A DNA stretch of 64,000 nucleotides, taken from assembly GCA_016186325.1 (NCBI GenBank), contig JACPLW010000001.1, positions 187 to 64,186 of the forward strand, read 5' to 3'. The notes beneath the pieces were generated by a model that ran no database searches, was not told the DNA's origin, and saw only the letters and a program-made list of their open reading frames with translations. Numbering within the stretch: the first letter of the stretch is position 1; each line of letters begins with the position of its first letter. Below, in pieces: positions 1 through 64,000 of this stretch. Source of the DNA: Parcubacteria group bacterium. Its GTDB lineage: Bacteria; Patescibacteriota; Minisyncoccia; UBA10092. The position numbers and the translations under genes were made by a program.

Positions 1-103
1 GTGGCGGGACGCGTCTGCCTACTTGTGCTCGAGGAGGGAGTTGAACCCTCAAGCCTTGCGGCACCCCGCAACTGCGGGGCGTGTTTGCTTTATTTTTAAA
101 CTG

Positions 104-187
104 TGCCCAGGGGGAGATTTGAACTCCCATGAGATTGCTCTCACAGCGCCCTGAACGCTGCGCGTATGCCAGTTTCGCCACCTGGGC
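104..187 (-). tRNA. tRNA-Leu (anticodon CAG), class II with long variable arm
   Basis: Reverse complement folds as acceptor GCCCAGG/CCTGGGC, 3-bp D stem, anticodon stem CAGCG/CGCTG with loop TTCAGGG, 14-nt variable arm, T arm GGGAG-TTCAAAT-CTCCC. The 3' CCA is not encoded. Confidence 0.8.
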
Positions 188-1035
188 TAAAGTTCTAATT
201 TAAATTCCTCCGGATAATTAAGGACTCTTAGTTTATCAATATTATTTACCAAAGTATATAACGGCTGATTTTTAAATAATCCGAATTGCGGCCATTCTTT
301 GGGAGCAATTTTTTTTAACTCCGTTGCCGATTCATAATTTGGATTTTTAATAATATCAACCCCGTTAGAAGTCCGATGCATTTGCGCATCGGCAGACACC
401 GAAGGTGTCTGACTTCTAACGGGGTCAATCAAGTCATTATTTTTTAAAAAATAGTACATGGCGCCGTGATTATTTTTATATGATTCATAATCATATACCG
501 CTCTTTCACTTACCCAGTTCGCTAAAATAAGCGGCTTATCGGAGACATTAATTGTATTGTGGCCGTAAGACGGCGGTATTAAGAATTTTTCACCCGGACC
601 CGCTTCAGTTGCGTACGCATTTGATTCCGATTGTATGAGAAAGTAAGCTTGGCCCAGCAATACTTCGTACACCTCGGGATAACCCTTGTGATAATGACCG
701 GCGGTTTTCACGAATTCATCATCGACGGTTCCCGGAGGAATAAGCGTTAAATCATATCTTAAACTTGCCTTTTTTAACTTCGGGGTGTCTTTCGTTAAAT
801 GAACGTAGCGCCATACGTAATAAACCGGATCCGGGCCTGTATCAGTATGGGGATTTTTAAGATAGGGCCTCAGTTCCTCCAAGCTTCTCTCGGATTTTTT
901 TATGAATTGAAAATCTCCATTAAACTCTAAGTTCATTTTTTCTTCGTCAAGAAAAATCGGCAAGCCGGATATTTTCTGTAAGTCTACCATATGTTTACTA
1001 CTTCCAAACTCTTTCTGTTTCCACATACCACTCAT
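187..1035 (-). CDS. cupin-type glucose-6-phosphate isomerase (archaeal cPGI-like)
   Basis: 282 aa. Cupin PGI signature motifs are present: TAGHYHKGYPEVYEVLLG and PPSYGHNTIN. Confidence 0.5.
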   Translation of the reverse strand: MSGMWKQKEFGSSKHMVDLQKISGLPIFLDEEKMNLEFNGDFQFIKKSERSLEELRPYLKNPHTDTGPDPVYYVWRYVHLTKDTPKLKKASLRYDLTLIPPGTVDDEFVKTAGHYHKGYPEVYEVLLGQAYFLIQSESNAYATEAGPGEKFLIPPSYGHNTINVSDKPLILANWVSERAVYDYESYKNNHGAMYYFLKNNDLIDPVRSQTPSVSADAQMHRTSNGVDIIKNPNYESATELKKIAPKEWPQFGLFKNQPLYTLVNNIDKLRVLNYPEEFKLEL

Positions 1036-2698
1036 TTATTTTTGAAAACCGGTTTGAGGGAATAGCCAGCTTTTTAAGATTAATGTTTTTTATCGAATTA
1101 TTTACCGCGTAAATATAGTTAGGGGAGTAAAGGAAAACGGCCGCGGCATCATTTAGCACCAATTTTTGAAATTCCTCAAGTTTTGAAGCCCTTTTAACCG
1201 GGTCGGCAATTTGGCGAGTTTCTTCCAAAATCTTATTAACATTTCTGTTGCTGTATAAAGAGAGATTTAATCCAGGATCTTTTATAGCCGCGCCGTGCCA
1301 AAAAACGTAAGGGTCGATTATGCCGGTATATGATTCACCTATCAGTATGGCATCGTAATTCTTAGTTCGTATATAGTTCTGGTGGAGTTCGCTTAAAGAT
1401 AGAATTTTAAAATCGCTTTCAATCCCGACATTTTTAAAGTAATCATGAATAAGCACCGTAGCCAGTTGAATTGATTTTGTGGTTATGATGGTAATCTTCA
1501 AGAGCGTTTCTTCCTTATCTTTTCCCAACTTTTTGGCGTAAATGCCATCGGCATTTTTCTTCCAACCATTTTTCTGTAAAATTTCTTCCGCTTTCTGCGG
1601 ATCATAAGTATACCCCTCCAGATTCGGACTTGAACCGGACATACCGGGAGGTATTGGACCAATCGCTACCTTTCCGTCTCCACCCAAGATTTTGTTTAAA
1701 AGGTCTTCTCGATTTACCGCGTAATTAATGGCTTTTCTAATGTTGCTGTCCTTAAAAATATTGTGGTCGGTGTTAAGGAAAATTGCGTAAACCCTGAAAG
1801 AAGGAAGTGAAAAAATCGAAGAGTTTGGCAAGCCGCGCAGTTGATTTTTATTTTGCGCTGTTTGAAGTAAGAGGCCGTCAACCTCTTTTCGATTAAAGGC
1901 GGAGATCGCTTCTTCTTCGGAAAGGTAAAACTTAAATACTATGTTTTTTATCAGGGGGACAGAACCAAAATAATTGTCGTTTACGCTTAAGTTCGAGGAA
2001 ATAATGCGCCCCAACGGGTCTTTTTGCAGTTTAGTTAATTTGTAAGGTCCGGTACCGACTGGTTTTAGGTTGAAGTCTGCCAGCGGAAAATTTTGTGGGA
2101 TAACCTTGCTCCAAATATGTTTTGGCAGAATGCCCAAAAGCGCCAAATTTTCAATGAAGGCGCCATAAGGCGTTTTTAAATTAATTATAACAGTGTCTTT
2201 GTCCGGAGACTCCGCTTTTACTCCTTGCCAAGCTGTCCTTAATGGGCTGTTATATTCCGGATTTTGCGCGGCGTTAATTGTGAAAATTACATCGTCAGCG
2301 GTAAAATCCGTCCCGTCGTGCCATAAGATTTTATCTTTAAGTTTTATAGTATAAGTTTTACCATCTTTTGAAATCTGATAACTCGCGGCTAAATCCGGTA
2401 TAAGTTCACCGTTTTCGCTGTACTTTAATAGCGATGAAAATATCAATCTGGAAAGGTCGCGGTCGGCGTCATTAGTTGACAGTATTGGGTTTAGGTTATG
2501 GGGCGATTCAGAAAGCGCCTCAACATATACGCCTCCTTCCGCCGGAGTTATCCTAGTTTGGCTGCGGTAAAGATTATTTGTTAAAAAAGAAATTGAAAAG
2601 AGAATTATAACAGCGAAAAAGGCCAACCAAAGCCTTTCTTTAGCATTAAGATGATTCCAAAGCTTGTTCCAGGTTTTTATTTTACCGAATTTACGCAA
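998..2698 (-). CDS. ABC transporter substrate-binding protein, family 5 (peptide/nickel type)
   Basis: 566 aa with an N-terminal transmembrane anchor. Length and motifs (GTGPYKL etc.) are typical of SBP family 5. Confidence 0.55.
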   Translation of the reverse strand: MRKFGKIKTWNKLWNHLNAKERLWLAFFAVIILFSISFLTNNLYRSQTRITPAEGGVYVEALSESPHNLNPILSTNDADRDLSRLIFSSLLKYSENGELIPDLAASYQISKDGKTYTIKLKDKILWHDGTDFTADDVIFTINAAQNPEYNSPLRTAWQGVKAESPDKDTVIINLKTPYGAFIENLALLGILPKHIWSKVIPQNFPLADFNLKPVGTGPYKLTKLQKDPLGRIISSNLSVNDNYFGSVPLIKNIVFKFYLSEEEAISAFNRKEVDGLLLQTAQNKNQLRGLPNSSIFSLPSFRVYAIFLNTDHNIFKDSNIRKAINYAVNREDLLNKILGGDGKVAIGPIPPGMSGSSPNLEGYTYDPQKAEEILQKNGWKKNADGIYAKKLGKDKEETLLKITIITTKSIQLATVLIHDYFKNVGIESDFKILSLSELHQNYIRTKNYDAILIGESYTGIIDPYVFWHGAAIKDPGLNLSLYSNRNVNKILEETRQIADPVKRASKLEEFQKLVLNDAAAVFLYSPNYIYAVNNSIKNINLKKLAIPSNRFSKINEWYVETERVWK

Positions 2699-2707
2699 GT
2701 GATTTAT

Positions 2708-2923
2708 TTAGACTAAAAACATGGCTAAACTGGTTGCGATAAACAATACTGCCAGTATAATAGTGGCGAAGAAAACAATTTTTTCTATGCCGCGGCGGGT
2801 ATGATAAAAGGTTGATTCGCCGCCGAAAACCGAAGAAAGACCGCTGCCGCGGGATTGAAGCAAGATCGCTCCGATTAGGAGAACGGAAATTATTATTTGA
2901 ATTATTGTAAGATAATTTAACAT
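2708..2923 (-). CDS. secG: preprotein translocase subunit SecG
   Basis: 71 aa with two transmembrane segments. LLQSRGSGLSSVFGG matches the SecG LLQxGKGxGLGxxFGG signature. Confidence 0.7.
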   Translation of the reverse strand: MLNYLTIIQIIISVLLIGAILLQSRGSGLSSVFGGESTFYHTRRGIEKIVFFATIILAVLFIATSLAMFLV

Positions 2924-3312
2924 CAGTCTCGTTTATTGGTTGCTGCTGAAACAATAAAATTAAAGGCGCTTAAAATTAACGTTGTCAGAAAGTAGGCATA
3001 AAATCCGCTTATAGAAAGTTCGGGGGTAAAGTAGACCACCAACCAGAGAAGAAATATGTTGATAACAAAAGTAAAGAGGCCCAATGTGATAAGTATAAGC
3101 GGACTGAATATCAATTTCAAGACCGGTTTAAGAAAGGTGTTTACGAGAGCCAAAATAAGGGCGAGTTTTAGGAGAGCGATAAATTCGTAATTAAAAACAA
3201 TGTTCGGCACCAGCCAGGCGGCGGCAAGAATTGCCAAAGCGTTAGCGATAATACGAAACAAAAAACCAATAATCATTAATTTAATAGTAACACTTTGGCG
3301 CGTTTTTGACAA
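2923..3312 (-). CDS. DUF360 / phage-holin-4-like small membrane protein
   Basis: 129 aa with 4 predicted transmembrane segments. The ANALAILAAAWLVPNI region resembles the DUF360 family. Confidence 0.35.
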   Translation of the reverse strand: MSKTRQSVTIKLMIIGFLFRIIANALAILAAAWLVPNIVFNYEFIALLKLALILALVNTFLKPVLKLIFSPLILITLGLFTFVINIFLLWLVVYFTPELSISGFYAYFLTTLILSAFNFIVSAATNKRD

Positions 3313-3404
3313 GTCGCTGTTTTTTGCTATTATATTTTTGTAAGTATCTTTGTCTAAAGCTCTTTAAAATCGCAGGAGAGAATAATGTCAATGAAGAGCC
3401 GGCT

Positions 3405-4067
3405 ATGAAAAAAATCAGAAAATCGTCTGGCGATGAAAGTGGTAATGGAGAGACGGGCAGGTTGAGTTTTCATAAAAGTTCGCGCTATATTTCTATTTCC
3501 GGAGAAATCGACCAGAAATTGGCCGACGAATTTTTTAATACTCTGATTGGTTTTGAGTCGCTTAAGTCAAGAAAACCCCTTACCATTTACATTAATAGCG
3601 AGGGCGGTGATGTTGACGATATGTTTAAAATTTATGACCATATCAAAAATTCTCCGCTTTTTATTACAACCGTTGTTGCCGGATGCGCGTTATCGGCCGG
3701 ATTTATAATATTTCTGGCAGGCGATTTGAGAAAAGCGTTCCCGCATGCCCTTTTTGGTTTTCATGCGCCGACAATTTATTATTCACGTGATTACAGCGAA
3801 GGACCGGTTGAAGCAGCGGAATTGGCTTTTTACCAAAAACAGATGTTTGAAACCATGGTGAAAATTGTTAAAGATAATTCAAATATGTCGGAAAAAGCGA
3901 TCAGGAAATATTTCCGCGTTTTAACCAGAATTGATGCTAAAACTGCTTTAAAATTCGGTTTGGCGCATCAGGTTGTCAATCCGCCGAAAAAGATTTTGCC
4001 CAAATCCTGGCCCGCTTCGCCAAAGCTCCAGCGAGGCGAGCAGAAAATTTTAAAACCCCGCCCTTAA
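3405..4067 (+). CDS. clpP: ClpP-family ATP-dependent protease proteolytic subunit (with terminal extensions)
   Basis: Carries ClpP core motifs LTIYINSEGGDV, GCALSAGFIIF (catalytic Ser context) and FGFHAP (His). The start is taken at the internal ATG at 3405, because the track ORF starts at 3306 inside the upstream gene. Confidence 0.6.
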   Translation: MKKIRKSSGDESGNGETGRLSFHKSSRYISISGEIDQKLADEFFNTLIGFESLKSRKPLTIYINSEGGDVDDMFKIYDHIKNSPLFITTVVAGCALSAGFIIFLAGDLRKAFPHALFGFHAPTIYYSRDYSEGPVEAAELAFYQKQMFETMVKIVKDNSNMSEKAIRKYFRVLTRIDAKTALKFGLAHQVVNPPKKILPKSWPASPKLQRGEQKILKPRP

Positions 4068-4174
4068 GCTTAAGGGCGGGGTAAAAGAGCCTAAATAAGC
4101 TCTTTTATTTTATATAAGTGTTAATGCTGAAAAATAAAAAATCGCTGGATAAATCCAGTCGATTGTTCGTATTC

Positions 4175-5134
4175 TTATTCTAACATTTTTTTGAAAAATC
4201 TGTCCTTGATTAAATGAACTTTTTCGAAGTAATGAATTTCACAATCAAGACATGGGGTTCCATCTCCTCGGTCTTTAAGATGCGGGAATACTCTCACCAT
4301 GGCTTCTGTAGCTCGGTCTTTGCTTTTTGATGAGTAGAAAGTATTAATATCCCATCGTGCGTTCTGACAAGTGTACTTCAGATTTGCGAACATTGTTAGA
4401 GCTCGGCTTACGTATTCTTTAGCCGCCCAAAGATTAAGACGATCGTTTTCATCACGAAGTTGTTTTTCGGCATCAATACAGAGACTTGGATAACAGAATG
4501 CCAGAGGAGAAACAAGATGGAGTGCGGTTAGATTTAATCCACCAGCCACTCCGAGACCTAAACGAAACTTCTCTGCCGCAAGTGCGTCAAGATAATCTTT
4601 AGCTATATTTGTATCGAGCGCTTTTCCTAATCCACTGCTTTGGTCAAGAAGAATATAGTCAACTAGGTCATGGTACTCTTCAAGTTTTTTTGCTAACGCG
4701 TCGGGATAATATCCTATTTGTTCAAAAGCGTTATGCCCAACTTGTAAAACTATCTTCATATCCCAATGGCGTCTTCGATAATTTTCAAGCGCATGTATAT
4801 CGGGCCATGCAATGTTGAGCTGGAATCCGTGTAAGTTCGGGCCCGAAATATCCGTTGCCTCTACCATTTGGTCGTACAGCGTAGAAAGCTCTCTGGTATT
4901 ATAATGCATCAAATTAAGCGCCCGTGGATGGTCGGTAAATATTTCTGCAATATCTTTTGCCGTTGGATAGAGATTTGGTCTGCTATTCTGTCCGCCTCTT
5001 ATTGTATTTTGACTTGCAAGTACGCCAATCATCAATTTGTGTTTTGAACCATATGGCATTATTGCCAAAACGGCATCACTTTCTTTCTTAGTCATGAATC
5101 CCGTAACTCCAATATACGGCGTCCATTTTGACAT
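4175..5134 (-). CDS. hypothetical TIM-barrel-like protein with TrpF (phosphoribosylanthranilate isomerase)-like motifs
   Basis: 319 aa. LHGFQLN, ILLDQSSGLGKALD and VAGGLNLTAL resemble the TrpF QLHG / LLD..GGxG / SGGLN motifs. Function uncertain. Confidence 0.3.
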   Translation of the reverse strand: MSKWTPYIGVTGFMTKKESDAVLAIMPYGSKHKLMIGVLASQNTIRGGQNSRPNLYPTAKDIAEIFTDHPRALNLMHYNTRELSTLYDQMVEATDISGPNLHGFQLNIAWPDIHALENYRRRHWDMKIVLQVGHNAFEQIGYYPDALAKKLEEYHDLVDYILLDQSSGLGKALDTNIAKDYLDALAAEKFRLGLGVAGGLNLTALHLVSPLAFCYPSLCIDAEKQLRDENDRLNLWAAKEYVSRALTMFANLKYTCQNARWDINTFYSSKSKDRATEAMVRVFPHLKDRGDGTPCLDCEIHYFEKVHLIKDRFFKKMLE

Positions 5135-5207
5135 TTGCGACTCCTATCTAGTATTGTTCAAGAACAAAAAATTAATTATCCTATACGATAATATAAATAT
5201 ATCTTGC

Positions 5208-5230
5208 TGTCAAAAAATAAAAATTTGACA
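5208..5230. promoter_or_regulatory. inverted repeat TGTCAAA-N9-TTTGACA overlapping a TTGACA -35, upstream of groES
   Basis: Seen in sequence. CIRCE-like 9-bp-spacer architecture, but not the CIRCE consensus. Confidence 0.3.
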
Positions 5231-5273
5231 TCAGATTGATGTTTTGCTATTTTAATTATTAATTACAAAAACT

Positions 5274-5561
5274 ATGGCGAAACAATTAAATATAAAACCT
5301 TTAGGCGATCGGGCGGTTATCGCGCCGATAAAAGAAACCGAAAAAACCAAATCCGGCATTATTTTGCCCGAAACCGTGGATAAGGAAAAACCGGCCCAGG
5401 GCCGGGTGGTGGCGATTGGGGCGGGTGAAAAAATAAAAAAATCCGGAATTAAAAAAGGCGACGAAGTCGTTTATGAAAAGTATGCCGGCACTGAATTTAA
5501 AACAGGCAGCACTGATTATAAGATTTTAAAAGAGGACGAAATCCTCGCGATTTTAGAATAA
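5274..5561 (+). CDS. groES: co-chaperonin GroES
   Basis: 95 aa; typical GroES sequence (GDRAVIAP...ILPETVDKEKP...DEVVYEKYAGTE). Confidence 0.9.
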   Translation: MAKQLNIKPLGDRAVIAPIKETEKTKSGIILPETVDKEKPAQGRVVAIGAGEKIKKSGIKKGDEVVYEKYAGTEFKTGSTDYKILKEDEILAILE

Positions 5562-5693
5562 ACCCCAATTTTCAATTTCCAATTATCAATTTTCAACAAA
5601 TGATTTAATTTAACAATTTTCAAACGTTTGAAAATTAATTCATTGAAAATTCAATGAAAATTGAAAATTAAAAATTGTAAATTATATAAATAT

Positions 5694-7334
5694 ATGTCAA
5701 AACAAATAATTTCAGGCGTTGCCGCTAGAGAAGCGATAAAAAGAGGCGTTGACCAGTTGGCCAATGCCGTAAAAATCACCCTTGGCCCACGCGGGCGCAA
5801 TGTTATTTTGGATAAAGGTTATGGCGCGCCGGTCATTACCAACGACGGCGTTACTATTGCCAAAGATATAGAACTAAAAGACAAGTTTGAGAACATAGGC
5901 GCCCAACTGGTAAAAGAAGCGGCGTCAAAAACCAACGACATTGCCGGCGATGGCACTACAACGGCCGTAGTTTTGGCGCAGGCGATGATCGCCGAAGGCA
6001 TAAATCTTATAAATTCCGGCGCTAATGGCATGGTTTTAAAACGAGGTATGGATAGGGCGACAACTAAGGTTTCAGAAATTTTAAAAAAGAATGCCAAACC
6101 GGTAACAAAAGAGAAAATTAAAGATGTTGCCGTGATTTCTGCCAATGACGCGGAAATGGGCTCTCTTATCGCTGAAGTGATAAACAAAGTCGGCAAAGAA
6201 GGCGTGGTTACCGTTGAGGAAGCTCAAACGCTTGGAGTTGATTACGAGCTCGTTGAAGGACTTCAATTTGACCGCGGCTATGTTTCAGCCTATATGGTGA
6301 CCGATACTGAAAGAATGGAAGCGGTTATGGAAAAACCGCATATTTTAATAACTGACAAGAAAATTTCTTCTCTGACAGAAATAATGCCGCTTTTGGAAAA
6401 AGTTGTTAAATCTGGAAGCAAAAATTTGGTAATTATTGCCGATGAAGTTGAAGGCGAGGCGCTCGCTACTCTTGTTGTAAACAAATTGCGCGGCGTTTTC
6501 AACGTTCTCGCGGTCAAGGCGCCGGGATTTGGCGACAGGCGGAAAGAGCTTTTGGAAGACATCGCCGTAGTTGTTAACGGTGAGGTAATTTCAGAAGATA
6601 AAGGCATGAAGCTTGAAAGTGTTGATTTAAACATGCTTGGAGAAGCCAAAAAAATTATTGCCAACAAAGACAACACAACGATTGTCGGCGGTTCCGGCGG
6701 AAAAGGGGAAATTGAAAAGAAAATAAAACAAATAAAAGTCCAGCTTGAAAAAACCGAATCAGAATTTGACCGCGAAAAATTACAAGAACGGCTGGCAAAA
6801 CTTTCCGGCGGGGTGGCGGTGATTAAAGTAGGCGCCGCGACCGAAACAGAAATGAAAGAAAAGAAATTCCGCATAGAAGACGCCGTGGCAGCCACTAAAG
6901 CCGCGATTGAAGAAGGCATTGTTTCCGGCGGCGGAGTGGCTTTATTTGAGGCTGCAAGAGAACTAAAAAACCTTAAAACTTTGGCGGGTATTTCTGAATT
7001 CGGCGATGAAGCTAAGGGCGTTAATTTGGTAGTTAACGCGCTTGAGTCGCCGATGAGGGTTATCGCGCGTAATGCCAATAAAGATGAAAATGAAGTAATT
7101 CAAACTATCAGTTCCGTGGAAAAAGGAACGGGTTTTAATGCCGTTACCGGCGAATATGCCGATCTTATTAAAGATGGCGTAATTGATCCTCTCAAAGTGA
7201 CGCGCACGGCTTTGCAAAACGCCGTTTCTGTTGCTTCCATGCTTTTAACAAGTGAATTTTTAGTGGCTGATCTACCGGAAAAAAATAACCCACCAGCCGG
7301 CGGGATGCCCGGTATGGGCGATATGGGGATGTAA
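5694..7334 (+). CDS. groEL: chaperonin GroEL
   Basis: Unmistakable GroEL with [28 protein letters not shown] and a C-terminal GGM repeat. Start is the ATG at 5694. Confidence 0.9.
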
Positions 7335-7339
7335 AATTT

Positions 7340-7687
7340 ATGCTTGTAATAAGATTGCAAAAAGTCGGGAAAAAACATACTGCCACCTTCAGGGTTGTGG
7401 TAACTCAAAAAACTGCCGCCGCGAAGCGGAAATATTTGGAGTTGCTCGGCAATGTTAATCGAAAAACCAAAGCGGTGAGTTTGAACAAAGAAAGAATTTT
7501 ATATTGGATTTCAAAAGGCGCCCAGCCCTCTGACACAATTCATAATTTATTAGTTTCACAAAGTATAATTTCCGGCGCTAAAAAACCGGTTCATAAAAAA
7601 TCAAAAAAAGAAGTGGCTAAAACAGAGGTAAAATTAGAGGCGGCGCTGGCTGAAACTCCAGTTGAAACGCCGGAAGTAGTATCTTGA
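7340..7687 (+). CDS. rpsP: 30S ribosomal protein S16
   Basis: MLVIRLQKVGKKHTATFRVVV is a typical S16 N-terminus, followed by a C-terminal Lys/Ala-rich extension. Confidence 0.85.
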   Translation: MLVIRLQKVGKKHTATFRVVVTQKTAAAKRKYLELLGNVNRKTKAVSLNKERILYWISKGAQPSDTIHNLLVSQSIISGAKKPVHKKSKKEVAKTEVKLEAALAETPVETPEVVS

Positions 7688-7715
7688 CCCCGCCCTTTGA
7701 GCTCAAAGGGCGGGG
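7688..7715 (+). terminator. intrinsic terminator after rpsP
   Basis: Hairpin CCCCGCCCTTTGAGCTCAAAGGGCGGGG. Confidence 0.5.
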
Positions 7716-7744
7716 TTGACGGATTTTTGTGTTTCCGTTATACT
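7716..7744 (+). promoter_or_regulatory. sigma70-like promoter (TTGACG-17 nt-TATACT)
   Basis: Near-consensus -35 and -10 hexamers with a 17-nt spacer, upstream of the KH protein gene. Confidence 0.5.
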
Positions 7745-7825
7745 ATATGGCAATTAGTAGTTTGCCCTAATTTTACAGAGGGGCTTGGTCGACTACTCTA
7801 AATCTTAAATAAGTTATTCAAAGAA

Positions 7826-8149
7826 ATGACTAATACATCGGTTGATCAGGAGTTTCTTGAATACCTTGTGAAATCAATTGTTGATAATCCTAATGATGTC
7901 AAAATTGATCGCAGGGTAGATGAAATGGGCGTCCTCTTAAACCTTAAAGTAAATCCGGAAGATATGGGTATGCTTATCGGTCGAGAAGGCTCAACCGCTA
8001 AAGCTATCCGAACCCTTCTTCGCATCGTGGGCGCTCGCAACAACGCGCGTGTCAATCTGAAGATAGAGGAACCGGAAGGCGGAGCTCGTCCCAGAAAAGA
8101 AAGAACTCAAACAATGGATGAGGTTGTGGAAGATTTGAAACAGCTTTAA
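7826..8149 (+). CDS. KH domain RNA-binding protein (YlqC/UPF0109 family)
   Basis: 107 aa. The GMLIGREGSTAKAIRTLL KH motif, in the rpsP-adjacent position typical of this family. Confidence 0.7.
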   Translation: MTNTSVDQEFLEYLVKSIVDNPNDVKIDRRVDEMGVLLNLKVNPEDMGMLIGREGSTAKAIRTLLRIVGARNNARVNLKIEEPEGGARPRKERTQTMDEVVEDLKQL

Positions 8150-8270
8150 TCCGAAAAAAACAATCCCGCGCAGTTGCGGGGTTGTTTTTTTATTTGATTT
8201 TAATGGCTTTTAGGGTTATATAGTTTATAAAAGTCTTGGTATCTTAAAAACTTAATAGGAGCAGGCAAAA

Positions 8271-10493
8271 TTGGGAAGGAAGTGGATGAAATTGTTAGTC
8301 ATTTTATGCTGTTTTACGGTAATTTTTGGTTCTACAGGTTATTTGGTTTTTTGGTACTATTTTGACTATAAAGATGGTGATTTACCAGACGTTCTGGCCC
8401 TTAGGGATTATAAGTTTAATTTGACCACTATTGTTCGGGATGACGGTGGAGAAATAATCGATAAATTCAAAGTTGAGGATCGGGTTTATATTTCATTCCA
8501 TTCGGTACCGGTAGCTGTTTTGTTGGCAACGGTATCGGCAGAAGATAAAAATTTCTTTGAGGGACGCTTAATTTATGGCATTGATTTTACGGGAGTTGTA
8601 AGAGCGGCTTTTAAAAATATAATTGCCGGCAAAGTAATTGCCGGCGGTTCAACTATTTCCCAGCAAACTGCCAAGTTAATTTGGTTGAATAACGAAAAAA
8701 CATTCAAAAGAAAGTTTAAAGAAGCGCGACTCGCTTATAGGATGGAAAAGTATTTATCCGACGAACTGATTTTTGAAATTTACATTAACCTAGTTTATTT
8801 TGGCCATGGCAAGTACGGCATTGTTTCCGCTTCGGAATTTTATTTTAGTAAACAGCCGTCAGAGTTGACGTTTGATGAAGCTGCCATGTTAGCCGGGCTT
8901 ATTAAGTGGCCTTATCAATTTTCGCCTATTGTCAATAAAAAAATTGCAACCAGCCGGCGCAATATGATTTTAAGCAGGATGATGAATAATGGTTTTATCA
9001 AGTATGGCGAGTATATCGCACTTACAGAAAAACCCGTTGTTTTAAGCATTAAAAGTATTGATCCGAAAGCTCCGTATCTTTCAAACTTTTTTATGGATGA
9101 ACTTCATCGTCTCGGTTACAGCAAAGTGGTAAATCAAGGCTTGAATGTAAAGACCTCAATTAATTCTTCTTTCCAGCTAATTGCAAGTGAAGCTCTAAGC
9201 AAGGGGTTGAAAGCTTATGATAAGAGACACGAAAAGCGTCTTGTTCTCTACAATATTTTTTCCGAATATAAGTTAGAATCCATTGAAGATTTTAAATCAG
9301 AGTCATGGAACGGTGAACTTGGCATTGAAAGCACTGTCGATGGTTTGGTTATTGAAGTTGACAGCTCTTTTGTAGTGTTAAAAATTGGGAACGAGACAGC
9401 AACTATTACTGCTAAATCGCTTCCCAATATCCAGAACGGTATCGCGGATTTTAAAAGGGTATTCAAAGTAGGCGACGTGGTAATGGTTAAAATTACCGGC
9501 GTTAACGCTAGTAATGATTTTATTGTTGAGATTGTTCAGCCAGAGGCGCAAGGAGCGGTAGTAATTTTAGAAGTTACAACCGGCGCGATAAAAGCAGTTG
9601 TTGGCGGCCGGGATTTCAAGGTCAGTAAGTATAATAGAGCGATGCAGGCCGAAAGACAGCCTGGCTCGGCTTTCAAACCGTTTGTTTATGGCGCTTATTT
9701 TGAAAAGTATCCGGATAAAGATTTGGAAAGCCATGTTTTGGATACTCCAATTTGTTTTAAAACCGGCAATCCTAAAAAGCCAAAATGGTGCCCCAAGAAT
9801 TACGAAGAGAAATCTTTACCGCCGTTTATGGGCTCGATTCCGATTAAAACTGCCATCGCGCGGTCTCGAAATGTGGCCGCCGTTCACGCGGCTAAAGAAG
9901 TTGGGATTAATAATGTGGTGGATTTAGCCCGCAGCATGGGTATTGCAAGCGATCTGCCTCGTTATCTTCCGACTGCCATCGGTGCCGCCGATGTAAAAGT
10001 AATTGATATGGCTAATGCCTACTCCACGCTTTTTAGGCAGGGAATTTATAAACCATATTGGTTTATAAATTCAATTACCGATAGAAACGGTTCAACGAAA
10101 AACTTAGAAACTATAGAAGAAAAACAAGCATTAAGCACTGAATCGGCAAATAAAATTTTGGGAGCAATGCGATGGGTAGTCTTGGCTGGTACGGCCCGTT
10201 CGGCTTCAAAAGAATTGCCCTTTGCGACGGCTGGTAAAACCGGAACGACCAATAACTTTACCGATGCTTGGTTTGTAGGCGGCTCGCCAAAGTATGTTGT
10301 CGCTGTGTGGATTGGCTTCGACCGAAAATCTATACCGCTAGTAAGTAGAGAAAGTTATTTTAAAGAAACCGGCGGTTCAGTAGCTCTTCCGATTTTTATT
10401 GAGATTATGAAAGAAATTTATAAGATCCGGCCGCCCGATTTATTTCCGGAAGAGATTGAGAATATAATTTTAGAGAAAAATGAAGATAAATAA
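8271..10493 (+). CDS. mrcA: penicillin-binding protein 1A (bifunctional transglycosylase/transpeptidase)
   Basis: 740 aa. GT51 motifs EDKNFF, GGSTISQQ, RKFKEA, and a transpeptidase SAFKP motif. Confidence 0.8.
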   Translation: MGRKWMKLLVILCCFTVIFGSTGYLVFWYYFDYKDGDLPDVLALRDYKFNLTTIVRDDGGEIIDKFKVEDRVYISFHSVPVAVLLATVSAEDKNFFEGRLIYGIDFTGVVRAAFKNIIAGKVIAGGSTISQQTAKLIWLNNEKTFKRKFKEARLAYRMEKYLSDELIFEIYINLVYFGHGKYGIVSASEFYFSKQPSELTFDEAAMLAGLIKWPYQFSPIVNKKIATSRRNMILSRMMNNGFIKYGEYIALTEKPVVLSIKSIDPKAPYLSNFFMDELHRLGYSKVVNQGLNVKTSINSSFQLIASEALSKGLKAYDKRHEKRLVLYNIFSEYKLESIEDFKSESWNGELGIESTVDGLVIEVDSSFVVLKIGNETATITAKSLPNIQNGIADFKRVFKVGDVVMVKITGVNASNDFIVEIVQPEAQGAVVILEVTTGAIKAVVGGRDFKVSKYNRAMQAERQPGSAFKPFVYGAYFEKYPDKDLESHVLDTPICFKTGNPKKPKWCPKNYEEKSLPPFMGSIPIKTAIARSRNVAAVHAAKEVGINNVVDLARSMGIASDLPRYLPTAIGAADVKVIDMANAYSTLFRQGIYKPYWFINSITDRNGSTKNLETIEEKQALSTESANKILGAMRWVVLAGTARSASKELPFATAGKTGTTNNFTDAWFVGGSPKYVVAVWIGFDRKSIPLVSRESYFKETGGSVALPIFIEIMKEIYKIRPPDLFPEEIENIILEKNEDK

Positions 10494-10501
10494 TTTAGAT
10501 A

Positions 10502-10519
10502 CCCCCAATTGGGGGTTTT
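10502..10519 (+). terminator. intrinsic terminator after PBP1A
   Basis: CCCCCAATTGGGGG followed by TTTT. Confidence 0.6.
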
Positions 10520-10554
10520 GATTTTTTATGAAATAAAACTTAGAATTGTTTTAC

Positions 10555-10585
10555 CTCGCCGAATCCGCCAGTTGGCGGAGAAGGC
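10555..10585. repeat. 31-bp palindrome-containing element, copy 1 (identical inverted copy at 19107-19137)
   Basis: CTCGCCGAATCCGCCAGTTGGCGGAGAAGGC, with a nested CCGCC-AGTT-GGCGG hairpin. The reverse complement is present at 19107-19137. Confidence 0.7.
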
Positions 10586-10597
10586 GGGCAAAAATTT

Positions 10598-11306
10598 ATG
10601 CAATTCGATATTATAACTATTTTTCCAAATATCTTTAGATTTTATTTCAACGAGAGCATAATTTTGCGCGCCCAAAAATATCTTTAGATTTTATTTCAAC
10701 GAGAGCATAATTTTGCGCGCCCAAAAATCGGGGAAAATAAAAATTAACATTGTTGATTTAAGGAAATTTTCAGCCGACAAAAATAAAAAGGTAGATGACA
10801 AGCCCTATGGCGGGGGACCCGGTATGGTTTTTAAAATTGAACCACTTATTAAAGCGATTTCAAATCTGAAACTGAAGGGCGGTAAAGAAAAACTTATTTT
10901 ATTTTCACCTAGCGGAAAACAATTCAGTTCCAAAATGGCCACAGAGTGGGCTAAAAAATATAATCGGATAATAATGGTTGCCGGCCATTACGAAGGAGTA
11001 GACGAAAGAATTAAAAAAATTTTTAAGATGGAAGAAATTTCAATCGGGCCATATATTTTAACCGGCGGAGAACTACCGGCAATGATTGTTATTGATTCGG
11101 TTTCGCGCCATATTCCGGGAGTTTTGGGGAAAAACGAGTCGCTTGAAGAAAAACGTTTTGGCGCTGGTGTTCCGGTTTTCACCCGTCCGGAAGTTATTAA
11201 ATATAAAAATAAAAAATACATTGTTCCAAAAGTTCTTCTTTCCGGAGATCACAAAAAAATAGAGGAATGGAGAAAAAAGCATCAAAAAAGCGATTTGACT
11301 TACTAA
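10598..11306 (+). pseudogene. trmD: tRNA (guanine37-N1)-methyltransferase TrmD, frameshifted by a 49-bp perfect tandem duplication
   Basis: The 5' frame MQFDIITIFPNIFRFYFNESIILRAQKYL stops at 10685. Removing one 49-bp copy (10680-10728) restores the frame into ...AQKSGKIKINIVDL..., matching the TrmD fold. The track ORF 10713..11306 uses a TTG start. Confidence 0.55.
10631..10728 (+). repeat. perfect 2 x 49 bp tandem duplication inside trmD
   Basis: 10631-10679 equals 10680-10728 (ATCTTTAGATTTTATTTCAACGAGAGCATAATTTTGCGCGCCCAAAAAT). Confidence 0.9.
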
Positions 11307-11371
11307 TAGTGCTTGGATATACTCGCACTTATATAAGTATAGTTCTTTGAACACACCAACAGGAGTGTCTA

Positions 11372-11713
11372 ATGACTGAACTGCAAAAAACTAATGCGTT
11401 GCTTAGAGAACTTCTTCAGCTAATATATGTTCAGCATCAGTTCTTTATGTGGGCATTATCACCAGATCATTATGGGGCTTGGCTCAACAGAATGACGCTA
11501 GCATACCGACTTCAAAAACATCATGTCTGGACTGAAGAAGAATGGTCGATTTTGGTTAAGAAAGATTTTAAAGATGGATGTAAGCGATGGCCTCAGATGA
11601 AAGAAACCTGGAAGAAGCTCCGAAAGTATTATAGTCGCGATGTTGTGCGGTTTATGGACGAACTTTTCGTCTCTATGGATACGCCGCAAAAGAAAAGTAG
11701 AAAAAGAAAATAA
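11372..11713 (+). CDS. hypothetical protein
   Basis: 113-aa ORF with a basic C-terminus; no recognisable motifs. Confidence 0.3.
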   Translation: MTELQKTNALLRELLQLIYVQHQFFMWALSPDHYGAWLNRMTLAYRLQKHHVWTEEEWSILVKKDFKDGCKRWPQMKETWKKLRKYYSRDVVRFMDELFVSMDTPQKKSRKRK

Positions 11714-11876
11714 ATAACAGATACCCGTCTTATGGCGGTATTTATTTTATCTCAAAATCAGTAAAAAAGATTATATAATTTATGCCGGCAATTTAACCAC
11801 TTAATTTCCGATCGGTTGCAAAGTTGTAACTTTTGAAATATAGTATCTTTGTTAAACTTTAGTTAAATTTTTATTC

Positions 11877-12428
11877 ATGGAACGAATGGGATCAATGTCT
11901 AAAAAAGTCATGCTCCTTTTGATAGGGGGCGCTTCTTTAAGTTTAGCAAGAAGACCTGATCAATATTTTAAAATTGTCAAAAATATTGCTAAAGAATGGA
12001 AAAAGATTAATGAAAGAAATTTGAAACTGGCAATTAAAAATCTGTATAAATCAAAATTGATTGATTATAAGGAAAATCGCGATGGGACAGTTGCTATTGT
12101 TTTGACGGATAATGGAAGAAAAAAAATTCTAAAGTATGATTTAGATAAAATTCAAATAAAAAAACCCGTAAAATGGGATATGATGTGGAGAGTGGTAATT
12201 TTTGACATTCCGGAAGAGAAACGACAGGGAAGGATTGCATTAGCTGAAAAATTAAAAGAGCTTGGATTTTATCCTCTGCAAAAAAGCGTTTTTCTTTATC
12301 CGTATGAATGCAAAGACGAGATTGATTTTATAATAGAAATTTTCAATCTCTCACCGTATGTCAGATTTTTGAGGGTTAAAAATACCGATATTGATATAGA
12401 TCTAAAAGTTCGATTTCATTTGTCATAG
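11877..12428 (+). CDS. PaaX-like regulator: N-terminal wHTH-like region plus C-terminal Cas2/VapD-fold domain
   Basis: The C-terminal WRVVIFDIPEEKRQGRIALAEKLKELGFYPLQKSVFLYPYEC follows the Cas2-like pattern (VxxYDI..KRR......L...G.R.Q.SVF.C). No CRISPR array or cas1 nearby. Confidence 0.4.
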   Translation: MERMGSMSKKVMLLLIGGASLSLARRPDQYFKIVKNIAKEWKKINERNLKLAIKNLYKSKLIDYKENRDGTVAIVLTDNGRKKILKYDLDKIQIKKPVKWDMMWRVVIFDIPEEKRQGRIALAEKLKELGFYPLQKSVFLYPYECKDEIDFIIEIFNLSPYVRFLRVKNTDIDIDLKVRFHLS

Positions 12429-12454
12429 TGATTTTAGCAGCTTCTCAATTTAAC

Positions 12455-12560
12455 AGTTTAATTTACGATCGTCTGATAATATGTAATTTATGTAATTCAT
12501 GTAATTTATGAAAATTTTTATAAATTACGCATGGTCACATTCATAAATTTGTAAAAAGTT
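12455..12560. promoter_or_regulatory. iteron-like direct repeats (ATGTAATTY x3, ATGAAAATT) plus flanking inverted ATAAATTACGCAT / CATAAATTTG
   Basis: Seen in sequence, between the PaaX-like gene and the PRTase gene. Confidence 0.35.
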
Positions 12561-12620
12561 CTTTTTTTGATATACTGACTGGGTAAAAAATCTGGTACTT
12601 TAAAAAATAGGGGAGTGCAA

Positions 12621-13025
12621 ATGTACGAAACTGAAAAATGGCTTGTATACGAACAAAAAGATTTTAATAAAGATATTCAAGCGCTAGTATTCATAATTAA
12701 ATACTGTACAAAATTGTTTGATGGCATATTCGGTATTCCCGAAGGCGCTAATGTTTTGGCGGCCTATCTTCATTATCGGTTGAAATTACCTATCTTCAGA
12801 ACTCCTGAAGAGATAACTGAGAACACTATTATAGTTGATGATATTGCTGATACTGGTGCAACTCTTACTAAGTATGTCAAAGATGGAAGTTTTGTCGTTA
12901 CGCTTTTTTATCATAAACAAAGCATTTTTGTTCCCAGTATCTGGCTTCATGAGAAGCATGACAAATGGGTTCATTTTCCATGGGAAGATCCGGAGGATGG
13001 CGATGACCGACTAGTGCGAGATTAA
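12621..13025 (+). CDS. small phosphoribosyltransferase-domain protein
   Basis: VDDIADTGATL PRPP-binding motif. RBS AGGGGAG lies 8 nt upstream of the ATG at 12621. Confidence 0.5.
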   Translation: MYETEKWLVYEQKDFNKDIQALVFIIKYCTKLFDGIFGIPEGANVLAAYLHYRLKLPIFRTPEEITENTIIVDDIADTGATLTKYVKDGSFVVTLFYHKQSIFVPSIWLHEKHDKWVHFPWEDPEDGDDRLVRD

Positions 13026-13095
13026 CTTATTTTTGAAAAACCATTGACGCAAAAATTTTGCGTCAATGGTTTTTTTGTAATAATATATATTTTGT

Positions 13096-14568
13096 ATGGA
13101 CTTTAGAGACAAAATAATTGAAGCGGGGCTAACTTTTTCTGATATTTCTTTGCGTCCCCAGAAATCAAATTTGAAAAGCCGTCTTGATCCGGATACTTTT
13201 AGTTATCTTACAAAGAAAATTAAATTGGCGGTTCCAATTATAAGCGCCAATATGGATACCGTTACTGAAAGCACAATGGCCATTGCCATGGCACGATATG
13301 GCGGTATTGGCATTATTCATCGAAATATGAGCATTGAAGATCAAGTTAAGGAAGTTTTGAAAGTTAAATCAGCAGACGAGGCCTTAATACGAAATCCCTA
13401 TACACTGTTTCCTGAAAATCTTGTCTGGCAAGCCCGGGAACTTTTAGCGGAAAAACAGATCGACAGTGTGTTGATAATTGATAAGAAAAAAAAATTAGTC
13501 GGCCTTGTTACCAAGCATGAGTTGGCAAAAGCTCAGAGCATGGAATCAATTGAAAAATATATGTTACCGAGGCGGGATTTAATTGTTGCAGAAATTAATG
13601 GAAAATCTCTTACTGAAAAAGACGCGCGTATTTTAGCTGAAAAGATTTTTGCCAAACAGCATCTTCTTGGTAAATTGCCATTCATTGATAAAAAAGGCAA
13701 TTTAGTAGCACTTTTGATTAAAAAAGACTTGCTTAAAGAGGCGTCATATCCTTCGGCTACAAAAAATGAACTCGGTCGACTAAGGGTTGGGGCCGCAATT
13801 GGGGTGAGTGAAGATACTATTGGAAGAGCCCAGGCGCTCGTTAATGTCGGGGTCGACGTTTTAGTTTTAGACATCGCTCACGGTCATGCTGTAAAGCCTA
13901 TGGAGATAGCGCGGTTAATTCGCAGGCGATTGCCAAATTGTGAATTAATTGTTGGCAATGTAGCCACCAAAGAAGCGGTTCGTGATTATGCGCGGCTTAA
14001 CGTTTCGGCCATTAAAGTAGGCATTGGCCCGGGCGCCACTTGTTCAACGCGCATTGTTTCCGGCGCCGGCGTACCGCAAGTTTCGGCACTTCTGGAATGT
14101 GTTCGTGAGTCACAAAAATTCGGAATACCGATTATTGCCGACGGCGGTATCCGTTATCCGCGAGATGTCTCTATTGCCATCGGTTGCGGCGCTTCAAGCG
14201 TAATGATTGGCACTTTATTTGCCGGAACCGACGAAAGCCCGGGAGATGTCATTCATGACAACGGCCGGCTCATGAAAATTGTTCGCGGTATGTCTTCTTT
14301 AGACGTCAATCTTGAAATTAAAGGTGATAAATTTATGAACTCTGACTTGAGAGCGGTGATTCAACCGGAGGGAGAAACCGGACGCATTTCTTATCGCGGA
14401 CCTCTTATTCGGGTTTTGGGTTCTTTAGTAAGCGGTCTTCGTTCGGGAATGACTTACGCCGGAGCGGCAAATATTAAAGAATTACAGCGGCCATTTGAAA
14501 GGAAATTTACCAGGATGAGCCAAGCTGCTTGGGAAGAATCCAAGCCTCACGATATTGAAATAATTTAA
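13096..14568 (+). CDS. guaB: inosine-5'-monophosphate dehydrogenase
   Basis: 490 aa. IMPDH catalytic loop GIGPGATCSTR, CBS pair, GVPQ and ADGGIRY motifs. Confidence 0.85.
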   Translation: MDFRDKIIEAGLTFSDISLRPQKSNLKSRLDPDTFSYLTKKIKLAVPIISANMDTVTESTMAIAMARYGGIGIIHRNMSIEDQVKEVLKVKSADEALIRNPYTLFPENLVWQARELLAEKQIDSVLIIDKKKKLVGLVTKHELAKAQSMESIEKYMLPRRDLIVAEINGKSLTEKDARILAEKIFAKQHLLGKLPFIDKKGNLVALLIKKDLLKEASYPSATKNELGRLRVGAAIGVSEDTIGRAQALVNVGVDVLVLDIAHGHAVKPMEIARLIRRRLPNCELIVGNVATKEAVRDYARLNVSAIKVGIGPGATCSTRIVSGAGVPQVSALLECVRESQKFGIPIIADGGIRYPRDVSIAIGCGASSVMIGTLFAGTDESPGDVIHDNGRLMKIVRGMSSLDVNLEIKGDKFMNSDLRAVIQPEGETGRISYRGPLIRVLGSLVSGLRSGMTYAGAANIKELQRPFERKFTRMSQAAWEESKPHDIEII

Positions 14569-14722
14569 TGCTTCAACTTCACTCAGCATTAATCCTGAGC
14601 TTGTCGAATGGATTAACCCCACAACTGCGGGGTTTTATTTCGCTATTTAAATTTTGTATTGTCAAGGTTGACGGTAAAAAATTTAAAATATAAACTGGAA
14701 ACAATCTAAGGGTCTTTTACAA

Positions 14723-17347
14723 ATGAAAATGGGGACAGAAATGAAAAGAGATGAAATTACCGAGTTGAGAAGAAGATTTAACATTCCGAGAAAACCTCCT
14801 ATAGGTTTTTATTTGACGGCTCAAGGTAAAAAAATTCTTCTTTCTCTTCTTAAATTAGGTCTTGATAGGGGGAAGATAGCTAAGCTTCTCAATAAGCCGA
14901 CGGTTATGGCTGTTGAAAAAATATATAATCGCGCTAGTATAAAATTGCGAATGCCAGAGACAAAAAATTTGGTCTGGAATGAAAAAATGGATCAAGTTAT
15001 GGTTGATGGATTTAAGGAAAGCGCCGATTATAGCCGCGGTGTCGAACGCAACAAACTTAGAACTGAACTCATAAAGCGCATTAATGACTTACGCGATCCC
15101 GGTACGCGGAAAATCAAAACCTGGAATGCAGTGTTTGATCATATGAAATATAGGTCTGGCGATAAAAAATTGTCTTGGGGCAATGATAAGGCTGGGCCCA
15201 AGGCAAAGGTTGATAAAGAAAAAGTTAAGCAAGAAGAGATAGAGAAATTTACCGCGCAATTAAAGAAGGAAGAACGCTCTTGGCCAGAACAGGAAGTTTT
15301 GGAAGTTAGCGAAGAGGCATGGAATCGTCCAGGCGTAAGACGCGGCTATACTTCGCGTTGGGATTATAAAGGGCCCGGATATCGTAGTGGCATTATTTTA
15401 GAAGGTTGTCGTAAGTTTGCCGAAGAAGGGTGCCGTTTTATTGTTCTTGTTGGCGGTTTGGTGAGTAAAAACTACGTTAGGAAAGAATTAAAGAGACGTT
15501 TTAAGGATGTTAAACTTGAATATAGAGATAATGTTGCGGAACATTTTGTTAATGAGTCGGCGAAAGAACTGGCTTTCATTATTCCTAAAATTAAGAAACC
15601 CGTAAGTATTTGGGCTGATCCGAATAAACCGGAATTTGTTCGGTTTTATATTTCTACCAGCCCGATTTACGATGGCCCTAACAGCGAACTTTATGAAAGC
15701 ACTTATGGCGAGGAAATCGCTCGCCGACTTCAGGCATTGAGGCCTGACGATATTCGTCTTGAAAACGAGGGTAGTGCTCGTCTTGAAGTTAAGGGCGTTA
15801 ACGAAGTTGATTGGGCAATCAGTCCTGTTAAACATCGCTTGCCCAGCCAGTATTATAGCGCGGCTGCCGAGCGTGAAATTAGAGATAAATCAGCCCAATC
15901 AGATCAGTTATTTCCGGATCTTTGGGTAGTTGGCACGCATGCCTCCGCTATTCATAAAACGAGCGGCGAGAAAGAAAGACCATATATTACTATTCCGGCT
16001 TCTTGTCGGCTTGAAGCGACTACCGTTGCCGAAAATCAAGAAGGAATAGTCGTTGTAGAATCAATTGACGGTAACCGTTTTGTACGATTTTGGAACCTCA
16101 AGGATTTAATTCATACCGAAAGACAGTTTATTACTGGTATTAAAGAAGGAGCTTCTGATCTTCACAAAAAGATCGTTAAAGTTATCAAAGACCACGGAGC
16201 AATGACTGTCGGGCTTTTATCGGATAAACTTGGGATTGAAAGGGAAATAGTTGAACGGGAAATAAAATATCTTGAAGAGCCTAAAATGTCGGCCAGAAAA
16301 ACTTGGCCAGGACTTTATTATAATCCCAAATCCCAGCGATACGATTTTCACCTTGATTGGATTCAGGAAAAACTAAGACATCACCTACCTGTTGAGTACT
16401 CTGAAAATACATCGCTTATGTTCGGCTGTCTTCACGCCAGTTATACTACAACGGATTATCAGCATTTCGTTTTAAAGTATCCTGAAATTATCTTAGCTCA
16501 TAAAGTTAAAACCTTGATTGGCCTGGGCGATTTTGTCGCTGGTTTAAAGCACGACCTGATGCATCGTGGCGAAATTATCGGCTCTCTTAACGAAACTGAT
16601 CATCAAATTTTTGCTGCTGAACTTGTCGCAACGATTATTTTTAAGTCATTTAGAAAGCGATTTGAAGATGCGCTCTTAAAATTTACGACTGTTAAACCAA
16701 CTGTTGTTGAATTAAAATCTATAGTTGCGGATCCCTTAGTTCTTGTGGATTTTATTTATATCGTAGGCAATCATGATGCGTGGCCGCTAGGCTTTGGTAC
16801 TTCGCCCTTAGGAACTTTCCGCGATAAATTAACAAGAATTTTATATCGGGAAATCAGTGTCCTTTTTGCATCTCGTGGTCTTCCGCTAATCGATTTTTAT
16901 GATTTGATTGAAAAAAAGATTATTCTATTACCTGATTTTAATCCTGTCTGCACATTACCTTCAGTATTGACCTTCGGCGCTCGCCATCCGGGTATGGCAA
17001 GAGCGGATACTACCTCACTAAGAGCCCAGAAAGCATTAGAAGCCCTGGGTACTCAAATTGTTGGCATTGCCAACTTCCATGTAGCCACCACGGTTCGTGT
17101 TTGGCGGCCCGATTTGGGCCAATGCGTGGCGGTTCAAGCGTCAACGCAAGTTATTTACACGCCGTTTGAAGGTAGTAAAATGAAAAAGCTTGATTTTGGG
17201 CCGACATTATTAAGAACTCTCTCTCACGATAATAGGATTTATATGGATGAAACCGCTTATTTTAATAAGCCTATGTTGAAAGAACCTTATTCAAAATCTA
17301 TTGACGTTGATAAGCTTAAAGATTCACTCGGTCTTTTAAGAGCTTAA
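14723..17347 (+). CDS. large multidomain hypothetical protein: N-terminal HTH-like region, C-terminal calcineurin-like metallophosphoesterase motifs
   Basis: 874 aa. The HTH-like region is GKIAKLLNKPTVMAVEKIYNRASIKL. The phosphoesterase-like motifs are LIGLGDFVAG, IVGNHDAWP and GIANFHV. Confidence 0.3.
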   Translation: MKMGTEMKRDEITELRRRFNIPRKPPIGFYLTAQGKKILLSLLKLGLDRGKIAKLLNKPTVMAVEKIYNRASIKLRMPETKNLVWNEKMDQVMVDGFKESADYSRGVERNKLRTELIKRINDLRDPGTRKIKTWNAVFDHMKYRSGDKKLSWGNDKAGPKAKVDKEKVKQEEIEKFTAQLKKEERSWPEQEVLEVSEEAWNRPGVRRGYTSRWDYKGPGYRSGIILEGCRKFAEEGCRFIVLVGGLVSKNYVRKELKRRFKDVKLEYRDNVAEHFVNESAKELAFIIPKIKKPVSIWADPNKPEFVRFYISTSPIYDGPNSELYESTYGEEIARRLQALRPDDIRLENEGSARLEVKGVNEVDWAISPVKHRLPSQYYSAAAEREIRDKSAQSDQLFPDLWVVGTHASAIHKTSGEKERPYITIPASCRLEATTVAENQEGIVVVESIDGNRFVRFWNLKDLIHTERQFITGIKEGASDLHKKIVKVIKDHGAMTVGLLSDKLGIEREIVEREIKYLEEPKMSARKTWPGLYYNPKSQRYDFHLDWIQEKLRHHLPVEYSENTSLMFGCLHASYTTTDYQHFVLKYPEIILAHKVKTLIGLGDFVAGLKHDLMHRGEIIGSLNETDHQIFAAELVATIIFKSFRKRFEDALLKFTTVKPTVVELKSIVADPLVLVDFIYIVGNHDAWPLGFGTSPLGTFRDKLTRILYREISVLFASRGLPLIDFYDLIEKKIILLPDFNPVCTLPSVLTFGARHPGMARADTTSLRAQKALEALGTQIVGIANFHVATTVRVWRPDLGQCVAVQASTQVIYTPFEGSKMKKLDFGPTLLRTLSHDNRIYMDETAYFNKPMLKEPYSKSIDVDKLKDSLGLLRA

Positions 17348-17492
17348 ATTACTTTTTTTCGCCCCGCAATCGCAGGGCGATTTTTATTGATCCCGCACAT
17401 AAAAGTTATGTGTGGGATTGACAACAGATTATTTGGGTGATAAGTAAATTATATGGTTCTTTATTTTATATAAATAAGTCATCGGAGGTAGC

Positions 17493-17942
17493 TTGGGCTC
17501 ATCGGCTGACACGCTATCGCAACCAAAACACTATAACAGACATCACACTTATCCAAAAAGCCGCATCCCGACGAAGTATCACGGAGGAAAAAATAAAGTT
17601 TTAGGCAAGTGGATGGTGCTTCAAGGCGTCCCAATAAAAGCCCACAACGCATTGCACGCTATTTTCGGCAATCGCGTTCCCGAGGAGCAGATTGTATTTT
17701 TGAAAAAACTCTGTGATCAAAATGGAATTCTTAATTTGGAAATCTATGCGGCTTATAAAGATGCATTCGATGCTCTTTTTAGCGGCAACATTTCTTTCGT
17801 TAGTATGTTGGAAGTTACAAAGCAATGGGATTTGTCAAAAGAGGCGCGAGAAAGATACGCCGACAGGCTTGCGATGCTTTATAAAGTTTTAAATTTTGAT
17901 ATTTCCGGAGGAATTCCGTTAAGAAAATTTAAATTGAATTAA
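17493..17942 (+). CDS. hypothetical protein
   Basis: 149-aa ORF preceded by a hairpin and a TTGACA promoter-like element. Confidence 0.3.
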   Translation: MGSSADTLSQPKHYNRHHTYPKSRIPTKYHGGKNKVLGKWMVLQGVPIKAHNALHAIFGNRVPEEQIVFLKKLCDQNGILNLEIYAAYKDAFDALFSGNISFVSMLEVTKQWDLSKEARERYADRLAMLYKVLNFDISGGIPLRKFKLN

Positions 17943-17969
17943 CCCCAAATCGGGGTTATATTTATCTTT

Positions 17970-18623
17970 ATGAACACGCTTGTTTCTGATTTAATTAAAC
18001 AGGGCATTTTGAAAACTCCGCGGATTATTGAGGCATTTAAAAAAATCAACCGCGCTGATTTTGTGCCGCCGGAGTTAAAAGAACGGGCGTACGTTAATGA
18101 ACCATTGCCAATAGGGGAAGGGCAGACCATATCACAACCTTTAACCGTTGCTTTTATGTTGGAACTTTTACAGCCGGAGCCGGGAAATAAAATTTTTGAA
18201 ATCGGTTTTGGGTCAGGATGGCAAACAGCATTATTAGCGGAAATAGTTGGAATAAAAGGACGAATATTCGCAGTTGAAAGAATCCCAGAACTTTTTAGAT
18301 TCGGCAGGAAAAATATTGCTAAATACGGTTTTATTAAAAACGGCACGGTGAAAATGATTGGCGGCGACGCGATCTTAGGATTAAAACGCCACGCGCCGTT
18401 TGATAAAGTAATCGCCGCGGCATCGGGCAAGGAAGTGCCAGAGACATGGCTGAAAGAATTAAGAATCAACGGTCGGTTAGTTGCTCCGATTAAAGAAAGC
18501 ATTTGGCTTTACGTAAAAAAATCTTCACCCGCCAAAATTTCCAAAGGAAACTTAGGCGGGCAAGAAGAATTTGAAAAAAAAGAATACCCCGGCTTTATTT
18601 TTGTTCCTCTTATCAAAACTTGA
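17970..18623 (+). CDS. pcm: protein-L-isoaspartate O-methyltransferase
   Basis: GQTISQP motif and the EIGFGSGW SAM-binding motif. Confidence 0.8.
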   Translation: MNTLVSDLIKQGILKTPRIIEAFKKINRADFVPPELKERAYVNEPLPIGEGQTISQPLTVAFMLELLQPEPGNKIFEIGFGSGWQTALLAEIVGIKGRIFAVERIPELFRFGRKNIAKYGFIKNGTVKMIGGDAILGLKRHAPFDKVIAAASGKEVPETWLKELRINGRLVAPIKESIWLYVKKSSPAKISKGNLGGQEEFEKKEYPGFIFVPLIKT

Positions 18624-18697
18624 CGCTTTTAGCCAGTTGTGATATAAAAATATAAATAACATTGTTCTTTAATTTTAAAACAAAAGGGGGCGGATTA

Positions 18698-19027
18698 ATG
18701 AAAAAGCTAAAATGGGTGGTTTTGGGTGTTATCGTGTCGGTTCTCTATTTGAATATAGGATATCTTGTCGCTTATTCGCTTGATTCTGGAGTTTCGCAGA
18801 CCGCTTTTTCCGAAGCTGTTTTCAAAACCGTGAATTTTATGAATTCTCTTAATAGGGACAAAGCAGATAATTCTAATACAACTAAGAATATAATTTACGG
18901 AGTCACGATAATTTTTTGGCCCTTTGTAGTGTTAGTTTTTTGGATGGTCAATTTATTTGTTTTGTTATGGACAGTTTTTGTTTGGCTTGTTAACGGTGGT
19001 ATTTTCCGTTGGCTTGGCTTGATTTAG
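18698..19027 (+). CDS. small membrane protein (hypothetical)
   Basis: Two or three transmembrane segments. The internal start MKKLKW is preferred over the track start at 18662. Confidence 0.3.
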   Translation: MKKLKWVVLGVIVSVLYLNIGYLVAYSLDSGVSQTAFSEAVFKTVNFMNSLNRDKADNSNTTKNIIYGVTIIFWPFVVLVFWMVNLFVLLWTVFVWLVNGGIFRWLGLI

Positions 19028-19075
19028 GTAGGAAAATTTTAGGGGCTTGACGCCCCTTTTAATATTTGATAAGGT

Positions 19076-19320
19076 TGTTATATTCTGCAGACAACGGGCA
19101 CAAGCTGCCTTCTCCGCCAACTGGCGGATTCGGCGAGCCGAAGTAAGTCCCGTCGAGGATTACAAAACATTTATGTGTTTTGTGTCGTCTGCGGGCATAC
19201 GCCCGTTTTTTTGTTTAGAAATTATCCCTCGACTTTGCTCGGGATCCTGAGCTTGTCGAAGGAGAAATTAGGATTTATCTGGCTTCGCCAGATCTCGCGA
19301 AGCGAGAGAAATTTAGATAT
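19076..19320 (+). promoter_or_regulatory. rplJ (L10) leader region with attenuator-like hairpin (CGGGCATACGCCCG followed by T7)
   Basis: Structured ~240-nt 5' region upstream of rplJ. Contains the inverted copy of the 31-bp element (19107-19137) and the 17-bp repeat (19244-19260). Confidence 0.4.
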
Positions 19321-19323
19321 AAT

Positions 19324-19851
19324 ATGGCTTTAACACGCGAGCAAAAAGGAAATATTTTAAAAGATTTAAAAGAAAAATTCAGCCGTGCTAAAGCGGTAAT
19401 TTTGGTTGAATTTAATAAACTTCCGGTTAGTAAAACTATGGAACTTCGCCGCATACTTACGGGCATCGGCGCTGAATATAGGGTCGTTAAAAAAACTTTA
19501 ATAAGCCGGGTTTTAAAGTCGGAAAAATACGAAGAAATTAATATAGACGATATAAAAACTCAAGTGGCTTTTGTTTTAAGTTATGATGATCCGGTGCCAG
19601 TGGCAAGTTCGCTTTACAAATTTTCAAGGTTAAATGAAGCGTTAAAAATTTTAGGCGGGTTTCTCGGATTGGATTGGAAAGACAAGGCTAAAGTTATAGA
19701 ACTTGCTAAGCTACCGCCACGAGAAGTTTTACTAGGCCGGGTTGTAAGAGTTATTGCCTCGCCGCTTTCCGGTTTAGCCATCGTGCTTTCTGGCAATACG
19801 CGCAACTTAATAAATTTATTAAATAATTTACAAAATAAAAGGTCGACGTAA
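19324..19851 (+). CDS. rplJ: 50S ribosomal protein L10
   Basis: Typical L10 N-terminus MALTREQK...AKAVILVEFNKL. Confidence 0.85.
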   Translation: MALTREQKGNILKDLKEKFSRAKAVILVEFNKLPVSKTMELRRILTGIGAEYRVVKKTLISRVLKSEKYEEINIDDIKTQVAFVLSYDDPVPVASSLYKFSRLNEALKILGGFLGLDWKDKAKVIELAKLPPREVLLGRVVRVIASPLSGLAIVLSGNTRNLINLLNNLQNKRST

Positions 19852-19936
19852 CATTTATGTAGCTGTCCGCCTTCGCATAAAGCTTCGGCGGATGCTCATA
19901 ATTGTTGCTAAAATTTTAAGAAAATTTTAGACAATT

Positions 19937-28286: not shown

Positions 28287-29333
28287 ATGCCCGCACAAGT
28301 CGTTGTTGTTCCCGGGAGATTGCCGGAAGGCAGAGTCGATCCTCTTTATGGATATGTGGTGGTTATATCAGCGGCGCGAGCGCTTCGAGAAAGCAAAATA
28401 GATCCAGAGTCTACTCATCCGCCTATTCTTCCGGACTATGATGAAAATTGCGGTTTTTGTCCTCGTAACGAAGATAAAACGCCCCCGGAACTCGTTTCTT
28501 TTAGGCGCGATCCGTTTGATATTACATCGTGGGGTACTCGCGGTTTTACCAATCTTTATCCTATTTTAGCGCTTGAAGCCGAAGGACCGGCGCAAGGCGT
28601 TAACGAAATTGTTGTTGAAACCATGCGCCATAATGGTTTTCTTTCTTCCGTTTCCATTGAGGAACTTTCAGAAGCGTTTAGAGCCATTACGATCCGATAT
28701 TTTTCTTTAAGAAACGATCCACGATTAGAATGGTTTTCGGCTTTTAAAAATTATGGGAAACTCGCCGGAGCTTCCATGGAACATCCTCATTTTCAAATGG
28801 CAGTTGAAGCTTGTATCCCCCCTAAATTTAGGGAGCGGTTAAACCGGGCGCAAGATTATTTTTATGACAGCAGGCAGTATCTTTGCTGCGATTACATCGA
28901 AAAACAGAGGAAATTAGGTCAAGTAATTTTTGAAACCGAACATTTTGTAGTATTAGTCCCGTATGCGGCGAGAGTCCCTTATCATTTTAGAATCTTTCCT
29001 GTTAAACACAATCCCTCTTTTGCTCATGTGCTTCGCGACAGCGACCGGGTAAAAAAAGATTTTGCTGAAACACTCCATCGAACAACTTTTCTTTTTAAAG
29101 TCGCGGTCCAGGGAGGGGATTTCCGGCAATATGCCGATCCGCTTTATAATTTCTATATTGAAACCGCGCCATATCGTGACGACCATAAGGAGGGCATCTT
29201 GCATTGGCATGTTGAATTTCGTGGCAAGACCACGATAGAGGCGGGATATGAATACCATACGGGTAAATTTGTGAATCCAACTTATCCGGAAGAAATTGCC
29301 GAACAACTTAGAGGTATTGCGGCAAGGTTTTAA
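28287..29333 (+). CDS. galactose-1-phosphate uridylyltransferase-like (GalT/HIT superfamily)
   Basis: CGFCPRNE zinc motif and the EHPHFQM (HxHxQ) active-site motif. Confidence 0.5.
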   Translation: MPAQVVVVPGRLPEGRVDPLYGYVVVISAARALRESKIDPESTHPPILPDYDENCGFCPRNEDKTPPELVSFRRDPFDITSWGTRGFTNLYPILALEAEGPAQGVNEIVVETMRHNGFLSSVSIEELSEAFRAITIRYFSLRNDPRLEWFSAFKNYGKLAGASMEHPHFQMAVEACIPPKFRERLNRAQDYFYDSRQYLCCDYIEKQRKLGQVIFETEHFVVLVPYAARVPYHFRIFPVKHNPSFAHVLRDSDRVKKDFAETLHRTTFLFKVAVQGGDFRQYADPLYNFYIETAPYRDDHKEGILHWHVEFRGKTTIEAGYEYHTGKFVNPTYPEEIAEQLRGIAARF

Positions 29334-29494
29334 AAATTACGCCCCGTAGCTGCGGGGCGTTTTAATTTTTTATGTCATATTGTTAAACGGCTTTTAAACA
29401 GAGTATAATATAAGGAAATACCAAATGTCGTATTAGTCGAGCCGCTATCGTCTAATGGCTTAGGACGTCGCGTTCTTTCACCCGCCAAAATTTT

Positions 29495-29566
29495 GGCCCC
29501 ATCGTCTAGTGGTCAGGACGCGGCGTTCTCAACGCTAAAACACGGGTTCGACTCCCGTTGGGGCTA
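29495..29566 (+). tRNA. tRNA-Glu (anticodon CTC)
   Basis: Acceptor GGCCCCA/TGGGGCT, D arm GTCTAGTGGTCAGGAC, anticodon loop TTCTCAA, T arm ACGGG-TTCGACT-CCCGT. One C-A mismatch at 27-43. Confidence 0.7.
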
Positions 29567-29632
29567 TTAAGAAAATTTAGGCGGGCAAGACGCTAAAACC
29601 TGGGTTCGATTCCCCGTAGCGGTACAAACCCT

Positions 29633-30466
29633 ATGCTTTCTCATAATTTAAATTTAAAAATTTTTATACAAGAATCGGTTGCTTTTCTGTCGGTAGGAAC
29701 TATTAGTATTTTTTTGGCCGGACGATTTTACGAGTTAAAAACCGTAATGGAAGCGCCAACACAAGTTGTAGAGTGGTGGCAATTTATTCTGGCCTTTGGC
29801 ATCGGAACCGCTATTGTTCTTGGGCTTATCCGTATTTCCCACGGCGGCCTATTTTTACGGATTTTTTTTCTTTTCGCGTTGTTTGCCGGAGTTTTTATAA
29901 CTTTCGGAGCTTTCACTTCGCAAACCTTTGCCTTTATTCTTTCTCTTATTTTAATTTTTTCTTACGTTCTCTGGCCATACGTTTGGCTTCACGATTTGGT
30001 TCTTATTCTCACTTTGTCCGGTATCGCCGCTTTAATTGGCGCATCGCTTAATCCTTGGACGGTGGCGCTACTTTTGATAGTTATGTCTATTTATGATTAT
30101 GTAGCGGTTTATAAAACAAAACATATGGTGAAAATGGCTAAAGCCATGATTGCCGGAAGAGCAATTTTTGCAATGGTTTTTCCAGAGAAAGTTGAAGATT
30201 TTACAGAACATATTGATAGGGCCCACCCTGGCGAAGGCTTTATGATGCTTGGAACCGGCGATTTTGTTTTCCCGATAGTAATGGCTGCTTCGGCGTTTGC
30301 TTTGAGCCCTTTGGCACCATGGCTGGTACTGGGGTTTTCCTTACTGGGACTTTTAATTATGCATCTTATATTCTTTTCTCAAAAAATCCGCCGGCCGATG
30401 CCGGCTTTGCCGCCGCTTGCCGCTTTTTCAATCATCGGTTTTATAATCGCAGTTTTGGTTAAATAA
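29633..30466 (+). CDS. presenilin/signal-peptide-peptidase-like intramembrane aspartyl protease (A22 family)
   Basis: Polytopic membrane protein with YD (SIYDYVAV), GxGD (LGTGDFVFP) and PAL (RPMPALPP) motifs in the canonical order. Confidence 0.6.
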   Translation: MLSHNLNLKIFIQESVAFLSVGTISIFLAGRFYELKTVMEAPTQVVEWWQFILAFGIGTAIVLGLIRISHGGLFLRIFFLFALFAGVFITFGAFTSQTFAFILSLILIFSYVLWPYVWLHDLVLILTLSGIAALIGASLNPWTVALLLIVMSIYDYVAVYKTKHMVKMAKAMIAGRAIFAMVFPEKVEDFTEHIDRAHPGEGFMMLGTGDFVFPIVMAASAFALSPLAPWLVLGFSLLGLLIMHLIFFSQKIRRPMPALPPLAAFSIIGFIIAVLVK

Positions 30467-30474
30467 AATTAAGG

Positions 30475-30825
30475 ATGAATATTCTTAAAGCCTATTTAGG
30501 CGATTTTAAAATAAAAATAATCTTAATTTTAAGCGTTGTTTTGAATGCGGGTCTTTTTATGTTTTTTTATTTTTTTATAAAACAAAGCAATGTGCCCATT
30601 GTTCTTCATTATAATGTTAATTGGGGCGTCGATTATTTTGGGGAAGTTAAAGATGTCTTTACCTTGCCGGTTATCGGTTTTTTAATTCTGTTTTTTAACA
30701 CTGTTTTGGCGGTACGACTTTGGTTCAAAAGCAGAATTTTATCATATTTTATCACTGCTATTATTTTAATTTCCCAAATTTTTCTGGTTCTTTCCGGAAT
30801 CGCCTTATATTTGATAAACCGTTAA
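30475..30825 (+). CDS. small membrane protein (hypothetical)
   Basis: Three transmembrane segments. Confidence 0.3.
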   Translation: MNILKAYLGDFKIKIILILSVVLNAGLFMFFYFFIKQSNVPIVLHYNVNWGVDYFGEVKDVFTLPVIGFLILFFNTVLAVRLWFKSRILSYFITAIILISQIFLVLSGIALYLINR

Positions 30826-30875
30826 ATTTGACTTAAAAAGATTGGTCAATTAGAATAGTTTAGTTAATTTTACCC

Positions 30876-31184
30876 ATGACTTACGCAGTAATAAAAAGCG
30901 GGGGAAAACAATATCTCGTCAAAGAGGGGGATAAAATAAGGGTTGAAAAAATAAACACGCCCGAAGGCGAGGAAGTTAAGTTTGGCGAGGTTTTATTGGT
31001 TTTTGATAAAGACATAAAAATCGGCACCCCGTTTTTAGAAGGCGTCGAAGTTTCTGCCAAGGTTTTAAAAAACGGCCGCGCTAAAAAAATAATTATTTTC
31101 CATTATCATTCTAAGACTCGGTATAAGAAAAAAGGCGGCCATCGCCAGCATTTTACGGAAGTTGAAATTTTGAAAATAAAATAA
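30876..31184 (+). CDS. rplU: 50S ribosomal protein L21
   Basis: MTYAVIKSGGKQYLVKEGDKI N-terminus. Confidence 0.85.
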   Translation: MTYAVIKSGGKQYLVKEGDKIRVEKINTPEGEEVKFGEVLLVFDKDIKIGTPFLEGVEVSAKVLKNGRAKKIIIFHYHSKTRYKKKGGHRQHFTEVEILKIK

Positions 31185-31355
31185 GGATAAAAGTACAGAA
31201 GCGAATGCAAATATTTTTCTGAAGCTTCCGCAGGCATTTTAGCATGGTTTTCCCTCAATTCCTTGCTATAGCAAGGAATTGAGGGAAATAAAATGCCGAG
31301 GACGGACAGCGAACTTCGCGCTGGCGAAGTGAGCGCGCGAGGAAAATGATTTTGG

Positions 31356-31973
31356 TTACTTTATTTCTTTTCTTGATTCTAAGGCGCCTGAAAGGGTTTG
31401 GGCATCGGCAAATTCTACGTCCGACCCGTAAGGCAGGCCCCGCCCAAGGCGGGTTATTTTAACTTTGAGCGGTTTGAGTAGCTTTTCCAAGTAATAAGCG
31501 GTTAAATCGCCCTCGTGCGTTGGCGAAATCGCTAGAATAATTTCTTCGATTTTTTCGCTGACGTCTTTTTTTTCCGATATTCGGTTTATCAACTCCGGCA
31601 TTTTTAGGTTCTTGGGAATTGCCGTATCTAGCGCGGAAAAAAGTCCGCCCAAAACATGATAAAGACCTTTATATACGCTCGATTTTTCAATCGTAGCCAG
31701 ATCGGTTTCTTTTTCCACCACGCATATTGTTTTGTGGTCTCTTGATGGATTATCACAAAAGTGACATTTTTGCCCATTGTTTTCAATAATAAAAAAGCAG
31801 GAAGAACAAACGCTAGCGTCTTTGTCTAAGCTTTCAATAGCTTTTTTTAATTCTTCTCGCTTATTTTTCGGCCCATTTAAAAGCCAAAAAGCCAAACGCG
31901 CCGCTTGGCGGGGTCCTACTCCGGGAAGACGGGAAAATTTATCTATAAAATTTTGGATTGTTTTAGGATACAT
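31356..31973 (-). CDS. recR: recombination protein RecR
   Basis: HhH region (LPGVGPRQAARLAF), C4 zinc finger and Toprim domain. Confidence 0.85.
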   Translation of the reverse strand: MYPKTIQNFIDKFSRLPGVGPRQAARLAFWLLNGPKNKREELKKAIESLDKDASVCSSCFFIIENNGQKCHFCDNPSRDHKTICVVEKETDLATIEKSSVYKGLYHVLGGLFSALDTAIPKNLKMPELINRISEKKDVSEKIEEIILAISPTHEGDLTAYYLEKLLKPLKVKITRLGRGLPYGSDVEFADAQTLSGALESRKEIK

Positions 31974-33354
31974 TTTGATGTTGTTTATCCAAATTTTTAA
32001 AGCTCACAAAGTCTTCATTGAAATACAATTCTATTCTTCCGGTTGGCCCGTTTCTGTGCTTAGCGACTTCAATCTCGGCAATATTTTTCCTTTCAGCGTC
32101 TTTTTTCACCTTATCTTCACGGTAGATAAAAAGTACTACATCGGCGTCCTGTTCAATGGCGCCCGATTCCCTCAAGTCGGATAATTTTGGCCTTTGATCA
32201 GTTCGGGTTTCCGGGGAACGTGAAAGCTGGGAAATGGCCAAAACCGGAATGTTCAGTTCTTTAGCCAGGCCTTTTAGGGCGCGGGAAATTTCGCTGACCT
32301 CTTGAGTTCGGTTTTCAAATCTTCCATGTCCCTGCATCAGCTGAAGATAGTCGACAATTAAAAGTTCTAAACCTTTTTCGGCCTGAAGCCGGCGTGCCAT
32401 CGTTCTTATTTGGAGAACATTGGGGCTCGCGGTGTCATCAATATAAATCGGTGCTAGCGAAAGGCGGTTTAACGCTTGTGATATGCGAATGAAATCATTG
32501 TCGTCGGTACCTTCATCGGATAATTTTCCGGTGCGAAGCCGCCACAAATCAACGCCAGCTTCGGAGGCAATCAAACGCTCTACCAGCTGCTCTTTTGACA
32601 TTTCCAAACTGAAAATTCCAACCGGCACTTTTTCATTGGTTGCGGCGTGCCGTGCTATATCAATCACTAGCGATGTTTTGCCTAAAGAAGGCCTGGCGGC
32701 AAGAACAATTAGGTCGGATTTCTGAAGTCCGGCCAAGATATTGTCCAGATCGGTAAATCCGGTGGCAATTCCATGGGCACCGTCGCCCTTATGACGCTTA
32801 TCAATTCTTTCAAACGCACTGTTTAAGTGGTTTTTTATATGAGCAAATTCACGGCTGTTTGATGTTTGAGAAACGCTGAAAATTTTCTTTTCTGCTTCAT
32901 CGAGTAGGGCGTCTACATCTTCACTTTCTTGCCAGCCGAGTTCTTGTATCTGATGAGAAGCGCTTATTAGATCGCGCAGAACCCGTTTTTGTCTGACTAT
33001 TTTAGCGTAGTGGATTATATGGGAAGCGGTCGGGACGGAATTCATCAAGGTTGTAAGGTAAGAAAGGCCGCCGATATCTTTTAGCAGTTTCTTTGATTTT
33101 AAGGCGCTCGAAACGGTTAAAAGATCAATCGGTTCATTCTTTTTGTAAAGTTCAATTACGGCGCTAAAAATTATTTCGTGTATTTTGCGATAAAAATCTT
33201 CCGGACCGATAATATCGGCGACTTTATTAATCGCGTCCTTATCTATAAAAAGCGAACCCAAGACCGATTGCTCGGCTTCAATATCCTGCGGCGGCAGGCG
33301 GTTTGGGTCGATTGAGGTTTTTGAATATTGTTTTTTAGCGTAATGAGAAGGCAT
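31963..33354 (-). CDS. dnaB: replicative DNA helicase DnaB
   Basis: 463 aa; Walker A GARPSLGKTS and DnaB C-terminal motifs. Confidence 0.85.
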   Translation of the reverse strand: MPSHYAKKQYSKTSIDPNRLPPQDIEAEQSVLGSLFIDKDAINKVADIIGPEDFYRKIHEIIFSAVIELYKKNEPIDLLTVSSALKSKKLLKDIGGLSYLTTLMNSVPTASHIIHYAKIVRQKRVLRDLISASHQIQELGWQESEDVDALLDEAEKKIFSVSQTSNSREFAHIKNHLNSAFERIDKRHKGDGAHGIATGFTDLDNILAGLQKSDLIVLAARPSLGKTSLVIDIARHAATNEKVPVGIFSLEMSKEQLVERLIASEAGVDLWRLRTGKLSDEGTDDNDFIRISQALNRLSLAPIYIDDTASPNVLQIRTMARRLQAEKGLELLIVDYLQLMQGHGRFENRTQEVSEISRALKGLAKELNIPVLAISQLSRSPETRTDQRPKLSDLRESGAIEQDADVVLFIYREDKVKKDAERKNIAEIEVAKHRNGPTGRIELYFNEDFVSFKNLDKQHQNVS

Positions 33355-33446
33355 GGATAGTAATTAGTATAATTCCGAAAGCCAACACTTTCAAATTATA
33401 AAACTGAATAAACTGTGGATTAAGTTATTAAAACAACAACCATAAC

Positions 33447-33715
33447 TTGACGTTAATAATTTTAAGGAGATAGCCAGGCGTCTTTCCATGAAATATGGCG
33501 AGACAGAGCTTATGAGTGCACCTGGGGGAAGACGTTCGTTCTATTCGTATCAAGATCTCGATTTCCATGAACGCAGCTGAAAGAATTTTAAGGAGACCCA
33601 CTCATTTCATTATCGCCATGGTAAGAGAAATAAATTGCTGGGCAGACAAGTAAACCTAGTCGGTGCACTACACTAGCCTTTTTAGAATGGCGGACCCCGG
33701 TCCGCCATATTTTTC
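33447..33715 (+). ncRNA. candidate plus-strand small transcription unit or sRNA ending in tandem intrinsic terminators
   Basis: Strong hairpin TGGCGGACCCCGGTCCGCCA + T5 at 33688-33715, preceded by a weaker terminator at 33655-33682. No plus-strand protein gene follows. Two copies of AATTTTAAGGAGA (33460, 33585) each precede a tiny ORF. Confidence 0.3.
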
Positions 33716-33847
33716 AAATAAATGAGGCAATTTCTAAATTCTAATAATTTTCCACTTTTTATGATATATCATAAAAAGTGGTAACACCATTATAATAACA
33801 GCAGTATTATTAGAAAATTTTGGTTTAATGTGTATTTTAAAATTTAA

Positions 33848-34546
33848 TTATTTTCCAAAACGCCTTTCGGTTTTATCGTAATTTTCTATAACATTTTCAA
33901 ATTCTTCGATTGAAAAATCCGGCCACAAAGTTTTTGTAAAATGCAATGCGGCTTCGGCCACGTCCCACATCATAAGTCCCGCTGACCAATGCGGTTCTCC
34001 TCCGGTTCGTATGACCAAATCGACCGGAGGAAGATTGTGTGTCCATAAGTTATTTTTTATAAGTTCTCCGCCTATAAGCGGCGGTTTGTTTTCAGCGTTT
34101 ACGATTTTTTTAATGGCTTCAATCATTTCATCTGTCCCGCTATAAGCCAAAAGAAAAGTTAAAACAAAGCGATCGTATTTTTCCGTAGCTTTTATGGCTT
34201 TTCTAATTTGATTTTTTGTTTTTTCTGGGAATAAAGTTTCCCATCTCCCTAAAACATTTATTTTCACTCTATTATCGTGAATTATTTTATCGGTGGCGAT
34301 TTTTTTGAAGTACTGCTCAAAAATTTTAAATAAAAAGTTCGCTTCTGAAAGCGGCCTTTTCGTAACGTTATTGATAGAACAGCCCCAGAAAGTAAGATAG
34401 GGTATATTTAAATTTAAAGCTTTCTCCAGTATCTTTTTGGTGGTTTTAGCTCCTTCCATGTGACCCAAAAAGGACTGTTTGTTATTCTTTTTGGCCCAGC
34501 GCCTGTTTCCGTCAGGAATAATTACCACATGTTGCGGCAGTTTCAT
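33848..34546 (-). CDS. uppS: undecaprenyl diphosphate synthase
   Basis: HVVIIPDGNRRWAK motif. Confidence 0.85.
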   Translation of the reverse strand: MKLPQHVVIIPDGNRRWAKKNNKQSFLGHMEGAKTTKKILEKALNLNIPYLTFWGCSINNVTKRPLSEANFLFKIFEQYFKKIATDKIIHDNRVKINVLGRWETLFPEKTKNQIRKAIKATEKYDRFVLTFLLAYSGTDEMIEAIKKIVNAENKPPLIGGELIKNNLWTHNLPPVDLVIRTGGEPHWSAGLMMWDVAEAALHFTKTLWPDFSIEEFENVIENYDKTERRFGK

Positions 34547-34559
34547 ATAATAAAAACTT

Positions 34560-35960
34560 TTATCTTCTTTTTAATTTTGGTCCTTTTTCCGTATCTTCAA
34601 TCATCCAGCCTAGGTTTTCTGCCTTCTTTCGCAACTCATCAGCTTTAGCGAAATTTTTTTCCTTGCGACTTTTTTCCCGATCTTTTATCAGTTTTAAAAT
34701 TTCCATCGGAATTTTTTCGGTTTTCATTTTGATAAGATTTAGTCCCAGAACTTTATCAAAATCGATAATCAGCGCATATTTTGTTTTGGGATCTAATTTT
34801 TGGGATTTTACAATTTCCCACAAAAGCGCCAGCGCGCGCGGAGTTTCCAGGTCGTTGTTTATATAATTTTTAAATTTCTTCAGTAGCAGAAGTTTTGCTT
34901 CGCTACTGGACTTTGCTTCGCTCGTTTTTTTTATATTCAAAATTGCTTCTTTTAATTTATTTAGAGCATTTTTTGCCGCTTCAAGCGATTCCCAAGTGAA
35001 ATTTAATTTTGAGCGATAATGAGCGGTTAAAACAAGATAACGAAAGGCAAGCGGATTAAAACCATGTTTTTTTAGCGTGTCCAAAGTAATAAAATTTCCT
35101 TCAGATTTTGCCATTTTGCTTTGGTCTATAATCAAAAATTCTCCGTGAAGCCAAAATCTTGCCAATGGCTTTCCAAAAGCCGCTTCAGATTGAGCTATTT
35201 CATTTGTGTGATGAGTGCCTATGTGGTCTACGCCTCCGGTATGGATATCGAATGGCTGGCCGAGATATTTTGTAGATATGGCGGAACATTCAATATGCCA
35301 ACCGGGAAATCCCAAACCCCAAGGAGAAGGCCAGCGCATACTATGATTTTTGTACCGACCAGCTAGTTTGAACCATAAGGCAAAATCCGCCGGATGTTTT
35401 TTTTCCGGATCTTCTACGACTTCTCCACGTGCTGCGGTAATTTTTTGAGAAAGAGGCTGACGTGAAAGTTTAGTATAATTTTTGAATTTAATAACGTCAA
35501 AATAAACGGCTTTTGAAGTTTCATAAGCGTATTTTTTACTAATTAATATATTTATTATTTTAATTTGATCAGCAACTGTTTTTGTGGCCTGAATTATATT
35601 TTCTGGTTTTTTTATATTTAGTTCTTTAGTATCTTTCAAAAAGGCAGCTGTATAAAATCTGGCAATTTCCCAAACCGATTTTTTTTCCTTTTGTGCCCCC
35701 TTTTCCATTTTATCTTCACCTGTGTCGGCGTCGGAAGTTAAATGGCCGACATCGGTTATGTTCATAACTCTTTTTACTTTATAACCGTTATATTCAAGAG
35801 TTTTTTGCAATACATCGGCAAAAACATAAGTTCTTAAATTACCAATATGCGCGTAATTGTAAACTGTCGGCCCACAAGTATATAGACCAACTTTTTTATC
35901 GCGAAGCGGTTTAAAAACCTGTTTTTTACGAGTAAGAGTATTGTAAAGTTTTATAGCCAT
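34560..35960 (-). CDS. cysS: cysteine--tRNA ligase
   Basis: HIGN and KMAKSEGN (KMSKS) class I motifs, with zinc-binding Cys residues. Confidence 0.85.
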
Positions 35961-36865
35961 TTTCTCGTTTTAAAATAAAGCCACATTCCTAGAACCGTAA
36001 GCATCGCAAAACCGACAATAATCCAAAAATCATATGGCAGATTTCTGATCGGATTAGTAACCATGTCAACTTGCAAAAGTGTAATTATAAGCATTGTCGG
36101 GAATGTTATGAAAGAAAGAATTGTGAATGTTTTTACAATCGCGTTTGTTTTATCGTTTAAAAGATTAGTATTTGTTGCCTCAAGCGCGTTTATCGTTTCC
36201 ATATAATTATCAGCCTCGCTCCACGCCCGCTCGTAATCGCTTGTAAGATCGTTAAGATAAACCGCAAGGTCGCCAGATTCTAACCAAAAATTTTTACTCT
36301 TTTCTCCGAGTGAAATTAGTATTCGGTGCATTGGCTTGATGGCGATTCTAAAATCCAAAATATCTCTTTTGATGAAGGAAATCTCTTTAATCATATCGCG
36401 CTCTATATTTTTAAATATCCCGTCTTCAATGCGCTCTATGTTTTTTGCGATGTGAACCAGCTGGCGCGCCGCGAAACTTAATACGTCTTCTATTAAATAA
36501 TACAAAAGATGACCGGAGGTTTTCCCGAAACAATCTTCTCGTATGCCGATCGCTTGGCATTTTTTTAAGAACGACCCAAGTGGTTCAATTGGTTCGTCGT
36601 GGACGGTAATGATATGGCTTTGGGTTATTAAAACATCAAGTTCCGTCGGTTTTGTGGTCCGATTTTTTTTGTTAAAAACGGGCACGTACATGACCAAGAA
36701 AAGATAGTCGGGGAATTGTTCAACTTTTTCTCTCGACGAGGCGGGGATTAATTCTTCTAAAGTTAATTTATGAAAATTAAAATTATTTTTAATCCATTCA
36801 ATGTCTTCTTGGGTCGGTTTCTCAATATCAACCCAGGTCAAATTATTTTCGGTAATTTGTTTCAT
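35951..36865 (-). CDS. CorA-family divalent cation transporter (divergent GMN motif)
   Basis: Soluble N-terminal domain plus two C-terminal transmembrane segments. GMW sits in the GMN position. Confidence 0.5.
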
Positions 36866-37012
36866 TTGATTTATTTAAATAATAACCCTTATATTTTAGC
36901 ACAGATATTCCAAAAAAACATATCAGATAAAAAATTTGACTTTCATTTGGAAGAATTATATGATATAAACAATCTTTAACAATTAGTAGAATGTAAAGCC
37001 TATGGGGTAGCC

Positions 37013-37357
37013 ATGATAACTGAAGCGACTTATTATTGCGAAACTTGCTTCGATAATTTTAAAGATTCTGCTAGGTGCGAAGCCCATGAAGCTAATTGCG
37101 AGAAATACGCAGTAGGTGACAGAGTAGAAGTTTTTTATCAAGACAATTGGATTAGCCAAGGCAAATGGTGGAGCGGGACAATTTCGCGTATTTCACTTGA
37201 ATTTCCTAAGAAGCGTTTTGTGGAAGTTAGGACCGATGAACAGTTTGCCAAGGCTGATTTACCTCTATACACTGGTTATGACTGGGGTATTTGGGAGGAC
37301 AGCGGCGACAAGAAACATCTTCGCCGACTGGTTGATCAGGAAGGTACCAAGCAATAA
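37013..37357 (+). CDS. hypothetical protein with N-terminal Cys cluster
   Basis: CETC...CEAHEANC. Confidence 0.3.
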   Translation: MITEATYYCETCFDNFKDSARCEAHEANCEKYAVGDRVEVFYQDNWISQGKWWSGTISRISLEFPKKRFVEVRTDEQFAKADLPLYTGYDWGIWEDSGDKKHLRRLVDQEGTKQ

Positions 37358-37620
37358 ACCGGGTTGATGTTATATAAGGAGCAGATTTTTCAAACGGCTT
37401 TCGGCCGTTTTTCTTTTTTATTATAGCGGCCGCGAATATAAACTGTCGCATAAGAATCCTATAGGAAGTTTGTGCGACGAGCACGCATGATTTTGCGAAG
37501 CATTTACTTGCTTTCGCTGGCAAATGATGCGCTTGGCTGGTACATTTATTTGACTTTGTTAGTAAAATGTTATATTATATTCCCAATCTTTAACAATAAA
37601 ATTGCCTAGAGGAGGCAAAA

Positions 37621-37983
37621 ATGGATGAAATCAAAAACCATCCTTCAACGGTTGAGTTTGGGGAAAAAGAGTGCTGTGCTTTAAAAATCGCGGTTGAAAA
37701 CGCAACTCATCGGGAATTTATTCGCGAATTCATTAAAAAAGCTGGGGAAAAAGAGCCGAAACACTCTTGGGCGATTTTGGCGGAAATCTTTACAAATACA
37801 ATTAACCTTATTTTCATTCCTCGGGGAATTCATCGTGAATTCTACGCAACACTTGCTATTTTAGAGAGGGGACAACTTACGGAAGGTAATAAAGAACTTG
37901 CTTGCGGCCATACGGTTATAGAACATATTCAAGCTCTTGATAATATTTATTTTTTGATGGCATATCCTGCGGGAAATAATTAA
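37621..37983 (+). CDS. hypothetical protein
   Basis: 120-aa ORF with a GAGG RBS. Confidence 0.3.
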   Translation: MDEIKNHPSTVEFGEKECCALKIAVENATHREFIREFIKKAGEKEPKHSWAILAEIFTNTINLIFIPRGIHREFYATLAILERGQLTEGNKELACGHTVIEHIQALDNIYFLMAYPAGNN

Positions 37984-38006
37984 GCGGCTAAACGCCGTTT
38001 TATTTT

Positions 38007-38058
38007 TTGCCAAATTACGTATAATAAATCGATCGATTAAAAACACGTAATTTGGCAA
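38007..38058. promoter_or_regulatory. 14-bp inverted repeat TTGCCAAATTACGT-N24-ACGTAATTTGGCAA abutting the hrcA promoter -35 (candidate HrcA operator)
   Basis: Seen in sequence. TTGACA at 38063-38068, 16-nt spacer, TATACA. Confidence 0.4.
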
Positions 38059-38102
38059 TCTCTTGACAAGAGTGCCAGCCATCGTATACACTAGTATTTG
38101 TC

Positions 38103-38525
38103 ATGGACTTAGATAGCAGACAGATATATATATTTGAAATTGTAGTTGCGGAGTTTATAAAAACGGCCCGGCCGGTCGGTTCGCGGTTTCTGGCTGAAAA
38201 TTACGATTTAGAAGTAAGCTCCGCAACTATCAGAAATGATTTGGCTTTTTGGGAAGAGCTGGGGTTTCTTACTAAGCCGCATCCTTCCGGCGGGCGAATT
38301 CCGACTTCAAAGGGCTGGCATTATTTTACTCACGAAATTCATGAGCCAGATGAGTTTTCAATGGAAGAAATGGCGCGGCTTAATGCTTTAACGAATAAGC
38401 TGTTAAGCACTTCTCAAGAAATTATGTCGTGTGTTTCAAAAATGTTTCCCGAGGTCTCCGATGAATTTTTTAAGAAATTTTTAGTAGATAAATTATTTAA
38501 CAATGAATATGAACGAAGAAAATAA
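38103..38525 (+). CDS. hrcA: heat-inducible transcription repressor HrcA, short form (winged-helix DNA-binding domain only)
   Basis: The N-terminus aligns to HrcA (EPVGSR...ATIRNDLAFWEELGFLTKPHPSGGRIPTSKGW) and sits in operon position before grpE-dnaK-dnaJ, but is only 140 aa versus ~340 aa. Confidence 0.55.
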   Translation: MDLDSRQIYIFEIVVAEFIKTARPVGSRFLAENYDLEVSSATIRNDLAFWEELGFLTKPHPSGGRIPTSKGWHYFTHEIHEPDEFSMEEMARLNALTNKLLSTSQEIMSCVSKMFPEVSDEFFKKFLVDKLFNNEYERRK

Positions 38526-38967
38526 AAATGAAATTGAAAATTTAAAAAAACAAGCCGAAGAATATTTAAATGGCTGGAAAAGGGCTAAGGCAGACTACCT
38601 TAACCTTAAAAAAGAAATGGAGTCGCAAGGTATAGAGATTAAAGATTGGATGTCAAAGATAATGCTGTTACCGCTTCTTGGAATTATGGATGGTTTTGAT
38701 AAAGCATTTGCCAATATTCCAGAAAGTATTGCGACCGACGGCTGGATTAAAGGAATAGAAGGTATTAAAAAACAACTTGAAGATTATCTTAAATCGCAAG
38801 GAGTTGAAGCGATGGCGGCAAAAGGTGAAAAGTTTGATCCGATAAAACACGAGGCGGTGGAATCAGTAGAGGGAGGCGAGTCTCAAATTGTCGCGGAAGA
38901 ATTACAAAAAGGTTATCTCAAAAATGGCGAAGTTTTGCGTCCGGCAAAAGTAAAAGTATATAAATAA
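38503..38967 (+). CDS. grpE: nucleotide exchange factor GrpE (short)
   Basis: GrpE C-terminal motifs, in operon context. Confidence 0.7.
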   Translation: MNMNEENKNEIENLKKQAEEYLNGWKRAKADYLNLKKEMESQGIEIKDWMSKIMLLPLLGIMDGFDKAFANIPESIATDGWIKGIEGIKKQLEDYLKSQGVEAMAAKGEKFDPIKHEAVESVEGGESQIVAEELQKGYLKNGEVLRPAKVKVYK

Positions 38968-39006
38968 TTTAAAATTTAGAAATTAAAATTTAAAATTTAT
39001 AAATAT

Positions 39007-40935
39007 ATGACAAAGATTTTAGGAATTGACTTAGGCACCACCAATTCGGCAATGGCGATTACCGAAGGCGGCACTCCAAAGATAATTGAAAACAAAGAGG
39101 GCAACAGAACGACGCCCTCTATAGTTGCTGTATCAAAAGGCAACGAACGGCTAGCCGGTCTTTTGGCCAAGCGGCAGGCAGTAGTTAATCCGGAAAATAC
39201 TCTTTTTTCCATAAAGCGTCTTATCGGCCGCCGGTGGGATGATCCGGAAATTTTACGCGACCAAAAATGGCTGCCATATCAGATTAGAAAATCCGAATCA
39301 GGGGGTGTTGAAATTAAAATGGCGGATAAATGGTATCGGCCTGAAGAAATTTCAGCACTGGTATTGCAGAAGTTAAAAGCGGATGCTGAAGAAAAACTCG
39401 GAGAAAAAATTACCGAAGCAATTATTACGGTTCCGGCTTATTTTGATGATTCCCAAAGACAAGCGACAAAAAACGCCGGCGAAATCGCAGGTTTAAAAGT
39501 TTTAAGAATTATCAACGAACCGACGGCGGCGGCTTTAGCTTACGGTTTGGATAAAAAGAAATCAGAGCAAATTGTAGTTTATGATTTTGGTGGCGGCACA
39601 TTTGATGTTTCGGTTTTAGAAATTGGCGATGATACGATTGAAGTTAAATCAACCGGCGGCGATACGCATCTTGGGGGCGACGATTTTGACCAGCGTATTA
39701 CTAATTATCTCGCGGATCTATTTAAAAAAGAACAAGGGATTGATTTATCAAAAGACGCCATGGCTCTTTCGCGCCTTAAAGAAGGTGCCGAGAAAGCCAA
39801 ACACGAACTTTCCACGGTTTTAGAGACTGAAATAAACCTTCCGTTCATTACTTCAGATGCTTCCGGACCCAAACATTTCATAACCAAAATGACTCGCGCT
39901 AAACTGGAAGAATTGGTTCATGATTTTATTGCCGCATCTATTGAGCTCACAAAACAAACGGTTAAAGAAGCAAAGTTTGCCCTAACCGATGTGGATGAGG
40001 TTGTTCTTGTCGGCGGCCAAACCAGAATGCCGGCGATAGTTGAAGCGGTAAAAAATCTTTTTGGCAAAGAACCGCATAAGGGTATTAATCCCGACGAAGT
40101 TGTTGCTCTTGGCGCGGCGGTTCAGGGCGGCGTTATGGCCGGCGATGTCCGCGATATTCTGCTTTTGGATGTTACGCCTTTGACTCTCGGCATTGAAACT
40201 TTGGGCGGCGTTGCTACTCCTATGATTTCTAAAAATACGACTGTTCCGACGGCAAAAACCCAGACATTTTCAACGGCAGCCGACAATCAACCGCAGGTAG
40301 AAATTCATATTCTACAGGGCGAACGGCCAATGTCGACCGATAATAAAACGCTCGGCAAGTTTATTTTAGACGGCATTCTTCCTGCGCCTCGGGGCGTTCC
40401 TCAAATTGAAGTTACTTTTGATATTGACGCCAATGGTATTTTGAATGTTTCCGCGATTGATAAAGCAACCAATAAAAAACAGGCGATTACTATTACCGCT
40501 TCCACAAGCTTATCCAAAGAAGAAATTGAGAAAATGAAAAAAGAAGCCGAAGTGAATGCGGTCGAAGATGCGAAGAAAAAAGAAACGATAGAAATTAAAA
40601 ATTCCGCCGAATCAATGGTATATATGTCCGAAAAGGCCTTAAAAGATGCTGGTGAAAAAATAAAACCGGAAGATAAAAAGACAATTGAAGAAAGGATTGA
40701 GGCTCTTAAAAAAATAAAAGATGGCGCCGATGTTGAAGCGATTAAAAAAGCGTCAACTGAACTTTCAACTGAAATCCAAAAAATCGGCGAGGCATTATAC
40801 AAAAAAGATGAAGCTTCAAAAGAAGAAACAAAACCAGAAGAGAGTAAGGAAGAACCCTCCTCCGCCCCGCAAAGCGGGGCTACGGAGGGCGCCGCCGAAG
40901 GCGAGCCTCGCCCCGAAGGGCGGGAGGGAAAATAA
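39007..40935 (+). CDS. dnaK: molecular chaperone DnaK
   Basis: 642 aa; canonical Hsp70 ([17 protein letters not shown]). Confidence 0.95.
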
Positions 40936-40940
40936 AATAA

Positions 40941-41552
40941 ATGGCAAAAGATTATTACGAAATTTTAGGAGTGCAAAAGAGCGCGTCTGATGATGAAATT
41001 AAGCGCGCTTACAGAAAATTGGCGCACCAATATCATCCCGACAAAAATAAAGGTGACGATAAAAAATTCAAAGAAATAAATGAGGCATATCAGATTTTAG
41101 GAAACCGTGATAAGCGAAAACAATACGACAGATTCGGGAGTTCTTTTGAGAATCAGGGATTTTCAAGTAGGGAAGGTTTTGGCGATTTTGGCGGTCTGTC
41201 GGATATTTTGGAAGAATTGTTTGGCTTTGGCCGCCGAAGCCACGCGGAGCGGGGCGAAGGCGGCTTTGGTTTTGATTTTGGTAGGGGAGGAGGGTTTGGC
41301 CGCCAATGGTCAACCGTGCAGACGACTTTAGTTATTGATTTTGTAACCGCCGTATTGGGAGGAGATGTTGAAGTTTCCGTAAGAGGCGAAAGAATAAGAC
41401 TTAAAATTCCTTCCGGCATTCAAAATAACGAAGCCCTGGTGCATCACGGTAAAAACGGTGATATAATTTTTATTATCAACATTAAAATGCCTAAACATAT
41501 TTCTAAAAAAGCAAAAGAGCTTCTTGAAGAATTAAGAAATGAGGTGGATTAA
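40941..41552 (+). CDS. dnaJ: J-domain protein (DnaJ-like with G/F-rich region, no zinc finger)
   Basis: HPD motif in an N-terminal J domain, followed by a Gly/Phe-rich linker. Confidence 0.7.
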
Positions 41553-41568
41553 AAATCAAAAATGAGTT

Positions 41569-42087
41569 ATGGAATATATAAATGTATTAAGAGAAACAAC
41601 TAACTCGTTTTTATCTGATCCCACTTGGGATATTTTGCTTTTATTATTTTTTTTCGCGACTGTTTTTATTTATGGTCTTGTTGTTGGACGAAATAGAATA
41701 ATTGTGTTATTATTAGCTTCTTATCCTGCCGCCCTCATCAATAGTCATGTGCCTTTTTACGGGAGATTTTTAAATAATCTAAATATTTATCAGGGTCTGT
41801 TTATTAGAGCTTTTAGTTTTTTTATTTTAACTTTTTTTATTTTCTGGATTTTAAGTAATCTGGGATTTTCAAGAAAAGAAATAAATAAAAAAACCGGTCA
41901 AATTTTATTTTTAAGTTTTCTTAATGTCGGACTTTGGGCTAGTATAATTTTTGGTTATGCCCTGGATTTAAATACAGAGGCTTTAAAATTAGCTCCACTG
42001 ACAAAATTACTTTTTGGTTTTGATACGGCGCAGTTTATTTGGTTTATCATCCCTATTTTTGTTTTATATTGGTTAGAAAGAAAATAA
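41569..42087 (+). CDS. membrane protein (hypothetical)
   Basis: Four or five transmembrane segments. Confidence 0.3.
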   Translation: MEYINVLRETTNSFLSDPTWDILLLLFFFATVFIYGLVVGRNRIIVLLLASYPAALINSHVPFYGRFLNNLNIYQGLFIRAFSFFILTFFIFWILSNLGFSRKEINKKTGQILFLSFLNVGLWASIIFGYALDLNTEALKLAPLTKLLFGFDTAQFIWFIIPIFVLYWLERK

Positions 42088-42177
42088 AATATGAACGCCT
42101 TTGTGTATATCTTAAGGGGTCAAAGTGGAAAATTTTATGTAGATTGAGAAAATAGTAGAAGATGGAAAGATTAACAT

Positions 42178-42251
42178 GCGCCCTTAGCTCAGCCCGGTAG
42201 AGCAACTCCCTTTTAAGGAGATGGTCGAAGGTTCAAATCCTTCAGGGCGCA
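42178..42251 (+). tRNA. tRNA-Lys (anticodon TTT)
   Basis: Acceptor GCGCCCT/AGGGCGC, anticodon loop CTTTTAA, T arm GAAGG-TTCAAAT-CCTTC. Confidence 0.8.
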
Positions 42252-42414
42252 CAGCAACTCCGACGTTCTGGTTTACGCCAGAAGTCGGAGTTCCGACCTC
42301 CAAAGCATTGGAGCGTCGGAATTGACCCAGGTCCGATTCCTGGTGGGGGCATAAGCGTTTTGATGTGGATAAACTCCCGTCTACGGCGGGAGTTTATCGT
42401 GGTATAATTTAATT

Positions 42415-43437
42415 ATGATAAAAACGATAAAATGGCAATTTGTTATAATTTTTATAGTTTTTTTGTCCCTGAATACCACCTCTTATGCCGCTACCGGAAC
42501 CCCGACAATTTTTAGTTATCAGGGGCGACTGACTAATGCCGCCGGCGCTTTGCAAACCGGTACTTTTTATTTTAAATTTTCCATATGGGACGTGGCTACG
42601 GGGGGAACTGCCGGAACCAATCGTCTTTGGCCATCGGGCGGTCCCGCTGAAGTTTCAGCTACGGTTACGTCCGGAGTGTTTAACGTGAATATAGGCGACA
42701 CGGATAATGGATATCCGGATTCTTTAGATTATAATTTTAATACCAATAAAGATATTTATCTTCAGGTTGAGGCTTCTTCTTCAAGTGGTAGCGGTTTTGA
42801 AACTCTTGACCCAAGACAGCGAATTTCTTCCGCTGTTTTCGCCCGGCTTGCCGCGGCAGTAAGCGGAACGGGTCAATCATCTTTTGGCACCACAACCCCA
42901 AGTTCGGGAGCCATCGTTACTGTCGCGGCTACTACCACTTCCGCCATTCCTCTTTTCATACGCGGCGCGCTGGGGCAGGTGGCAAATTTATTTAGAATTG
43001 AAAATTCAATTTCAGACCTTTTGTTTTCTATTGATTACTCCGGCGGTATTTTTTCCGCTTCAACCACCGCAATCCTTGGTAATGTCGGCGTTGGTACAAC
43101 AACTCTGACCAGGAAATTTAATGTTTTTAGCGCGGATAGCGTTCCGCAGTTTAGGTTGAACCAGTCAAATTCCAACTACGGCGAGTTTCAAGCCGATTCT
43201 TCTGGTGACATTAAAATTTCTTCAACCGGCGGAAATATTAGGGGAGATAATGAAAATTTGTGGATCTGCGAGGGTGCGGGTTGTGGCGCAGATGATCCGG
43301 CGGATAAGGGAAATGTAATAGTGGAAACGAAAGTTATTTTTAATAATAACTTTAAACTTGGATACACCAGCGCCACAACAACAACCATGTATAATTCAAC
43401 AGGGACTCCAATACTGATATTTGACCAGGAGCAATGA
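42415..43437 (+). CDS. secreted Gly/Ser/Thr-rich protein (hypothetical)
   Basis: Signal peptide ...NTTSYAATG. Confidence 0.3.
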   Translation: MIKTIKWQFVIIFIVFLSLNTTSYAATGTPTIFSYQGRLTNAAGALQTGTFYFKFSIWDVATGGTAGTNRLWPSGGPAEVSATVTSGVFNVNIGDTDNGYPDSLDYNFNTNKDIYLQVEASSSSGSGFETLDPRQRISSAVFARLAAAVSGTGQSSFGTTTPSSGAIVTVAATTTSAIPLFIRGALGQVANLFRIENSISDLLFSIDYSGGIFSASTTAILGNVGVGTTTLTRKFNVFSADSVPQFRLNQSNSNYGEFQADSSGDIKISSTGGNIRGDNENLWICEGAGCGADDPADKGNVIVETKVIFNNNFKLGYTSATTTTMYNSTGTPILIFDQEQ

Positions 43438-43452
43438 TGACGCGCCCCCCCC

Positions 43453-44247
43453 ATGTCTTTTCTTGAAGAACTAAAAATATTCATAAAAAATATTTTTTAT
43501 TGGATTCTGTCCTTTATCGGTTTTTCTTTTTTCTTTTTCGCTTTTGGTTTAAAAAAAGCGGCGATTTTCGGGCAAAATTATTTTCTGCCGCTGCCGACCG
43601 AAAATTCTTTTTCCGCGCAAGTTTTTAAAAAAATCAGGCACGATCTTCTTCCGCCGGACGTTGCTCTTATCGCCACCAATCCAATGAGCGCTTTTATATC
43701 CCAGATAACGCTTTCTCTGTTATTAGGTTTTTTGGTAACCGTTCCCTTTTTTCTTTATAAAATTATTATGTATCTCCGGCCCGCCCTTCTTTTTCGCGAA
43801 AGAAGGGCGGTAATGTTGTCTTTGCTGCCTTTTGTTTTTTTATTTTTTTCCGGTTCCGCGTTCGCTTATTTTTTTCTGATCCCGACCACCTTTAAAACGC
43901 TTTATCCGTACACCGCGGCTATCGGCGCGATTCCATTTTTTTCAATAAACGAATTTATGTATTATGTTTTCGGCCTTACTATTGCCACCGGGACTATGTT
44001 TTTACTGCCACTATTTATGGTCTTATTGAGCATTTTAGGGATTATACCGGCTTGGGTATGGAAAAAAAATTGGCGATACGCTAACTTTCTTTTTCTGGTT
44101 TTGGCCGCCATAATCACTCCGGATGGGACGGGAATCACTATGATTTTACTTTTCATTCCTTTGTCGTTCTTGTACTTTATAGGGTCTTTTTTTGCTGTTA
44201 AACTTAGTAATAGACATGCGACTATAAAAAAGGTCGAAAATTTGTAA
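43453..44247 (+). CDS. tatC: twin-arginine translocase subunit TatC
   Basis: Six-transmembrane topology with an MSFLEELKIF N-terminus, adjacent to tatA. Confidence 0.55.
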   Translation: MSFLEELKIFIKNIFYWILSFIGFSFFFFAFGLKKAAIFGQNYFLPLPTENSFSAQVFKKIRHDLLPPDVALIATNPMSAFISQITLSLLLGFLVTVPFFLYKIIMYLRPALLFRERRAVMLSLLPFVFLFFSGSAFAYFFLIPTTFKTLYPYTAAIGAIPFFSINEFMYYVFGLTIATGTMFLLPLFMVLLSILGIIPAWVWKKNWRYANFLFLVLAAIITPDGTGITMILLFIPLSFLYFIGSFFAVKLSNRHATIKKVENL

Positions 44248-44268
44248 AAAATTAAATACAATAACAAT

Positions 44269-44355
44269 ATGTTTGGACTAGGGTTTACGGAAATAACAAT
44301 AATTTTAGTCGCGGCAGCCGTCGTAATTTATTTTTTTTACTGGAAAAAAAAATAG
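44269..44355 (+). pseudogene. truncated duplicate of the tatA 5' end (28 codons)
   Basis: MFGLGFTEITIILVAAAVVIYFFYWKKK. The ~60-bp block AATAACAATATGTTTGGACTAGG... is repeated at 44255 and 44370. Confidence 0.4.
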
Positions 44356-44384
44356 ATTGATAAAAAATTAGGCTCAATAACAAT

Positions 44385-44579
44385 ATGTTTGGACTAGGTA
44401 TCCCCGAAATAACAATAATTTTAATCGCGGCGGTGATTTTCTTTTTTGGCGGGGAAAAACTATCGGAATTGGCGAGGGCGTTGGGCCGGTTTACCGGAGA
44501 ATTTAAAAAAGGCAAAGCGGAAATGGAAAAAGAAATAAAAAAAGTCGAAAAAGAATTTAAATCTGATAAAAAATCGTAG
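44385..44579 (+). CDS. tatA: twin-arginine translocase subunit TatA/E
   Basis: MFGLGIPEITIILIAAVIFFFGGEKLSELARALGRFTGEFKKG is canonical TatA. Confidence 0.75.
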   Translation: MFGLGIPEITIILIAAVIFFFGGEKLSELARALGRFTGEFKKGKAEMEKEIKKVEKEFKSDKKS

Positions 44580-44588
44580 TAAACGAGG

Positions 44589-44711
44589 ATGGATCCCGTT
44601 AGAGATTCAGGCCTTGTTTAGATCTGACGGGTATCATAAATTATCAAAACATGTTAAATCACGTATTAGACTTAATAACGGAAACGAAAGTTTCCTATCT
44701 CTAACGGGATG
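44589..44711 (+). repeat. start-codon-embedded inverted-repeat element, copy B (arms 44594-44606 and 44697-44709)
   Basis: ATGGATCCCGTTAGAGAT ... ATCTCTAACGGGATG. The A-to-G change is compensated in both arms. The 3' ATG is the start of the Tat-signal ORF. Confidence 0.6.
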
Positions 44712-44939
44712 GATGAAAATAGAAGAAAATTCCTTAAAATAATACTGATTGGCGGCGGGGCTATTTTAGCGGAGAAGGTTTTAACTCCTCTGTTTTCGTT
44801 TCTAAATGATTCATCCGCCAAAACCGGTTTGCTTAATAAAACCAGTTTTGGGAATTTTAAAATTGTGGAAAATAAAGAAAAACTGTCTATTCGCGACAGT
44901 TCGGGAGAAGAAATATTTCAAATTGATGATGAGGCGTAA
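44709..44939 (+). CDS. small protein with twin-arginine (Tat) signal peptide
   Basis: MDENRRKFLKIILIGGGAILA matches the RRxFLK Tat motif and lies directly downstream of tatA. Confidence 0.35.
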   Translation: MDENRRKFLKIILIGGGAILAEKVLTPLFSFLNDSSAKTGLLNKTSFGNFKIVENKEKLSIRDSSGEEIFQIDDEA

Positions 44940-44959
44940 AATTTCATTACAATAAATCA

Positions 44960-45062
44960 ATGGTCCCGTTAGAAATTTATAAAATATAACCTGCCGGGAC
45001 TATAAATCAGTAATTATTTTTGATAAATTATAATAAATTAAACATAGATTTCTAACAGGATG
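44960..45062 (+). repeat. start-codon-embedded inverted-repeat element, copy C (arms 44964-44976 and 45048-45060)
   Basis: ATGGTCCCGTTAGAAAT ... ATTTCTAACAGGATG, with one C/A mismatch in the stem. The 3' ATG is the start of the next ORF. Confidence 0.55.
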
Positions 45063-45551
45063 GCAGAAAAAATAGAATGTAAAAATCATGAATGGATCCC
45101 TCTTTTAGGGATTAATAAGGGAAAAGGCGTTGTTACCTCTCTTTTTACTTGTCTAAAATGCGGAGACCTTAAAGTCGGCGAACAGACCATTAAAATTTCT
45201 CAATATCGTCTGGATATGGGCGAACTGCCCATAAATAATGTTCTCGGCATTAAATTGGTTGAATCGCCGACGGCCAATCAAACTGCTTCCGGACTCATAG
45301 TTAGTATGACCTATGGCGAATCTATTACTTTAGGCGACCTTTTATATTTCAAATCGGACGAAAAAGTTTATAAGGCGGACGCGAACGGGGCTTCCACTTA
45401 TCCGGTGGCGGGTTTGGCTTTGGCCACCGCGAGCAGCGGGTCAAACAATGTCCTCTTGCACGGTATTTACAGAGACAGCGTTAAATGGACCGGAGGAAGC
45501 GTCTTAACTGTTGGGGCGTTTGTTATCTGTCAACTACAGTGGGAGGAATAA
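45060..45551 (+). CDS. hypothetical protein (N-terminal C4 cluster)
   Basis: 163-aa ORF. Confidence 0.3.
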   Translation: MAEKIECKNHEWIPLLGINKGKGVVTSLFTCLKCGDLKVGEQTIKISQYRLDMGELPINNVLGIKLVESPTANQTASGLIVSMTYGESITLGDLLYFKSDEKVYKADANGASTYPVAGLALATASSGSNNVLLHGIYRDSVKWTGGSVLTVGAFVICQLQWEE

Positions 45552-45661
45552 CCCAATCTCAACCTGCGGCGACAAACGATGTAATTCAGGTTGTCGGAAT
45601 CGCCACCCACACCGACACTATTAATTTCAATCCGTCCGCGGACTATATTACTCATACATAA

Positions 45662-45682
45662 TTAAGGACGTCGGACGTCCTT
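45662..45682. repeat. 21-bp perfect palindrome TAAGGACGTC-G-GACGTCCTTA (copy 1 of 3)
   Basis: Identical copies with a variable centre base at 57273-57293 and 58992-59012. Contains GACGTC. Confidence 0.8.
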
Positions 45683-45757
45683 ATATTGAGAGCTCTTTTC
45701 AAATACCTGTCGTTTATGGTATTTTTTTGTATATTTGGCATATCTAATTAAAATATT

Positions 45758-46675
45758 ATGCTTTCAATAGCAATACCAAGCAGAAACGAAATATTTTTGA
45801 GAAAAACAATTCTTGATGTATTGGCTAACGCTACCGGAGAAATTGAGATTTTTCCTGTTCTGGACGGATATGAACCGCCAAGCGAAGAAATTGTTGATGA
45901 TCCCAGGGTTCATTATTTGCGGATTCCTTTAGGGGATGGGAAATGCCATAAGCGCCAGGGCATAAACATGATGGTCGATGTATGCAAGGGAGAATACGTT
46001 TCTTCTCTGGATGCGCATTGCATGATGGCCAAAGGATTTGACGAACAGTTAGCCAAAGATCATCAGCCAAACTGGGTGCAAGTTCCTCGCAGGCACAGAT
46101 TAGACGCAGAAAATTGGTGTCTGCAAACCCAGTCCGATAACCGGCCGCCAATTGACTATGAATATCTAATGTTTCCCTTGAATTATCACCGCATGTCAGG
46201 CTCGCCCAAAGAGCCAAAGAAAGATTACCATCCGGCATTGCACGGCTTTAAGTGGGACGCGAGAACTCTGGCCCGTTCCCACATCCCGACTGACGAAACC
46301 ATAACCATACAGGGAAGTTTTTGGTTTATGACCAAGGACTGGTTTCGCAAAATAGATTTAATGCAGATAGAAGGATTCAGCGGGTGGGGACAAGAAGGAG
46401 AGGAAATTTGTTTTAAAACCTGGTTATCGGGGGGTAAGGTGATGGTCAATAAGAATACTTGGTACGCGCATCTGCACAAGGGACCCAAATACGGCCGAAT
46501 GTATCATATGAGCAAGGAATCAATCAGGAAATGCAATAACTATTCATACGATTTCTGGGTAAACAATCGCTGGGAAAAAAGAATTCATGATTTTGAATGG
46601 CTTATCCAAAAGTTCTGGCCGCTGCCAAACTGGCCGGATAACTGGAAAGAACTTCTATCCAAATGGTCTCAATAA
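45758..46675 (+). CDS. GT-A-fold glycosyltransferase-like protein, paralog family A (copy 1 of 4)
   Basis: The IAIPSRNE N-terminus is typical of GT2 and precedes a VLDGY motif. Shares the C-terminal WLIxKFWPxPxWPxNWKE motif with 46663, 50033 and 54102. Confidence 0.5.
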   Translation: MLSIAIPSRNEIFLRKTILDVLANATGEIEIFPVLDGYEPPSEEIVDDPRVHYLRIPLGDGKCHKRQGINMMVDVCKGEYVSSLDAHCMMAKGFDEQLAKDHQPNWVQVPRRHRLDAENWCLQTQSDNRPPIDYEYLMFPLNYHRMSGSPKEPKKDYHPALHGFKWDARTLARSHIPTDETITIQGSFWFMTKDWFRKIDLMQIEGFSGWGQEGEEICFKTWLSGGKVMVNKNTWYAHLHKGPKYGRMYHMSKESIRKCNNYSYDFWVNNRWEKRIHDFEWLIQKFWPLPNWPDNWKELLSKWSQ

Positions 46676-47499
46676 TAATTCCATCAAGAAACGAGATATT
46701 TCTCGAAAAAACGGTCAAAGGTCTTCTCGATAACTGTACCGGTGAGTTTGAAATTCTCGTTGTCTTGGATGGCTACAATCCCCCGGAGAGAAATTCTGAT
46801 TCGAGGGTCAAGTACATTCTTCATGAAGATAGCGTTGGTATGAGGGCGGGCATAAATTCCGCCGTGAAGATCGCCAAAGGCGAATTCTTGATGAAAATCG
46901 ACGCGCATTGCGTTGTAGACAAAGGTATAGATGAGAAACTGGCGGCGGATTGCGGGGATAATACGGTTATGATACCGAGGAGATACAAGCTGGACGACGA
47001 GAATTGGCGCGCCAATATGAATGAGACGCCGATTGATTACGAGCATTTCATATATCCCCTAAAATACGACCCGGTATCCCTTCACGGATTTAGGTGGAAA
47101 AGCAGAGCCGAAGAGCGAAAAGATATTTTAATAGACGATACTCTGACATTCCAAGGCTCATGCTGGTTTATGAAAAAGAGTCACTTCGAAAAGCACAAGT
47201 TTCTGAAGGTAAAAGAATTCCACGGCCTGCTTTACGGAGAGCCGGAGGAATTGGGATTGACCACGTGGCTTTCAGGAGGCAGGGTAGTGACGAATAAGAA
47301 AACCTGGTATGCGCACCTGTTCAAAGGGAAGAAATACGGGCGTGGCTATTTTATTGACAGAAATCAGGGCAGGGACTGCTATAGATATTCTTATAATTAT
47401 TGGGCTAACGAGAACAAAGAGGGTTTCATAAAGGTAATAGAAAAGTTCTGGCCGATTCCGGGATGGCCAGCTGACTGGAAAGAACGTTTATGGAATTAA
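46663..47499 (+). CDS. GT-A-fold glycosyltransferase-like protein, paralog family A (copy 2)
   Basis: MVSIIIPSRNEIFLEKT...VVLDGY with the shared C-terminal motif. Confidence 0.5.
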   Translation: MVSIIIPSRNEIFLEKTVKGLLDNCTGEFEILVVLDGYNPPERNSDSRVKYILHEDSVGMRAGINSAVKIAKGEFLMKIDAHCVVDKGIDEKLAADCGDNTVMIPRRYKLDDENWRANMNETPIDYEHFIYPLKYDPVSLHGFRWKSRAEERKDILIDDTLTFQGSCWFMKKSHFEKHKFLKVKEFHGLLYGEPEELGLTTWLSGGRVVTNKKTWYAHLFKGKKYGRGYFIDRNQGRDCYRYSYNYWANENKEGFIKVIEKFWPIPGWPADWKERLWN

Positions 47500-48140
47500 C
47501 AGTACTTTACTACACATCAAATAGAGAGGATGAATTTTTTGAGAATAAGGTTGTAGAAACAATAATACAGAACAAGGGAGGTTTGCCTGTGGTTTCTGTT
47601 TCTCAAAAACACATGAATTTTGGATATAATATCTGCGTGGGAACACAAGATAACTGCTACCATAATGAATTTCGCCAGATACAGTTAGGGTTGCTGGCCG
47701 TGAAGACGCCATATGTGATTATCGCCGAAGCAGATACGCTTTACCCGCCGGATTACTTTGCGTTCAGACCGCCAGAAAGAGGGCATGCTTATATGTATGA
47801 CAATGTATGGGTTCACTACACTCGATTCAACGGTAAACCTAAATTTTGGTTCAAAAAAAACAGTGATTGCGCTCAAGTAATCGACAGGAGTATGTGGTTG
47901 GAAAAGATCAATAAGGTCTTAGATTCGACCCCCAAATGGACATCAAAAGAAAATAAAGAATCTTATCGGATACAATATCGGGCAAATGGAGCGTGTATGT
48001 GGAACGGTAATCCGGTGGTCACATTCAAAACCCTCAATGGAGTTAAATCAAACACGGCTACCAAGAGGGGGGTTCCTCCACGATATAGCTTGCCATATTG
48101 GGGAAGCGCTATAGAACTTAGAAAACAAATGTTTACATGA
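47490..48140 (+). CDS. hypothetical protein, paralog family B (copy 1; paralog of 52085..52735)
   Basis: Shared YYTSNRE..FENK..VSQ..FG.NICVG motifs. Confidence 0.35.
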   Translation: MELTVLYYTSNREDEFFENKVVETIIQNKGGLPVVSVSQKHMNFGYNICVGTQDNCYHNEFRQIQLGLLAVKTPYVIIAEADTLYPPDYFAFRPPERGHAYMYDNVWVHYTRFNGKPKFWFKKNSDCAQVIDRSMWLEKINKVLDSTPKWTSKENKESYRIQYRANGACMWNGNPVVTFKTLNGVKSNTATKRGVPPRYSLPYWGSAIELRKQMFT

Positions 48141-48823
48141 AAAACTTAATGATTTACATAAATCCGTTAAAAGAATTTACCGAAGATTATATACGCCTGG
48201 TTAAGGTGCAGATAGATAATTCTATACGAACATGGGATAGAAAAGATATCTTATTGGTAACTAATTTCCCTTATTCCTACGGGGGGATTAATTCAATAGT
48301 GGTGCCCGATGACTTATTTTGTAACCATCGCAAAAGAGCCAGTAAGATAAATGTAATTTGCCACATGATGGATAACTACATGGTAGACGACATGTGCTGG
48401 TTTCATGATTTTGACGCGTATCAAGTTGATATATTTCCGGAAGATATATTAGGAAACAAAGACGCGGCCTTTACCGATTATGGGTTTAATACAATGTGGA
48501 ATACCGGAAGCTTCTTTTTTACCCAGAAAGCAAGGGATATTTTTGAACTTATCCGTCAGACTATGAACGCGAGGGTTGTAAATGAAGAAATAGCCTTAAG
48601 ATGGCTGACTTCTAGAAATATAAACAATATTAACGAACGGTATATAAAACTTAATAATACTTATAACTTGGGGCGAATGAGACACAATGAACTTACTTTT
48701 AAAAAAGCGGATAAACCCATTAAGGTATTCCATTTCCACCCCCGGATGACCCAGCTTTATGAAGAAGTTAAACCGCTTCTCCCAGATCATTTAATCGGAA
48801 TATTTGAAAAACATGGTTACTAA
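48137..48823 (+). CDS. putative glycosyltransferase (GT-A fold, HDFD DxD-like motif)
   Basis: 228 aa. Confidence 0.35.
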   Translation: MKNLMIYINPLKEFTEDYIRLVKVQIDNSIRTWDRKDILLVTNFPYSYGGINSIVVPDDLFCNHRKRASKINVICHMMDNYMVDDMCWFHDFDAYQVDIFPEDILGNKDAAFTDYGFNTMWNTGSFFFTQKARDIFELIRQTMNARVVNEEIALRWLTSRNINNINERYIKLNNTYNLGRMRHNELTFKKADKPIKVFHFHPRMTQLYEEVKPLLPDHLIGIFEKHGY

Positions 48824-48838
48824 AATTCATACTTCACA

Positions 48839-49492
48839 ATGGTAACGCTTCTTATAATGACAAATGGCCGCCGGGAATATCTAGAACGAACTTTGTCCAC
48901 ACTGGGGAAACTTCACGGTAATTTTTCGAGAATTCTGATTCATGACGATTCGGGAGATGAAGATTATCGTGATTGGCTTAAACAATTCGGCTACGAGCTT
49001 GCCACAACCCAGCGAGTCGGATTCACAAAGGCCATAGTTTCCGCATGGCAAAAACTCAAAGAAGATTCCAATGACTGGGTCTTCCACCTGGAAGACGACT
49101 TTATTTTTATGGAGGATATATATATTGACAACATGATTAATGTCATTAAAAATAACGACTATATCAAACAAATCGTGCTTCTCAGACAGCCGATCGGCAA
49201 CCGGGAGCGAAGAAAAGGAGGGATAATAGCTTCGCACCCTGAACGATATGAAGATAAAACTGACGGTACTAATTATTGGATAGAACATCGAGTTAATTAT
49301 TCTACCAATCCTTCTGTTTATAATAAATCTCTTATTTACGAACATCCTTGGCCAGATATGCCATATTCAGAACGTAAATACGGGCGAATGCTATTTAAGG
49401 ATCCAAATGCAAAATGCGCTTATTGGGGCAAAAGCACCGATAAGCCAAGAGTGATACATATAGGAGATGTTAGAAACGGATTTGGTTATTAA
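48839..49492 (+). CDS. GT2-like glycosyltransferase
   Basis: TLLIMTNGRREYLERTL N-terminus and an IHDDSGDED motif. Confidence 0.4.
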   Translation: MVTLLIMTNGRREYLERTLSTLGKLHGNFSRILIHDDSGDEDYRDWLKQFGYELATTQRVGFTKAIVSAWQKLKEDSNDWVFHLEDDFIFMEDIYIDNMINVIKNNDYIKQIVLLRQPIGNRERRKGGIIASHPERYEDKTDGTNYWIEHRVNYSTNPSVYNKSLIYEHPWPDMPYSERKYGRMLFKDPNAKCAYWGKSTDKPRVIHIGDVRNGFGY

Positions 49493-49495
49493 ATT

Positions 49496-50029
49496 ATGAA
49501 GTTTGATAAATACCGGAAAAAAGGGGCCTATCATTGGAAAATGTACGATGAGGACAGATATTACCGCGAGCATGCGCATAGGATAAAGGAGTGGGTAAAA
49601 GAAAAAAATATTCTCGATATCGGCGCCGGGGATGGGAGAATAACTCACCTTCTGGGTATAATAGGAGTAGACGATGAACCGGAGGCGGTAAGGTTAGCAA
49701 TAGAAAAGGGGGCAAATGTGGTGCTTGGCGACGCCTATAATCTGACTTATAAAGATGAAGAGTTTGACTCCGTGCTTTTGGTAGATACGCTGGAACATTT
49801 CGAATTTCCGGAAAAGGCGCTCAAGGAAGCAAGGAGGGTTCTCAAATATTATATCTACATCGCCACGCCGCCGAGAGGCATGCTGGGAAGAATGGATAAA
49901 TATCATTATCAGGAATGGACGGAAGAAGAGCTCGTAAAGTTTGTCGAAGGGCAAGGGTTTACTCTGGAAGGCCGGACGCTTCTTGTTTTGAAAGAGCAGT
50001 GCATCTATGCTAAGTTTAAAAAATTATAA
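49496..50029 (+). CDS. class I SAM-dependent methyltransferase
   Basis: ILDIGAGDGRIT motif I. Confidence 0.55.
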   Translation: MKFDKYRKKGAYHWKMYDEDRYYREHAHRIKEWVKEKNILDIGAGDGRITHLLGIIGVDDEPEAVRLAIEKGANVVLGDAYNLTYKDEEFDSVLLVDTLEHFEFPEKALKEARRVLKYYIYIATPPRGMLGRMDKYHYQEWTEEELVKFVEGQGFTLEGRTLLVLKEQCIYAKFKKL

Positions 50030-50032
50030 CTT

Positions 50033-50929
50033 ATGTTATCTGTAATAATTCCATCAAGAAGCGATGCTTATCTGCAAAAAACTGTAGATGATGTTTTAAA
50101 TAAGGCGAAAGGGGAGGTAGAAGTAGTTGTTGTGCTGGATGGTTATTGGCCCGGTACGATGGTAAGAGATGATAAGCGGGTTATAGTAATACACCACGGA
50201 GAACTACGTTCAAATTTCGGACTTCGAACGAGTGTAAATAGAGGCGTATTGGTTTCCAGAGGAAAATATATAATGAAAATAGACGACCATGTCGCTCTTG
50301 ATGAAGGATTTGATGTAAAGTTGGCCGCTGATTGTAAAGATGATTGGGTTGTTGTTCCAAGATTGTATGCATTAAAAGATGAAGGCTGGACCAAAGATAA
50401 CGCCGGCAGAGCGCCGTTTGACGCGGGATACGTGACATATCCTCTCAAAGATGGCACACTCTCCGGCAAGCCGTGGTCGGGGTGGCTTGAGAGCAGGAAA
50501 GAGATATTGATAGATGATTGCATGCTTTCGGCCGGAGCGTGCTATTTTATGAAACGGGAGCATTGGAATAAACTTGGCCTGCTTGATGAAAAGAATTATG
50601 GCGCCTTTCCATCTTTTGAGAACTTGGAGGTATGCCTCAAGACATGGCTAGGCGGCGGCAGAGTGGTAACAAATAAAAAAACCTGGTGCGCGCATAGATG
50701 GGGAGAAAGGGGACCCAAACATAAAGGTTGGGATTATTCAAATGAACAAGTCAGAAAAATACACGAGAATAGACGTGCGGCAATAAATTATACGAACGAT
50801 TTTTGGTTAAACAACAAATGGCCGGACAGAATCTACGATTTTGACTGGCTTATAGATAAATTCTGGCCGGTTCCCGACTGGCCCGAGAATTGGAAAGAAG
50901 AAATAAGAAAATGGTCACAGCAGCCATAA
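50033..50929 (+). CDS. GT-A-fold glycosyltransferase-like protein, paralog family A (copy 3)
   Basis: MLSVIIPSRSD...VVLDGY with the shared C-terminal motif. Confidence 0.5.
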   Translation: MLSVIIPSRSDAYLQKTVDDVLNKAKGEVEVVVVLDGYWPGTMVRDDKRVIVIHHGELRSNFGLRTSVNRGVLVSRGKYIMKIDDHVALDEGFDVKLAADCKDDWVVVPRLYALKDEGWTKDNAGRAPFDAGYVTYPLKDGTLSGKPWSGWLESRKEILIDDCMLSAGACYFMKREHWNKLGLLDEKNYGAFPSFENLEVCLKTWLGGGRVVTNKKTWCAHRWGERGPKHKGWDYSNEQVRKIHENRRAAINYTNDFWLNNKWPDRIYDFDWLIDKFWPVPDWPENWKEEIRKWSQQP

Positions 50930-50938
50930 TTACAATAT

Positions 50939-51430
50939 ATGGGTAAAAATATAATTGAATGGGGGACTCACTTGCCGCTCTTGGTGAGAATGTTTGATAA
51001 AACCGAAGGCGATGTTTTGGAGATGGGAATGGGGCATTTTTCCACTCCGGTATTAAAATGGCTTTGCGAGATGAGCGGAAGAACTTTGTATTCCTATGAA
51101 AGCAAAATGGATTGGTATGAAAAAGCTGCTAGCGAAAGCAAGCCTTTTCATAAAGTGATTTTTTGCCAAGATTGGGCAAGCGCGGATATAGAACGGCATT
51201 GGGGGCTGGCTTTTATAGACCATAGTCCGATGAGGGAAAGATATATTGACATAAAAAGGCTGGCCAATTATGCCGACATTATTGTCATACATGATACGCA
51301 ACCGCAAAGCGACTGGGTTTATCGCTACAGCAAAATTTTCCCTTTATTCAAATACCGTCTGGATTTTTCTAAATATATTCCCTGGACAAGCGCGGTCAGT
51401 AATTTTATAGATGTTTCAAAACTTGGTTAA
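50939..51430 (+). CDS. hypothetical protein (possible methyltransferase-like)
   Basis: VLEMGMGHFST. Confidence 0.3.
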   Translation: MGKNIIEWGTHLPLLVRMFDKTEGDVLEMGMGHFSTPVLKWLCEMSGRTLYSYESKMDWYEKAASESKPFHKVIFCQDWASADIERHWGLAFIDHSPMRERYIDIKRLANYADIIVIHDTQPQSDWVYRYSKIFPLFKYRLDFSKYIPWTSAVSNFIDVSKLG

Positions 51431-51443
51431 AAAAATTCTCGAT

Positions 51444-52088
51444 ATAAATATGAAAAAAGTCTGTCTTGACCTCCACGATTTTAGTGTTGTGAATAATCGG
51501 CTAGACCTTTTGTTGAAACTTAAGGAGCATTTTCCCGGCTTTAAAATTTCTCTTTTTACCGTCGCTTCGGATATAAGCGCGGATTGGGGGCCGTTTTGTA
51601 TTCGGAAAGATATGCTCAAAGAAATCAAAAAACATCTTGATTGGATACAGATAATTCCGCACGGTTTAACCCATAATAAAGATCTGGAATTCTGCGATTA
51701 CGATATTTTCAAGTATGAAATTATGCCGGCCGTTACAGCTGCTTTTGAAAAGGACGGTCTGCCTTTTCAAAAAGGTTTCTGCGCGCCCCATTGGAGGTGG
51801 AGCGAGGGCGTGGTGAGGGCGCTGGATGAAGAAGGATGGTGGGGAGCGGTGGACAGAAACCAGCCCCAAATGCTTTCTACCAAAAAGTTTTATAAATGGT
51901 CGCATAGTTTGCATGAGCCTTACCATGATTTTAATACTGAAGTTTTAAAACTTCACGGCCATGTTTATGGACTCAAAAATGATTTAGGCAAATGCCTTCC
52001 CGCTTTATTAAAACTGCCCCAATCGGTTGAGTGGCATTTTGTGACTGATTTTTTGGAAGACTTAAATGGGGGACAATTACACGCATGA
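51444..52088 (+). CDS. hypothetical protein
   Basis: The internal ATG (MKKVCLDLHDF) is preferred over the track start at 51411. Confidence 0.3.
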   Translation: MNMKKVCLDLHDFSVVNNRLDLLLKLKEHFPGFKISLFTVASDISADWGPFCIRKDMLKEIKKHLDWIQIIPHGLTHNKDLEFCDYDIFKYEIMPAVTAAFEKDGLPFQKGFCAPHWRWSEGVVRALDEEGWWGAVDRNQPQMLSTKKFYKWSHSLHEPYHDFNTEVLKLHGHVYGLKNDLGKCLPALLKLPQSVEWHFVTDFLEDLNGGQLHA

Positions 52089-52735
52089 AACCAGCGATAA
52101 TATATTACACATCAAACAGGGAAAAAGAAGAGTTTGAAAACAAAATCAGGCAGAATATCCTGAATGTTTGTGGCGGAATACCTATTATTTCCGTATCCCA
52201 AAGGCCAATAGATTTCGGAAAAAATATATGTGTCGGCGAAGTCGGCATTAATGACGATAATTTATTCAGGCAAGTCCAAATTGCTTGTCAGAACACGGAT
52301 GCCGATTACATAATATCTACGGAGTCGGATGTCATTTATCCCAAGGATTACTTCAAATTTATTCCCTCGCGCCTGGATCAAGTTTACAGAAGCGACAACA
52401 TATGGATTTTATACAAAACAAGGCCGGGGTATCATAAAAAAGAATATTCTGAAGGGGGCCAGATAATCGGTAGGGAATTTTATCTATCTATACTTGAAGA
52501 GGCGCTTCAAAATTTGCCCATGTGGAATCATTCCACCTTGTATGTTAACGGAGGTTCCAATAAAATAAGAAATCCTTTCGTAAAATTTAGATGGGAATAT
52601 TTTCATACCGACCCTATCATAAGCGTAAAAACCGGCGATGGGTTAAGGCATTTCGGAGGAATGTCGCATGGGCGCGAAGAAGACCTGCCTATTTGGGGAA
52701 ATCATGAAAAATTAAAAAAAGAATTCTTTATTTAA
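52085..52735 (+). CDS. hypothetical protein, paralog family B (copy 2)
   Basis: Paralog of 47490..48140. Confidence 0.35.
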   Translation: MKPAIIYYTSNREKEEFENKIRQNILNVCGGIPIISVSQRPIDFGKNICVGEVGINDDNLFRQVQIACQNTDADYIISTESDVIYPKDYFKFIPSRLDQVYRSDNIWILYKTRPGYHKKEYSEGGQIIGREFYLSILEEALQNLPMWNHSTLYVNGGSNKIRNPFVKFRWEYFHTDPIISVKTGDGLRHFGGMSHGREEDLPIWGNHEKLKKEFFI

Positions 52736-53341
52736 ATGGATACGCTAAATTTTATTTGCAATCGATATAAAATTGATTTAAACGAAACTTCGTCTCCAAT
52801 TAAAATACCCGTGAGCCGGTGGCATGACATGGGTTGTTTATTCAACGATCTAGGATTTAGAAAAGGAGTTGAATTGGGGGTATATAGAGGGAACTTCACG
52901 AGTAGGATAGCTAAGAAAGCTCCCAATTTGGAGTTGATAGGCGTTGACGCTTGGACTGCTTACCCCGGTTACAATGATTATGACGCAAAGGACTTAGAAA
53001 ATGAGGCCTATGTTGAAGCGATGGCAAGGACCAAAGGATATAAAAATGTAAAATTTATCAAAGGCTGGTCTCTCGATGTCGTTAAGCGGTTTGAGAACGA
53101 GTCGCTGGATTTTGTCTTTATTGACGCAAACCATAATTACGAATATGTGGTTGCCGATATCGCGTCTTGGAGCAAGAAAGTCCGCAAAGGAGGCCTGGTG
53201 TTGGGACATGATTATTTTAAAAATCGCAAGTATAATTTTGGAGTCGTAGAAGCCGTAAATGGCTGGTGTTCCGCTTATGACATAAAACCATTATTTACGT
53301 GGGCGGATAAATGTCCATCGTGGATGTATGTAAAAAGATAA
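52736..53341 (+). CDS. class I SAM-dependent O-methyltransferase (TylF/MycF-like)
   Basis: VELGVYRGNFT and FIDANHNYEYV motifs. Confidence 0.5.
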   Translation: MDTLNFICNRYKIDLNETSSPIKIPVSRWHDMGCLFNDLGFRKGVELGVYRGNFTSRIAKKAPNLELIGVDAWTAYPGYNDYDAKDLENEAYVEAMARTKGYKNVKFIKGWSLDVVKRFENESLDFVFIDANHNYEYVVADIASWSKKVRKGGLVLGHDYFKNRKYNFGVVEAVNGWCSAYDIKPLFTWADKCPSWMYVKR

Positions 53342-53342
53342 T

Positions 53343-54089
53343 ATGAATCCGACTAAAATATCCATTATTATAGCGATTTATAATAGCCATGGAGCTGTGG
53401 CCAGGCAAGTGAAGCATTTCAAGGCGATGAATTTGCCGGATGATATTGAGTTTATTTTTATGGACGATGGCAGCAACCCGCCGCATAAAATTGAGGATTA
53501 CGAACTTTCGAACCTGCGCATTCATTACACTAACGATAAGCGTCCTTGGACCCAAGGTCTGGCCCGCAATGCCGGCGCCAAATTAGCGAAGGGAGAGTAT
53601 CTTTTTTTTACAGATATTGACCACATAATTTCAAAAGAAGCTATTGAAGCGGTTTATGAATTTACGGGCGATAAAATGGTTTTTCCGCGCCACTTCGGAG
53701 TTTTACTGGAAGACGGCGTTCTTTCCCAAGAGCCATCAGTTTTAGAAGAGTATGGCATGGATATGGGAAGGCTGAAAACTGAAAGGGGCTTATACGCCAG
53801 CGTTCACGGGAATACTTATGCTATAAAAAAGACGACATTCGAAAGGATTGGGGGCTATTCGGCCAGATACTGCACTTACGGCCACCACGCTCCTTCAAGA
53901 GGAGGAGAAGACGGTCATTTTAATCATTTGTGGAATCGTTATGCCAAAGCTAACGGTATACAATCAATTTGGGGCCCCAAGATATATATTTTCCCAATCG
54001 GCCAATATCATGTGCGAGGTGATTTAAATCCCAAAGGTTTATTTCATAATTTAAGCCATGATCAGGCCCCGCAGCCTCTAAAAGAATGA
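53343..54089 (+). CDS. GT2-family glycosyltransferase
   Basis: ISIIIAIYNS...IFMDDGSNPP. Confidence 0.5.
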   Translation: MNPTKISIIIAIYNSHGAVARQVKHFKAMNLPDDIEFIFMDDGSNPPHKIEDYELSNLRIHYTNDKRPWTQGLARNAGAKLAKGEYLFFTDIDHIISKEAIEAVYEFTGDKMVFPRHFGVLLEDGVLSQEPSVLEEYGMDMGRLKTERGLYASVHGNTYAIKKTTFERIGGYSARYCTYGHHAPSRGGEDGHFNHLWNRYAKANGIQSIWGPKIYIFPIGQYHVRGDLNPKGLFHNLSHDQAPQPLKE

Positions 54090-54101
54090 AAATCGTAATT
54101 T

Positions 54102-55769
54102 ATGAAATACAACCTAAGCATTCTTATCCCCGCTCGCAACGAAGAATTCCTCAAAAAAACAATTGAGGATATTTTGAGCAACATTGAAGGAAATACGGAA
54201 ATTATCGCCGTCTTAGACGGCTATGAGACAGAACTGCCGGACGATCCAAGATTGAAAGTAATATGCAATCCGGAAAGCAAGGGCCAACGGGCCGCTACCA
54301 ACCAGGCCTGCCGGCTTTCGGAAGCAAAATATATAATGAAATGCGACGCTCATTGCGCTTTTGACAAAGGATTTGACGTCAAGATGACAGCCGAAATGAA
54401 AGATAACTGGACGATGATTCCGGTTATGAGGAATCTCCATGCTTTTAATTGGGTTTGTCCGGACGGGCATAGCAGATACCAAAGTCCTTCCGGCCCGTGC
54501 AAAGAGTGCGGCAAGCCCACAATCAAGGATGTGGTCTGGATAGCGAAAACAAACCCGCAAAGCACCGCTTATTGTTTTGATCAGGAACCGCATTTCCAAT
54601 ATTTCAGAGGATTCAAAAAGCGTCCCGAATATAAAAAAGATTTAGAAATAAATTTAACGGAAACAATGTCTATTCAGGGCTCTTGTTTCATGCTTACTCG
54701 CGACAAATACTGGGAACTAAATATTTGTGACGAATCTTTCGGCTCATGGGGTTCGCAGGGGATTGAAGTGGCATGTAAAACATGGCTTTCAGGAGGCAGG
54801 GTAGTGGTTAATCACAAAACATGGTATGCCCACATGTTCAGGACGCAGGGCGGCGATTTTGGTTTTCCTTATGAGAACCCGGGCAGTAAAGTCCAGCAGG
54901 CGAAGAAAACGGTAAGAGAAATATTTTTTGATAATAAATGGGACAAGCAAATCCGCCCGTTGTCATGGCTTATAGAAAAATTTTGGCCGGTGCCGGGCTG
55001 GACGGAAGAGATGAGAGCAAAAATCAAGGCCTGGCCGCTTCAGAATCAAAATCGTGGAATCAATGTTTCCACGATTTCGCCGGTCGCGCCGACTAAGGGC
55101 ATATTGTATTATTCGGACAACCGGCTAAATATCAAATTTGCCAAAACTATCAAGAAACAGATCGCAAAATCGGGGCTCAATATCACGTCAGTTACATTGA
55201 AGCCTACTAACTTCGGCACCAATTTTGTAGTAAGCGGGGAAAAGGGATATAAAACAATGTATAAGCAGATTCTCAAAGGTTTGGAAGAGATAAAGGAAGA
55301 CATCGTTTTTCTATGCGAGCATGATGTTCTGTACCACCCGAATCATTTCCTCTTTACCCCAACCGACAAAAACACTTTTTACTATAACGGCAACTATTGG
55401 TTTTTAAGACAGAAAGATGGCTTCGCGGTTCATTATAATGCCTCGCCTTTATCGGGGCTGGTGGTTTATCGGGAGGCGGCCATAAAACATTTCAGGGAGC
55501 GGGTAGAAATGATAGAAAAACTTGGCAACGATTATAGGCCTCGCCACATGGGTTTTGAGCCGTTTACGCACGGCAGGATTAGATGGAATTTTTGGTGTAA
55601 TTTTGAAAACTTTATGCCGGCGTTTCCTAATATAGATGTTTCTCACGGAGAAAATTCCACTTGGAAGCGCTGGAATCAAAAAGATTTCAGGCGCAAGCCG
55701 ACATTCTGGGAGGAGGGAAATATAGATACTATCCCCGGTTGGGATAATGTCAGAAAGTTGTTGGGGTAA
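54102..55769 (+). CDS. GT-A-fold glycosyltransferase-like protein, paralog family A (copy 4, with ~250-aa C-terminal extension)
   Basis: LSILIPARNEEFLKKT...AVLDGY. The last ~105 bp are duplicated at 57148-57262. Confidence 0.5.
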   Translation: MKYNLSILIPARNEEFLKKTIEDILSNIEGNTEIIAVLDGYETELPDDPRLKVICNPESKGQRAATNQACRLSEAKYIMKCDAHCAFDKGFDVKMTAEMKDNWTMIPVMRNLHAFNWVCPDGHSRYQSPSGPCKECGKPTIKDVVWIAKTNPQSTAYCFDQEPHFQYFRGFKKRPEYKKDLEINLTETMSIQGSCFMLTRDKYWELNICDESFGSWGSQGIEVACKTWLSGGRVVVNHKTWYAHMFRTQGGDFGFPYENPGSKVQQAKKTVREIFFDNKWDKQIRPLSWLIEKFWPVPGWTEEMRAKIKAWPLQNQNRGINVSTISPVAPTKGILYYSDNRLNIKFAKTIKKQIAKSGLNITSVTLKPTNFGTNFVVSGEKGYKTMYKQILKGLEEIKEDIVFLCEHDVLYHPNHFLFTPTDKNTFYYNGNYWFLRQKDGFAVHYNASPLSGLVVYREAAIKHFRERVEMIEKLGNDYRPRHMGFEPFTHGRIRWNFWCNFENFMPAFPNIDVSHGENSTWKRWNQKDFRRKPTFWEEGNIDTIPGWDNVRKLLG

Positions 55770-55845
55770 GTAAATACTCCTTATCCACAGCTAAAACTTG
55801 TGTTTTTTCGAAATACCGATTACAATTGAACTGGAGGTAACACCC

Positions 55846-56451
55846 ATGGTAGCTTCCAGTCCACATATGCAAAAATCAGAAATATTGAATATTTTAAGGG
55901 CGAACAACACAGTCTTCACATTCAAGGAGATTCTTTTGGCATCCGAAGGAACAAACACCTTGTTATTAAAAAGAAGGTTGAATTATTATGTCAAAAAAGG
56001 TGAATTATACTCAATCCGGAGAGGATTTTATGCCAAGGACAAAAACTACGATAAGCTTGAATTAGCGACTAAGATTTACACCCCTTCCTATATAAGTTTT
56101 GAGACGGTTTTAAGACAGGCCGGTATGATATTTCAGTATTATGAGAGAATTTTTATTGCCTCATACATTACCCGAGAAATTACTGCCGATAATCAGACCT
56201 ATGAATATAGGAGAGTAAAAGATACTATTTTGACCAATTCTGTTGGCATAGAAAAGAAAGAATATTACTCCATTGCTTCTCCCGAGCGCGCATTTCTTGA
56301 TGTGTTGTATGTTAGTAAGGATTATTATTTTGATAATTTGCGTTCTTTAAATTGGGATAAAGTGTTTGAACTGCTTCCTATTTACGCAAATAAACGAATG
56401 GAAAAAGTTGTAAATAAAATATTCAATGGCGCTCAACATCGCAATTCATAA
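55846..56451 (+). CDS. type IV toxin-antitoxin system AbiEi-family antitoxin
   Basis: ~200 aa with a wHTH N-terminus. RBS GGAGGT lies 8 nt upstream of the ATG at 55846, and the 3' end overlaps the downstream toxin gene. Confidence 0.5.
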   Translation: MVASSPHMQKSEILNILRANNTVFTFKEILLASEGTNTLLLKRRLNYYVKKGELYSIRRGFYAKDKNYDKLELATKIYTPSYISFETVLRQAGMIFQYYERIFIASYITREITADNQTYEYRRVKDTILTNSVGIEKKEYYSIASPERAFLDVLYVSKDYYFDNLRSLNWDKVFELLPIYANKRMEKVVNKIFNGAQHRNS

Positions 56452-57142
56452 GAATATCATGATTAAGATATTGAAAGATATTTACTCCGATGCTACTATC
56501 GGTCCCATTTTAGCTTTCAAGGGTGGGACGGCGGCATATTTATTTTACGAATTAGATCGTTTTTCGGTGGACTTGGATTTTGACCTCTTGGATGCTGAAA
56601 AAGAAGATTATGTCTTTGAAAGAGTCAGAAATATTTTAGAGAAATATGGCACATTGAAAGAGGCCAGCAAGAAAAGATTTAATCTGTTTTACTTGCTCTC
56701 ATATTCTGAAAAAATTAAAGGTGGACAGAATATTAAGCTTGAAATAAATCGGAGGGATTTTAATTCTAAATATGAAGTAAGGTCGTATCTAGGTATTCCC
56801 ATGAAAATAATGGTGCGAGAAGATATGGCGGCTCACAAGATAGTCGCGATGTTTGAGAGATTTGGCACTACGAATCGCGACATCTTTGATGTTTGGTTTT
56901 TCTTGCAGAATGACTGGCCGGTCAACAAAGAGATTATAGAAAAACGAACCGGCATGTTGTTCAGGGAACTTTTAGAAAAATGTATTGAACTGCTTGAAAA
57001 GATGGACAACGGCAGCATATTATCTGGTATGGGAGAGCTTTTGACTCCAAAACAAAAAGATTGGGCCAGGGCAAAGCTTCGAACTGACACTATCTTTCTT
57101 TTAAAATTAAGATTAGAAAACGAAAAATCAATGAAATTCTAG
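56426..57142 (+). CDS. AbiEii/AbiGii-family nucleotidyltransferase toxin (DUF1814)
   Basis: FKGGTAAYLFY...RFSVDLDFD matches the AbiEii GGTA...R.S.DLDF nucleotidyltransferase motif. Confidence 0.55.
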   Translation: MALNIAIHKNIMIKILKDIYSDATIGPILAFKGGTAAYLFYELDRFSVDLDFDLLDAEKEDYVFERVRNILEKYGTLKEASKKRFNLFYLLSYSEKIKGGQNIKLEINRRDFNSKYEVRSYLGIPMKIMVREDMAAHKIVAMFERFGTTNRDIFDVWFFLQNDWPVNKEIIEKRTGMLFRELLEKCIELLEKMDNGSILSGMGELLTPKQKDWARAKLRTDTIFLLKLRLENEKSMKF

Positions 57143-57147
57143 TCGGA

Positions 57148-57262
57148 GAAGCGCTGGAATCAAAAAGATTTCAGGCGCAAGCCGACATTCTGGGAAGAAG
57201 GAAATATAAACACCATTCCCGGTTGGGATAATGCGAGGAAGCTGTTATCAAGAAGCCAATAA
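57148..57262 (+). pseudogene. orphan duplicate of the 3' end of the 54102..55769 gene
   Basis: ~85-90% nucleotide identity to 55664-55769. Translates as EKRWNQKDFRRKPTFWEEGNINTIPGWDNARKLL. Confidence 0.6.
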
Positions 57263-57272
57263 AATTAAAAAT

Positions 57273-57293
57273 TAAGGACGTCCGACGTCCTTA
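57273..57293. repeat. 21-bp palindrome TAAGGACGTC-C-GACGTCCTTA (copy 2), preceded by AAATTAAAAAT
   Basis: Seen in sequence. Confidence 0.8.
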
Positions 57294-57347
57294 ATATTGG
57301 CCTACTTAAATTGTTTATTATTAACATGTAACATAATGGTAAAAAAC

Positions 57348-58409
57348 ATGCAGAAAAGTAAAAAAATAAAAATCAAATTATTCCAGCCGTATGTTTCTCC
57401 GCTGGCCAGAAAAATGGTCCAAAAAGTTTTATCGGGAATCTGGATAGCCGAGGGCCCGATGGTAAAAGAATTTGAAAAAGAATTTGCCAAAAAATTCAAT
57501 CTGAAAAACGTTGCGGCAGTTAACTCCGGCACCAGCGCCTTAGAGCTGGCTTACGAACTCGCGGATATCAAATCGGGCGATGAGGTAATCACACCGGTTT
57601 TAACTTGCGTGATTACCAATGTTCCTTTGGTAAGGCGGGGAGCGAAAATAATTTTTGCCGATATAGATTACGATTTGAATATGAGTATTGAAGATGTCAA
57701 GAAAAAAATAACCCCAAGAACCAAGGCGATAGTTTTTATGCATTTCGGAGGAAATAACCGCGGGCTGAAAGAATTGATTAAAATATGCAAAGAACGGAAG
57801 ATTTGCCTCATTGAAGACGCCGCCCAAGCGGTCGGTTCCGATTTTTGGGGGAAGGCTGATTTTACCGCCGTCTCGCTTCAAGCGATTAAAATGATAACTT
57901 CCGGGGACGGAGGATTTTTGATATGTAAAAATAAAAAAGATTGCGACAAGGCCAAGCGGCTGCGCTGGTTCGGATATGACAGGGACAAAAGAGCAAAACT
58001 GGGAGATATTGATTTAAAAGAAGCCGGATACAAATATCAAATGTGCGATGTCGCGGCTTCTATAGGTTTGGGCAATTTGTTGTCTATTGATCCTGTTCTA
58101 GCCCATGGAAAACGCCTACAAAAAATTTATAAAAAATACGGACTGAAACCCCATGCCTGGGTATCGGTGGGTTTCACTGATAATTATAAAAAATTAAAAG
58201 AACTTTACGGCCGGGAGGGGATAGAAATAGGAAAAAATCATTTTCGTAACGATAAATACACTTTGTTCAAAAAATTTAGAACCCCTTTACCAATAATGAA
58301 CGAATTAGAGCATAGGTATTTTATTGTGCCAAGCCACTATGCGGTACCGGAAAAAATTGCCCATAAAATCGGCCGGATTTTTGTGAACAGTAAATTAAAT
58401 TTAAAATGA
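57348..58409 (+). CDS. DegT/DnrJ/EryC1/StrS-family PLP-dependent sugar aminotransferase
   Basis: EGPMVKEFEKEFAKKFN...AAVNSGTSALELA...PVLTCV. The internal ATG at 57348 is preferred. Confidence 0.65.
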   Translation: MQKSKKIKIKLFQPYVSPLARKMVQKVLSGIWIAEGPMVKEFEKEFAKKFNLKNVAAVNSGTSALELAYELADIKSGDEVITPVLTCVITNVPLVRRGAKIIFADIDYDLNMSIEDVKKKITPRTKAIVFMHFGGNNRGLKELIKICKERKICLIEDAAQAVGSDFWGKADFTAVSLQAIKMITSGDGGFLICKNKKDCDKAKRLRWFGYDRDKRAKLGDIDLKEAGYKYQMCDVAASIGLGNLLSIDPVLAHGKRLQKIYKKYGLKPHAWVSVGFTDNYKKLKELYGREGIEIGKNHFRNDKYTLFKKFRTPLPIMNELEHRYFIVPSHYAVPEKIAHKIGRIFVNSKLNLK

Positions 58410-58410
58410 A

Positions 58411-58800
58411 ATGACTGATTTAAATAATGAAAATCCGCCATGGTATTCCTCGTATGAGAAAAATAATTACGGAGATTTGTTTTACGCGCTGATGCGCATT
58501 TATAAACCCAAGAAAGTTGTTGAATTGGGTACTAAAGCTGGATACAGCGCTTACCATATAGCAAGGGGGCTTAAGGATAATAGAAGAGGCACTCTGGACT
58601 GTTATGACTTGTGGGAGAGGTATGAATTTAAATCGGTACCTAAATCGGTTGCCGAGAAAAATTTAAAAAAATTTAAAGATATCATAAAACTTAAACAGCG
58701 CGACGCGATTGGAGTAAATAAGTTATATAAAAAAATTGATATTTTACATGTTGATGTCAGTAATGAGGGCGGAATTTTAGAAAAAATAATACCGAACTAG
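58411..58800 (+). CDS. small class I methyltransferase-like protein
   Basis: VVELGTKAGYSAYHIARGL. Confidence 0.35.
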   Translation: MTDLNNENPPWYSSYEKNNYGDLFYALMRIYKPKKVVELGTKAGYSAYHIARGLKDNRRGTLDCYDLWERYEFKSVPKSVAEKNLKKFKDIIKLKQRDAIGVNKLYKKIDILHVDVSNEGGILEKIIPN

Positions 58801-58991
58801 ATAGATAAGACACGCCAGCTTATAATTATTGAAGGCGGCTCACTAGAACGCGACAAGGTTGAGTGGATGATAAAATATAAAAAGATACCGATAAGAAAAT
58901 GGCTTAAAAATTTCGCTGACAAGAATGGAGATATTGAATATTTGATGATAGAACCGTTTCCTTCCATAACTATTATCTGCAAATTAAAAAT

Positions 58992-59012
58992 TAAGGACGT
59001 CTGACGTCCTTA
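58992..59012. repeat. 21-bp palindrome TAAGGACGTC-T-GACGTCCTTA (copy 3), preceded by AAATTAAAAAT
   Basis: Seen in sequence. Confidence 0.8.
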
Positions 59013-59016
59013 GATT

Positions 59017-60141
59017 ATGAATAAAATTATTACAAATCAAGAAAAGAACGCCCCGATTTCTAACGGGGTGAAATTAAATTTAGGTTGCGGTAAAGAGCAT
59101 AAAGAGGGATATATCAATATTGATATTCAAGAACCTTGCGATTTGAGGCATGATTTAAGAACCCCTTGGCCGTTTGACGACGGTTCGGTTGATGAAATAT
59201 TCACCGAAGATACTGTCCGCATTTTTTCGCTCAAAGAATGGGAGAAGGTTAAAAAAGAGATGGCCAGGGTTTTAAAACCCGGCGGCAAGCTGGAGATTAT
59301 CTTCCCGGACTTTGAATACATACTTAATGCTTTTTTAAAAAATGAAGACGGAAGAAGATGGAGTTGGTGGTGGCGGGTAATCTTTGGCTCTCAAGAGAAC
59401 GACGAATACCGTGATATTTGCAAAAACAGTTTTACTTATAAAAAATTATTGGCCGAGTTATTTAAGAAAGGGATGATAAACTTTAAAAAACAGCGATTAG
59501 AAGAACAACCGGGCTATATCCATTTAACTTGTCATAAACAGCCAGTTGACTATAAGATGCCGCATTCCCTAAGAGTTTTAATCGGAGTGCCAATTCATAT
59601 AAATTATCCTATAGAAAAATGCTTGGGATATATCTCTAAATTGAAATACCGGGCAGACCTTTTAATGGTAGATACTTCCTCTGGCCTTGGCTATCTGGAG
59701 AAAGTGAATGGGTACTGCGCTAAATACGGGATAAAGAATTATAAGATAGAACATTTGGAAATTAATCAAGAACAAGGAGAGGATGAAAGAATCGGCCGCT
59801 CAAGGGAGATAATCCGGCAATATGTTCTTTCCCATAATTACGACGCATGGTTTTCCGTTGAATATGACAACATCCTGCCGGCTAATGCCTTGGACAAACT
59901 GGTCGGGTTGATGGAAGAAGGCAATTTTATGATGGTATTCGTCCCCGCATTGGCAAATAAAATTCTTTGTGAACCCACTACTAATTTTGGTTGCGCTTTA
60001 ATCAGGCGGGAATGCTTTGAAAAGCATGGTTTTTTGTCTGAATATGATGCGATCAAATGTTGGCATGGAGTGGAGGTTTTTTTCAAAAAACGTTTCATTA
60101 AAAGCAGAAACTATTCCGACGATATTTACGAAATGGTTTAA
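59017..60141 (+). CDS. two-domain protein: SAM methyltransferase (LNLGCG motif) fused to paralog family C domain
   Basis: The first 17 codons (MNKIITNQEKNAPISNG) derive from a degenerate copy of the IR element. The true start is probably the GTG at 59068, giving (M)KLNLGCG. Confidence 0.45.
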   Translation: MNKIITNQEKNAPISNGVKLNLGCGKEHKEGYINIDIQEPCDLRHDLRTPWPFDDGSVDEIFTEDTVRIFSLKEWEKVKKEMARVLKPGGKLEIIFPDFEYILNAFLKNEDGRRWSWWWRVIFGSQENDEYRDICKNSFTYKKLLAELFKKGMINFKKQRLEEQPGYIHLTCHKQPVDYKMPHSLRVLIGVPIHINYPIEKCLGYISKLKYRADLLMVDTSSGLGYLEKVNGYCAKYGIKNYKIEHLEINQEQGEDERIGRSREIIRQYVLSHNYDAWFSVEYDNILPANALDKLVGLMEEGNFMMVFVPALANKILCEPTTNFGCALIRRECFEKHGFLSEYDAIKCWHGVEVFFKKRFIKSRNYSDDIYEMV

Positions 60142-60187
60142 TTAACATATCGTTACTGATAATTCCTCGGAAATTTTTAAAACGAAA

Positions 60188-60808
60188 ATGAAAATCCTTA
60201 TCGGCACGCCAATCCATATTTGTAAGGACTATTGCATGGAGCGATGGCTCCAAAACGTAGTCGAACTCCGTCTAAAATATCCGGCCGATTTGCTTTTGGT
60301 TGATAATTCCCCAGGGCTTGAATATGTGGAGAAAATGAAGGGGTACTGTGCGAAATATGGAATAAAAAATTATAAGATTGAACACATAGAACTTCCCCAG
60401 GAAAAGGTTTATCACGAAAAAATAGCCCGCTCAAGGGAGATAATCAGACAAGAAATGCTTGCCCATGATTATGATGCTTGGTTTACATGGGAATCCGACC
60501 AGCTCATACCAACCAATACTTTGGGCGAACTGGTTAGGATAATGAAGGGTGGAAATTTTATGATGATTAATCCCAATAACTGGGCAAGGGGGGTTCCCGA
60601 TCAGCCCAATACCGACCACGGCCTTTCTTTAATTAAAAGAGAAGTTCTGGAAAAGCATGGTTTCCTGCTTGAGTTTGGCACCGATCCTGAGATGCCAAAA
60701 AACTGGGACGAAAGCGATGCTTGGTTTAAGAAACGCGTTCTAAGGGATGGAGGCAATTTTATTGAACTTTATGGCGTTATTGAACCAGTTTATCACTTAA
60801 ACGAATAA
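60188..60808 (+). CDS. paralog family C protein (small GT-A-like, uncharacterised), copy 2
   Basis: MKILIGTPIHICKDYCMERW...LLLVDNSPGLEYVEKMKGYCAKYGIKNYKIEH. Confidence 0.4.
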   Translation: MKILIGTPIHICKDYCMERWLQNVVELRLKYPADLLLVDNSPGLEYVEKMKGYCAKYGIKNYKIEHIELPQEKVYHEKIARSREIIRQEMLAHDYDAWFTWESDQLIPTNTLGELVRIMKGGNFMMINPNNWARGVPDQPNTDHGLSLIKREVLEKHGFLLEFGTDPEMPKNWDESDAWFKKRVLRDGGNFIELYGVIEPVYHLNE

Positions 60809-60811
60809 TTT

Positions 60812-61618
60812 ATGCAACTTGGAATAACCACAATTCAACGCGACAGAGCTCCATGGATAAAAGAATGGGTTGCATTTCATTATTTAGTCGGCTTCAGGAA
60901 ATTTTATATCTATACTCACATGTGCTTGGATAACACGGAAGAGATTCTTAATGGTTTAAAAAATAAATTTGACATTACAATAATTCCGGTGGGGCCAGAG
61001 GTTGAAACGGCCCAAATGACGTCTTATCAGCATTCCTGCGACAATTTCCTGAAAGAAGTGGATTACATGGCGTTCATTGATAGTGATGAATTTTTATTCC
61101 CCACAGCTCATGATTCTATGGAAACTGCGCTGGCTGAATTTAACGATAAAAAAATATCCGCCCTAGGTGTTTATTGGTCGTGTTTTGGAAGCAGTGGATA
61201 TATTGAAGAACCGCCCGGTTTGATTATTGAAAATTATAGACGCAGAGCCGATGGCAATTTTGAGGCCAACCACCATGTAAAAAGCATTGTCCGCGGAAGG
61301 CAAGCCGCCTCATCCGTTCAAGTTGGTGAGAACGCGCATTTATTCAAAACTCCTCTTGGCACATTTGATGAGAATCTAAGGCCGATTACCTGCGGTCTTG
61401 AGATAAACTATGAGCCCACATATGAAAAATTTCGTATTAACCATTATATTTGCCAAAGCCGTTCATATTTTTTAAATTTCAAAAAAATTAACGTGGCGAT
61501 TTTCAAGGAAAGAATTAAACCGGAATCCTGGTGGGAGGAACATGATATAAATGATGTTTTAGACAATTCAACGGACAAATTTATCGGGCCATTAAAAAAT
61601 ATTTTAAATTCCATATGA
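60812..61618 (+). CDS. putative glycosyltransferase (GT-A fold, FIDSDEF DxD motif)
   Basis: 268 aa. Confidence 0.4.
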   Translation: MQLGITTIQRDRAPWIKEWVAFHYLVGFRKFYIYTHMCLDNTEEILNGLKNKFDITIIPVGPEVETAQMTSYQHSCDNFLKEVDYMAFIDSDEFLFPTAHDSMETALAEFNDKKISALGVYWSCFGSSGYIEEPPGLIIENYRRRADGNFEANHHVKSIVRGRQAASSVQVGENAHLFKTPLGTFDENLRPITCGLEINYEPTYEKFRINHYICQSRSYFLNFKKINVAIFKERIKPESWWEEHDINDVLDNSTDKFIGPLKNILNSI

Positions 61619-61689
61619 ATCCCGTTAGAAATAAAAAATCAGAGATTTTTGCCGACACGTCTGAAGCGAGTCGGATTTCTAACGGGATG
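61615..61689 (+). repeat. start-codon-embedded inverted-repeat element, copy D (arms 61620-61632 and 61675-61687)
   Basis: The leading ATG overlaps the upstream TGA stop as ATGA. The 3' arm ends on the ATG at 61687 (MKILIGTPIH). The ORF track reads through the element in frame. Confidence 0.6.
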
Positions 61690-62301
61690 AAAATCCTCAT
61701 CGGCACGCCAATCCACGAATGCAAGGATTATTGCATGGAAAGATGGCTGGAGAATGTTGCCAAACTTCAGCAACAGACCCCTGCCAATTTATTTTTGGTA
61801 GATAATTCGCCCGGGTTGGATTATGTGGAGAAAATCAAAAATTACTGTGCGAAATATGGAATTACGAATTACAAAATAGAACATTTGGAAATCAATCAGG
61901 CGCAAGGAGCGGACGAGAGGATCGGCCGTTCAAGAGAAATAATCAGGCAGGAAATTCTTTCCCATGATTATGACGCTTGGTTCTCCTGGGAATGCGACCA
62001 AATTATACCGGCGAATGCCTTGGATAAATTGATTGATATAATGAAAATAGGGGATTACGCGATGGTTAGCCACGGTTCATGGTCAAGAAAAAATCCCGGT
62101 AGTCCCGAAAATGATTTAGGATGCGCTTTAATAAAAGGAGTATGCTTAGAAAAATACAGTTTCTTGCTTCAAGAGTACTGGGACCTGACTCGGTCTTGGC
62201 ATGCCGGCGCAAGATGGTTTAAGCATCGTTTACTTAAAGGCGGAGACAATTATATTGAGGTCTATGGAGTAGTCGCTCCCATATACCATTTAAACGAATG
62301 A
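61687..62301 (+). CDS. paralog family C protein, copy 3
   Basis: MKILIGTPIHECKDYCMERW. The start is reassigned from 61615 to 61687. Confidence 0.45.
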   Translation: MKILIGTPIHECKDYCMERWLENVAKLQQQTPANLFLVDNSPGLDYVEKIKNYCAKYGITNYKIEHLEINQAQGADERIGRSREIIRQEILSHDYDAWFSWECDQIIPANALDKLIDIMKIGDYAMVSHGSWSRKNPGSPENDLGCALIKGVCLEKYSFLLQEYWDLTRSWHAGARWFKHRLLKGGDNYIEVYGVVAPIYHLNE

Positions 62302-62909
62302 AAATACTTATCGGCACACCAATTCATATCTGCAAAGATTATGCTATGGAAAGATGGCTTAAAAGCGTATCCGAGCTTACTTACCCTCACGATTTTATGA
62401 TGGTTGATAATTCGCCTGACGAATCATATCTGGAAACGGTTAAGGGCTATTGCGCAAAATACGGCATCACCAACTATAAGCTGGTACATGTTGACGTTGA
62501 CCAAAAGTTGGGCACTGACGGAAAGTTATCCTTTGCCAGAGAAATAATAAGGCAGGAGATTTTAACAAAAGGATATGATGCCTGGTGTACTTTGGAGTGC
62601 GACATCATTGCTCCGCCAAACGCTCTTGATGAATTAGTCAGATTAATAGCCGATTGCATGGAAATTAATCACTCCTATCCATCCAGAATAAATCCAAAGG
62701 AGATGATGAGCGGTTTCGGGCTGTCTTTAGTTAAAAGAGAAGCGCTTGAGAAATATGAGTTTATCGGCCAGTACGGCGATTGCGACCCGGAGATGCCCGG
62801 TATTTTTCAGGGAGGAGAAAGCTGGTTTATTACAAGGGTTATTAGAAATGGCGGTAGTTGTATTGATGTTTCCGGGGTTATCAAGCCAATTTTTCATCTG
62901 GATAAATAG
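62298..62909 (+). CDS. paralog family C protein, copy 4
   Basis: MKILIGTPIHICKDYAMERW. Confidence 0.4.
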   Translation: MKILIGTPIHICKDYAMERWLKSVSELTYPHDFMMVDNSPDESYLETVKGYCAKYGITNYKLVHVDVDQKLGTDGKLSFAREIIRQEILTKGYDAWCTLECDIIAPPNALDELVRLIADCMEINHSYPSRINPKEMMSGFGLSLVKREALEKYEFIGQYGDCDPEMPGIFQGGESWFITRVIRNGGSCIDVSGVIKPIFHLDK

Positions 62910-62922
62910 TTAGCATATAGAT

Positions 62923-64000
62923 ATGTCTCAATATTATTTCACAAACGACGCGCCTACCGGAAACGACCCTTCAACTTGGGGTTGGAAGGGAGCATGGGAT
63001 GACGGCACCACCACTGCGGTTACCAAACGGCTTGGAGAGGCCATTGGAGCGGGGGGCTTTACATCAATAGGCACCGACGAAGGGACGAGTTCTGTTGCTG
63101 ATTTTGATATTGCTCTGGGCCGGTGGGTCTCCGACCCATTAAGTAATGCGGTCTCATTTGCCACCAATGATACCTGGCAGGCAATTTTTGGTGTGAAGGA
63201 ACAAAACCTCGCGGCTAATTTTGTTTCGCATGTTCATATCTGGATTTCCAATGGCGATGCCGACTCGGTCAAGTCAACATTGGTCACCGATGCTATTGCC
63301 AGTGCTACGCCTAATGATGCCGAGGAATGGCCAACAACGGCTTCTGGCACAGGCAACTTGTTTGCTAATAGCACCACCAACGCTCTTGCCGATGGGCTTT
63401 CGGCCGCCGCGGGAGACCGTATCATTGTTGAAGTCGGTTATCGAGCTCTAAATACCATAACCACTTCTTATGCCGGCACGATGTATTATGGCGGCGCTAC
63501 TGGCGCCGATTTGCAAGACGACAATGCGGGAGGCACCAATCCAGGATCAAACCCGGGTTGGATATCGTTTACTACAACTATACCAAGCCCTTCAGAAAGT
63601 CCTTCTGTCAGTCCTTCTTCTTCACCATCACTTAGTCCATCATCTTCCGAATCACCGTCCCTTTCGCCCTCGGCGTCGCTAAGCCCCTCAAGTTCCGTTT
63701 CTCCGTCTGAAGTGCCGCAATCTTCTTCCGAATCACCTTCGCTTTCACCGTCATCATCTGAATCACCGTCGCTAAGCCCTTCAGCATCTTTATCTCCATC
63801 CTCATCCGTTAGTCCTTCACTCTCGCCATCCAGTTCGCAGTCGCCATCGCTTAGTCCATCAGCTTCTCTATCGCCCTCAAGCTCCGCGTCGCCGTCTCTT
63901 AGCCCCTCAAGTTCTGAATCACCGTCACTCTCGCCATCAGCTTCTCTGTCTCCGTCGGCTTCTGAATCGCCATCGCTTTCACCATCGTCTAGCGAATCGC
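62923..64000 (+). CDS. Ser/Pro-rich tandem-repeat protein (3'-truncated by window end): ~220-aa N-terminal domain followed by SPSLSPSxSxSPS repeats
   Basis: Frame +1 from the ATG at 62923 is open to the window end (>358 codons) and absent from the ORF track. From ~63590 the DNA is a tandem 9/18/36-nt periodic repeat encoding ...SESPSLSPSASLSPSSSVSPS... Confidence 0.6.
   Translation, partial: MSQYYFTNDAPTGNDPSTWGWKGAWDDGTTTAVTKRLGEAIGAGGFTSIGTDEGTSSVADFDIALGRWVSDPLSNAVSFATNDTWQAIFGVKEQNLAANFVSHVHIWISNGDADSVKSTLVTDAIASATPNDAEEWPTTASGTGNLFANSTTNALADGLSAAAGDRIIVEVGYRALNTITTSYAGTMYYGGATGADLQDDNAGGTNPGSNPGWISFTTTIPSPSESPSVSPSSSPSLSPSSSESPSLSPSASLSPSSSVSPSEVPQSSSESPSLSPSSSESPSLSPSASLSPSSSVSPSLSPSSSQSPSLSPSASLSPSSSASPSLSPSSSESPSLSPSASLSPSASESPSLSPSSSES

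Follow-up and report, generated by a model that had tools for sequence, protein, structure and literature searches.

A self-contained AbiE toxin-antitoxin cassette beside a duplicated glycosyltransferase gene tail in an uncultured Parcubacteria genome

We analysed a window of 64,000 nucleotides from an uncultured Parcubacteria genome. A two-gene AbiE cassette (abiEi-abiEii; 1.38 kb; window positions 55770-57147) is located at the 3' end of a gene for a two-domain GT2 glycosyltransferase (GT), inside a Parcubacteria glycosylation gene cluster. The cassette had been predicted to lie in a glycosyltransferase island, and the GT2, methyltransferase and aminotransferase genes around it bear this out; it is the sole non-glycosylation insert in this co-directional cluster. 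All sequence data, for the window and for its relatives, came from metagenome assemblies. The features of the locus are as follows.

54102-55769, plus strand: two-domain GT2 glycosyltransferase gene, 555 aa, ending with the upstream repeat copy (Pfam PF00535)
55664-55762, plus strand: upstream copy of a 99-nt direct repeat, the functional gene tail, with the stop codon at 55767-55769 (alignment)
55770-55780, plus strand: left junction spacer GTAAATACTCC (sequence; comparison with locus L128)
55781-55789, plus strand: TTATCCACA box, DnaA-box-like, conserved upstream of the promoter in this cassette family (relatives)
55798-55826, plus strand: probable cassette promoter, TTGTGT, 17-nt spacer, TACAAT (read from the sequence)
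55827-55863, plus strand: imperfect palindrome TGAACTGGA..TCCAGTCCA, extended ACTGGAGGTAAC / GTAGCTTCCAGT; candidate AbiEi operator (sequence, relatives)
55846-56451, plus strand: abiEi, predicted antitoxin and autorepressor (PADLOC AbiEi; Pfam AbiEi_4, 17 bits; start-codon comparison)
56426-57142, plus strand: abiEii, predicted DUF1814 nucleotidyltransferase toxin, 238 aa (PF08843, PADLOC, PDB relatives)
57128-57147, plus strand: cassette right end ATGAAATTCTAGTCGGA (likeness to ATGAAATTCTGGCCAGTG)
57148-57262, plus strand: downstream repeat copy, orphan gene tail KRWNQ..NARKLLSRSQ*, without a gene body (alignment)
57268-57298, no strand assigned: palindrome AAAATTAAGGACGTC-C-GACGTCCTTAATATT, the hairpin of the cluster (further copies at 45664 and 58993)

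Only two open reading frames (ORFs) of at least 100 aa were found in the cassette. As in other AbiE operons, abiEi (from 55846 or 55867 to 56451) lies 5' of abiEii (56426-57142) on the same strand, and the overlap noted in the original prediction amounts to 26 nt. Both family assignments made there hold. AbiEi matched the PADLOC profile PDLC02255 over residues 13-194 of 201 (E=1.1e-62), and by this profile it has the N-terminal winged helix-turn-helix and C-terminal antitoxin domain of its family. No solved structural relative of AbiEi was detectable by sequence. AbiEii matched the PADLOC profile PDLC02324 (E=8.9e-78) and had relatives in the PDB (4o8s, 4ok0; E~1e-9). The two Pfam models named in the original prediction gave a divided outcome: PF08843 recognised AbiEii (E=9.6e-20), but the match of AbiEi to AbiEi_4 was weak (17.1 bits, in the N-terminal part) and stayed below the cut-off of 25. 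A nucleotidyltransferase motif had already been noticed in the second ORF, and its translation contains all four motifs intact (KGG33-34, R45FSVD49LD51, K138IVAMFER145 and R151DIFD155), following the DUF1814 motif definitions (I/II hG[GS]..RxxxDhD, III KLxAaxxR, IV +DxxD; PMC3985639).

The first ORF had been listed from 55846 onwards. A start at ATG 55867 (194 aa) appears more likely, because L046, L129 and L130, which are close relatives, have AGG in place of ATG 55846, and a gene caller gave 194 aa for abiEi of L129. By analogy with AbiEii of Streptococcus agalactiae and with mycobacterial MenT, the toxin would add nucleotides to tRNA 3' ends and thereby arrest translation, while AbiEi would neutralise AbiEii and repress the operon. 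If the pair acts like its family, it could abort phage infection and stabilise its carrier DNA against loss.

The probable promoter of the cassette was missed by a consensus scan because its -35 hexamer is weak; relatives have TATAAT or TTGACA-like sequences at the hexamer positions. In this cassette family, the TTATCCACA box is situated ~8 nt 5' of the -35. Eleven of 62 relatives have it between positions -65 and -79 relative to the abiEi start (expected 0.008 per cassette), in unrelated contexts and in both orientations (inverted in L128 and L132). The sequence ACTCC directly 5' of the box is also present in L128, a locus with a homologous cassette behind a gene tail of this kind. Four copies of TTATCCACA occur in the window (0.49 expected), another of them in GTGG repeats upstream of mraZ. 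A DnaA-box-like element at the cassette border had been predicted at 55783-55791. It is present, at 55781-55789, but its reading as a border or origin feature was rejected because the box travels with the cassette.

The palindrome at 55827-55863 is located 3' of the -10 and 5' of the likely start codon. Relatives retain a palindrome at this place with different, co-varying arm sequences. AbiEi of S. agalactiae binds promoter inverted repeats (PMC3985639); the position of the palindrome differs from that of the IR1/IR2 repeats in S. agalactiae. With a probable promoter of its own, a TATCCACA box and a palindromic candidate operator, the AbiE module at 55770-57147 is self-contained. Its GC content (35%) falls within the 35-44% of the neighbouring genes and is not decisive on a foreign origin. 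An Rfam scan of 54000-59200 gave matches at chance level only.

The N-terminal domain of the GT gene is a GT2 domain (Pfam PF00535, E=1.6e-13), and its C-terminal domain is a separate gene in many genomes of the candidate phyla radiation (CPR). Homologues in Patescibacteria MAGs were 50-82% identical, with the N and C halves as separate genes in many of them. The gene tail, ..NIDTIPGWDNVRKLLG*, agrees with the family consensus. The last 33 codons of the gene are present twice, as a direct repeat of 99 nt with 90% identity and a spacing of 1484 nt (55664-55762 and 57148-57246), which matches the duplicated tail of ~105 bp and ~85-90% identity described in the original prediction; with the codons up to each stop included, the two copies reach from 55664 to 55769 and from 57148 to 57262. 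The orphan tail (S)EKRWNQKDFRRKPTFWEEGNINTIPGWDNARKLLSRSQ* stands in frame behind the TAG stop of abiEii, as had been noted, and is followed by the hairpin of the cluster. This hairpin (57268-57298) is the palindrome copy that had been placed at the border, and the GT gene originally had its 3' boundary here.

The differences between the two copies were unevenly distributed. No mismatch occurs in the first 48 nt; the 10 that exist are confined to the last 51 nt (hypergeometric P=8e-4). Moreover, eight mismatches are synonymous and two non-synonymous (synonymous excess P=3.6e-5). The upstream copy equals the family consensus tail IDTIPGWDNVRKLL, and the orphan differs from it at 2 residues. The 114-nt repeat of L045 showed the same polarity (5 of 6 mismatches in its last 22 nt) and the same synonymous excess (P=7e-4). 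Because of the mismatch clustering and the synonymous excess, we read the two copies as different alleles joined by recombination rather than as a decayed fresh duplication. The footprint of insertion or recombination that had been proposed for this locus is thereby supported.

These patterns bear on an in-situ origin of the repeat, in which a staggered cut or a replication template switch copied 99 nt of the tail and the copies diverged afterwards. Even, roughly neutral divergence of the orphan would then be expected, in contrast to the distal and synonymous mismatches of both the window and L045. Flanking duplications around relatives, with variable lengths of 25-250 nt, suit such an origin better; several are nearly perfect (in L111, 253 nt at 99%) and many contain hairpins, and the window tail also has a hairpin, ACTATCCCCGGTTGGGATAAT. 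On balance we regard this explanation as quite unlikely, although such a duplication may have been the first event in an ancestor.

Both cassette junctions were recovered from other sequencing runs at 100% identity, in Logan contigs L002 (GT-to-abiEi junction) and L001 (abiEii-to-repeat junction). L001 ends 30 nt into the repeat, which we read as a unitig break at k=31, assuming Logan's k-mer size. An assembly artefact, with another strain or a small circle bearing the cassette threaded into the chromosome via the shared 48-nt segment, would account for a break exactly inside the repeat, and k-mers shorter than 48 would give the same assembly graph for the integrated form and for a chromosome plus circle. 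However, the junctions were reproduced in two other runs, the same architecture was assembled independently in L045, L041, L018 and L128, and the distal halves of the two copies differ, which excludes a simple loop. An artefact is therefore highly improbable.

Cassettes with 88-92% identity were found in five unrelated contexts: the window, L045, L046 (the same as L129), L130 and L131. Among 50 dereplicated relatives, 12 had flanking duplications of local sequence with scores of at least 46, against a 99th percentile of 27 in shuffled pairs. The duplicated targets were mutually unrelated and included GT tails, a Fic gene tail (L100), the 5' end of radC (L084) and non-coding hairpins. A 19-nt inverted repeat stands on both sides of the L046/L129 cassette; we read it as a split hairpin. 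In L128, the cassette follows the same C-terminal GT tail with the same left junction, and the contig ends inside abiEii. The P0127 locus is L132, whose cassette is different from that of L128.

We found no cassette-free allele at strain level; the closest GT homologue shares 76% identity. Four of the near homologue loci (L125-L128) have other arrangements behind the GT gene, among them an orphan N tail, an IS200/IS605 transposase and a further AbiE cassette. Hence, we infer donor and recipient rather than observe them, with the homologous cassettes elsewhere as comparative evidence instead. The plasmid collection gave one distant match (25% identity). Viral contigs gave two loci at 65% identity, one of them in a real phage context, and no close copy of the cassette; phage are a possible vehicle.

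We searched for mobility functions in the cassette and in 20 flanking ORFs (42.4-62.9 kb), and in part of the ORFs of 1-42 kb. Neither the cassette nor these 20 neighbours gave an integrase or transposase domain, and the scanned ORFs near the L041, L037 and L045 cassettes gave no recombinase domain. Terminal inverted repeats pairing the two cassette ends were not found either. The locus shows none of the marks of insertion sequences, transposons or mobile insertion cassettes (a transposase, terminal inverted repeats and a fixed short target duplication); its duplication measures 99 nt, and those of relatives differ in length.

In site-specific integration, as in e14/icd or tRNA islands, an integrase would have joined an element-borne attP copy of the gene end to the gene (attB), and would since have been deleted or would act in trans from another place in the genome. 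The architecture resembles that of icd / e14 / icdC in that the gene-side copy of a gene-end direct repeat completes the gene, the far copy is an orphan end, and the differences are mostly conservative (PMC13626634). Furthermore, the orphan tails that follow one another in L041 and L037 are reminiscent of tandem arrays at tRNA sites, and orphan tails start repeatedly at AATTCTGGCC. Yet the element measures only 1.38 kb with two ORFs, and neither a tyrosine nor a serine recombinase was found in the ORFs scanned. Cassettes at least 88% identical have flanking duplications of unrelated sequence and varying length, or none, so that there is no attachment core common to all copies, and the left boundary differs by ~30 nt among close relatives. 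We therefore consider site-specific integration unlikely.

Genes of the same GT family in other CPR genomes have several toxin cassettes in a row behind them (AbiE, MazF, Fic), with orphan gene tails in between, as in L041 and L037, where the tails are GT tails. L037 has two AbiE cassettes in series with short orphan tail fragments between, and in L041 a Fic cassette is placed between the distal and proximal halves of a C tail. Former flanks seem to have been carried along with this Fic cassette and at the right end of the window's cassette, which is like the start of a single-domain GT tail. In L045, L041 and L018, the cassette comes after a single-domain GT tail and is followed by an orphan tail. 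Single-domain GT orphan tails begin at the same (A)AATTCTGGCC beside unrelated partners in four loci, 0-3 nt after the cassette stop codon (L018, L037, L041) or fused to a gene-head remnant (L032). In an integron, an IntI integrase and attI precede the array and each gene cassette closes with attC; by eye, the repeats between the present cassettes consist of coding gene tails and do not have the form of imperfect palindromes that end in RYYYAAC/GTTRRRY.

Such arrays raise the rather doubtful idea that the 3' end of this GT gene family is a dedicated cassette-capture site in CPR bacteria, where cassettes were inserted one after another. The captured cassettes would be two AbiE types, MazF, Fic and a DUF4143 ATPase. 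Each insertion would bring or regenerate a gene tail, with the coding end as a portable attachment or homology site, and the (A)AATTCTGGCC junction and the TTATCC[AC]CA box at the left ends would be parts of a recombination site for an unknown host enzyme. Functionally, the array would be like an integron or tycheposon array without a recognisable recombinase. If the gene tail truly is a capture site, it would represent a new kind of cassette platform.

At the right end of the window's cassette, ATGAAATTCTAGTCGGA resembles ATGAAATTCTGGCCAGTG, a sequence that L041 has behind its abiEii stop and with which the single-domain GT tail starts. The usual abiEii stop (..NEK*) reads TCA here, and therefore the toxin runs on to ..SMKF*. 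Possibly, ATGAAATTCTAG at the end of the toxin is a remnant of a former insertion site. L132 has ATGAAATTCTG behind its abiEii stop as well, outside any GT context, so the motif may belong intrinsically to the cassette end instead of being such a remnant.

Alternatively, there were two tandem GT genes, and the cassette replaced the second one except for its last 115 nt. Tandem copies of the C-terminal domain do exist (in L004, a second copy with 53% identity lies 0.9 kb downstream), the island has several paralogues, and in L130 the cassette lies between two paralogous segments of ~70% identity. This explanation would nevertheless need perfect paralogue identity over 48 nt followed by 80%, and a truncation falling 5 nt after the abiEii stop. 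Moreover, the pattern of a cassette plus an orphan recurs at the Fic tail (L100), the radC head (L084) and in other genomes, which independent truncations would not yield. A paralogue remnant is thus very unlikely.

In the best reading, to which we assign a probability of roughly 0.6, a selfish or defence cassette lacking a recombinase has spread by homology-anchored recombination. Near-identical cassettes in five contexts, the lack of a recombinase and the local duplications are taken as support for host recombination. The cassette would move as naked DNA with bits of its former flanks, and enter by host recombination without an enzyme of its own. In the window, a donor with a GT gene end plus cassette, perhaps with the start of an orphan tail, would have recombined with the resident GT gene. 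The left exchange would be anchored by homology in the conserved GT gene. The right exchange would have occurred somewhere in the 48 nt that open the resident tail, or in a short homeologous patch, GAAG.G.TGGA, where this tail begins, so that the resident tail would be kept as an orphan. Addiction and phage defence would then hold the insert in place.

Several points speak against spread by homology-anchored recombination. Simple strand replacement cannot make the duplication unless the donor already had its own tail copy, and the exact identity over 48 nt needs a crossover there or later gene conversion. The recurrent (A)AATTCTGGCC starts hint at a site preference, which would not be expected of a purely random process. 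Furthermore, GC content does not single out the cassette, and ATGAAATTCTG is not confined to GT contexts.

Toxin-antitoxin modules spread readily between genomes, mostly without a mobility gene, and their movement is poorly documented. Here the footprint is readable: two alleles of a host gene end, scraps of former flanks, and near-identical copies at unrelated sites. Taken together, they suggest that the cassette travels by host recombination with its anchor in conserved genes. Given the tiny genomes of CPR bacteria and their presumed dependence on DNA uptake, this may be a main entry route of defence genes into otherwise conserved surface-glycosylation clusters.

AbiE is a known family, and its manner of moving is under-described. 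The pair shares its bicistronic overlap, DUF1814 motifs I-IV and an AbiEi-profile antitoxin with AbiE of S. agalactiae and Lactococcus and with MenAT of Mycobacterium tuberculosis; the overlap is 4 nt in S. agalactiae (PMC3985639) and 26 nt in the window. Compared with S. agalactiae AbiE, a palindrome occurs in the promoter region of both, but here it is downstream of the -10 and its sequence differs. Characterised members are only ~25-30% identical (nearest solved structures E~1e-9); the present cassette, known from sequence alone, differs from them in its extra TATCCACA box and its CPR host. The family was recently proposed as type VII rather than type IV (bioRxiv 10.64898/2026.01.19.700257).

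The locus shares its gene 3'-end site, with an intact gene and a far orphan copy, with e14 in icd (icd / icdC) and with dusA and tRNA islands (PMC13626634; PMC4482086). In contrast to this 1.4-kb cassette, for which no integrase was found and whose relatives have different flanks, those elements are 10-100 kb long, encode an integrase and have a fixed core. In the pdif modules of Acinetobacter plasmids, small cargo, often toxin-antitoxin or defence genes, is arranged serially between repeated attachment sequences. Tycheposon arrays and toxin-antitoxin cassettes of chromosomal integrons have a similar serial order, comparable to L041 and L037 (bioRxiv 10.1101/2020.12.28.424599). The repeats of these three systems are dedicated sites (partial tRNA, attC, pdif) with a known recombinase, whereas those of the window and its relatives, for which no recombinase was found, are coding gene ends under protein-level constraint. 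Described cases of homology-facilitated illegitimate recombination mostly delete recipient DNA rather than duplicate it. This process combines one homologous anchor with one junction of a few bases and requires no enzyme of the element, which fits the GT anchor and the GAAG.G.TGGA patch at 57148.

The tail of a GT2 glycosyltransferase (GT) gene in the window is followed by a cassette of two genes, abiEi and abiEii, and then by a second copy of the tail without a gene body (the orphan tail). The features of this locus are:

54102-55769, GT2 glycosyltransferase gene (555 aa), upstream of the cassette
55781-55789, TTATCCACA box, the first element upstream of abiEi
55798-55826, probable promoter TTGTGT-17 nt-TACAAT, between the box and the palindrome
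55827-55863, imperfect palindrome, 3′ of the promoter and before abiEi
55846-56451, abiEi
56426-57142, abiEii
Downstream of the cassette, DegT-type aminotransferase gene

The ORF listing returned the predicted overlapping pair between the repeat copies, and HMM searches bore out its assignment to the AbiE family. The second ORF matched Pfam PF08843 (E = 9.6e-20) and the PADLOC AbiEii model (E = 8.9e-78). The first ORF matched the PADLOC AbiEi model over almost its full length (E = 1.1e-62), in contrast to its score of 17 bits with Pfam AbiEi_4. The abiEi ORF was as predicted except for its start: ATG 55846 is not conserved among close relatives, and hence ATG 55867 is the more likely start codon. 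All four motifs required for AbiEii toxicity according to Dy et al. (PMC3985639) were read in the translation (KGG33-34, R45xxxD49xD51, K138xxAxxxR145 and R151DxxD155). If it behaves like S. agalactiae AbiEii and the MenT toxins, AbiEii would be expected to block translation through nucleotide addition to tRNA 3′ ends; for AbiEi, family membership predicts toxin binding and repression of the operon. The exact AbiEii sequence is on record at NCBI as an AbiEii/AbiGii toxin of 'Parcubacteria group bacterium'. The family is known, the module is one of its ordinary members, and the public record already names it.

Promoter hexamers and palindrome were found at constant positions across about 60 aligned relatives. 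The palindrome arms vary among sub-lineages yet covary, as expected of a candidate AbiEi operator. The DnaA-box-like TTATCCACA of the original prediction was present, at 55781-55789 rather than 55783-55791, but it is not a border feature. In 11 of the 62 dereplicated relatives, the box (TATCCACA, either strand) is found 65 to 79 nt upstream of the abiEi start, with 0.008 expected per cassette. The genomic contexts of these relatives are unrelated, and the orientation is inverted in contigs L128 and L132 from other genomes. This recurrence rules out a chromosomal border or origin feature, and the box is therefore part of the regulatory region of the cassette. Elsewhere in the window, two TTATCCACA and direct GTGGG/GTGGA repeats (GTGGGAGATTGTGGGTAAGTTTGTGGATAAG) lie at 21060-21155, upstream of 21212-21643 and just 5′ of mraZ, which is followed by rsmH, a PBP transpeptidase gene and ddl. 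The arrangement resembles a MraZ operator, and in this genome TTATCCACA is hence not necessarily a sign of DnaA.

Repeat search and alignment confirmed that the end of the GT gene is duplicated and brackets the cassette. The two copies (55664-55762 and 57148-57246) form a 99-nt direct repeat with 90% identity, their starts 1484 nt apart; no other repeat within 53.5-59.5 kb comes near it in length. The GT-to-abiEi junction was identical in L002 and the abiEii-to-repeat junction in L001, each a Logan contig from another sequencing run. L001 ends 30 nt inside the repeat, which we read as a graph break at the repeat for k = 31, the k-mer size assumed for Logan. Independent assemblies and parallel loci make an assembly artefact unlikely. 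Over 57140-57262, the orphan tail continues the frame of abiEii, with a TAG stop alone between them, and readthrough would lengthen the toxin by 39 residues; the shared frame is probably a by-product of the junction.

The two copies are alleles of one gene end. The upstream copy, which ends in ..NIDTIPGWDNVRKLLG and a stop, agrees with the consensus of 70 homologues, and the orphan ends in ..NINTIPGWDNARKLLSRSQ and a stop. The copies show zero differences over their first 48 nt, the 10 mismatches being confined to the last 51 nt (P = 8e-4). Eight of these are synonymous, compared with 18% by chance (P = 3.6e-5). A fresh duplication with a decaying orphan predicts evenly spread, mostly non-synonymous change. 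Duplication of the target in situ is contradicted by the mismatch pattern, and we regard it as quite improbable. Instead, the clustering and the synonymous excess indicate that the two distal halves evolved as functional gene ends in separate lineages, and that an exchange near position 48 united them. With mostly synonymous mismatches confined to the distal half, the duplicated tail is a recombination footprint, as originally proposed. The closest complete analogue, L045, whose AbiEii is 92% identical to that of the window, has a 114-nt repeat with the same polarity and bias: the last 22 nt hold 5 of its 6 mismatches, and 5 of the 6 are synonymous (P = 7e-4).

The orphan is followed by a palindrome at 57268-57298. 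Three copies of the palindrome AAGGACGTC(C/T/G)GACGTCCTT (45664-45682, 57274-57292 and 58993-59011) lie at gene-block boundaries in the glycosylation cluster, and 57262-57293 shares 32 nt at 97% with 58981-59012. A scan scored the palindrome as terminator-like on the minus strand only.

A domain scan of the 20 neighbouring ORFs (42.4-62.9 kb) detected glycosyltransferases, methyltransferases, TatC and unknowns, and no integrase or transposase. The cassette contains two genes only, and the repeat search revealed no inverted repeats pairing its ends. The module is mobile across sites. Cassettes that are 88-92% identical at the protein level occupy five distinct sites: behind the C-terminal tail of a fused GT (window), behind a single-domain GT tail (L045), within a split 19-nt hairpin that follows an unrelated gene (L046, identical to L129), flanked by two paralogous copies of a different glycosylation-island gene (L130), and behind a 680-aa ORF (L131). 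Upstream and downstream flanks matched each other with a score of at least 46 in 12 of the 50 dereplicated relatives with enough flank, where the 99th percentile for mismatched pairs was 27. The duplicated sequences are local and mutually unrelated. They comprise GT tails in some relatives, a Fic gene tail (L100), the initial 59 nt of a radC-like gene with the second copy upstream of the cassette (L084), an entire small gene (L111; 253 nt at 99%), and non-coding hairpins (L047, L080, L102 and L132). An integrase-mediated event of the icd/e14 kind yields the same architecture (PMC13626634), but the lack of an enzyme in the neighbouring ORFs scanned and of a common core among the relatives makes it improbable. 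A truncated tandem paralogue, for which L004 and L130 offer precedents, is possible in principle, but leaves the recurrence at other genes unexplained.

Further details of module contexts were observed. A perfect 19-nt inverted repeat, CAAAATGGAAAATGACAGT / ACTGTCATTTTCCATTTTG (4560-4590 / 5942-5975), brackets the L046 cassette (89% identical to the window's; also in L129), as if the cassette had been inserted into the hairpin loop, and the L132 flanks are two copies of another hairpin, CTTGGAAACTCGGTTTCCAAG. The radC-like gene (MKIKDLP..RPREKL) lies directly downstream of at least five distinct AbiE cassettes (L049, L084, L092, L119-L121 and L123). Furthermore, an AbiEii homologue (65% identical) occurs in a genuine phage contig, L134 (= L076; 2796-9437), with an intein-containing 730-aa ORF on one side, a P22-like portal gene on the other and RusA close by; no abiEi was detected upstream of the homologue.

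The same GT family was targeted repeatedly. The window GT fuses an N domain to a C domain, and many CPR genomes encode the two as separate genes. In L128, a GT 68% identical to the window's carries a homologous cassette directly behind the same C tail (the end of the C domain), with the same left junction of stop, ACTCC and box; its AbiEi is 73% identical and the AbiEii N-terminus 87% identical, and the contig ends inside abiEii, so that only the left side is visible. The single-domain GT ends in ..EKFWPV.GW..LKK and a stop (the N tail). In L045, L041 and L018, an AbiE cassette comes behind this gene, with an orphan tail copy behind the cassette; L018 carries a distant AbiE type (27-29% identical). 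L037 has both types further along a cassette series. Series with orphan tails or short tail fragments between their members were found in two contigs:

L041 (1-6309): GT, AbiE, tail, MazF-like, tail, HTH+Fic, tail, MazF-like, tail
L037 (6585-11610): GT, Fic, AbiE type 2, AbiE type 1

L041 contains at least five tail copies, and the toxin families in the two series are AbiE types 1 and 2, PemK/MazF-like and Fic/DOC. A DUF4143 ATPase follows tail and box in L022. In L126, an IS200/IS605-type Y1 transposase gene (6774-7457) lies directly behind a GT homologue (72% identical), after a G+C-rich hairpin; the 3′ flank of the GT gene is a landing place for other mobile DNA as well. In L125, an orphan N tail of the single-domain type (WLLEKFWQVSGWTQEDLDNLKR..; 6655-6720) lies 35 nt past the stop of a fused GT 74% identical to the window's, and therefore the N-C fusion may have arisen through insertion of a C-domain gene into the N tail.

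Orphan N tails share a start at (A)AATTCTGGCC in L018, L037, L041 and L032; in the first three, it lies 0-3 nt past the stop codon of unrelated cassettes, and L032 shows a fusion of the tail with a gene-head remnant. Mainly because of this common start, the GT gene tail could be a dedicated platform for cassette capture, a reading we consider doubtful. The L032 remnant (5390-5520) is the head of an uncharacterised glycosylation-island gene (MKILIGTPIH.., ..GYCAKYGIKNYKIEH..), joined to the tail at TTCTGGCC. This family also flanks the L130 cassette (2820-3014 / 4724-4924), and tandem paralogues occur in the window at 59017-60141 and 60188-60808.

Cassettes also carry scraps of former flanks. 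The L041 Fic cassette lies between the distal (IPGWDNVRKLL) and proximal (WRQDQFRNKPTDWKEAD) parts of a C tail, all within the N-tail array. In the window, the usual abiEii stop (..NEK and stop) is TCA, and the ORF extends into ATGAAATTCTAGTCGGAG, which agrees at 14 of 18 nt with ATGAAATTCTGGCCAGTG, located behind the stop in L041, where it forms the beginning of the orphan N tail. Since ATGAAATTC also stands at the corresponding place in L045 and L132, the motif can be read as an inherited remnant or as an end intrinsic to the cassette, offering microhomology to the GT's GAAATTCTGG. The left edge of the window repeat copy, 57148, falls on a patch common to N and C tails, GAAG.G.TGGA.

The most economical reading is that host recombination, not an element-encoded enzyme, placed the cassette. 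A donor segment consisting of a GT gene end and the cassette, possibly with the start of an orphan tail, would have recombined with the resident gene. On the left, the conserved gene would have provided a homology anchor. The right-hand exchange would have taken place within the resident tail or right where it begins, leaving this tail behind as an orphan. Afterwards, the orphan could serve as a ready homology arm for more transfers, and the addictive and defensive properties of the module may favour its retention. The architecture, the allelic status of the two copies, the lack of a nearby recombinase, the spread over several sites and the scraps of former flanks are observed; from these we infer the direction of transfer, the recombination pathway and DNA uptake as the route. 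The duplication may first have arisen by homology-facilitated illegitimate recombination in which a donor tail came along, by hairpin template switching, or through an unknown enzyme.

No published description of a recombinase-less cassette combined with allelic gene ends and orphan tails was found in the literature searched. Insertion footprints made of duplicated gene ends are already known for integrase-bearing islands. Less ordinary is the combination of a 1.4-kb cassette without recombinase between two alleles of a protein-coding gene end, the recurrence of this pattern across CPR genomes, and toxin cassettes strung among orphan gene tails.

Follow-up and report, generated by a model that had tools for sequence, protein, structure and literature searches.

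A family of short inverted-repeat elements, present as five intact copies and one decayed copy in the window (the whole 64-kb stretch of DNA analysed here), is best explained as a non-coding, MITE-like mobile hairpin that inserts at start codons, and we place the probability of this reading at roughly 0.75. The evidence comprises the anatomy of the element, its target duplications, empty sites, the N-termini of homologs, a wide distribution, a start-codon bias and structural covariation. The element is bounded by 13-nt terminal inverted repeats (YCCCGTTAGARRT ... AYYTCTAACGGGR), is 30-129 nt long and has neither coding capacity nor an ORF of its own, and copies at start codons contain stops in most frames. 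It is flanked by a target duplication of 3-4 bp, mostly TNNA, with an intact 4-bp duplication in most copies (TGAA, TGGA, TAAA, TCAA, TATA and others) and a 3-bp or decayed one in a minority; the flank pairs include ATGAA/ATGAA (17 times), ATGGA/ATGGA (11 times) and ATGAA/GTGAA (6 times). The outer Y..R bases, which form the thirteenth pair, are complementary in 124/128 copies, and the two variable arm positions form Watson-Crick pairs in 125/130, with covaried arms also in L127; the arm mismatches (three A-C and two G-T) are uninformative as an RNA-specific test of wobble pairing. The interiors are BLAST singletons across genomes in 100 of 127 cases, and those of the five intact copies in the window genome are unrelated, except for a Y architecture common to copies A and D. 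Several features by which a MITE is recognised are found, namely a short non-coding build, terminal inverted repeats, copy-specific target duplications, empty sites (in L128 and L129, in most homologs of the isomerase that hosts copy A, and at the window's own paralogs starting at 60188 and 62298) and nested insertions (L050, L010 and L005). Miniature copies of 30-36 nt and decayed copies also occur. The many degenerate arms in other genomes, together with decayed copy E of the window and same-site elements in the distant relatives L124 and L127, bear out the proposal of an earlier note on this DNA that the family is old enough to have left decayed copies.

Two copies bear directly on gene starts, and all features of this region lie on the forward strand. 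The ORF at 61615-62301 opens with ATGAAT (61615-61620), the left copy of the duplicated target, whose ATG (61615-61617) shares bases, in the form ATGA, with the stop codon TGA (61616-61618) that ends the GT92-like gene upstream (60812-61618). It is followed by the 66-nt copy D (61621-61686), which has two arms of 12 nt that pair perfectly, CCCGTTAGAAAT (61621-61632) and ATTTCTAACGGG (61675-61686), contains two interior hairpins (61634-61650 and 61652-61674), folds with a minimum free energy of -31.3 kcal/mol (z -6.6) and has an inverted repeat of 13 nt upon adding T61620 and A61687. The ATG at 61687 consists of the last base of copy D, A, and the duplicated TG, and it opens the probable true coding sequence of paralog D (61687-62301, 204 aa, start MKILIGTPIH), the 24-codon extension upstream being in frame and stop-free. 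The earlier note had taken the first 24 codons of the longer ORF to be the element itself and had placed the conserved start at 61687, as at 60188 and 62298; the stand-alone homologs agree, and every coordinate it gave holds. The paralog at 60188-60808 (start ATGAAAATCC) is element-free and provides an empty-site comparison within the window, and so is the paralog at 62298-62909, whose ATG overlaps the upstream stop (ATGA), likely the ancestral state of the D junction. Most of the 66 stand-alone paralogs listed begin with M[KR][IV]LIGTPIH, and the rest have short unrelated leaders or truncated starts. The close relative L129 has an empty start with an ATGA overlap; L127 carries an element at the same gene start, with a TGA within the element in the frame of the first ATG, and in the strain variant P0243 the frame of copy D is still open, with one S-to-P change.

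Copy E (59023-59067), a 45-nt decayed remnant, follows another left target copy, ATGAAT at 59017-59022, which the ORF caller and NCBI take as the start of a methyltransferase-paralog fusion. Its 3' arm (ATTTCTAACGGG, 12/12 at 59056-59067) is intact and runs into the GTG at 59068 and then KLNLGCG, while the 5' arm is unrecognisable, its best match by eye being 7/12 at a 3-nt offset. The flanks, ATGAAT...GTGAAA, show the same duplication pattern as copy D, and as part of the main explanation, at the same strength, copy E is probably an insertion of the same type whose 5' arm has since decayed. The probable true coding sequence of the fusion, judged from homolog N-termini, runs from the GTG at 59068 to 60141 and begins (M)KLNLGCGKEHKEGY...: among about 20 full-length fusion homologs six start exactly at MKLNLGCG, the others have unrelated short leaders, and none conserves the extension MNKIITNQEKNAPISNG. 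The orthologous locus L128 has an empty site (...TTATGAAATTAAAT...) with an ATGA stop/start overlap. The earlier note had described a decayed copy at 59017-59070 that kept its 3' arm and lost its 5' arm, and had suggested GTG 59068 as the methyltransferase start, naming beforehand homologs that conserve the extension as protein as evidence to the contrary; none were found, an outcome that favours its reading.

NCBI annotates both long forms (ORFs from 59017 and 61615). Longest-ORF calling takes the upstream ATG because the element is open in frame (66 nt in copy D, 45 nt in copy E), and gene finders, including the public annotation, thus appear to overcall two sugar-modification proteins by 17 and 24 residues, whereas homology suggests that the downstream RTG is the start used in translation. 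The false N-terminal extension would end in ...ISNG, the translated 3' arm. The earlier claim that in-frame N-terminal extensions can arise from the element stands as a possibility for copies D and E, since both are open and the first ATG of D overlaps the upstream stop, but does not extend to L127, where the first-ATG frame runs into a stop; copy A, internal and in frame, is better evidence of the capacity for translation. Many other Patescibacteria genome annotations probably also contain false N-terminal extensions, and starts that are split or odd, wherever the element occurs, and an arm followed by RTG would provide a simple rule to correct wrong start calls.

The remaining copies of the window are intact. 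Copy A (361-423, reverse strand, 63 nt, Y-shaped, TTGA duplication; insertion PVRSQTPSVSADAQMHRTSNG) forms a 23-codon in-frame insertion within the gene of a cupin-type glucose-6-phosphate isomerase (GPI; 187-1035); most GPI homologs have an empty site at this position, while P0208 has an independent insert at a different site and P0224 a miniature insert. Copy B (22576-22672, forward strand, 97 nt) lies between the rsmH stop, with its ATGA overlap, and the ATG of the next gene at 22673. Copy C1 (44595-44708, forward strand, 114 nt) is flanked by ATGGAT/ATGGAT and has the conserved small hairpin GGAAAC-GAAA-GTTTCC, then TA, directly 5' of its 3' arm, and copy C2 (44965-45059, forward strand, 95 nt, one arm mismatch, CAGG) adjoins an ATG (45060) that opens a 163-aa ORF. 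Copies B, C1 and C2 contain stops soon after the first ATG, which leaves the second start as the only usable one for the genes concerned. The 12-nt arms are perfect in four of the five intact copies, and paired arms occur at five window sites against 0.00 expected (100 shuffles); loose single-arm matches, considered as further decayed copies, all fall in coding sequence and were set aside as chance matches. All five non-genic window copies are located at start codons, compared with at most 3.7% expected from counts of TNNA sites.

A scan with the exact arms identified at least 120 loci in many phyla, and the matches listed are mostly from Patescibacteria, the same 13-nt ends also being found in Planctomycetota, Deltaproteobacteria, Nitrospirota, Omnitrophota and others. 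IMG/VR yielded only three matches, and a phage origin was rejected on this ground. Among the matches listed, the ATG or GTG of an ORF that is 60 codons or longer directly adjoins 65/125 copies, and at such junctions the RTG consists of the element's last base and the duplicated TG. The host genes often appear leaderless, with a -10 box 6-7 nt 5' of the first ATG in about one-third of them, a spacing at which a leaderless mRNA would begin with the first AUG. Since the downstream genes belong to unrelated families, a gene-family-specific regulator is ruled out, and the lengths of start-codon copies modulo 3, evenly spread by eye, speak against a designed termination-reinitiation through uORF stops. 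The 12 intragenic copies in long ORFs all have lengths that are multiples of three and are stop-free; L042, seemingly intragenic with stops, is in fact intergenic, between divergent genes. An intron or splicing reading was discarded on both counts, as intragenic copies always keep the frame and the one apparent split gene is intergenic. The -10 boxes in long copies show no bias of strand or position (39 sense and 42 antisense), which excludes an internal outward promoter. The presence of mobile DNA in very compact genomes is unusual, and an element that adds loops to conserved enzymes and from whose last base start codons appear to be rebuilt may help in studying how uncultivated bacteria initiate translation on leaderless genes and choose their start codons.

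As part of the main explanation, we propose that the element inserts into A|TGNA at a start codon, such that the old ATG would stay in the left copy, along with the TGA stop of the upstream gene in ATGA-overlap operons, and the right copy, TGNA, would join the last base of the element (A or G) to rebuild an ATG or GTG adjoining the 3' arm. With the RTG rebuilt, the gene would survive with its original N-terminus and have two candidate starts 50-125 nt apart. Inside genes, only stop-free multiples of three would be expected to persist, translated as loop insertions as in copy A. The site-specific duplications of 3-4 bp argue for staggered-cut insertion, and mobilisation was plausibly provided in trans by a putative DDE-type transposase; neither the 64-kb window nor the DNA beside unpaired arms yielded a transposase with such ends (pattern span up to 600 nt), and L083, with one unpaired arm, has no adjoining transposase ORF. 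The enrichment at start codons perhaps reflects a preference for the AT-rich promoter and transcription-start DNA of leaderless genes, together with purifying selection, but its extent is far above what simple tolerance predicts and counts against the main explanation. Unrelated interiors, 100/127 of them singletons, are likewise atypical of MITE families, whose copies derive from a master, and perfect covarying arms despite differing interiors hint that more than purely selfish drift is at work, either constraint in place or repair from a template. Literature searches on MITEs, palindromic elements and start codons in Patescibacteria/CPR, and on the arm sequence, returned nothing relevant.

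A rival reading, which we consider rather unlikely, is that the hairpin is a functional cis element at gene 5' ends, spread by transposition and retained through selection on RNA structure; it might serve as a site for RNase III-type processing, protect the 5' end as a stem-loop or govern translation, and these forms are jointly given the same low weight. The two hairpins of Y-shaped copies are kept via compensatory changes in 14/26 pairs (12 sequences, 11 genomes), a count biased by the choice of the members of this alignment (A2) for folding, and quasi-palindrome templated repair or repeated hot-spot insertion could mimic such compensation. Similarly, the same-site copies W-A and L124 keep both stems despite divergence at about one-third of interior bases, and the small hairpin with TA just 5' of the 3' arm of long copies is oriented towards the downstream gene in about 20/23 by eye. 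The folds are very stable (z -11 and -6.6), the element sits at the extreme 5' end of the transcript in apparently leaderless genes, and cleavage of Correia elements by RNase III (PMC10969869) provides a precedent. However, the host genes come from unrelated families, intragenic Y-shaped copies lie in both orientations to the host ORF (L046 antisense, W-A sense), the arms show no bias of G-U over A-C, and the close relatives L125 and L129 have lost or shortened the element without harm, L125 bearing an excision footprint.

It is possible, though doubtful, that the extension of copy D is real, with re-initiation at 61615 after the upstream TGA and reading of 24 codons into a new enzyme N-terminus. 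The ATGA overlap at 61615-61618 would allow this, copy D is a stop-free multiple of three whose P0243 variant is still open, internal copies are clearly translated, and the host genome is poor in Shine-Dalgarno motifs, so that neither start is favoured by a ribosome-binding signal; yet the extension is conserved in none of the stand-alone homologs, the L127 element at this start interrupts the frame of the first ATG with a TGA, and the early stops of copies B, C1 and C2 make the second start necessary there. Far less probable is removal or skipping of the element at the RNA level, whether as a tiny intron-like or processing 'punctuation' or through a ribosome hop from the first to the second AUG. 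The take-off and landing contexts (AUGRA ... RUGRA), identical and lying at the foot of a very stable stem, the -10 box that precedes the first ATG by 6-7 nt in about one-third of hosts, and the frequency of an insertion that otherwise seems costly would fit such skipping, but all 12 intragenic copies are open and multiples of three, as translation requires, the apparent exception L042 is intergenic, and the element carries no known ribozyme or intron signature in Rfam. With Rfam 15 at the gathering threshold, only four tRNAs and no element were matched; the only match touching an element at E up to 5, snoR12 at 61582-61657, overlaps the 5' half of copy D and is implausible at 24.8 bits against the 39 needed. 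Comparison by eye with hammerhead and other ribozyme cores gave no fit. The T4 gene 60 gap and the Magnusiomyces mitochondrial 'byp' are mobile hairpin-forming inserts between matched codons and resemble the element, which differs in that we find no evidence of bypass, its intragenic frames being open with no stop after the 'take-off' codon. Improbable too, in our view, is a pan-bacterial mobile module aimed at transcription or translation starts, especially the 5'-terminal AUG of leaderless genes, whose conserved 13-bp stem is recognised as RNA; were this true, the hairpin would be more than a tolerated parasite, its stem might be cleaved at the foot of the 3' side, which would restore a 5'-terminal RUG, or might be bridged or hopped by the initiating ribosome, and the duplicated start codon would represent a new start-site control, a 'start-codon punctuation'.

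As a MITE-like hairpin, the element is comparable to several known systems. Correia elements (NEMIS) of Neisseria are short, non-coding and multicopy, have terminal inverted repeats, duplicate a short target and nest within one another, lie mostly beside gene 5' ends, give rise to a long mRNA hairpin and are able to fuse with ORFs (PMC10969869); start codons are not mentioned in this 2024 review of MITEs (PMC10969869). The element shares with them the non-coding build, inverted repeats, duplication, nesting and 5'-end location, but has arms of 13 nt instead of 26, a TNNA instead of a TA duplication, arms that span several phyla instead of one genus, interiors that are unalignable within one genome, no internal promoter bias and no known parent IS, and it is located exactly on start codons with the RTG rebuilt. 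REP/REPIN sequences (RAYT, IS200/IS605-like) are also short hairpin repeats that lack their own transposase and keep structure rather than interior, but REPINs are species-specific and extragenic, with a GTAG motif and no target duplication, unlike the 3-4 bp duplications seen here. Integron attC sites have similar core heptamers (GTTRRRY/RYYYAAC; GTTAGAA/TTCTAAC in the element), conserved ends and a variable centre; attC identity was rejected by eye, as the order is reversed (GTT...AAC, not AAC...GTT), the last motif base misfits, cassettes are absent and target duplications are present. The RPEs of Rickettsia are palindromic and translated in frame in unrelated housekeeping genes, and a palindromic in-frame insert in a conserved protein gene is likewise found in copy A, P0208 and P0224. 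RPEs are about 100-150 bp long, confined to Rickettsia and have a conserved peptide-coding consensus, and both their lineage and their size differ from those of the element; the element is conserved only in its arms (peptide PVR...SNG), lies mostly at start codons and has clear target duplications.

The two genes at which the earlier note had seen distorted starts both carry the inverted-repeat element, and its observation and main interpretation hold. At copy D the sequence (61615-61689) reads ATGAAT, then CCCGTTAGAAAT ... ATTTCTAACGGG, then ATGAAAATC; since the 66-nt element (61621-61686) is open in frame throughout, the longest ORF (61615-62301, 228 aa) begins at 61615 with MNPVRNKKSEIFADTSEASRISNG ahead of MKILIGTPIH, the read-through that had been proposed. 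This ORF's first ATG shares bases with the TGA that ends the gene before it (60812-61618). Neither paralog, at 60188 or at 62298, has an element; both open directly with ATGAAAAT, and the one at 62298 shows the same ATGA overlap as the copy D junction. Copy E (59017-59070), the decayed remnant at the start of the methyltransferase-paralog fusion, consists of ATGAAT and 45 nt whose last bases are an intact ATTTCTAACGGG, followed by GTGAAATTAAATTTAGGTTGCGGT. Its flanks match the architecture of copy D (ATGAA-T ... G-TGAA-A), its 5' arm is degraded and its 3' arm reads ...ISNG before the probable true GTG start, in agreement with the decayed insertion suggested earlier.

Full-length homologs of the methyltransferase fusion have either the N-terminus MKLNLGCG (P0002, P0003, P0006, P0011, P0018 and P0020) or one to a few unrelated residues ahead of KLNLGCG; a conserved extension was looked for in these proteins, and none of them conserves MNKIITNQEKNAPISNG. 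The P0002 locus (...AATTATGAAATTAAATCTTGGC..., with an ATGA stop/start overlap) is an empty site for the copy E insertion. The window reads ATGAA-(T...45 nt...G)-TGAAATTAAAT, the empty-site sequence plus the insert, and the GTG at 59068 thus occupies the ancestral ATG position. Most of the 66 stand-alone paralogs listed begin with M[KR][IV]LIGTPIH, the others having short unrelated leaders or truncated starts, and a close relative, P0241 (locus L129), has an ATGA-overlap start without the element. The NCBI annotation carries both long forms (MBI2634998.1, 228 aa; MBI2634995.1, 374 aa), so public data do contain the gene-start distortion.

As to the claim that the element adds N-terminal extensions, the open reading frames at D and E stand, and the protein extension is predicted from the ORF only. 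A putative translated extension at copy D would be favored by the first ATG, which is well positioned for translational coupling, and by a strain variant that retains the open frame across the copy. However, homologs do not conserve the extension at D or E, and at L127, a locus of another genome whose MKILIG start also bears an element, a stop codon lies in the frame of the first ATG; in copies B (22576-22672), C1 (44595-44708) and C2 (44965-45059) read-through is impossible.

Five sites in the window have paired arms, compared with 0.00 expected; the remaining loose single-arm matches, all within coding sequence, were dismissed as chance. An exact-arm scan of one genome per species found at least 120 loci. 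The matches listed are in majority from Patescibacteria (Saccharibacteria, Paceibacterota, Nomura-, Kaiser-, Doudna- and Yanofskybacteria, and others), and also lie on large contigs of Deltaproteobacteria, Planctomycetota, Nitrospirota (a 1.7-Mb contig), Omnitrophota, Gammaproteobacteria and Stahlbacteria; in IMG/VR there were only three matches. Among 128 copies from the matches listed, the bases just outside the two arms pair with each other (T..A in 70, C..G in 54), which extends the inverted repeat to 13 nt. The next four bases form a site-variable direct repeat (TGAA, TGGA, TAAA, TCAA, TATA and others), three bases long or decayed in a minority of copies. There are nested copies (L050, L010, L005), miniature copies of 30-36 nt extending barely beyond both arms (L045, L066) and numerous others whose arms are mutated. 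These ends and duplications, the nested, miniature and mutated copies and the empty sites are hallmarks of a non-autonomous DNA transposon. Searches of the window and of the sequence next to unpaired arms, which reached ends up to 600 nt apart, turned up no transposase; the element is not explained by any Rfam family, and the literature searched contains no description of it. Copies at L047, L102, L052 (left flank), L076, L082, L009 and L021 (right flank), from unrelated genomes and without target duplication, carry an additional RCYTGT (ACTTGT/ACCTGT) beside just one arm, hinting at a longer, asymmetric end in one of the subfamilies. At L075, L078, L048, L030, L014 and L101, which include several non-Patescibacteria genomes, the flanks are inverted, not direct (TTCAC-CCCG...CGGG-GTGAA), and the palindrome reaches 17-18 nt.

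The interiors are mostly unalignable (100 of 127 are singletons in all-against-all BLAST among the matches listed), but they are not random. A, D and other short copies share a long stem with two hairpins, the bases at the junctions being conserved (..AGA-stem-TCT G CCG-stem-CGG A..). When 12 of these copies, drawn from 11 genomes, are aligned, compensatory changes appear in 14 of 26 pairs, a count biased upward because the members were picked for folding. Copy A and L124, at the same site, keep both hairpins with about one-third of interior positions different. Long start-codon copies have a small covarying hairpin (e.g., GGAAATC-TAAA-GATTTCC) and then TA directly ahead of the 3' arm, oriented to the downstream gene in about 20 of 23 cases by eye. 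At the two variable arm positions, 125 of 130 cases among the matches listed are Watson-Crick pairs, and the L127 element has co-varied arms (TCCGTACGAAAT and ATTTCGTACGGG). The structure may be needed for mobility, the copies being younger than they appear; also in keeping with the data, the pairing may persist at each site through structural selection, on RNA or DNA, or through palindrome-templated repair.

Within genes, copy A (361-423) adds PVRSQTPSVSADAQMHRTSNG and two duplicated codons to a cupin-type glucose-6-phosphate isomerase (GPI), just past the Pfam domain; in 9 of 12 chosen GPI homologs ...DLI runs directly into DIIKNP. P0122 has a 63-nt element at the identical site, and P0121 (L125; 97% identical) has in place of the 63-nt element a 27-nt palindromic remnant only (CCCG-CTCTTAAGCTTAGGGG-CGGG), which may be an excision or deletion footprint. 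Among other GPI proteins, P0208 has an independent 54-nt copy at a different site and P0224 a miniature copy (VRNGVSN). Directly downstream of a GPI gene with an independent insertion lies a gene for a 78-aa GIY-YIG nuclease (L126, 1420-1656). Copies within long ORFs, among the matches listed, are all stop-free multiples of three, which argues that they are translated and not removed from RNA; this in-frame behavior resembles that of the Rickettsia palindromic elements.

Of 125 copies among the matches listed, 65 have one end directly against an ATG or GTG that opens an ORF of 60 codons or more, with ATG plus 2-3 bases ahead of the opposite end. The target is A|TGNA, the left copy retaining ATG (plus the TGA stop where genes overlap) and the right copy, TGNA, gaining the element's last base, such that T..A ends give ATG and C..G ends GTG; flanks of the ATGAAC...GTGAAG type occur 6 times among the matches listed. 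All five non-genic window copies lie on start codons, whereas the window has 853 intergenic TNNA sites versus at most 33 ATGNA starts (neutral expectation at most 3.7% per copy). A -10-like hexamer, matching TATAAT at 5/6 or more positions, has its end 5-9 nt ahead of the first ATG for 22 of 56 host genes, compared with 87 of the 708 ORF starts used as controls (odds ratio 4.6, p ~1e-6). Its position peaks sharply (16 of 65 copies at two positions versus about 0.4 expected per position), and many hosts therefore look leaderless, with the element at transcript +6. RNA-level processing or ribosome bridging at such starts is, in our estimate, improbable. The downstream genes belong to unrelated families, which rules out a regulator of a particular pathway. 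The element is probably a MITE with RPE-like in-frame copies, of a known kind, with three unusual properties: the same ends across phyla, precise insertion on start codons rebuilt with its own terminal base, and a conserved structure with unconstrained sequence. Shine-Dalgarno motifs are scarce in the window genome (about 7 of 68 long ORFs), which may explain why a start-codon shift of about 100 nt does little harm. Several window genes have a TATAAT-like box 6-7 nt ahead of the ATG (e.g., 24680-24697 and 42400-42417, the latter TATAAT-N6-ATG with ATG at 42415), suggesting that leaderless mRNAs are frequent in this genome.

The window is cellular chromosome, not phage, with genes for RsmH, FtsI, Ddl, a MurC-like ligase, DnaK, GroEL, PBP1A, TatC, DnaB, CysS and four tRNAs. 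Copies D and E lie within a glycan-modification cluster comprising an aminotransferase, methyltransferases, GT2, a GT92-like gene and four copies of a domain of about 205 aa that has no Pfam family. This domain and the methyltransferase are, depending on the genome, fused in either order or encoded by separate genes (59017-60141; homologs P0008, P0016, P0019-P0035). A Methyltransf_24-type gene (58411-59004) is broken by one in-frame TAG at 58798-58800 (...EKIIPN, stop, IDKTRQLIIIEGGSLERDKVEW...), after which the frame runs for 68 further codons, ending at 59004; a pseudogene, an error in sequencing or read-through of the stop codon could each account for this. The rsmH coding region contains, some 100 nt before copy B, a 20-nt inverted repeat without mismatches (22408-22474; ATCCCCCACCCTTGGAAGAT / ATCTTCCAAGGGTGGGGGAT, 27-nt spacer, MFE -38.5 kcal/mol) that encodes ...NPPPLEDKQNLNTKGEIFQGWG... 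in frame; it may be a second palindromic insertion unrelated to the element, and has no further copy among the element loci examined. A perfect 40-nt palindrome between convergent genes (31249-31288; TTTCCCTCAATTCCTTGCTA followed by TAGCAAGGAATTGAGGGAAA) is probably a bidirectional terminator.

Follow-up and report, generated by a model that had tools for sequence, protein, structure and literature searches.

The far end of the window, by which we mean the whole 64,000-nucleotide stretch of Parcubacteria DNA that was analysed, holds the beginning of a gene for a long, repetitive, fibre-like protein. The gene lies directly behind a block of co-directional genes for soluble sugar enzymes. The features on which the analysis turns are the following:

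43453-44579, + strand: tatC and tatA, adjoining the enzyme island and given for context (TatC by Pfam, E 2.5e-39; TatA by sequence inspection and the TatA_B_E matches of the L023 genes)
45758-55769, + strand (all): soluble GT2 glycosyltransferases, methyltransferases and small unnamed families (Pfam, paralogue groups)
55798-57142, + strand: AbiEi/AbiEii toxin-antitoxin pair within the island (AbiEii firm, E 9.6e-20; AbiEi weak, E 0.0069, below the Pfam cut-off)
57297-58409, + strand: DegT/DnrJ/EryC1-type sugar aminotransferase (Pfam, E 4.4e-59)
58411-58800, + strand: Methyltransf_24 methyltransferase (Pfam, E 4.2e-9)
59017-60141, + strand: SAM methyltransferase (Methyltransf_11) fused to copy 1 of A3, an orphan family of ~200 aa (Pfam; BLASTP puts residues 185-374 in A3)
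60188-60808, + strand: A3 copy 2 (paralogue analysis)
60812-61618, + strand: GT92 / GT2_4-like glycosyltransferase (Pfam, E 7.7e-15 and 1.4e-13)
61615-62301, + strand: A3 copy 3 (identical to MBI2634998.1, HYW79_00385)
62298-62909, + strand: A3 copy 4 (paralogue analysis; ends 13 nt before the fibre ATG)
62923-64000, + strand: fibre gene, 5' part as far as the window reaches (open frame, start Met shared with orthologues, complete relatives of about 880-1,362 aa)
62923-63579, + strand: N-terminal jelly-roll domain (N-domain), aa 1-219
63580-64000, + strand: (x-Ser)n repeat with units SPSL and SPS(S/A)S(E/L/V/Q/A), cut by the window end

An earlier note on this DNA had described a frame that opens at the ATG at 62923, runs past the window end and was missed by the ORF track. 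This was correct: the frame extends from 62923 to 64000 on the + strand, 359 codons without a stop, and an in-frame TAG at 62911-62913 makes 62923 its first ATG. It is absent from the ORF list because the lister does not report frames cut off at either end of the sequence. The short ORFs listed in the same region (63221-63451 and others), which had been taken for sub-frames, merely overlap it, each being read in a different frame or from the opposite strand. The predicted protein begins MSQYYFTNDAPTGNDPSTWGW..., with no hydrophobic segment, and the same start, MS(K/Q)(Y/F)Y..., was found in its relatives and orthologues. Neither a signal peptide nor a twin-arginine motif was detected in this N-terminus. 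A Pfam search with all 359 residues returned zero matches, S-layer anchor domains (SLH or similar) included.

As had been proposed, a region of ~220 residues rich in Thr, Ala and Gly (13%, 13% and 12% of aa 1-219) is followed by a Ser/Pro array, in which Ser accounts for 78 and Pro for 28 of 139 residues (aa 220-359). Every second residue of the array is Ser over its 139 aa, with a single phase break at EVPQ, and Pro fills every other 'x' position. Local GC richness was also borne out (0.47 in 62001-64000 vs 0.35-0.44 elsewhere in the window), and codon position 2 of the repeat reaches 81% GC. The periods of 9, 18 and 36 nt reported earlier survived in part: the 18- and 36-nt signals are present and, like those at 12 and 24 nt, derive from a 6-nt sub-period, but a 9-nt period is absent and the main periods are 30, 48 and 78 nt (10, 16 and 26 aa). 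TRF found a period of 30 with 68-76% matches. All six Ser codons are used, AGY as well as TCN, and the DNA copies are 68-76% alike; this diversity shows that selection acts at the protein level and that the copies do not stem from recent slippage.

These features bear on whether the frame is a gene at all or a chance opening in a low-complexity DNA repeat or an assembly artefact, an idea to which we give almost no credence and which, for the gene as a whole, is effectively refuted. The contig appears to end inside the repeat, short-read assemblies break there, and the minus strand is likewise open across it (DGESDGDSE...), with the stored calls of two relatives, L023 and L086, lying on that strand. 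Against this stand the high synonymous diversity of the Ser codons, the retention of the N-domain across ~1,300 clusters, and three relatives with sequenced ends (L015, L023 and L030) in which a single frame of 997-1,362 codons leads from the N-domain through the repeats to a conserved C-terminal domain, and in which no ORF of the broken minus-strand frames exceeds 143 aa. At such a composition, the chance of an open frame of 359 codons is ~3e-8 (an estimate, (61/64)^359). Six independent Logan assemblies match 57166-63768 with at most 3 mismatches each; because they agree, the junction between domain and repeat is not chimeric, and only the true repeat number remains subject to assembly error. 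With the ORF at 62923, then, begins a genuine gene whose product in this Parcubacteria (CPR) bacterium is a very large, fibre-like protein.

The source contig measures 64,587 bp, 587 nt beyond the window span, and the gene probably runs off it. Exact-DNA scans of genome and metagenome collections for an extension past 64000 gave nothing, and look-ups with neighbouring proteins yielded only short Logan contigs, all stopping inside the repeat.

Full-length relatives and the N-terminal domain

Complete relatives of ~880 to 1,362 aa occur in Yanofsky-like, Roizman-, Woese- and Levybacteria, and all follow one plan: the N-domain, a Ser repeat of 650 to more than 1,000 aa and a short C-terminal domain. 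With repeats of this length in the relatives, a stop just beyond the window that would leave a tiny repeat region, the other doubt raised earlier, is very unlikely. The individual proteins measure 997 aa (L015), 1,287 aa (L023), 1,362 aa (L030) and ~880 aa (L086, scaffold gap included), and that of L025, whose sequence is broken by a stretch of N, no less than 1,082 aa. Among orthologues the N-domain is 42-78% identical. The C-termini read ...GFNxQTxxLEYxxGxxW... in L015, L023 and L030 and carry KTINGV repeats in L086; both motifs were absent from the other family members fetched. Neither LPXTG nor a hydrophobic tail was found in these four complete relatives, and the C-terminus of the window gene itself lies beyond 64000. 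The C-terminal domain matched no PDB sequence, and its match to DUF7360 was sub-threshold. Homologues with the same repeat are also present in one Saccharibacteria MAG, and in Microgenomates the C-terminal fibre domain of ~45 aa recurs as a separate protein of 66 aa, directly upstream of tatA-tatA-tatC.

The N-domain adopts a jelly roll in an AlphaFold2 model built on 26 sequences (pLDDT 87.8; 5 sequences gave pLDDT 31). By hmmsearch, ~1,300 clusters carry the domain, in most cases as the first part of a phage fibre- or spike-like protein, and family-wide it begins at residue 2-5. Foldseek against BFVD gave E 9.5e-13, and in the nearest predicted viral structures the matching N-terminal domain belongs to a protein that also carries collagen repeats, an S74 chaperone or a pectin-lyase domain. 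Confirmation by tblastn was obtained for 34 viral loci, on at least 34 IMG/VR contigs of ~9-110 kb, with identities to the CPR N-domain of at most 40%. Two of the viral contigs, L083 and L085, combine the N-domain with SPSxSPS repeats as the CPR gene does. The N-domain gene adjoins the large terminase in L085 and a portal gene in L009, and in L011 the homologue stands beside a phage-type glycosyltransferase. The family is absent from Pfam and PHROGs, and a tblastn search of 50,697 deposited phage genomes with the N-domain and a consensus-like family member found no match. Judged from these relationships, the N-domain family is mainly viral. The earlier note had passed over its membership in this large phage fibre-like family.

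The enzyme island and its conserved gene order

The block of ~17 kb of sugar enzymes reported upstream is indeed there: the island measures 17.2 kb (45758-62909) and encodes GT2 and GT92-like glycosyltransferases, several SAM methyltransferases and the DegT aminotransferase. No protein encoded in 45060-63579 contains a hydrophobic segment of 19 residues; the island therefore holds no initiating phosphoglycosyl transferase, flippase, polymerase or oligosaccharyltransferase. Pfam likewise identified no initiating transferase, flippase, ABC exporter, polymerase or ligase family in it, and it has no transporter genes. At its upstream edge lies an ORF with a weak likeness to Phage_cement_2 (45060-45551, E 3.2e-4, below the Pfam cut-off). 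Extended to 45060-45661 by joining across an apparent frameshift, it matched nothing in deposited phages, and we set it aside as evidence of a prophage.

Many of these genes recur, in place, in other CPR genomes. A3 copy 4 is 95% identical to the gene at the same position in L012, L027 and L086. Orthologues of the GT92-like enzyme occupy the same position in L023, L025, L029 and L032 (59-68% identity), those of the Methyltransf_24 enzyme are 77-78% identical in L023, L025 and L032, and the DegT gene is conserved in L023, L025, L029, L030, L032 and L088. The fusion of Methyltransf_11 to A3, whose A3 part spans about 59569-60141, returns in L023, L086 and database homologues. L018, L019 and L030 likewise have an AbiE pair ahead of DegT and the fibre gene, and tat genes adjoin the fibre gene in L015, L023 and L030 as well. 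The order DegT, Methyltransf_24, Methyltransf_11-A3, A3, GT92, A3, A3, fibre is common to the window and to Roizman- and Levybacteria.

The most regular element is the junction between A3 and the fibre. The fibre gene directly follows A3 copies, within 70 nt, in 11 loci that represent at least nine distinct gene clusters, since the copies in L012/L013 and L027 are near-identical to L086. An A3 gene ends at most 70 nt before the fibre start in the window, L012/13, L014, L015, L016, L023, L025, L027, L029, L031, L032, L086 and L088, loci that come from both Parcubacteria and Microgenomates. Each locus has two to six tandem A3 copies (four in the window), and the same clusters hold the GT92-like enzyme, methyltransferases and the DegT aminotransferase. 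The loci of relatives additionally contain genes for NDP-sugar epimerases/dehydratases and sugar C-methyltransferase-type genes. Content varies around this core: the islands of L027 and L086 are without AbiE and GT92 and have other genes instead, and in L017 and L030, which lack A3, a different family of ~255 aa and a methyltransferase take its place. By these patterns, fibre gene and sugar enzymes are linked by conservation and not by accident. The "dedicated" system of the earlier note holds as far as linkage in at least nine clusters is concerned; glycosylation itself we infer, and a surface location would be a prediction for a protein that lacks a signal peptide.

A3 is a CPR-associated family with at least 546 database members. 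Among 127 members searched, the only recurring Pfam matches other than methyltransferases were to GT-A families, and these were weak (8 of 127): five to Anp1/GT62 (best E 5e-6) and three to GT2 (best E 0.0049). Two motifs, V-D-N-S and E-x-D, are nearly invariant and, in our reading, are placed like the nucleotide-binding and DXD motifs of GT-A enzymes. As a family, A3 gave nothing significant against Pfam or PDB sequences, nor was its similarity to the GT2 set of the window (hhalign) or to locally built GT profiles significant. A pattern scan did not find it in IMG/VR. We consider the A3 proteins putative, divergent GT-A glycosyltransferases.

Proposed function and competing readings

The explanation that we favour, with modest confidence, is a cellular fibre whose repeat serines are O-glycosylated stepwise in the cytoplasm. 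The fibre comprises three modules, a phage-type jelly roll, a Ser stalk of several hundred to ~1,000 residues and, as seen in complete relatives, a short C-terminal domain, and its gene closes a series of soluble-enzyme genes that all point the same way. Those enzymes may make modified (amino, methylated) sugars, which would be moved one by one onto the repeat Ser in the cytoplasm, a route that would require no lipid carrier, flippase or oligosaccharyltransferase. The glycans could stiffen the repeat into a protease-resistant, mucin-like rod that keeps the end domains apart, and the product would most likely serve as a surface or attachment fibre of episymbiotic cells. Glycosylation is suggested by gene order and by analogy with serine-rich repeat protein (SRRP) adhesins; export and function are likewise proposed.

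The SRRP adhesins (Fap1, GspB, PsrP, SraP) share with the CPR fibre very long (Ser-x)n dipeptide repeats, as the earlier note had rightly seen, a globular domain joined to an extended stalk, and several soluble glycosyltransferases encoded alongside. SRRP glycosyltransferases are soluble and cytoplasmic and act before export (PMC6973325, PMC7948813), and we propose the same timing here. The CPR fibre belongs to neither the SRRP nor the S-layer class, both of which the earlier note had named: it has no S-layer anchor and lacks the ~90-aa signal peptide of SRRPs, its complete relatives lack LPXTG, and the accessory-Sec genes secA2, secY2 and asp were not seen at the locus. In the 26 island proteins, no SecA, SecY or GT-B family was matched by Pfam at E<=0.01, including the Glycos_transf_1 and Glyco_trans_1_4 matches expected of GtfA/GtfB homologues; nor did SecA, SecY or GT-B families appear among the matches recorded at the loci L023, L025, L086 and L088. 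The CPR repeat further differs in its Pro at every other 'x', the globular part is a jelly roll of phage type with which the protein opens, and the hosts are CPR rather than Firmicutes. On the features tested, we rejected membership in the SRRP, S-layer, collagen-like and prophage classes.

Glycosylated fibres built inside cells include BclA of the Bacillus exosporium, the Mimivirus fibrils, and glycosylated capsid and tail proteins of mycobacteriophages. Like the CPR fibre, they lack a signal peptide and have a repetitive Ser/Thr-bearing region and, as proposed for the CPR fibre, they are served by dedicated soluble glycosyltransferases and by genes for unusual amino or methylated sugars, DegT-type aminotransferases among them. 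The CPR fibre differs from them in having no collagen G-X-Y repeats, and their components are not homologous to the CPR ones. Neither sporulation nor virus factories are known from CPR bacteria.

The viral relatives of the N-domain raise the question of whether the protein is instead a structural fibre of a phage, encoded by a prophage, a remnant or a phage-derived particle, with the island decorating virions; this we judge quite unlikely. Besides the homologous domain on at least 34 IMG/VR contigs, the neighbouring portal, terminase and phage-type glycosyltransferase genes and the SPS-type repeat shared with L083 and L085, phage fibre- and spike-like proteins have the same layout of N-terminal domain, fibrous or repetitive middle and variable distal part. 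The missing signal peptide fits intracellular assembly, and the weak cement-like ORF could be counted on the same side were it not matchless in deposited phages. The surroundings, however, are cellular. The window is bacterial chromosome, with GroEL, DnaK/J/GrpE, PBPs, Ddl, a Mur ligase, DnaB, CysRS and TatC; in view of the PBPs, Ddl, Mur ligase and TatC we rejected a huge-phage origin. The CPR genes lie among housekeeping genes behind an enzyme island, which is also upstream of the fibre gene in the complete loci, rather than in a head or tail module: downstream of the complete genes are tat, thioredoxin reductase (trxB), Rho or M23 peptidase genes, and the recorded Pfam matches flanking three complete loci include no terminase, portal or capsid family, several flanking genes being matchless. 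Ten window proteins had no PHROG match, the pattern scan did not detect A3 in viral contigs, and identity to the viral members does not exceed 40%.

A different objection is that the product of the island is an envelope polysaccharide or glycolipid unrelated to the protein and that the Ser/Pro repeat, left unmodified, acts as a flexible or wall-spanning linker, adjacency reflecting a shared "surface" island. Polysaccharide loci typically contain clusters of GT2, DegT and methyltransferase genes, many proteins have Pro/Ser-rich linkers, and the variation in island content between close relatives (L027, L086) resembles that of O-antigen-type loci. We nevertheless think this unlikely, given 17 kb devoid of the membrane-bound steps such a pathway needs, initiating transferase, flippase, polymerase and ligase, and a fibre gene whose immediate neighbour is A3 in at least nine distinct clusters, which span two CPR superphyla. 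A strict alternation of Ser, kept up for hundreds of residues, is also more than a linker needs and is like known O-glycosylated repeats.

Taken further, the cytoplasmically glycosylated cellular fibre that we prefer would lead to a doubtful, more speculative proposal: that CPR of several phyla have domesticated a phage fibre module as a giant O-glycosylated cellular fibre, decorated by the tandem A3 enzymes and, for want of a signal peptide, leaving the cell by a non-classical route, possibly linked to the neighbouring Tat genes. If true, this would give episymbionts a new attachment organelle and a new export or anchoring mechanism. Among the means by which the ultra-small CPR/Patescibacteria recognize and hold their hosts, type IV pili are the sole well-studied device (PMC9894109, PMC12206443). 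A giant Ser-repeat protein paired with a large, variable set of sugar enzymes is the mark of a surface structure on which selection favours diversity. If confirmed, the locus would supply a candidate adhesin or coat of CPR cells, a new glycosyltransferase family and a case in which cells have taken over a phage fibre module; should one of the rival readings prove right, the annotation would still have been usefully corrected. Our search of the literature on CPR Ser-rich glycoproteins and on the repeat peptides found nothing relevant, and the evidence points to a previously undescribed, putatively sugar-coated CPR fibre.

Like the N-domain, the A3 family has neither a Pfam nor a PHROG entry, and genes of this kind are easily overlooked, since assemblies break in the repeat and stored calls are sometimes on the wrong strand: those in L023 and L086 put minus-strand ORFs inside it.

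A reading frame encoding a serine repeat

The plus-strand frame that begins at the ATG at 62923 (hereafter the fibre gene) runs for 359 codons to base 64000 without a stop, as the earlier note had described. An in-frame TAG at 62911-62913 makes 62923 the first possible ATG, orthologue N-termini share the fibre protein's start, MS(K/Q)(Y/F)Y(F/L)(T/S)N, and only 13 nt separate the gene from the stop of its predecessor. Its product has two parts:

residues 1-219: N-domain, the Thr/Ala/Gly-rich first region noted earlier (13%, 13% and 12%, respectively)
residues 220-359: Ser repeat (Ser 78/139, Pro 28/139)

The repeat follows an (x-Ser)n rule, with serine at each second residue and a single phase break at 'EVPQ'; at the x positions proline alternates with L/S/A/E/V/Q, yielding SPSL and SPS(S/A)S(x) units. 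The dominant periods were 10, 16 and 26 aa (30, 48 and 78 nt), with weaker signals at 12, 18, 24 and 36 nt arising from a 6-nt sub-period. Of the 9/18/36-nt periodicity claimed previously, 18 and 36 nt thus survive as weak signals, but 9 nt is absent. GC content is locally raised, as had been reported (0.47, versus 0.35-0.44 in the rest of the window), because second codon positions in the repeat reach 81% GC. Copies of the repeat are only 68-76% alike at the DNA level, and all six serine codons (TCN and AGY) are in use, a combination indicating that selection on the protein, rather than recent slippage, maintains the repeat.

Positions 61615-62301 encode a protein that matches MBI2634998.1 (locus tag HYW79_00385, 'Parcubacteria group bacterium') exactly. 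The contig of that record measures 64,587 bp, which leaves no more than some 590 nt past the window end, so the fibre gene is very probably cut off by the contig end. Positions 57166-63768 were recovered with three or fewer mismatches in six independent Logan assemblies (SRR12113383, 384, 420, 422, 424 and 430), which establishes the junction between N-domain and repeat as genuine; all six end within or before the repeat, which therefore exceeds what short reads resolve. The concern that the gene is an assembly artefact is effectively excluded, and such an origin is possible for the repeat number only. We regard the reality of the fibre gene and its conserved cluster as close to certain.

Across the repeat, the minus strand has an open frame as well (DGESDGDSE...). 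The short ORFs listed here, previously taken for sub-frames of the fibre ORF, proved to use other frames or the opposite strand. In the stored gene calls of two relatives (L023 and L086, below), the fibre gene of more than 880 aa is missing and short Asp/Gly/Glu-rich minus-strand ORFs appear within the repeat instead; this class of gene is thus under-annotated.

The N-domain and full-length relatives

The N-domain had no match in Pfam or PHROG, and tblastn against 50,697 deposited phage genomes found nothing. By exhaustive HMMER search, some 1,300 representative clusters contain it at E≤1e-3, and 134 do so at E≤1e-30. It starts at residue 1-13 in most of 152 listed proteins; some members carry tandem copies, total lengths span ~200 to 2,184 aa, and the regions that follow it vary (LamG, a glycine-rich domain, Ala/Thr-rich repeats, beta-strand repeats). 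With an alignment of 26 sequences, AlphaFold2 confidently predicted a beta-sandwich jelly roll (pLDDT 87.8, pTM 0.89). The predicted viral structures that match it best are the N-terminal domains of proteins from uncultured Caudovirales. Other parts of these proteins (collagen triple-helix repeats, S74 intramolecular-chaperone domains, pectin-lyase folds or domains rich in glycine) mark them as fibre- or spike-type; solved viral jelly rolls are among the nearest solved structures, at still lower scores. At least 34 IMG/VR contigs (about 9-110 kb) encode members of the family; one member gene adjoins a portal gene in locus L009, and another directly follows a large terminase gene in the viral contig L085. 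Together, the viral occurrence, these neighbors and the fibre-type matches indicate that the N-domain is a common module, so far undescribed, at the N-terminus of phage fibre-like proteins.

Two IMG/VR contigs of GC 0.53-0.55 (L083 5673-10085 and L085 9881-14146) encode proteins of 1,421-1,471 aa in which a distant N-domain (25% identity) is accompanied by SPSxSPS repeats and globular inserts; the L085 terminase shares 47% identity with its counterpart in Streptomyces phage TurkishDelight. Short members of about 257-277 aa, found in Alphaproteobacteria and related MAG contigs (L034-L037, L039-L042, L048-L050, L053), share a conserved tail (...ETVRRxTSxNLRLSQLAVEVVRRNGSPP..GQGGMLIVVAG) and form a distinct subfamily.

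The Ser-repeat subtype was recovered by scanning metagenomes and GTDB genomes for sequence patterns, and look-ups of A3-family proteins (described below) led to L023 and L025. Non-CPR matches (Alphaproteobacteria, Streptomyces and others) possess the N-domain and lack the Ser repeat.

Table. Loci with Ser-repeat relatives of the fibre protein; lengths are approximate, given the scaffold gaps and the possibility that repeats have collapsed.
L015 (Microgenomates), 4349-7342: 997 aa, complete
L023 (Roizmanbacteria), 11887-15750: 1,287 aa, complete
L025 (second Levybacteria locus), 13706-16954: at least 1,082 aa, two globular inserts, broken by a run of N
L027 (Yanofskybacteria): 77% identity
L028 (Saccharibacteria): >1,700 aa, frame open over the entire contig
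L029 (MAG labelled Gammaproteobacteria): Ser-repeat relative
L030 (Woesebacteria), 9995-14083: 1,362 aa, complete
L032 (Levybacteria): Ser-repeat relative
L086 (Rifle aquifer scaffold), 13059-15698: about 880 aa including a scaffold gap; closest orthologue, 77% N-domain identity

Full-length relatives share one architecture: the N-domain leads into 650-1,000+ aa of repeats (SPSx or SASLSPSA), which are followed by a short C-terminal domain. In the Microgenomates loci the latter is a conserved ~45-aa unit, IPSWN..GRP..PK.G..GFN.QT..LE(Y/F)..G..W; in L086 it comprises three (I/V)KT(I/V)NG(V/L) units. Repeat sequence diverges strongly even among close relatives, while the alternating-serine rule stays constant. 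Signal peptide, LPXTG motif and hydrophobic tail are all missing from the full-length CPR relatives.

The A3 family and the conserved island

The fibre gene is preceded by a plus-strand island of sugar-modifying enzyme genes (~45758-62909) containing four copies of A3, an orphan family of ~200-aa proteins that had no match in Pfam:

59569-60141, plus strand: A3 copy fused to a Methyltransf_11 domain
60188-60808, plus strand: A3 copy
61615-62301, plus strand: A3 copy
62298-62909, plus strand: A3 copy

These are paralogues, 39-59% identical. In many other loci tandem A3 arrays likewise end right at the start of the fibre gene, with five copies in L015, six in L023, five to six in L025 and L032, at least two in L088 and one in L031; arrays are also present in L027, L029 and L086, and on short contigs in L012-L014 and L016. 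Since L012/L013 and L027 are near-identical to L086, the A3-fibre loci represent at least nine distinct clusters. This conserved adjacency bears out the link drawn in the earlier note between the Ser-repeat ORF and the glycosylation island, but the signal peptide that it proposed to look for is absent: the fibre N-terminus has neither a signal peptide nor a twin-arginine motif, and the island lacks transporter genes.

The window has the gene order DegT, MT24, MT11-A3, A3, GT92, A3, A3, fibre in common with Roizman- and Levybacteria (40-78% identity), and relatives' clusters also carry NDP-sugar epimerase/dehydratase and sugar C-methyltransferase-type genes. Two A3-less variants (L017 and L030) have another small family (...AEIIISA(P/V)D(N/D)S...) beside the fibre gene, preceded by a SAM methyltransferase. 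Island content varies among close relatives, L027 and L086 having other genes and no AbiE or GT92, as expected for a variable glycan.

The A3 family has at least 546 database members, and the source names given for the best 120 matches are all CPR lineages (Parcubacteria, Levy-, Blackburn- or Roizmanbacteria). When 127 members were scanned one by one against Pfam, five matched Anp1/GT62 (best E 5e-6) and three GT2 (best E 0.0049); other recurring matches came only from the fused methyltransferase domain. Neither PDB sequences nor, in profile-profile comparison, the window's own GT families gave a significant match. The A3 alignment contains nearly invariant V-D-N-S and E-x-D motifs, which in our own reading would occupy the GT-A nucleotide-binding and DXD motif sites. 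A3 is likely, although unproven, to be a divergent GT-A glycosyltransferase.

Several other genes in or beside the island were observed. An AbiEi/AbiEii toxin-antitoxin pair lies mid-island (55798-57142; AbiEii firm, AbiEi below the Pfam cut-off), and a pair 39-40% identical to it is placed alike in Woesebacteria L030, and also in L018/L019, where it again lies upstream of DegT and the fibre gene. A second, unnamed paralogous family of ~216 aa (27-35% identity; start ...YYTSNRE...) has two free copies (47490-48140, 52085-52735) and one behind a GT2 domain (C-terminal half of 54102-55769), with relatives in L017, L023 and L027. At 45060-45661, a 163-aa ORF has a sub-threshold match to Phage_cement_2 (DUF2190; E 3.2e-4) and seems to continue in another frame (45485-45661), suggesting a frameshift or pseudogene; the joined protein had no match in deposited phages or related loci.

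Proposed glycosylation, alternatives and export

The most economical reading of the tight conserved adjacency, the alternating-serine design and the amino- and methyl-sugar enzymes is that island enzymes O-glycosylate the repeat serines stepwise in the cytoplasm. Dense glycosylation turns mucin-like regions into extended, protease-resistant chains. The modified Ser/Pro repeat would likewise form an extended, protease-resistant stalk that joins the N-terminal jelly roll to the C-terminal domain, with the N-domain as anchor and the C-terminus as distal tip, by analogy with phage fibres. We lean modestly toward this glycosylated-fibre mechanism.

The island could instead be an unrelated envelope-polysaccharide locus beside an unmodified Ser/Pro linker protein, which we consider unlikely. 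The lipid-linked polysaccharide pathway requires an initiating phosphoglycosyl transferase, a flippase or ABC exporter, a polymerase and an oligosaccharyltransferase; no protein encoded in 45060-63579 contains a hydrophobic 19-residue segment, and the island therefore lacks these membrane steps. That the gene encodes a prophage or virion fibre is favored by the viral distribution of the N-domain and by the two viral contigs that combine it with the SPS design. However, complete CPR loci have chromosomal flanks, and a pattern scan of IMG/VR did not find A3, so that we give this origin only a slim chance; the CPR gene has the N-domain of phage fibres in a different genomic setting. The window itself is bacterial chromosome (GroEL, two PBPs, IMPDH, Ddl, Mur ligase, DnaB, CysRS, GrpE-DnaK-DnaJ, TatC, TatA). 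Its housekeeping part includes an 874-aa ORF (14723-17347) with no Pfam family above threshold and weak HTH matches (E 0.015-0.03).

Returning to the proposed glycosylated fibre, its working principle resembles that of SRRPs, which are glycosylated stepwise in the cytoplasm ahead of export (PMC6973325, PMC7948813). It is not one of the SRRP adhesins named in the earlier note, since four of five defining features fail (signal peptide, LPXTG, accessory Sec, GtfA/B), and we rate it as a dedicated Ser-repeat glycoprotein system assembled from different parts. BclA, Mimivirus fibrils and glycosylated phage virions resemble it in logic only. Our literature search found no description of the fibre proteins, the repeat peptides or a CPR Ser-rich glycoprotein.

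Our confidence in any specific export route is low. The tat genes adjoin the fibre cluster in four loci: in the window, tatC (43453-44247) and tatA (44385-44579) closely precede the island, and in L015, L023 and L030 (all Microgenomates) tat genes lie 0.3-2.3 kb downstream of the fibre gene. Directly upstream of tatA-tatA-tatC in the latter are free-standing ORFs of 65-66 aa:

L015, 8930-9127
L023, 15774-15974
L030, 14280-14480

These bear the fibre's C-terminal ~45-aa domain (I.SW..RP..PK.G.FGFN.QT..LEY..G..W), which is visible by eye in six sequences; the E-values of the six copies (1e-26 to 4e-29) are circular because the profile was built from those same sequences. The profile had no other match in the fetched loci or the window. 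Tat adjacency and domain sharing may reflect conserved backbone synteny in Microgenomates, or may signify a functional tie and thus a lead on export. After the window's tatA, a 76-aa ORF (44709-44939) carries a twin-arginine signal (MDENRRKFLKIILIGGGAIL...). Directly 3' of the L086 fibre gene, an ORF that runs off the contig (15734-16573) encodes a protein with a membrane or signal segment at its N-terminus and a tail rich in Pro and Thr; this protein might partner the fibre at the membrane.
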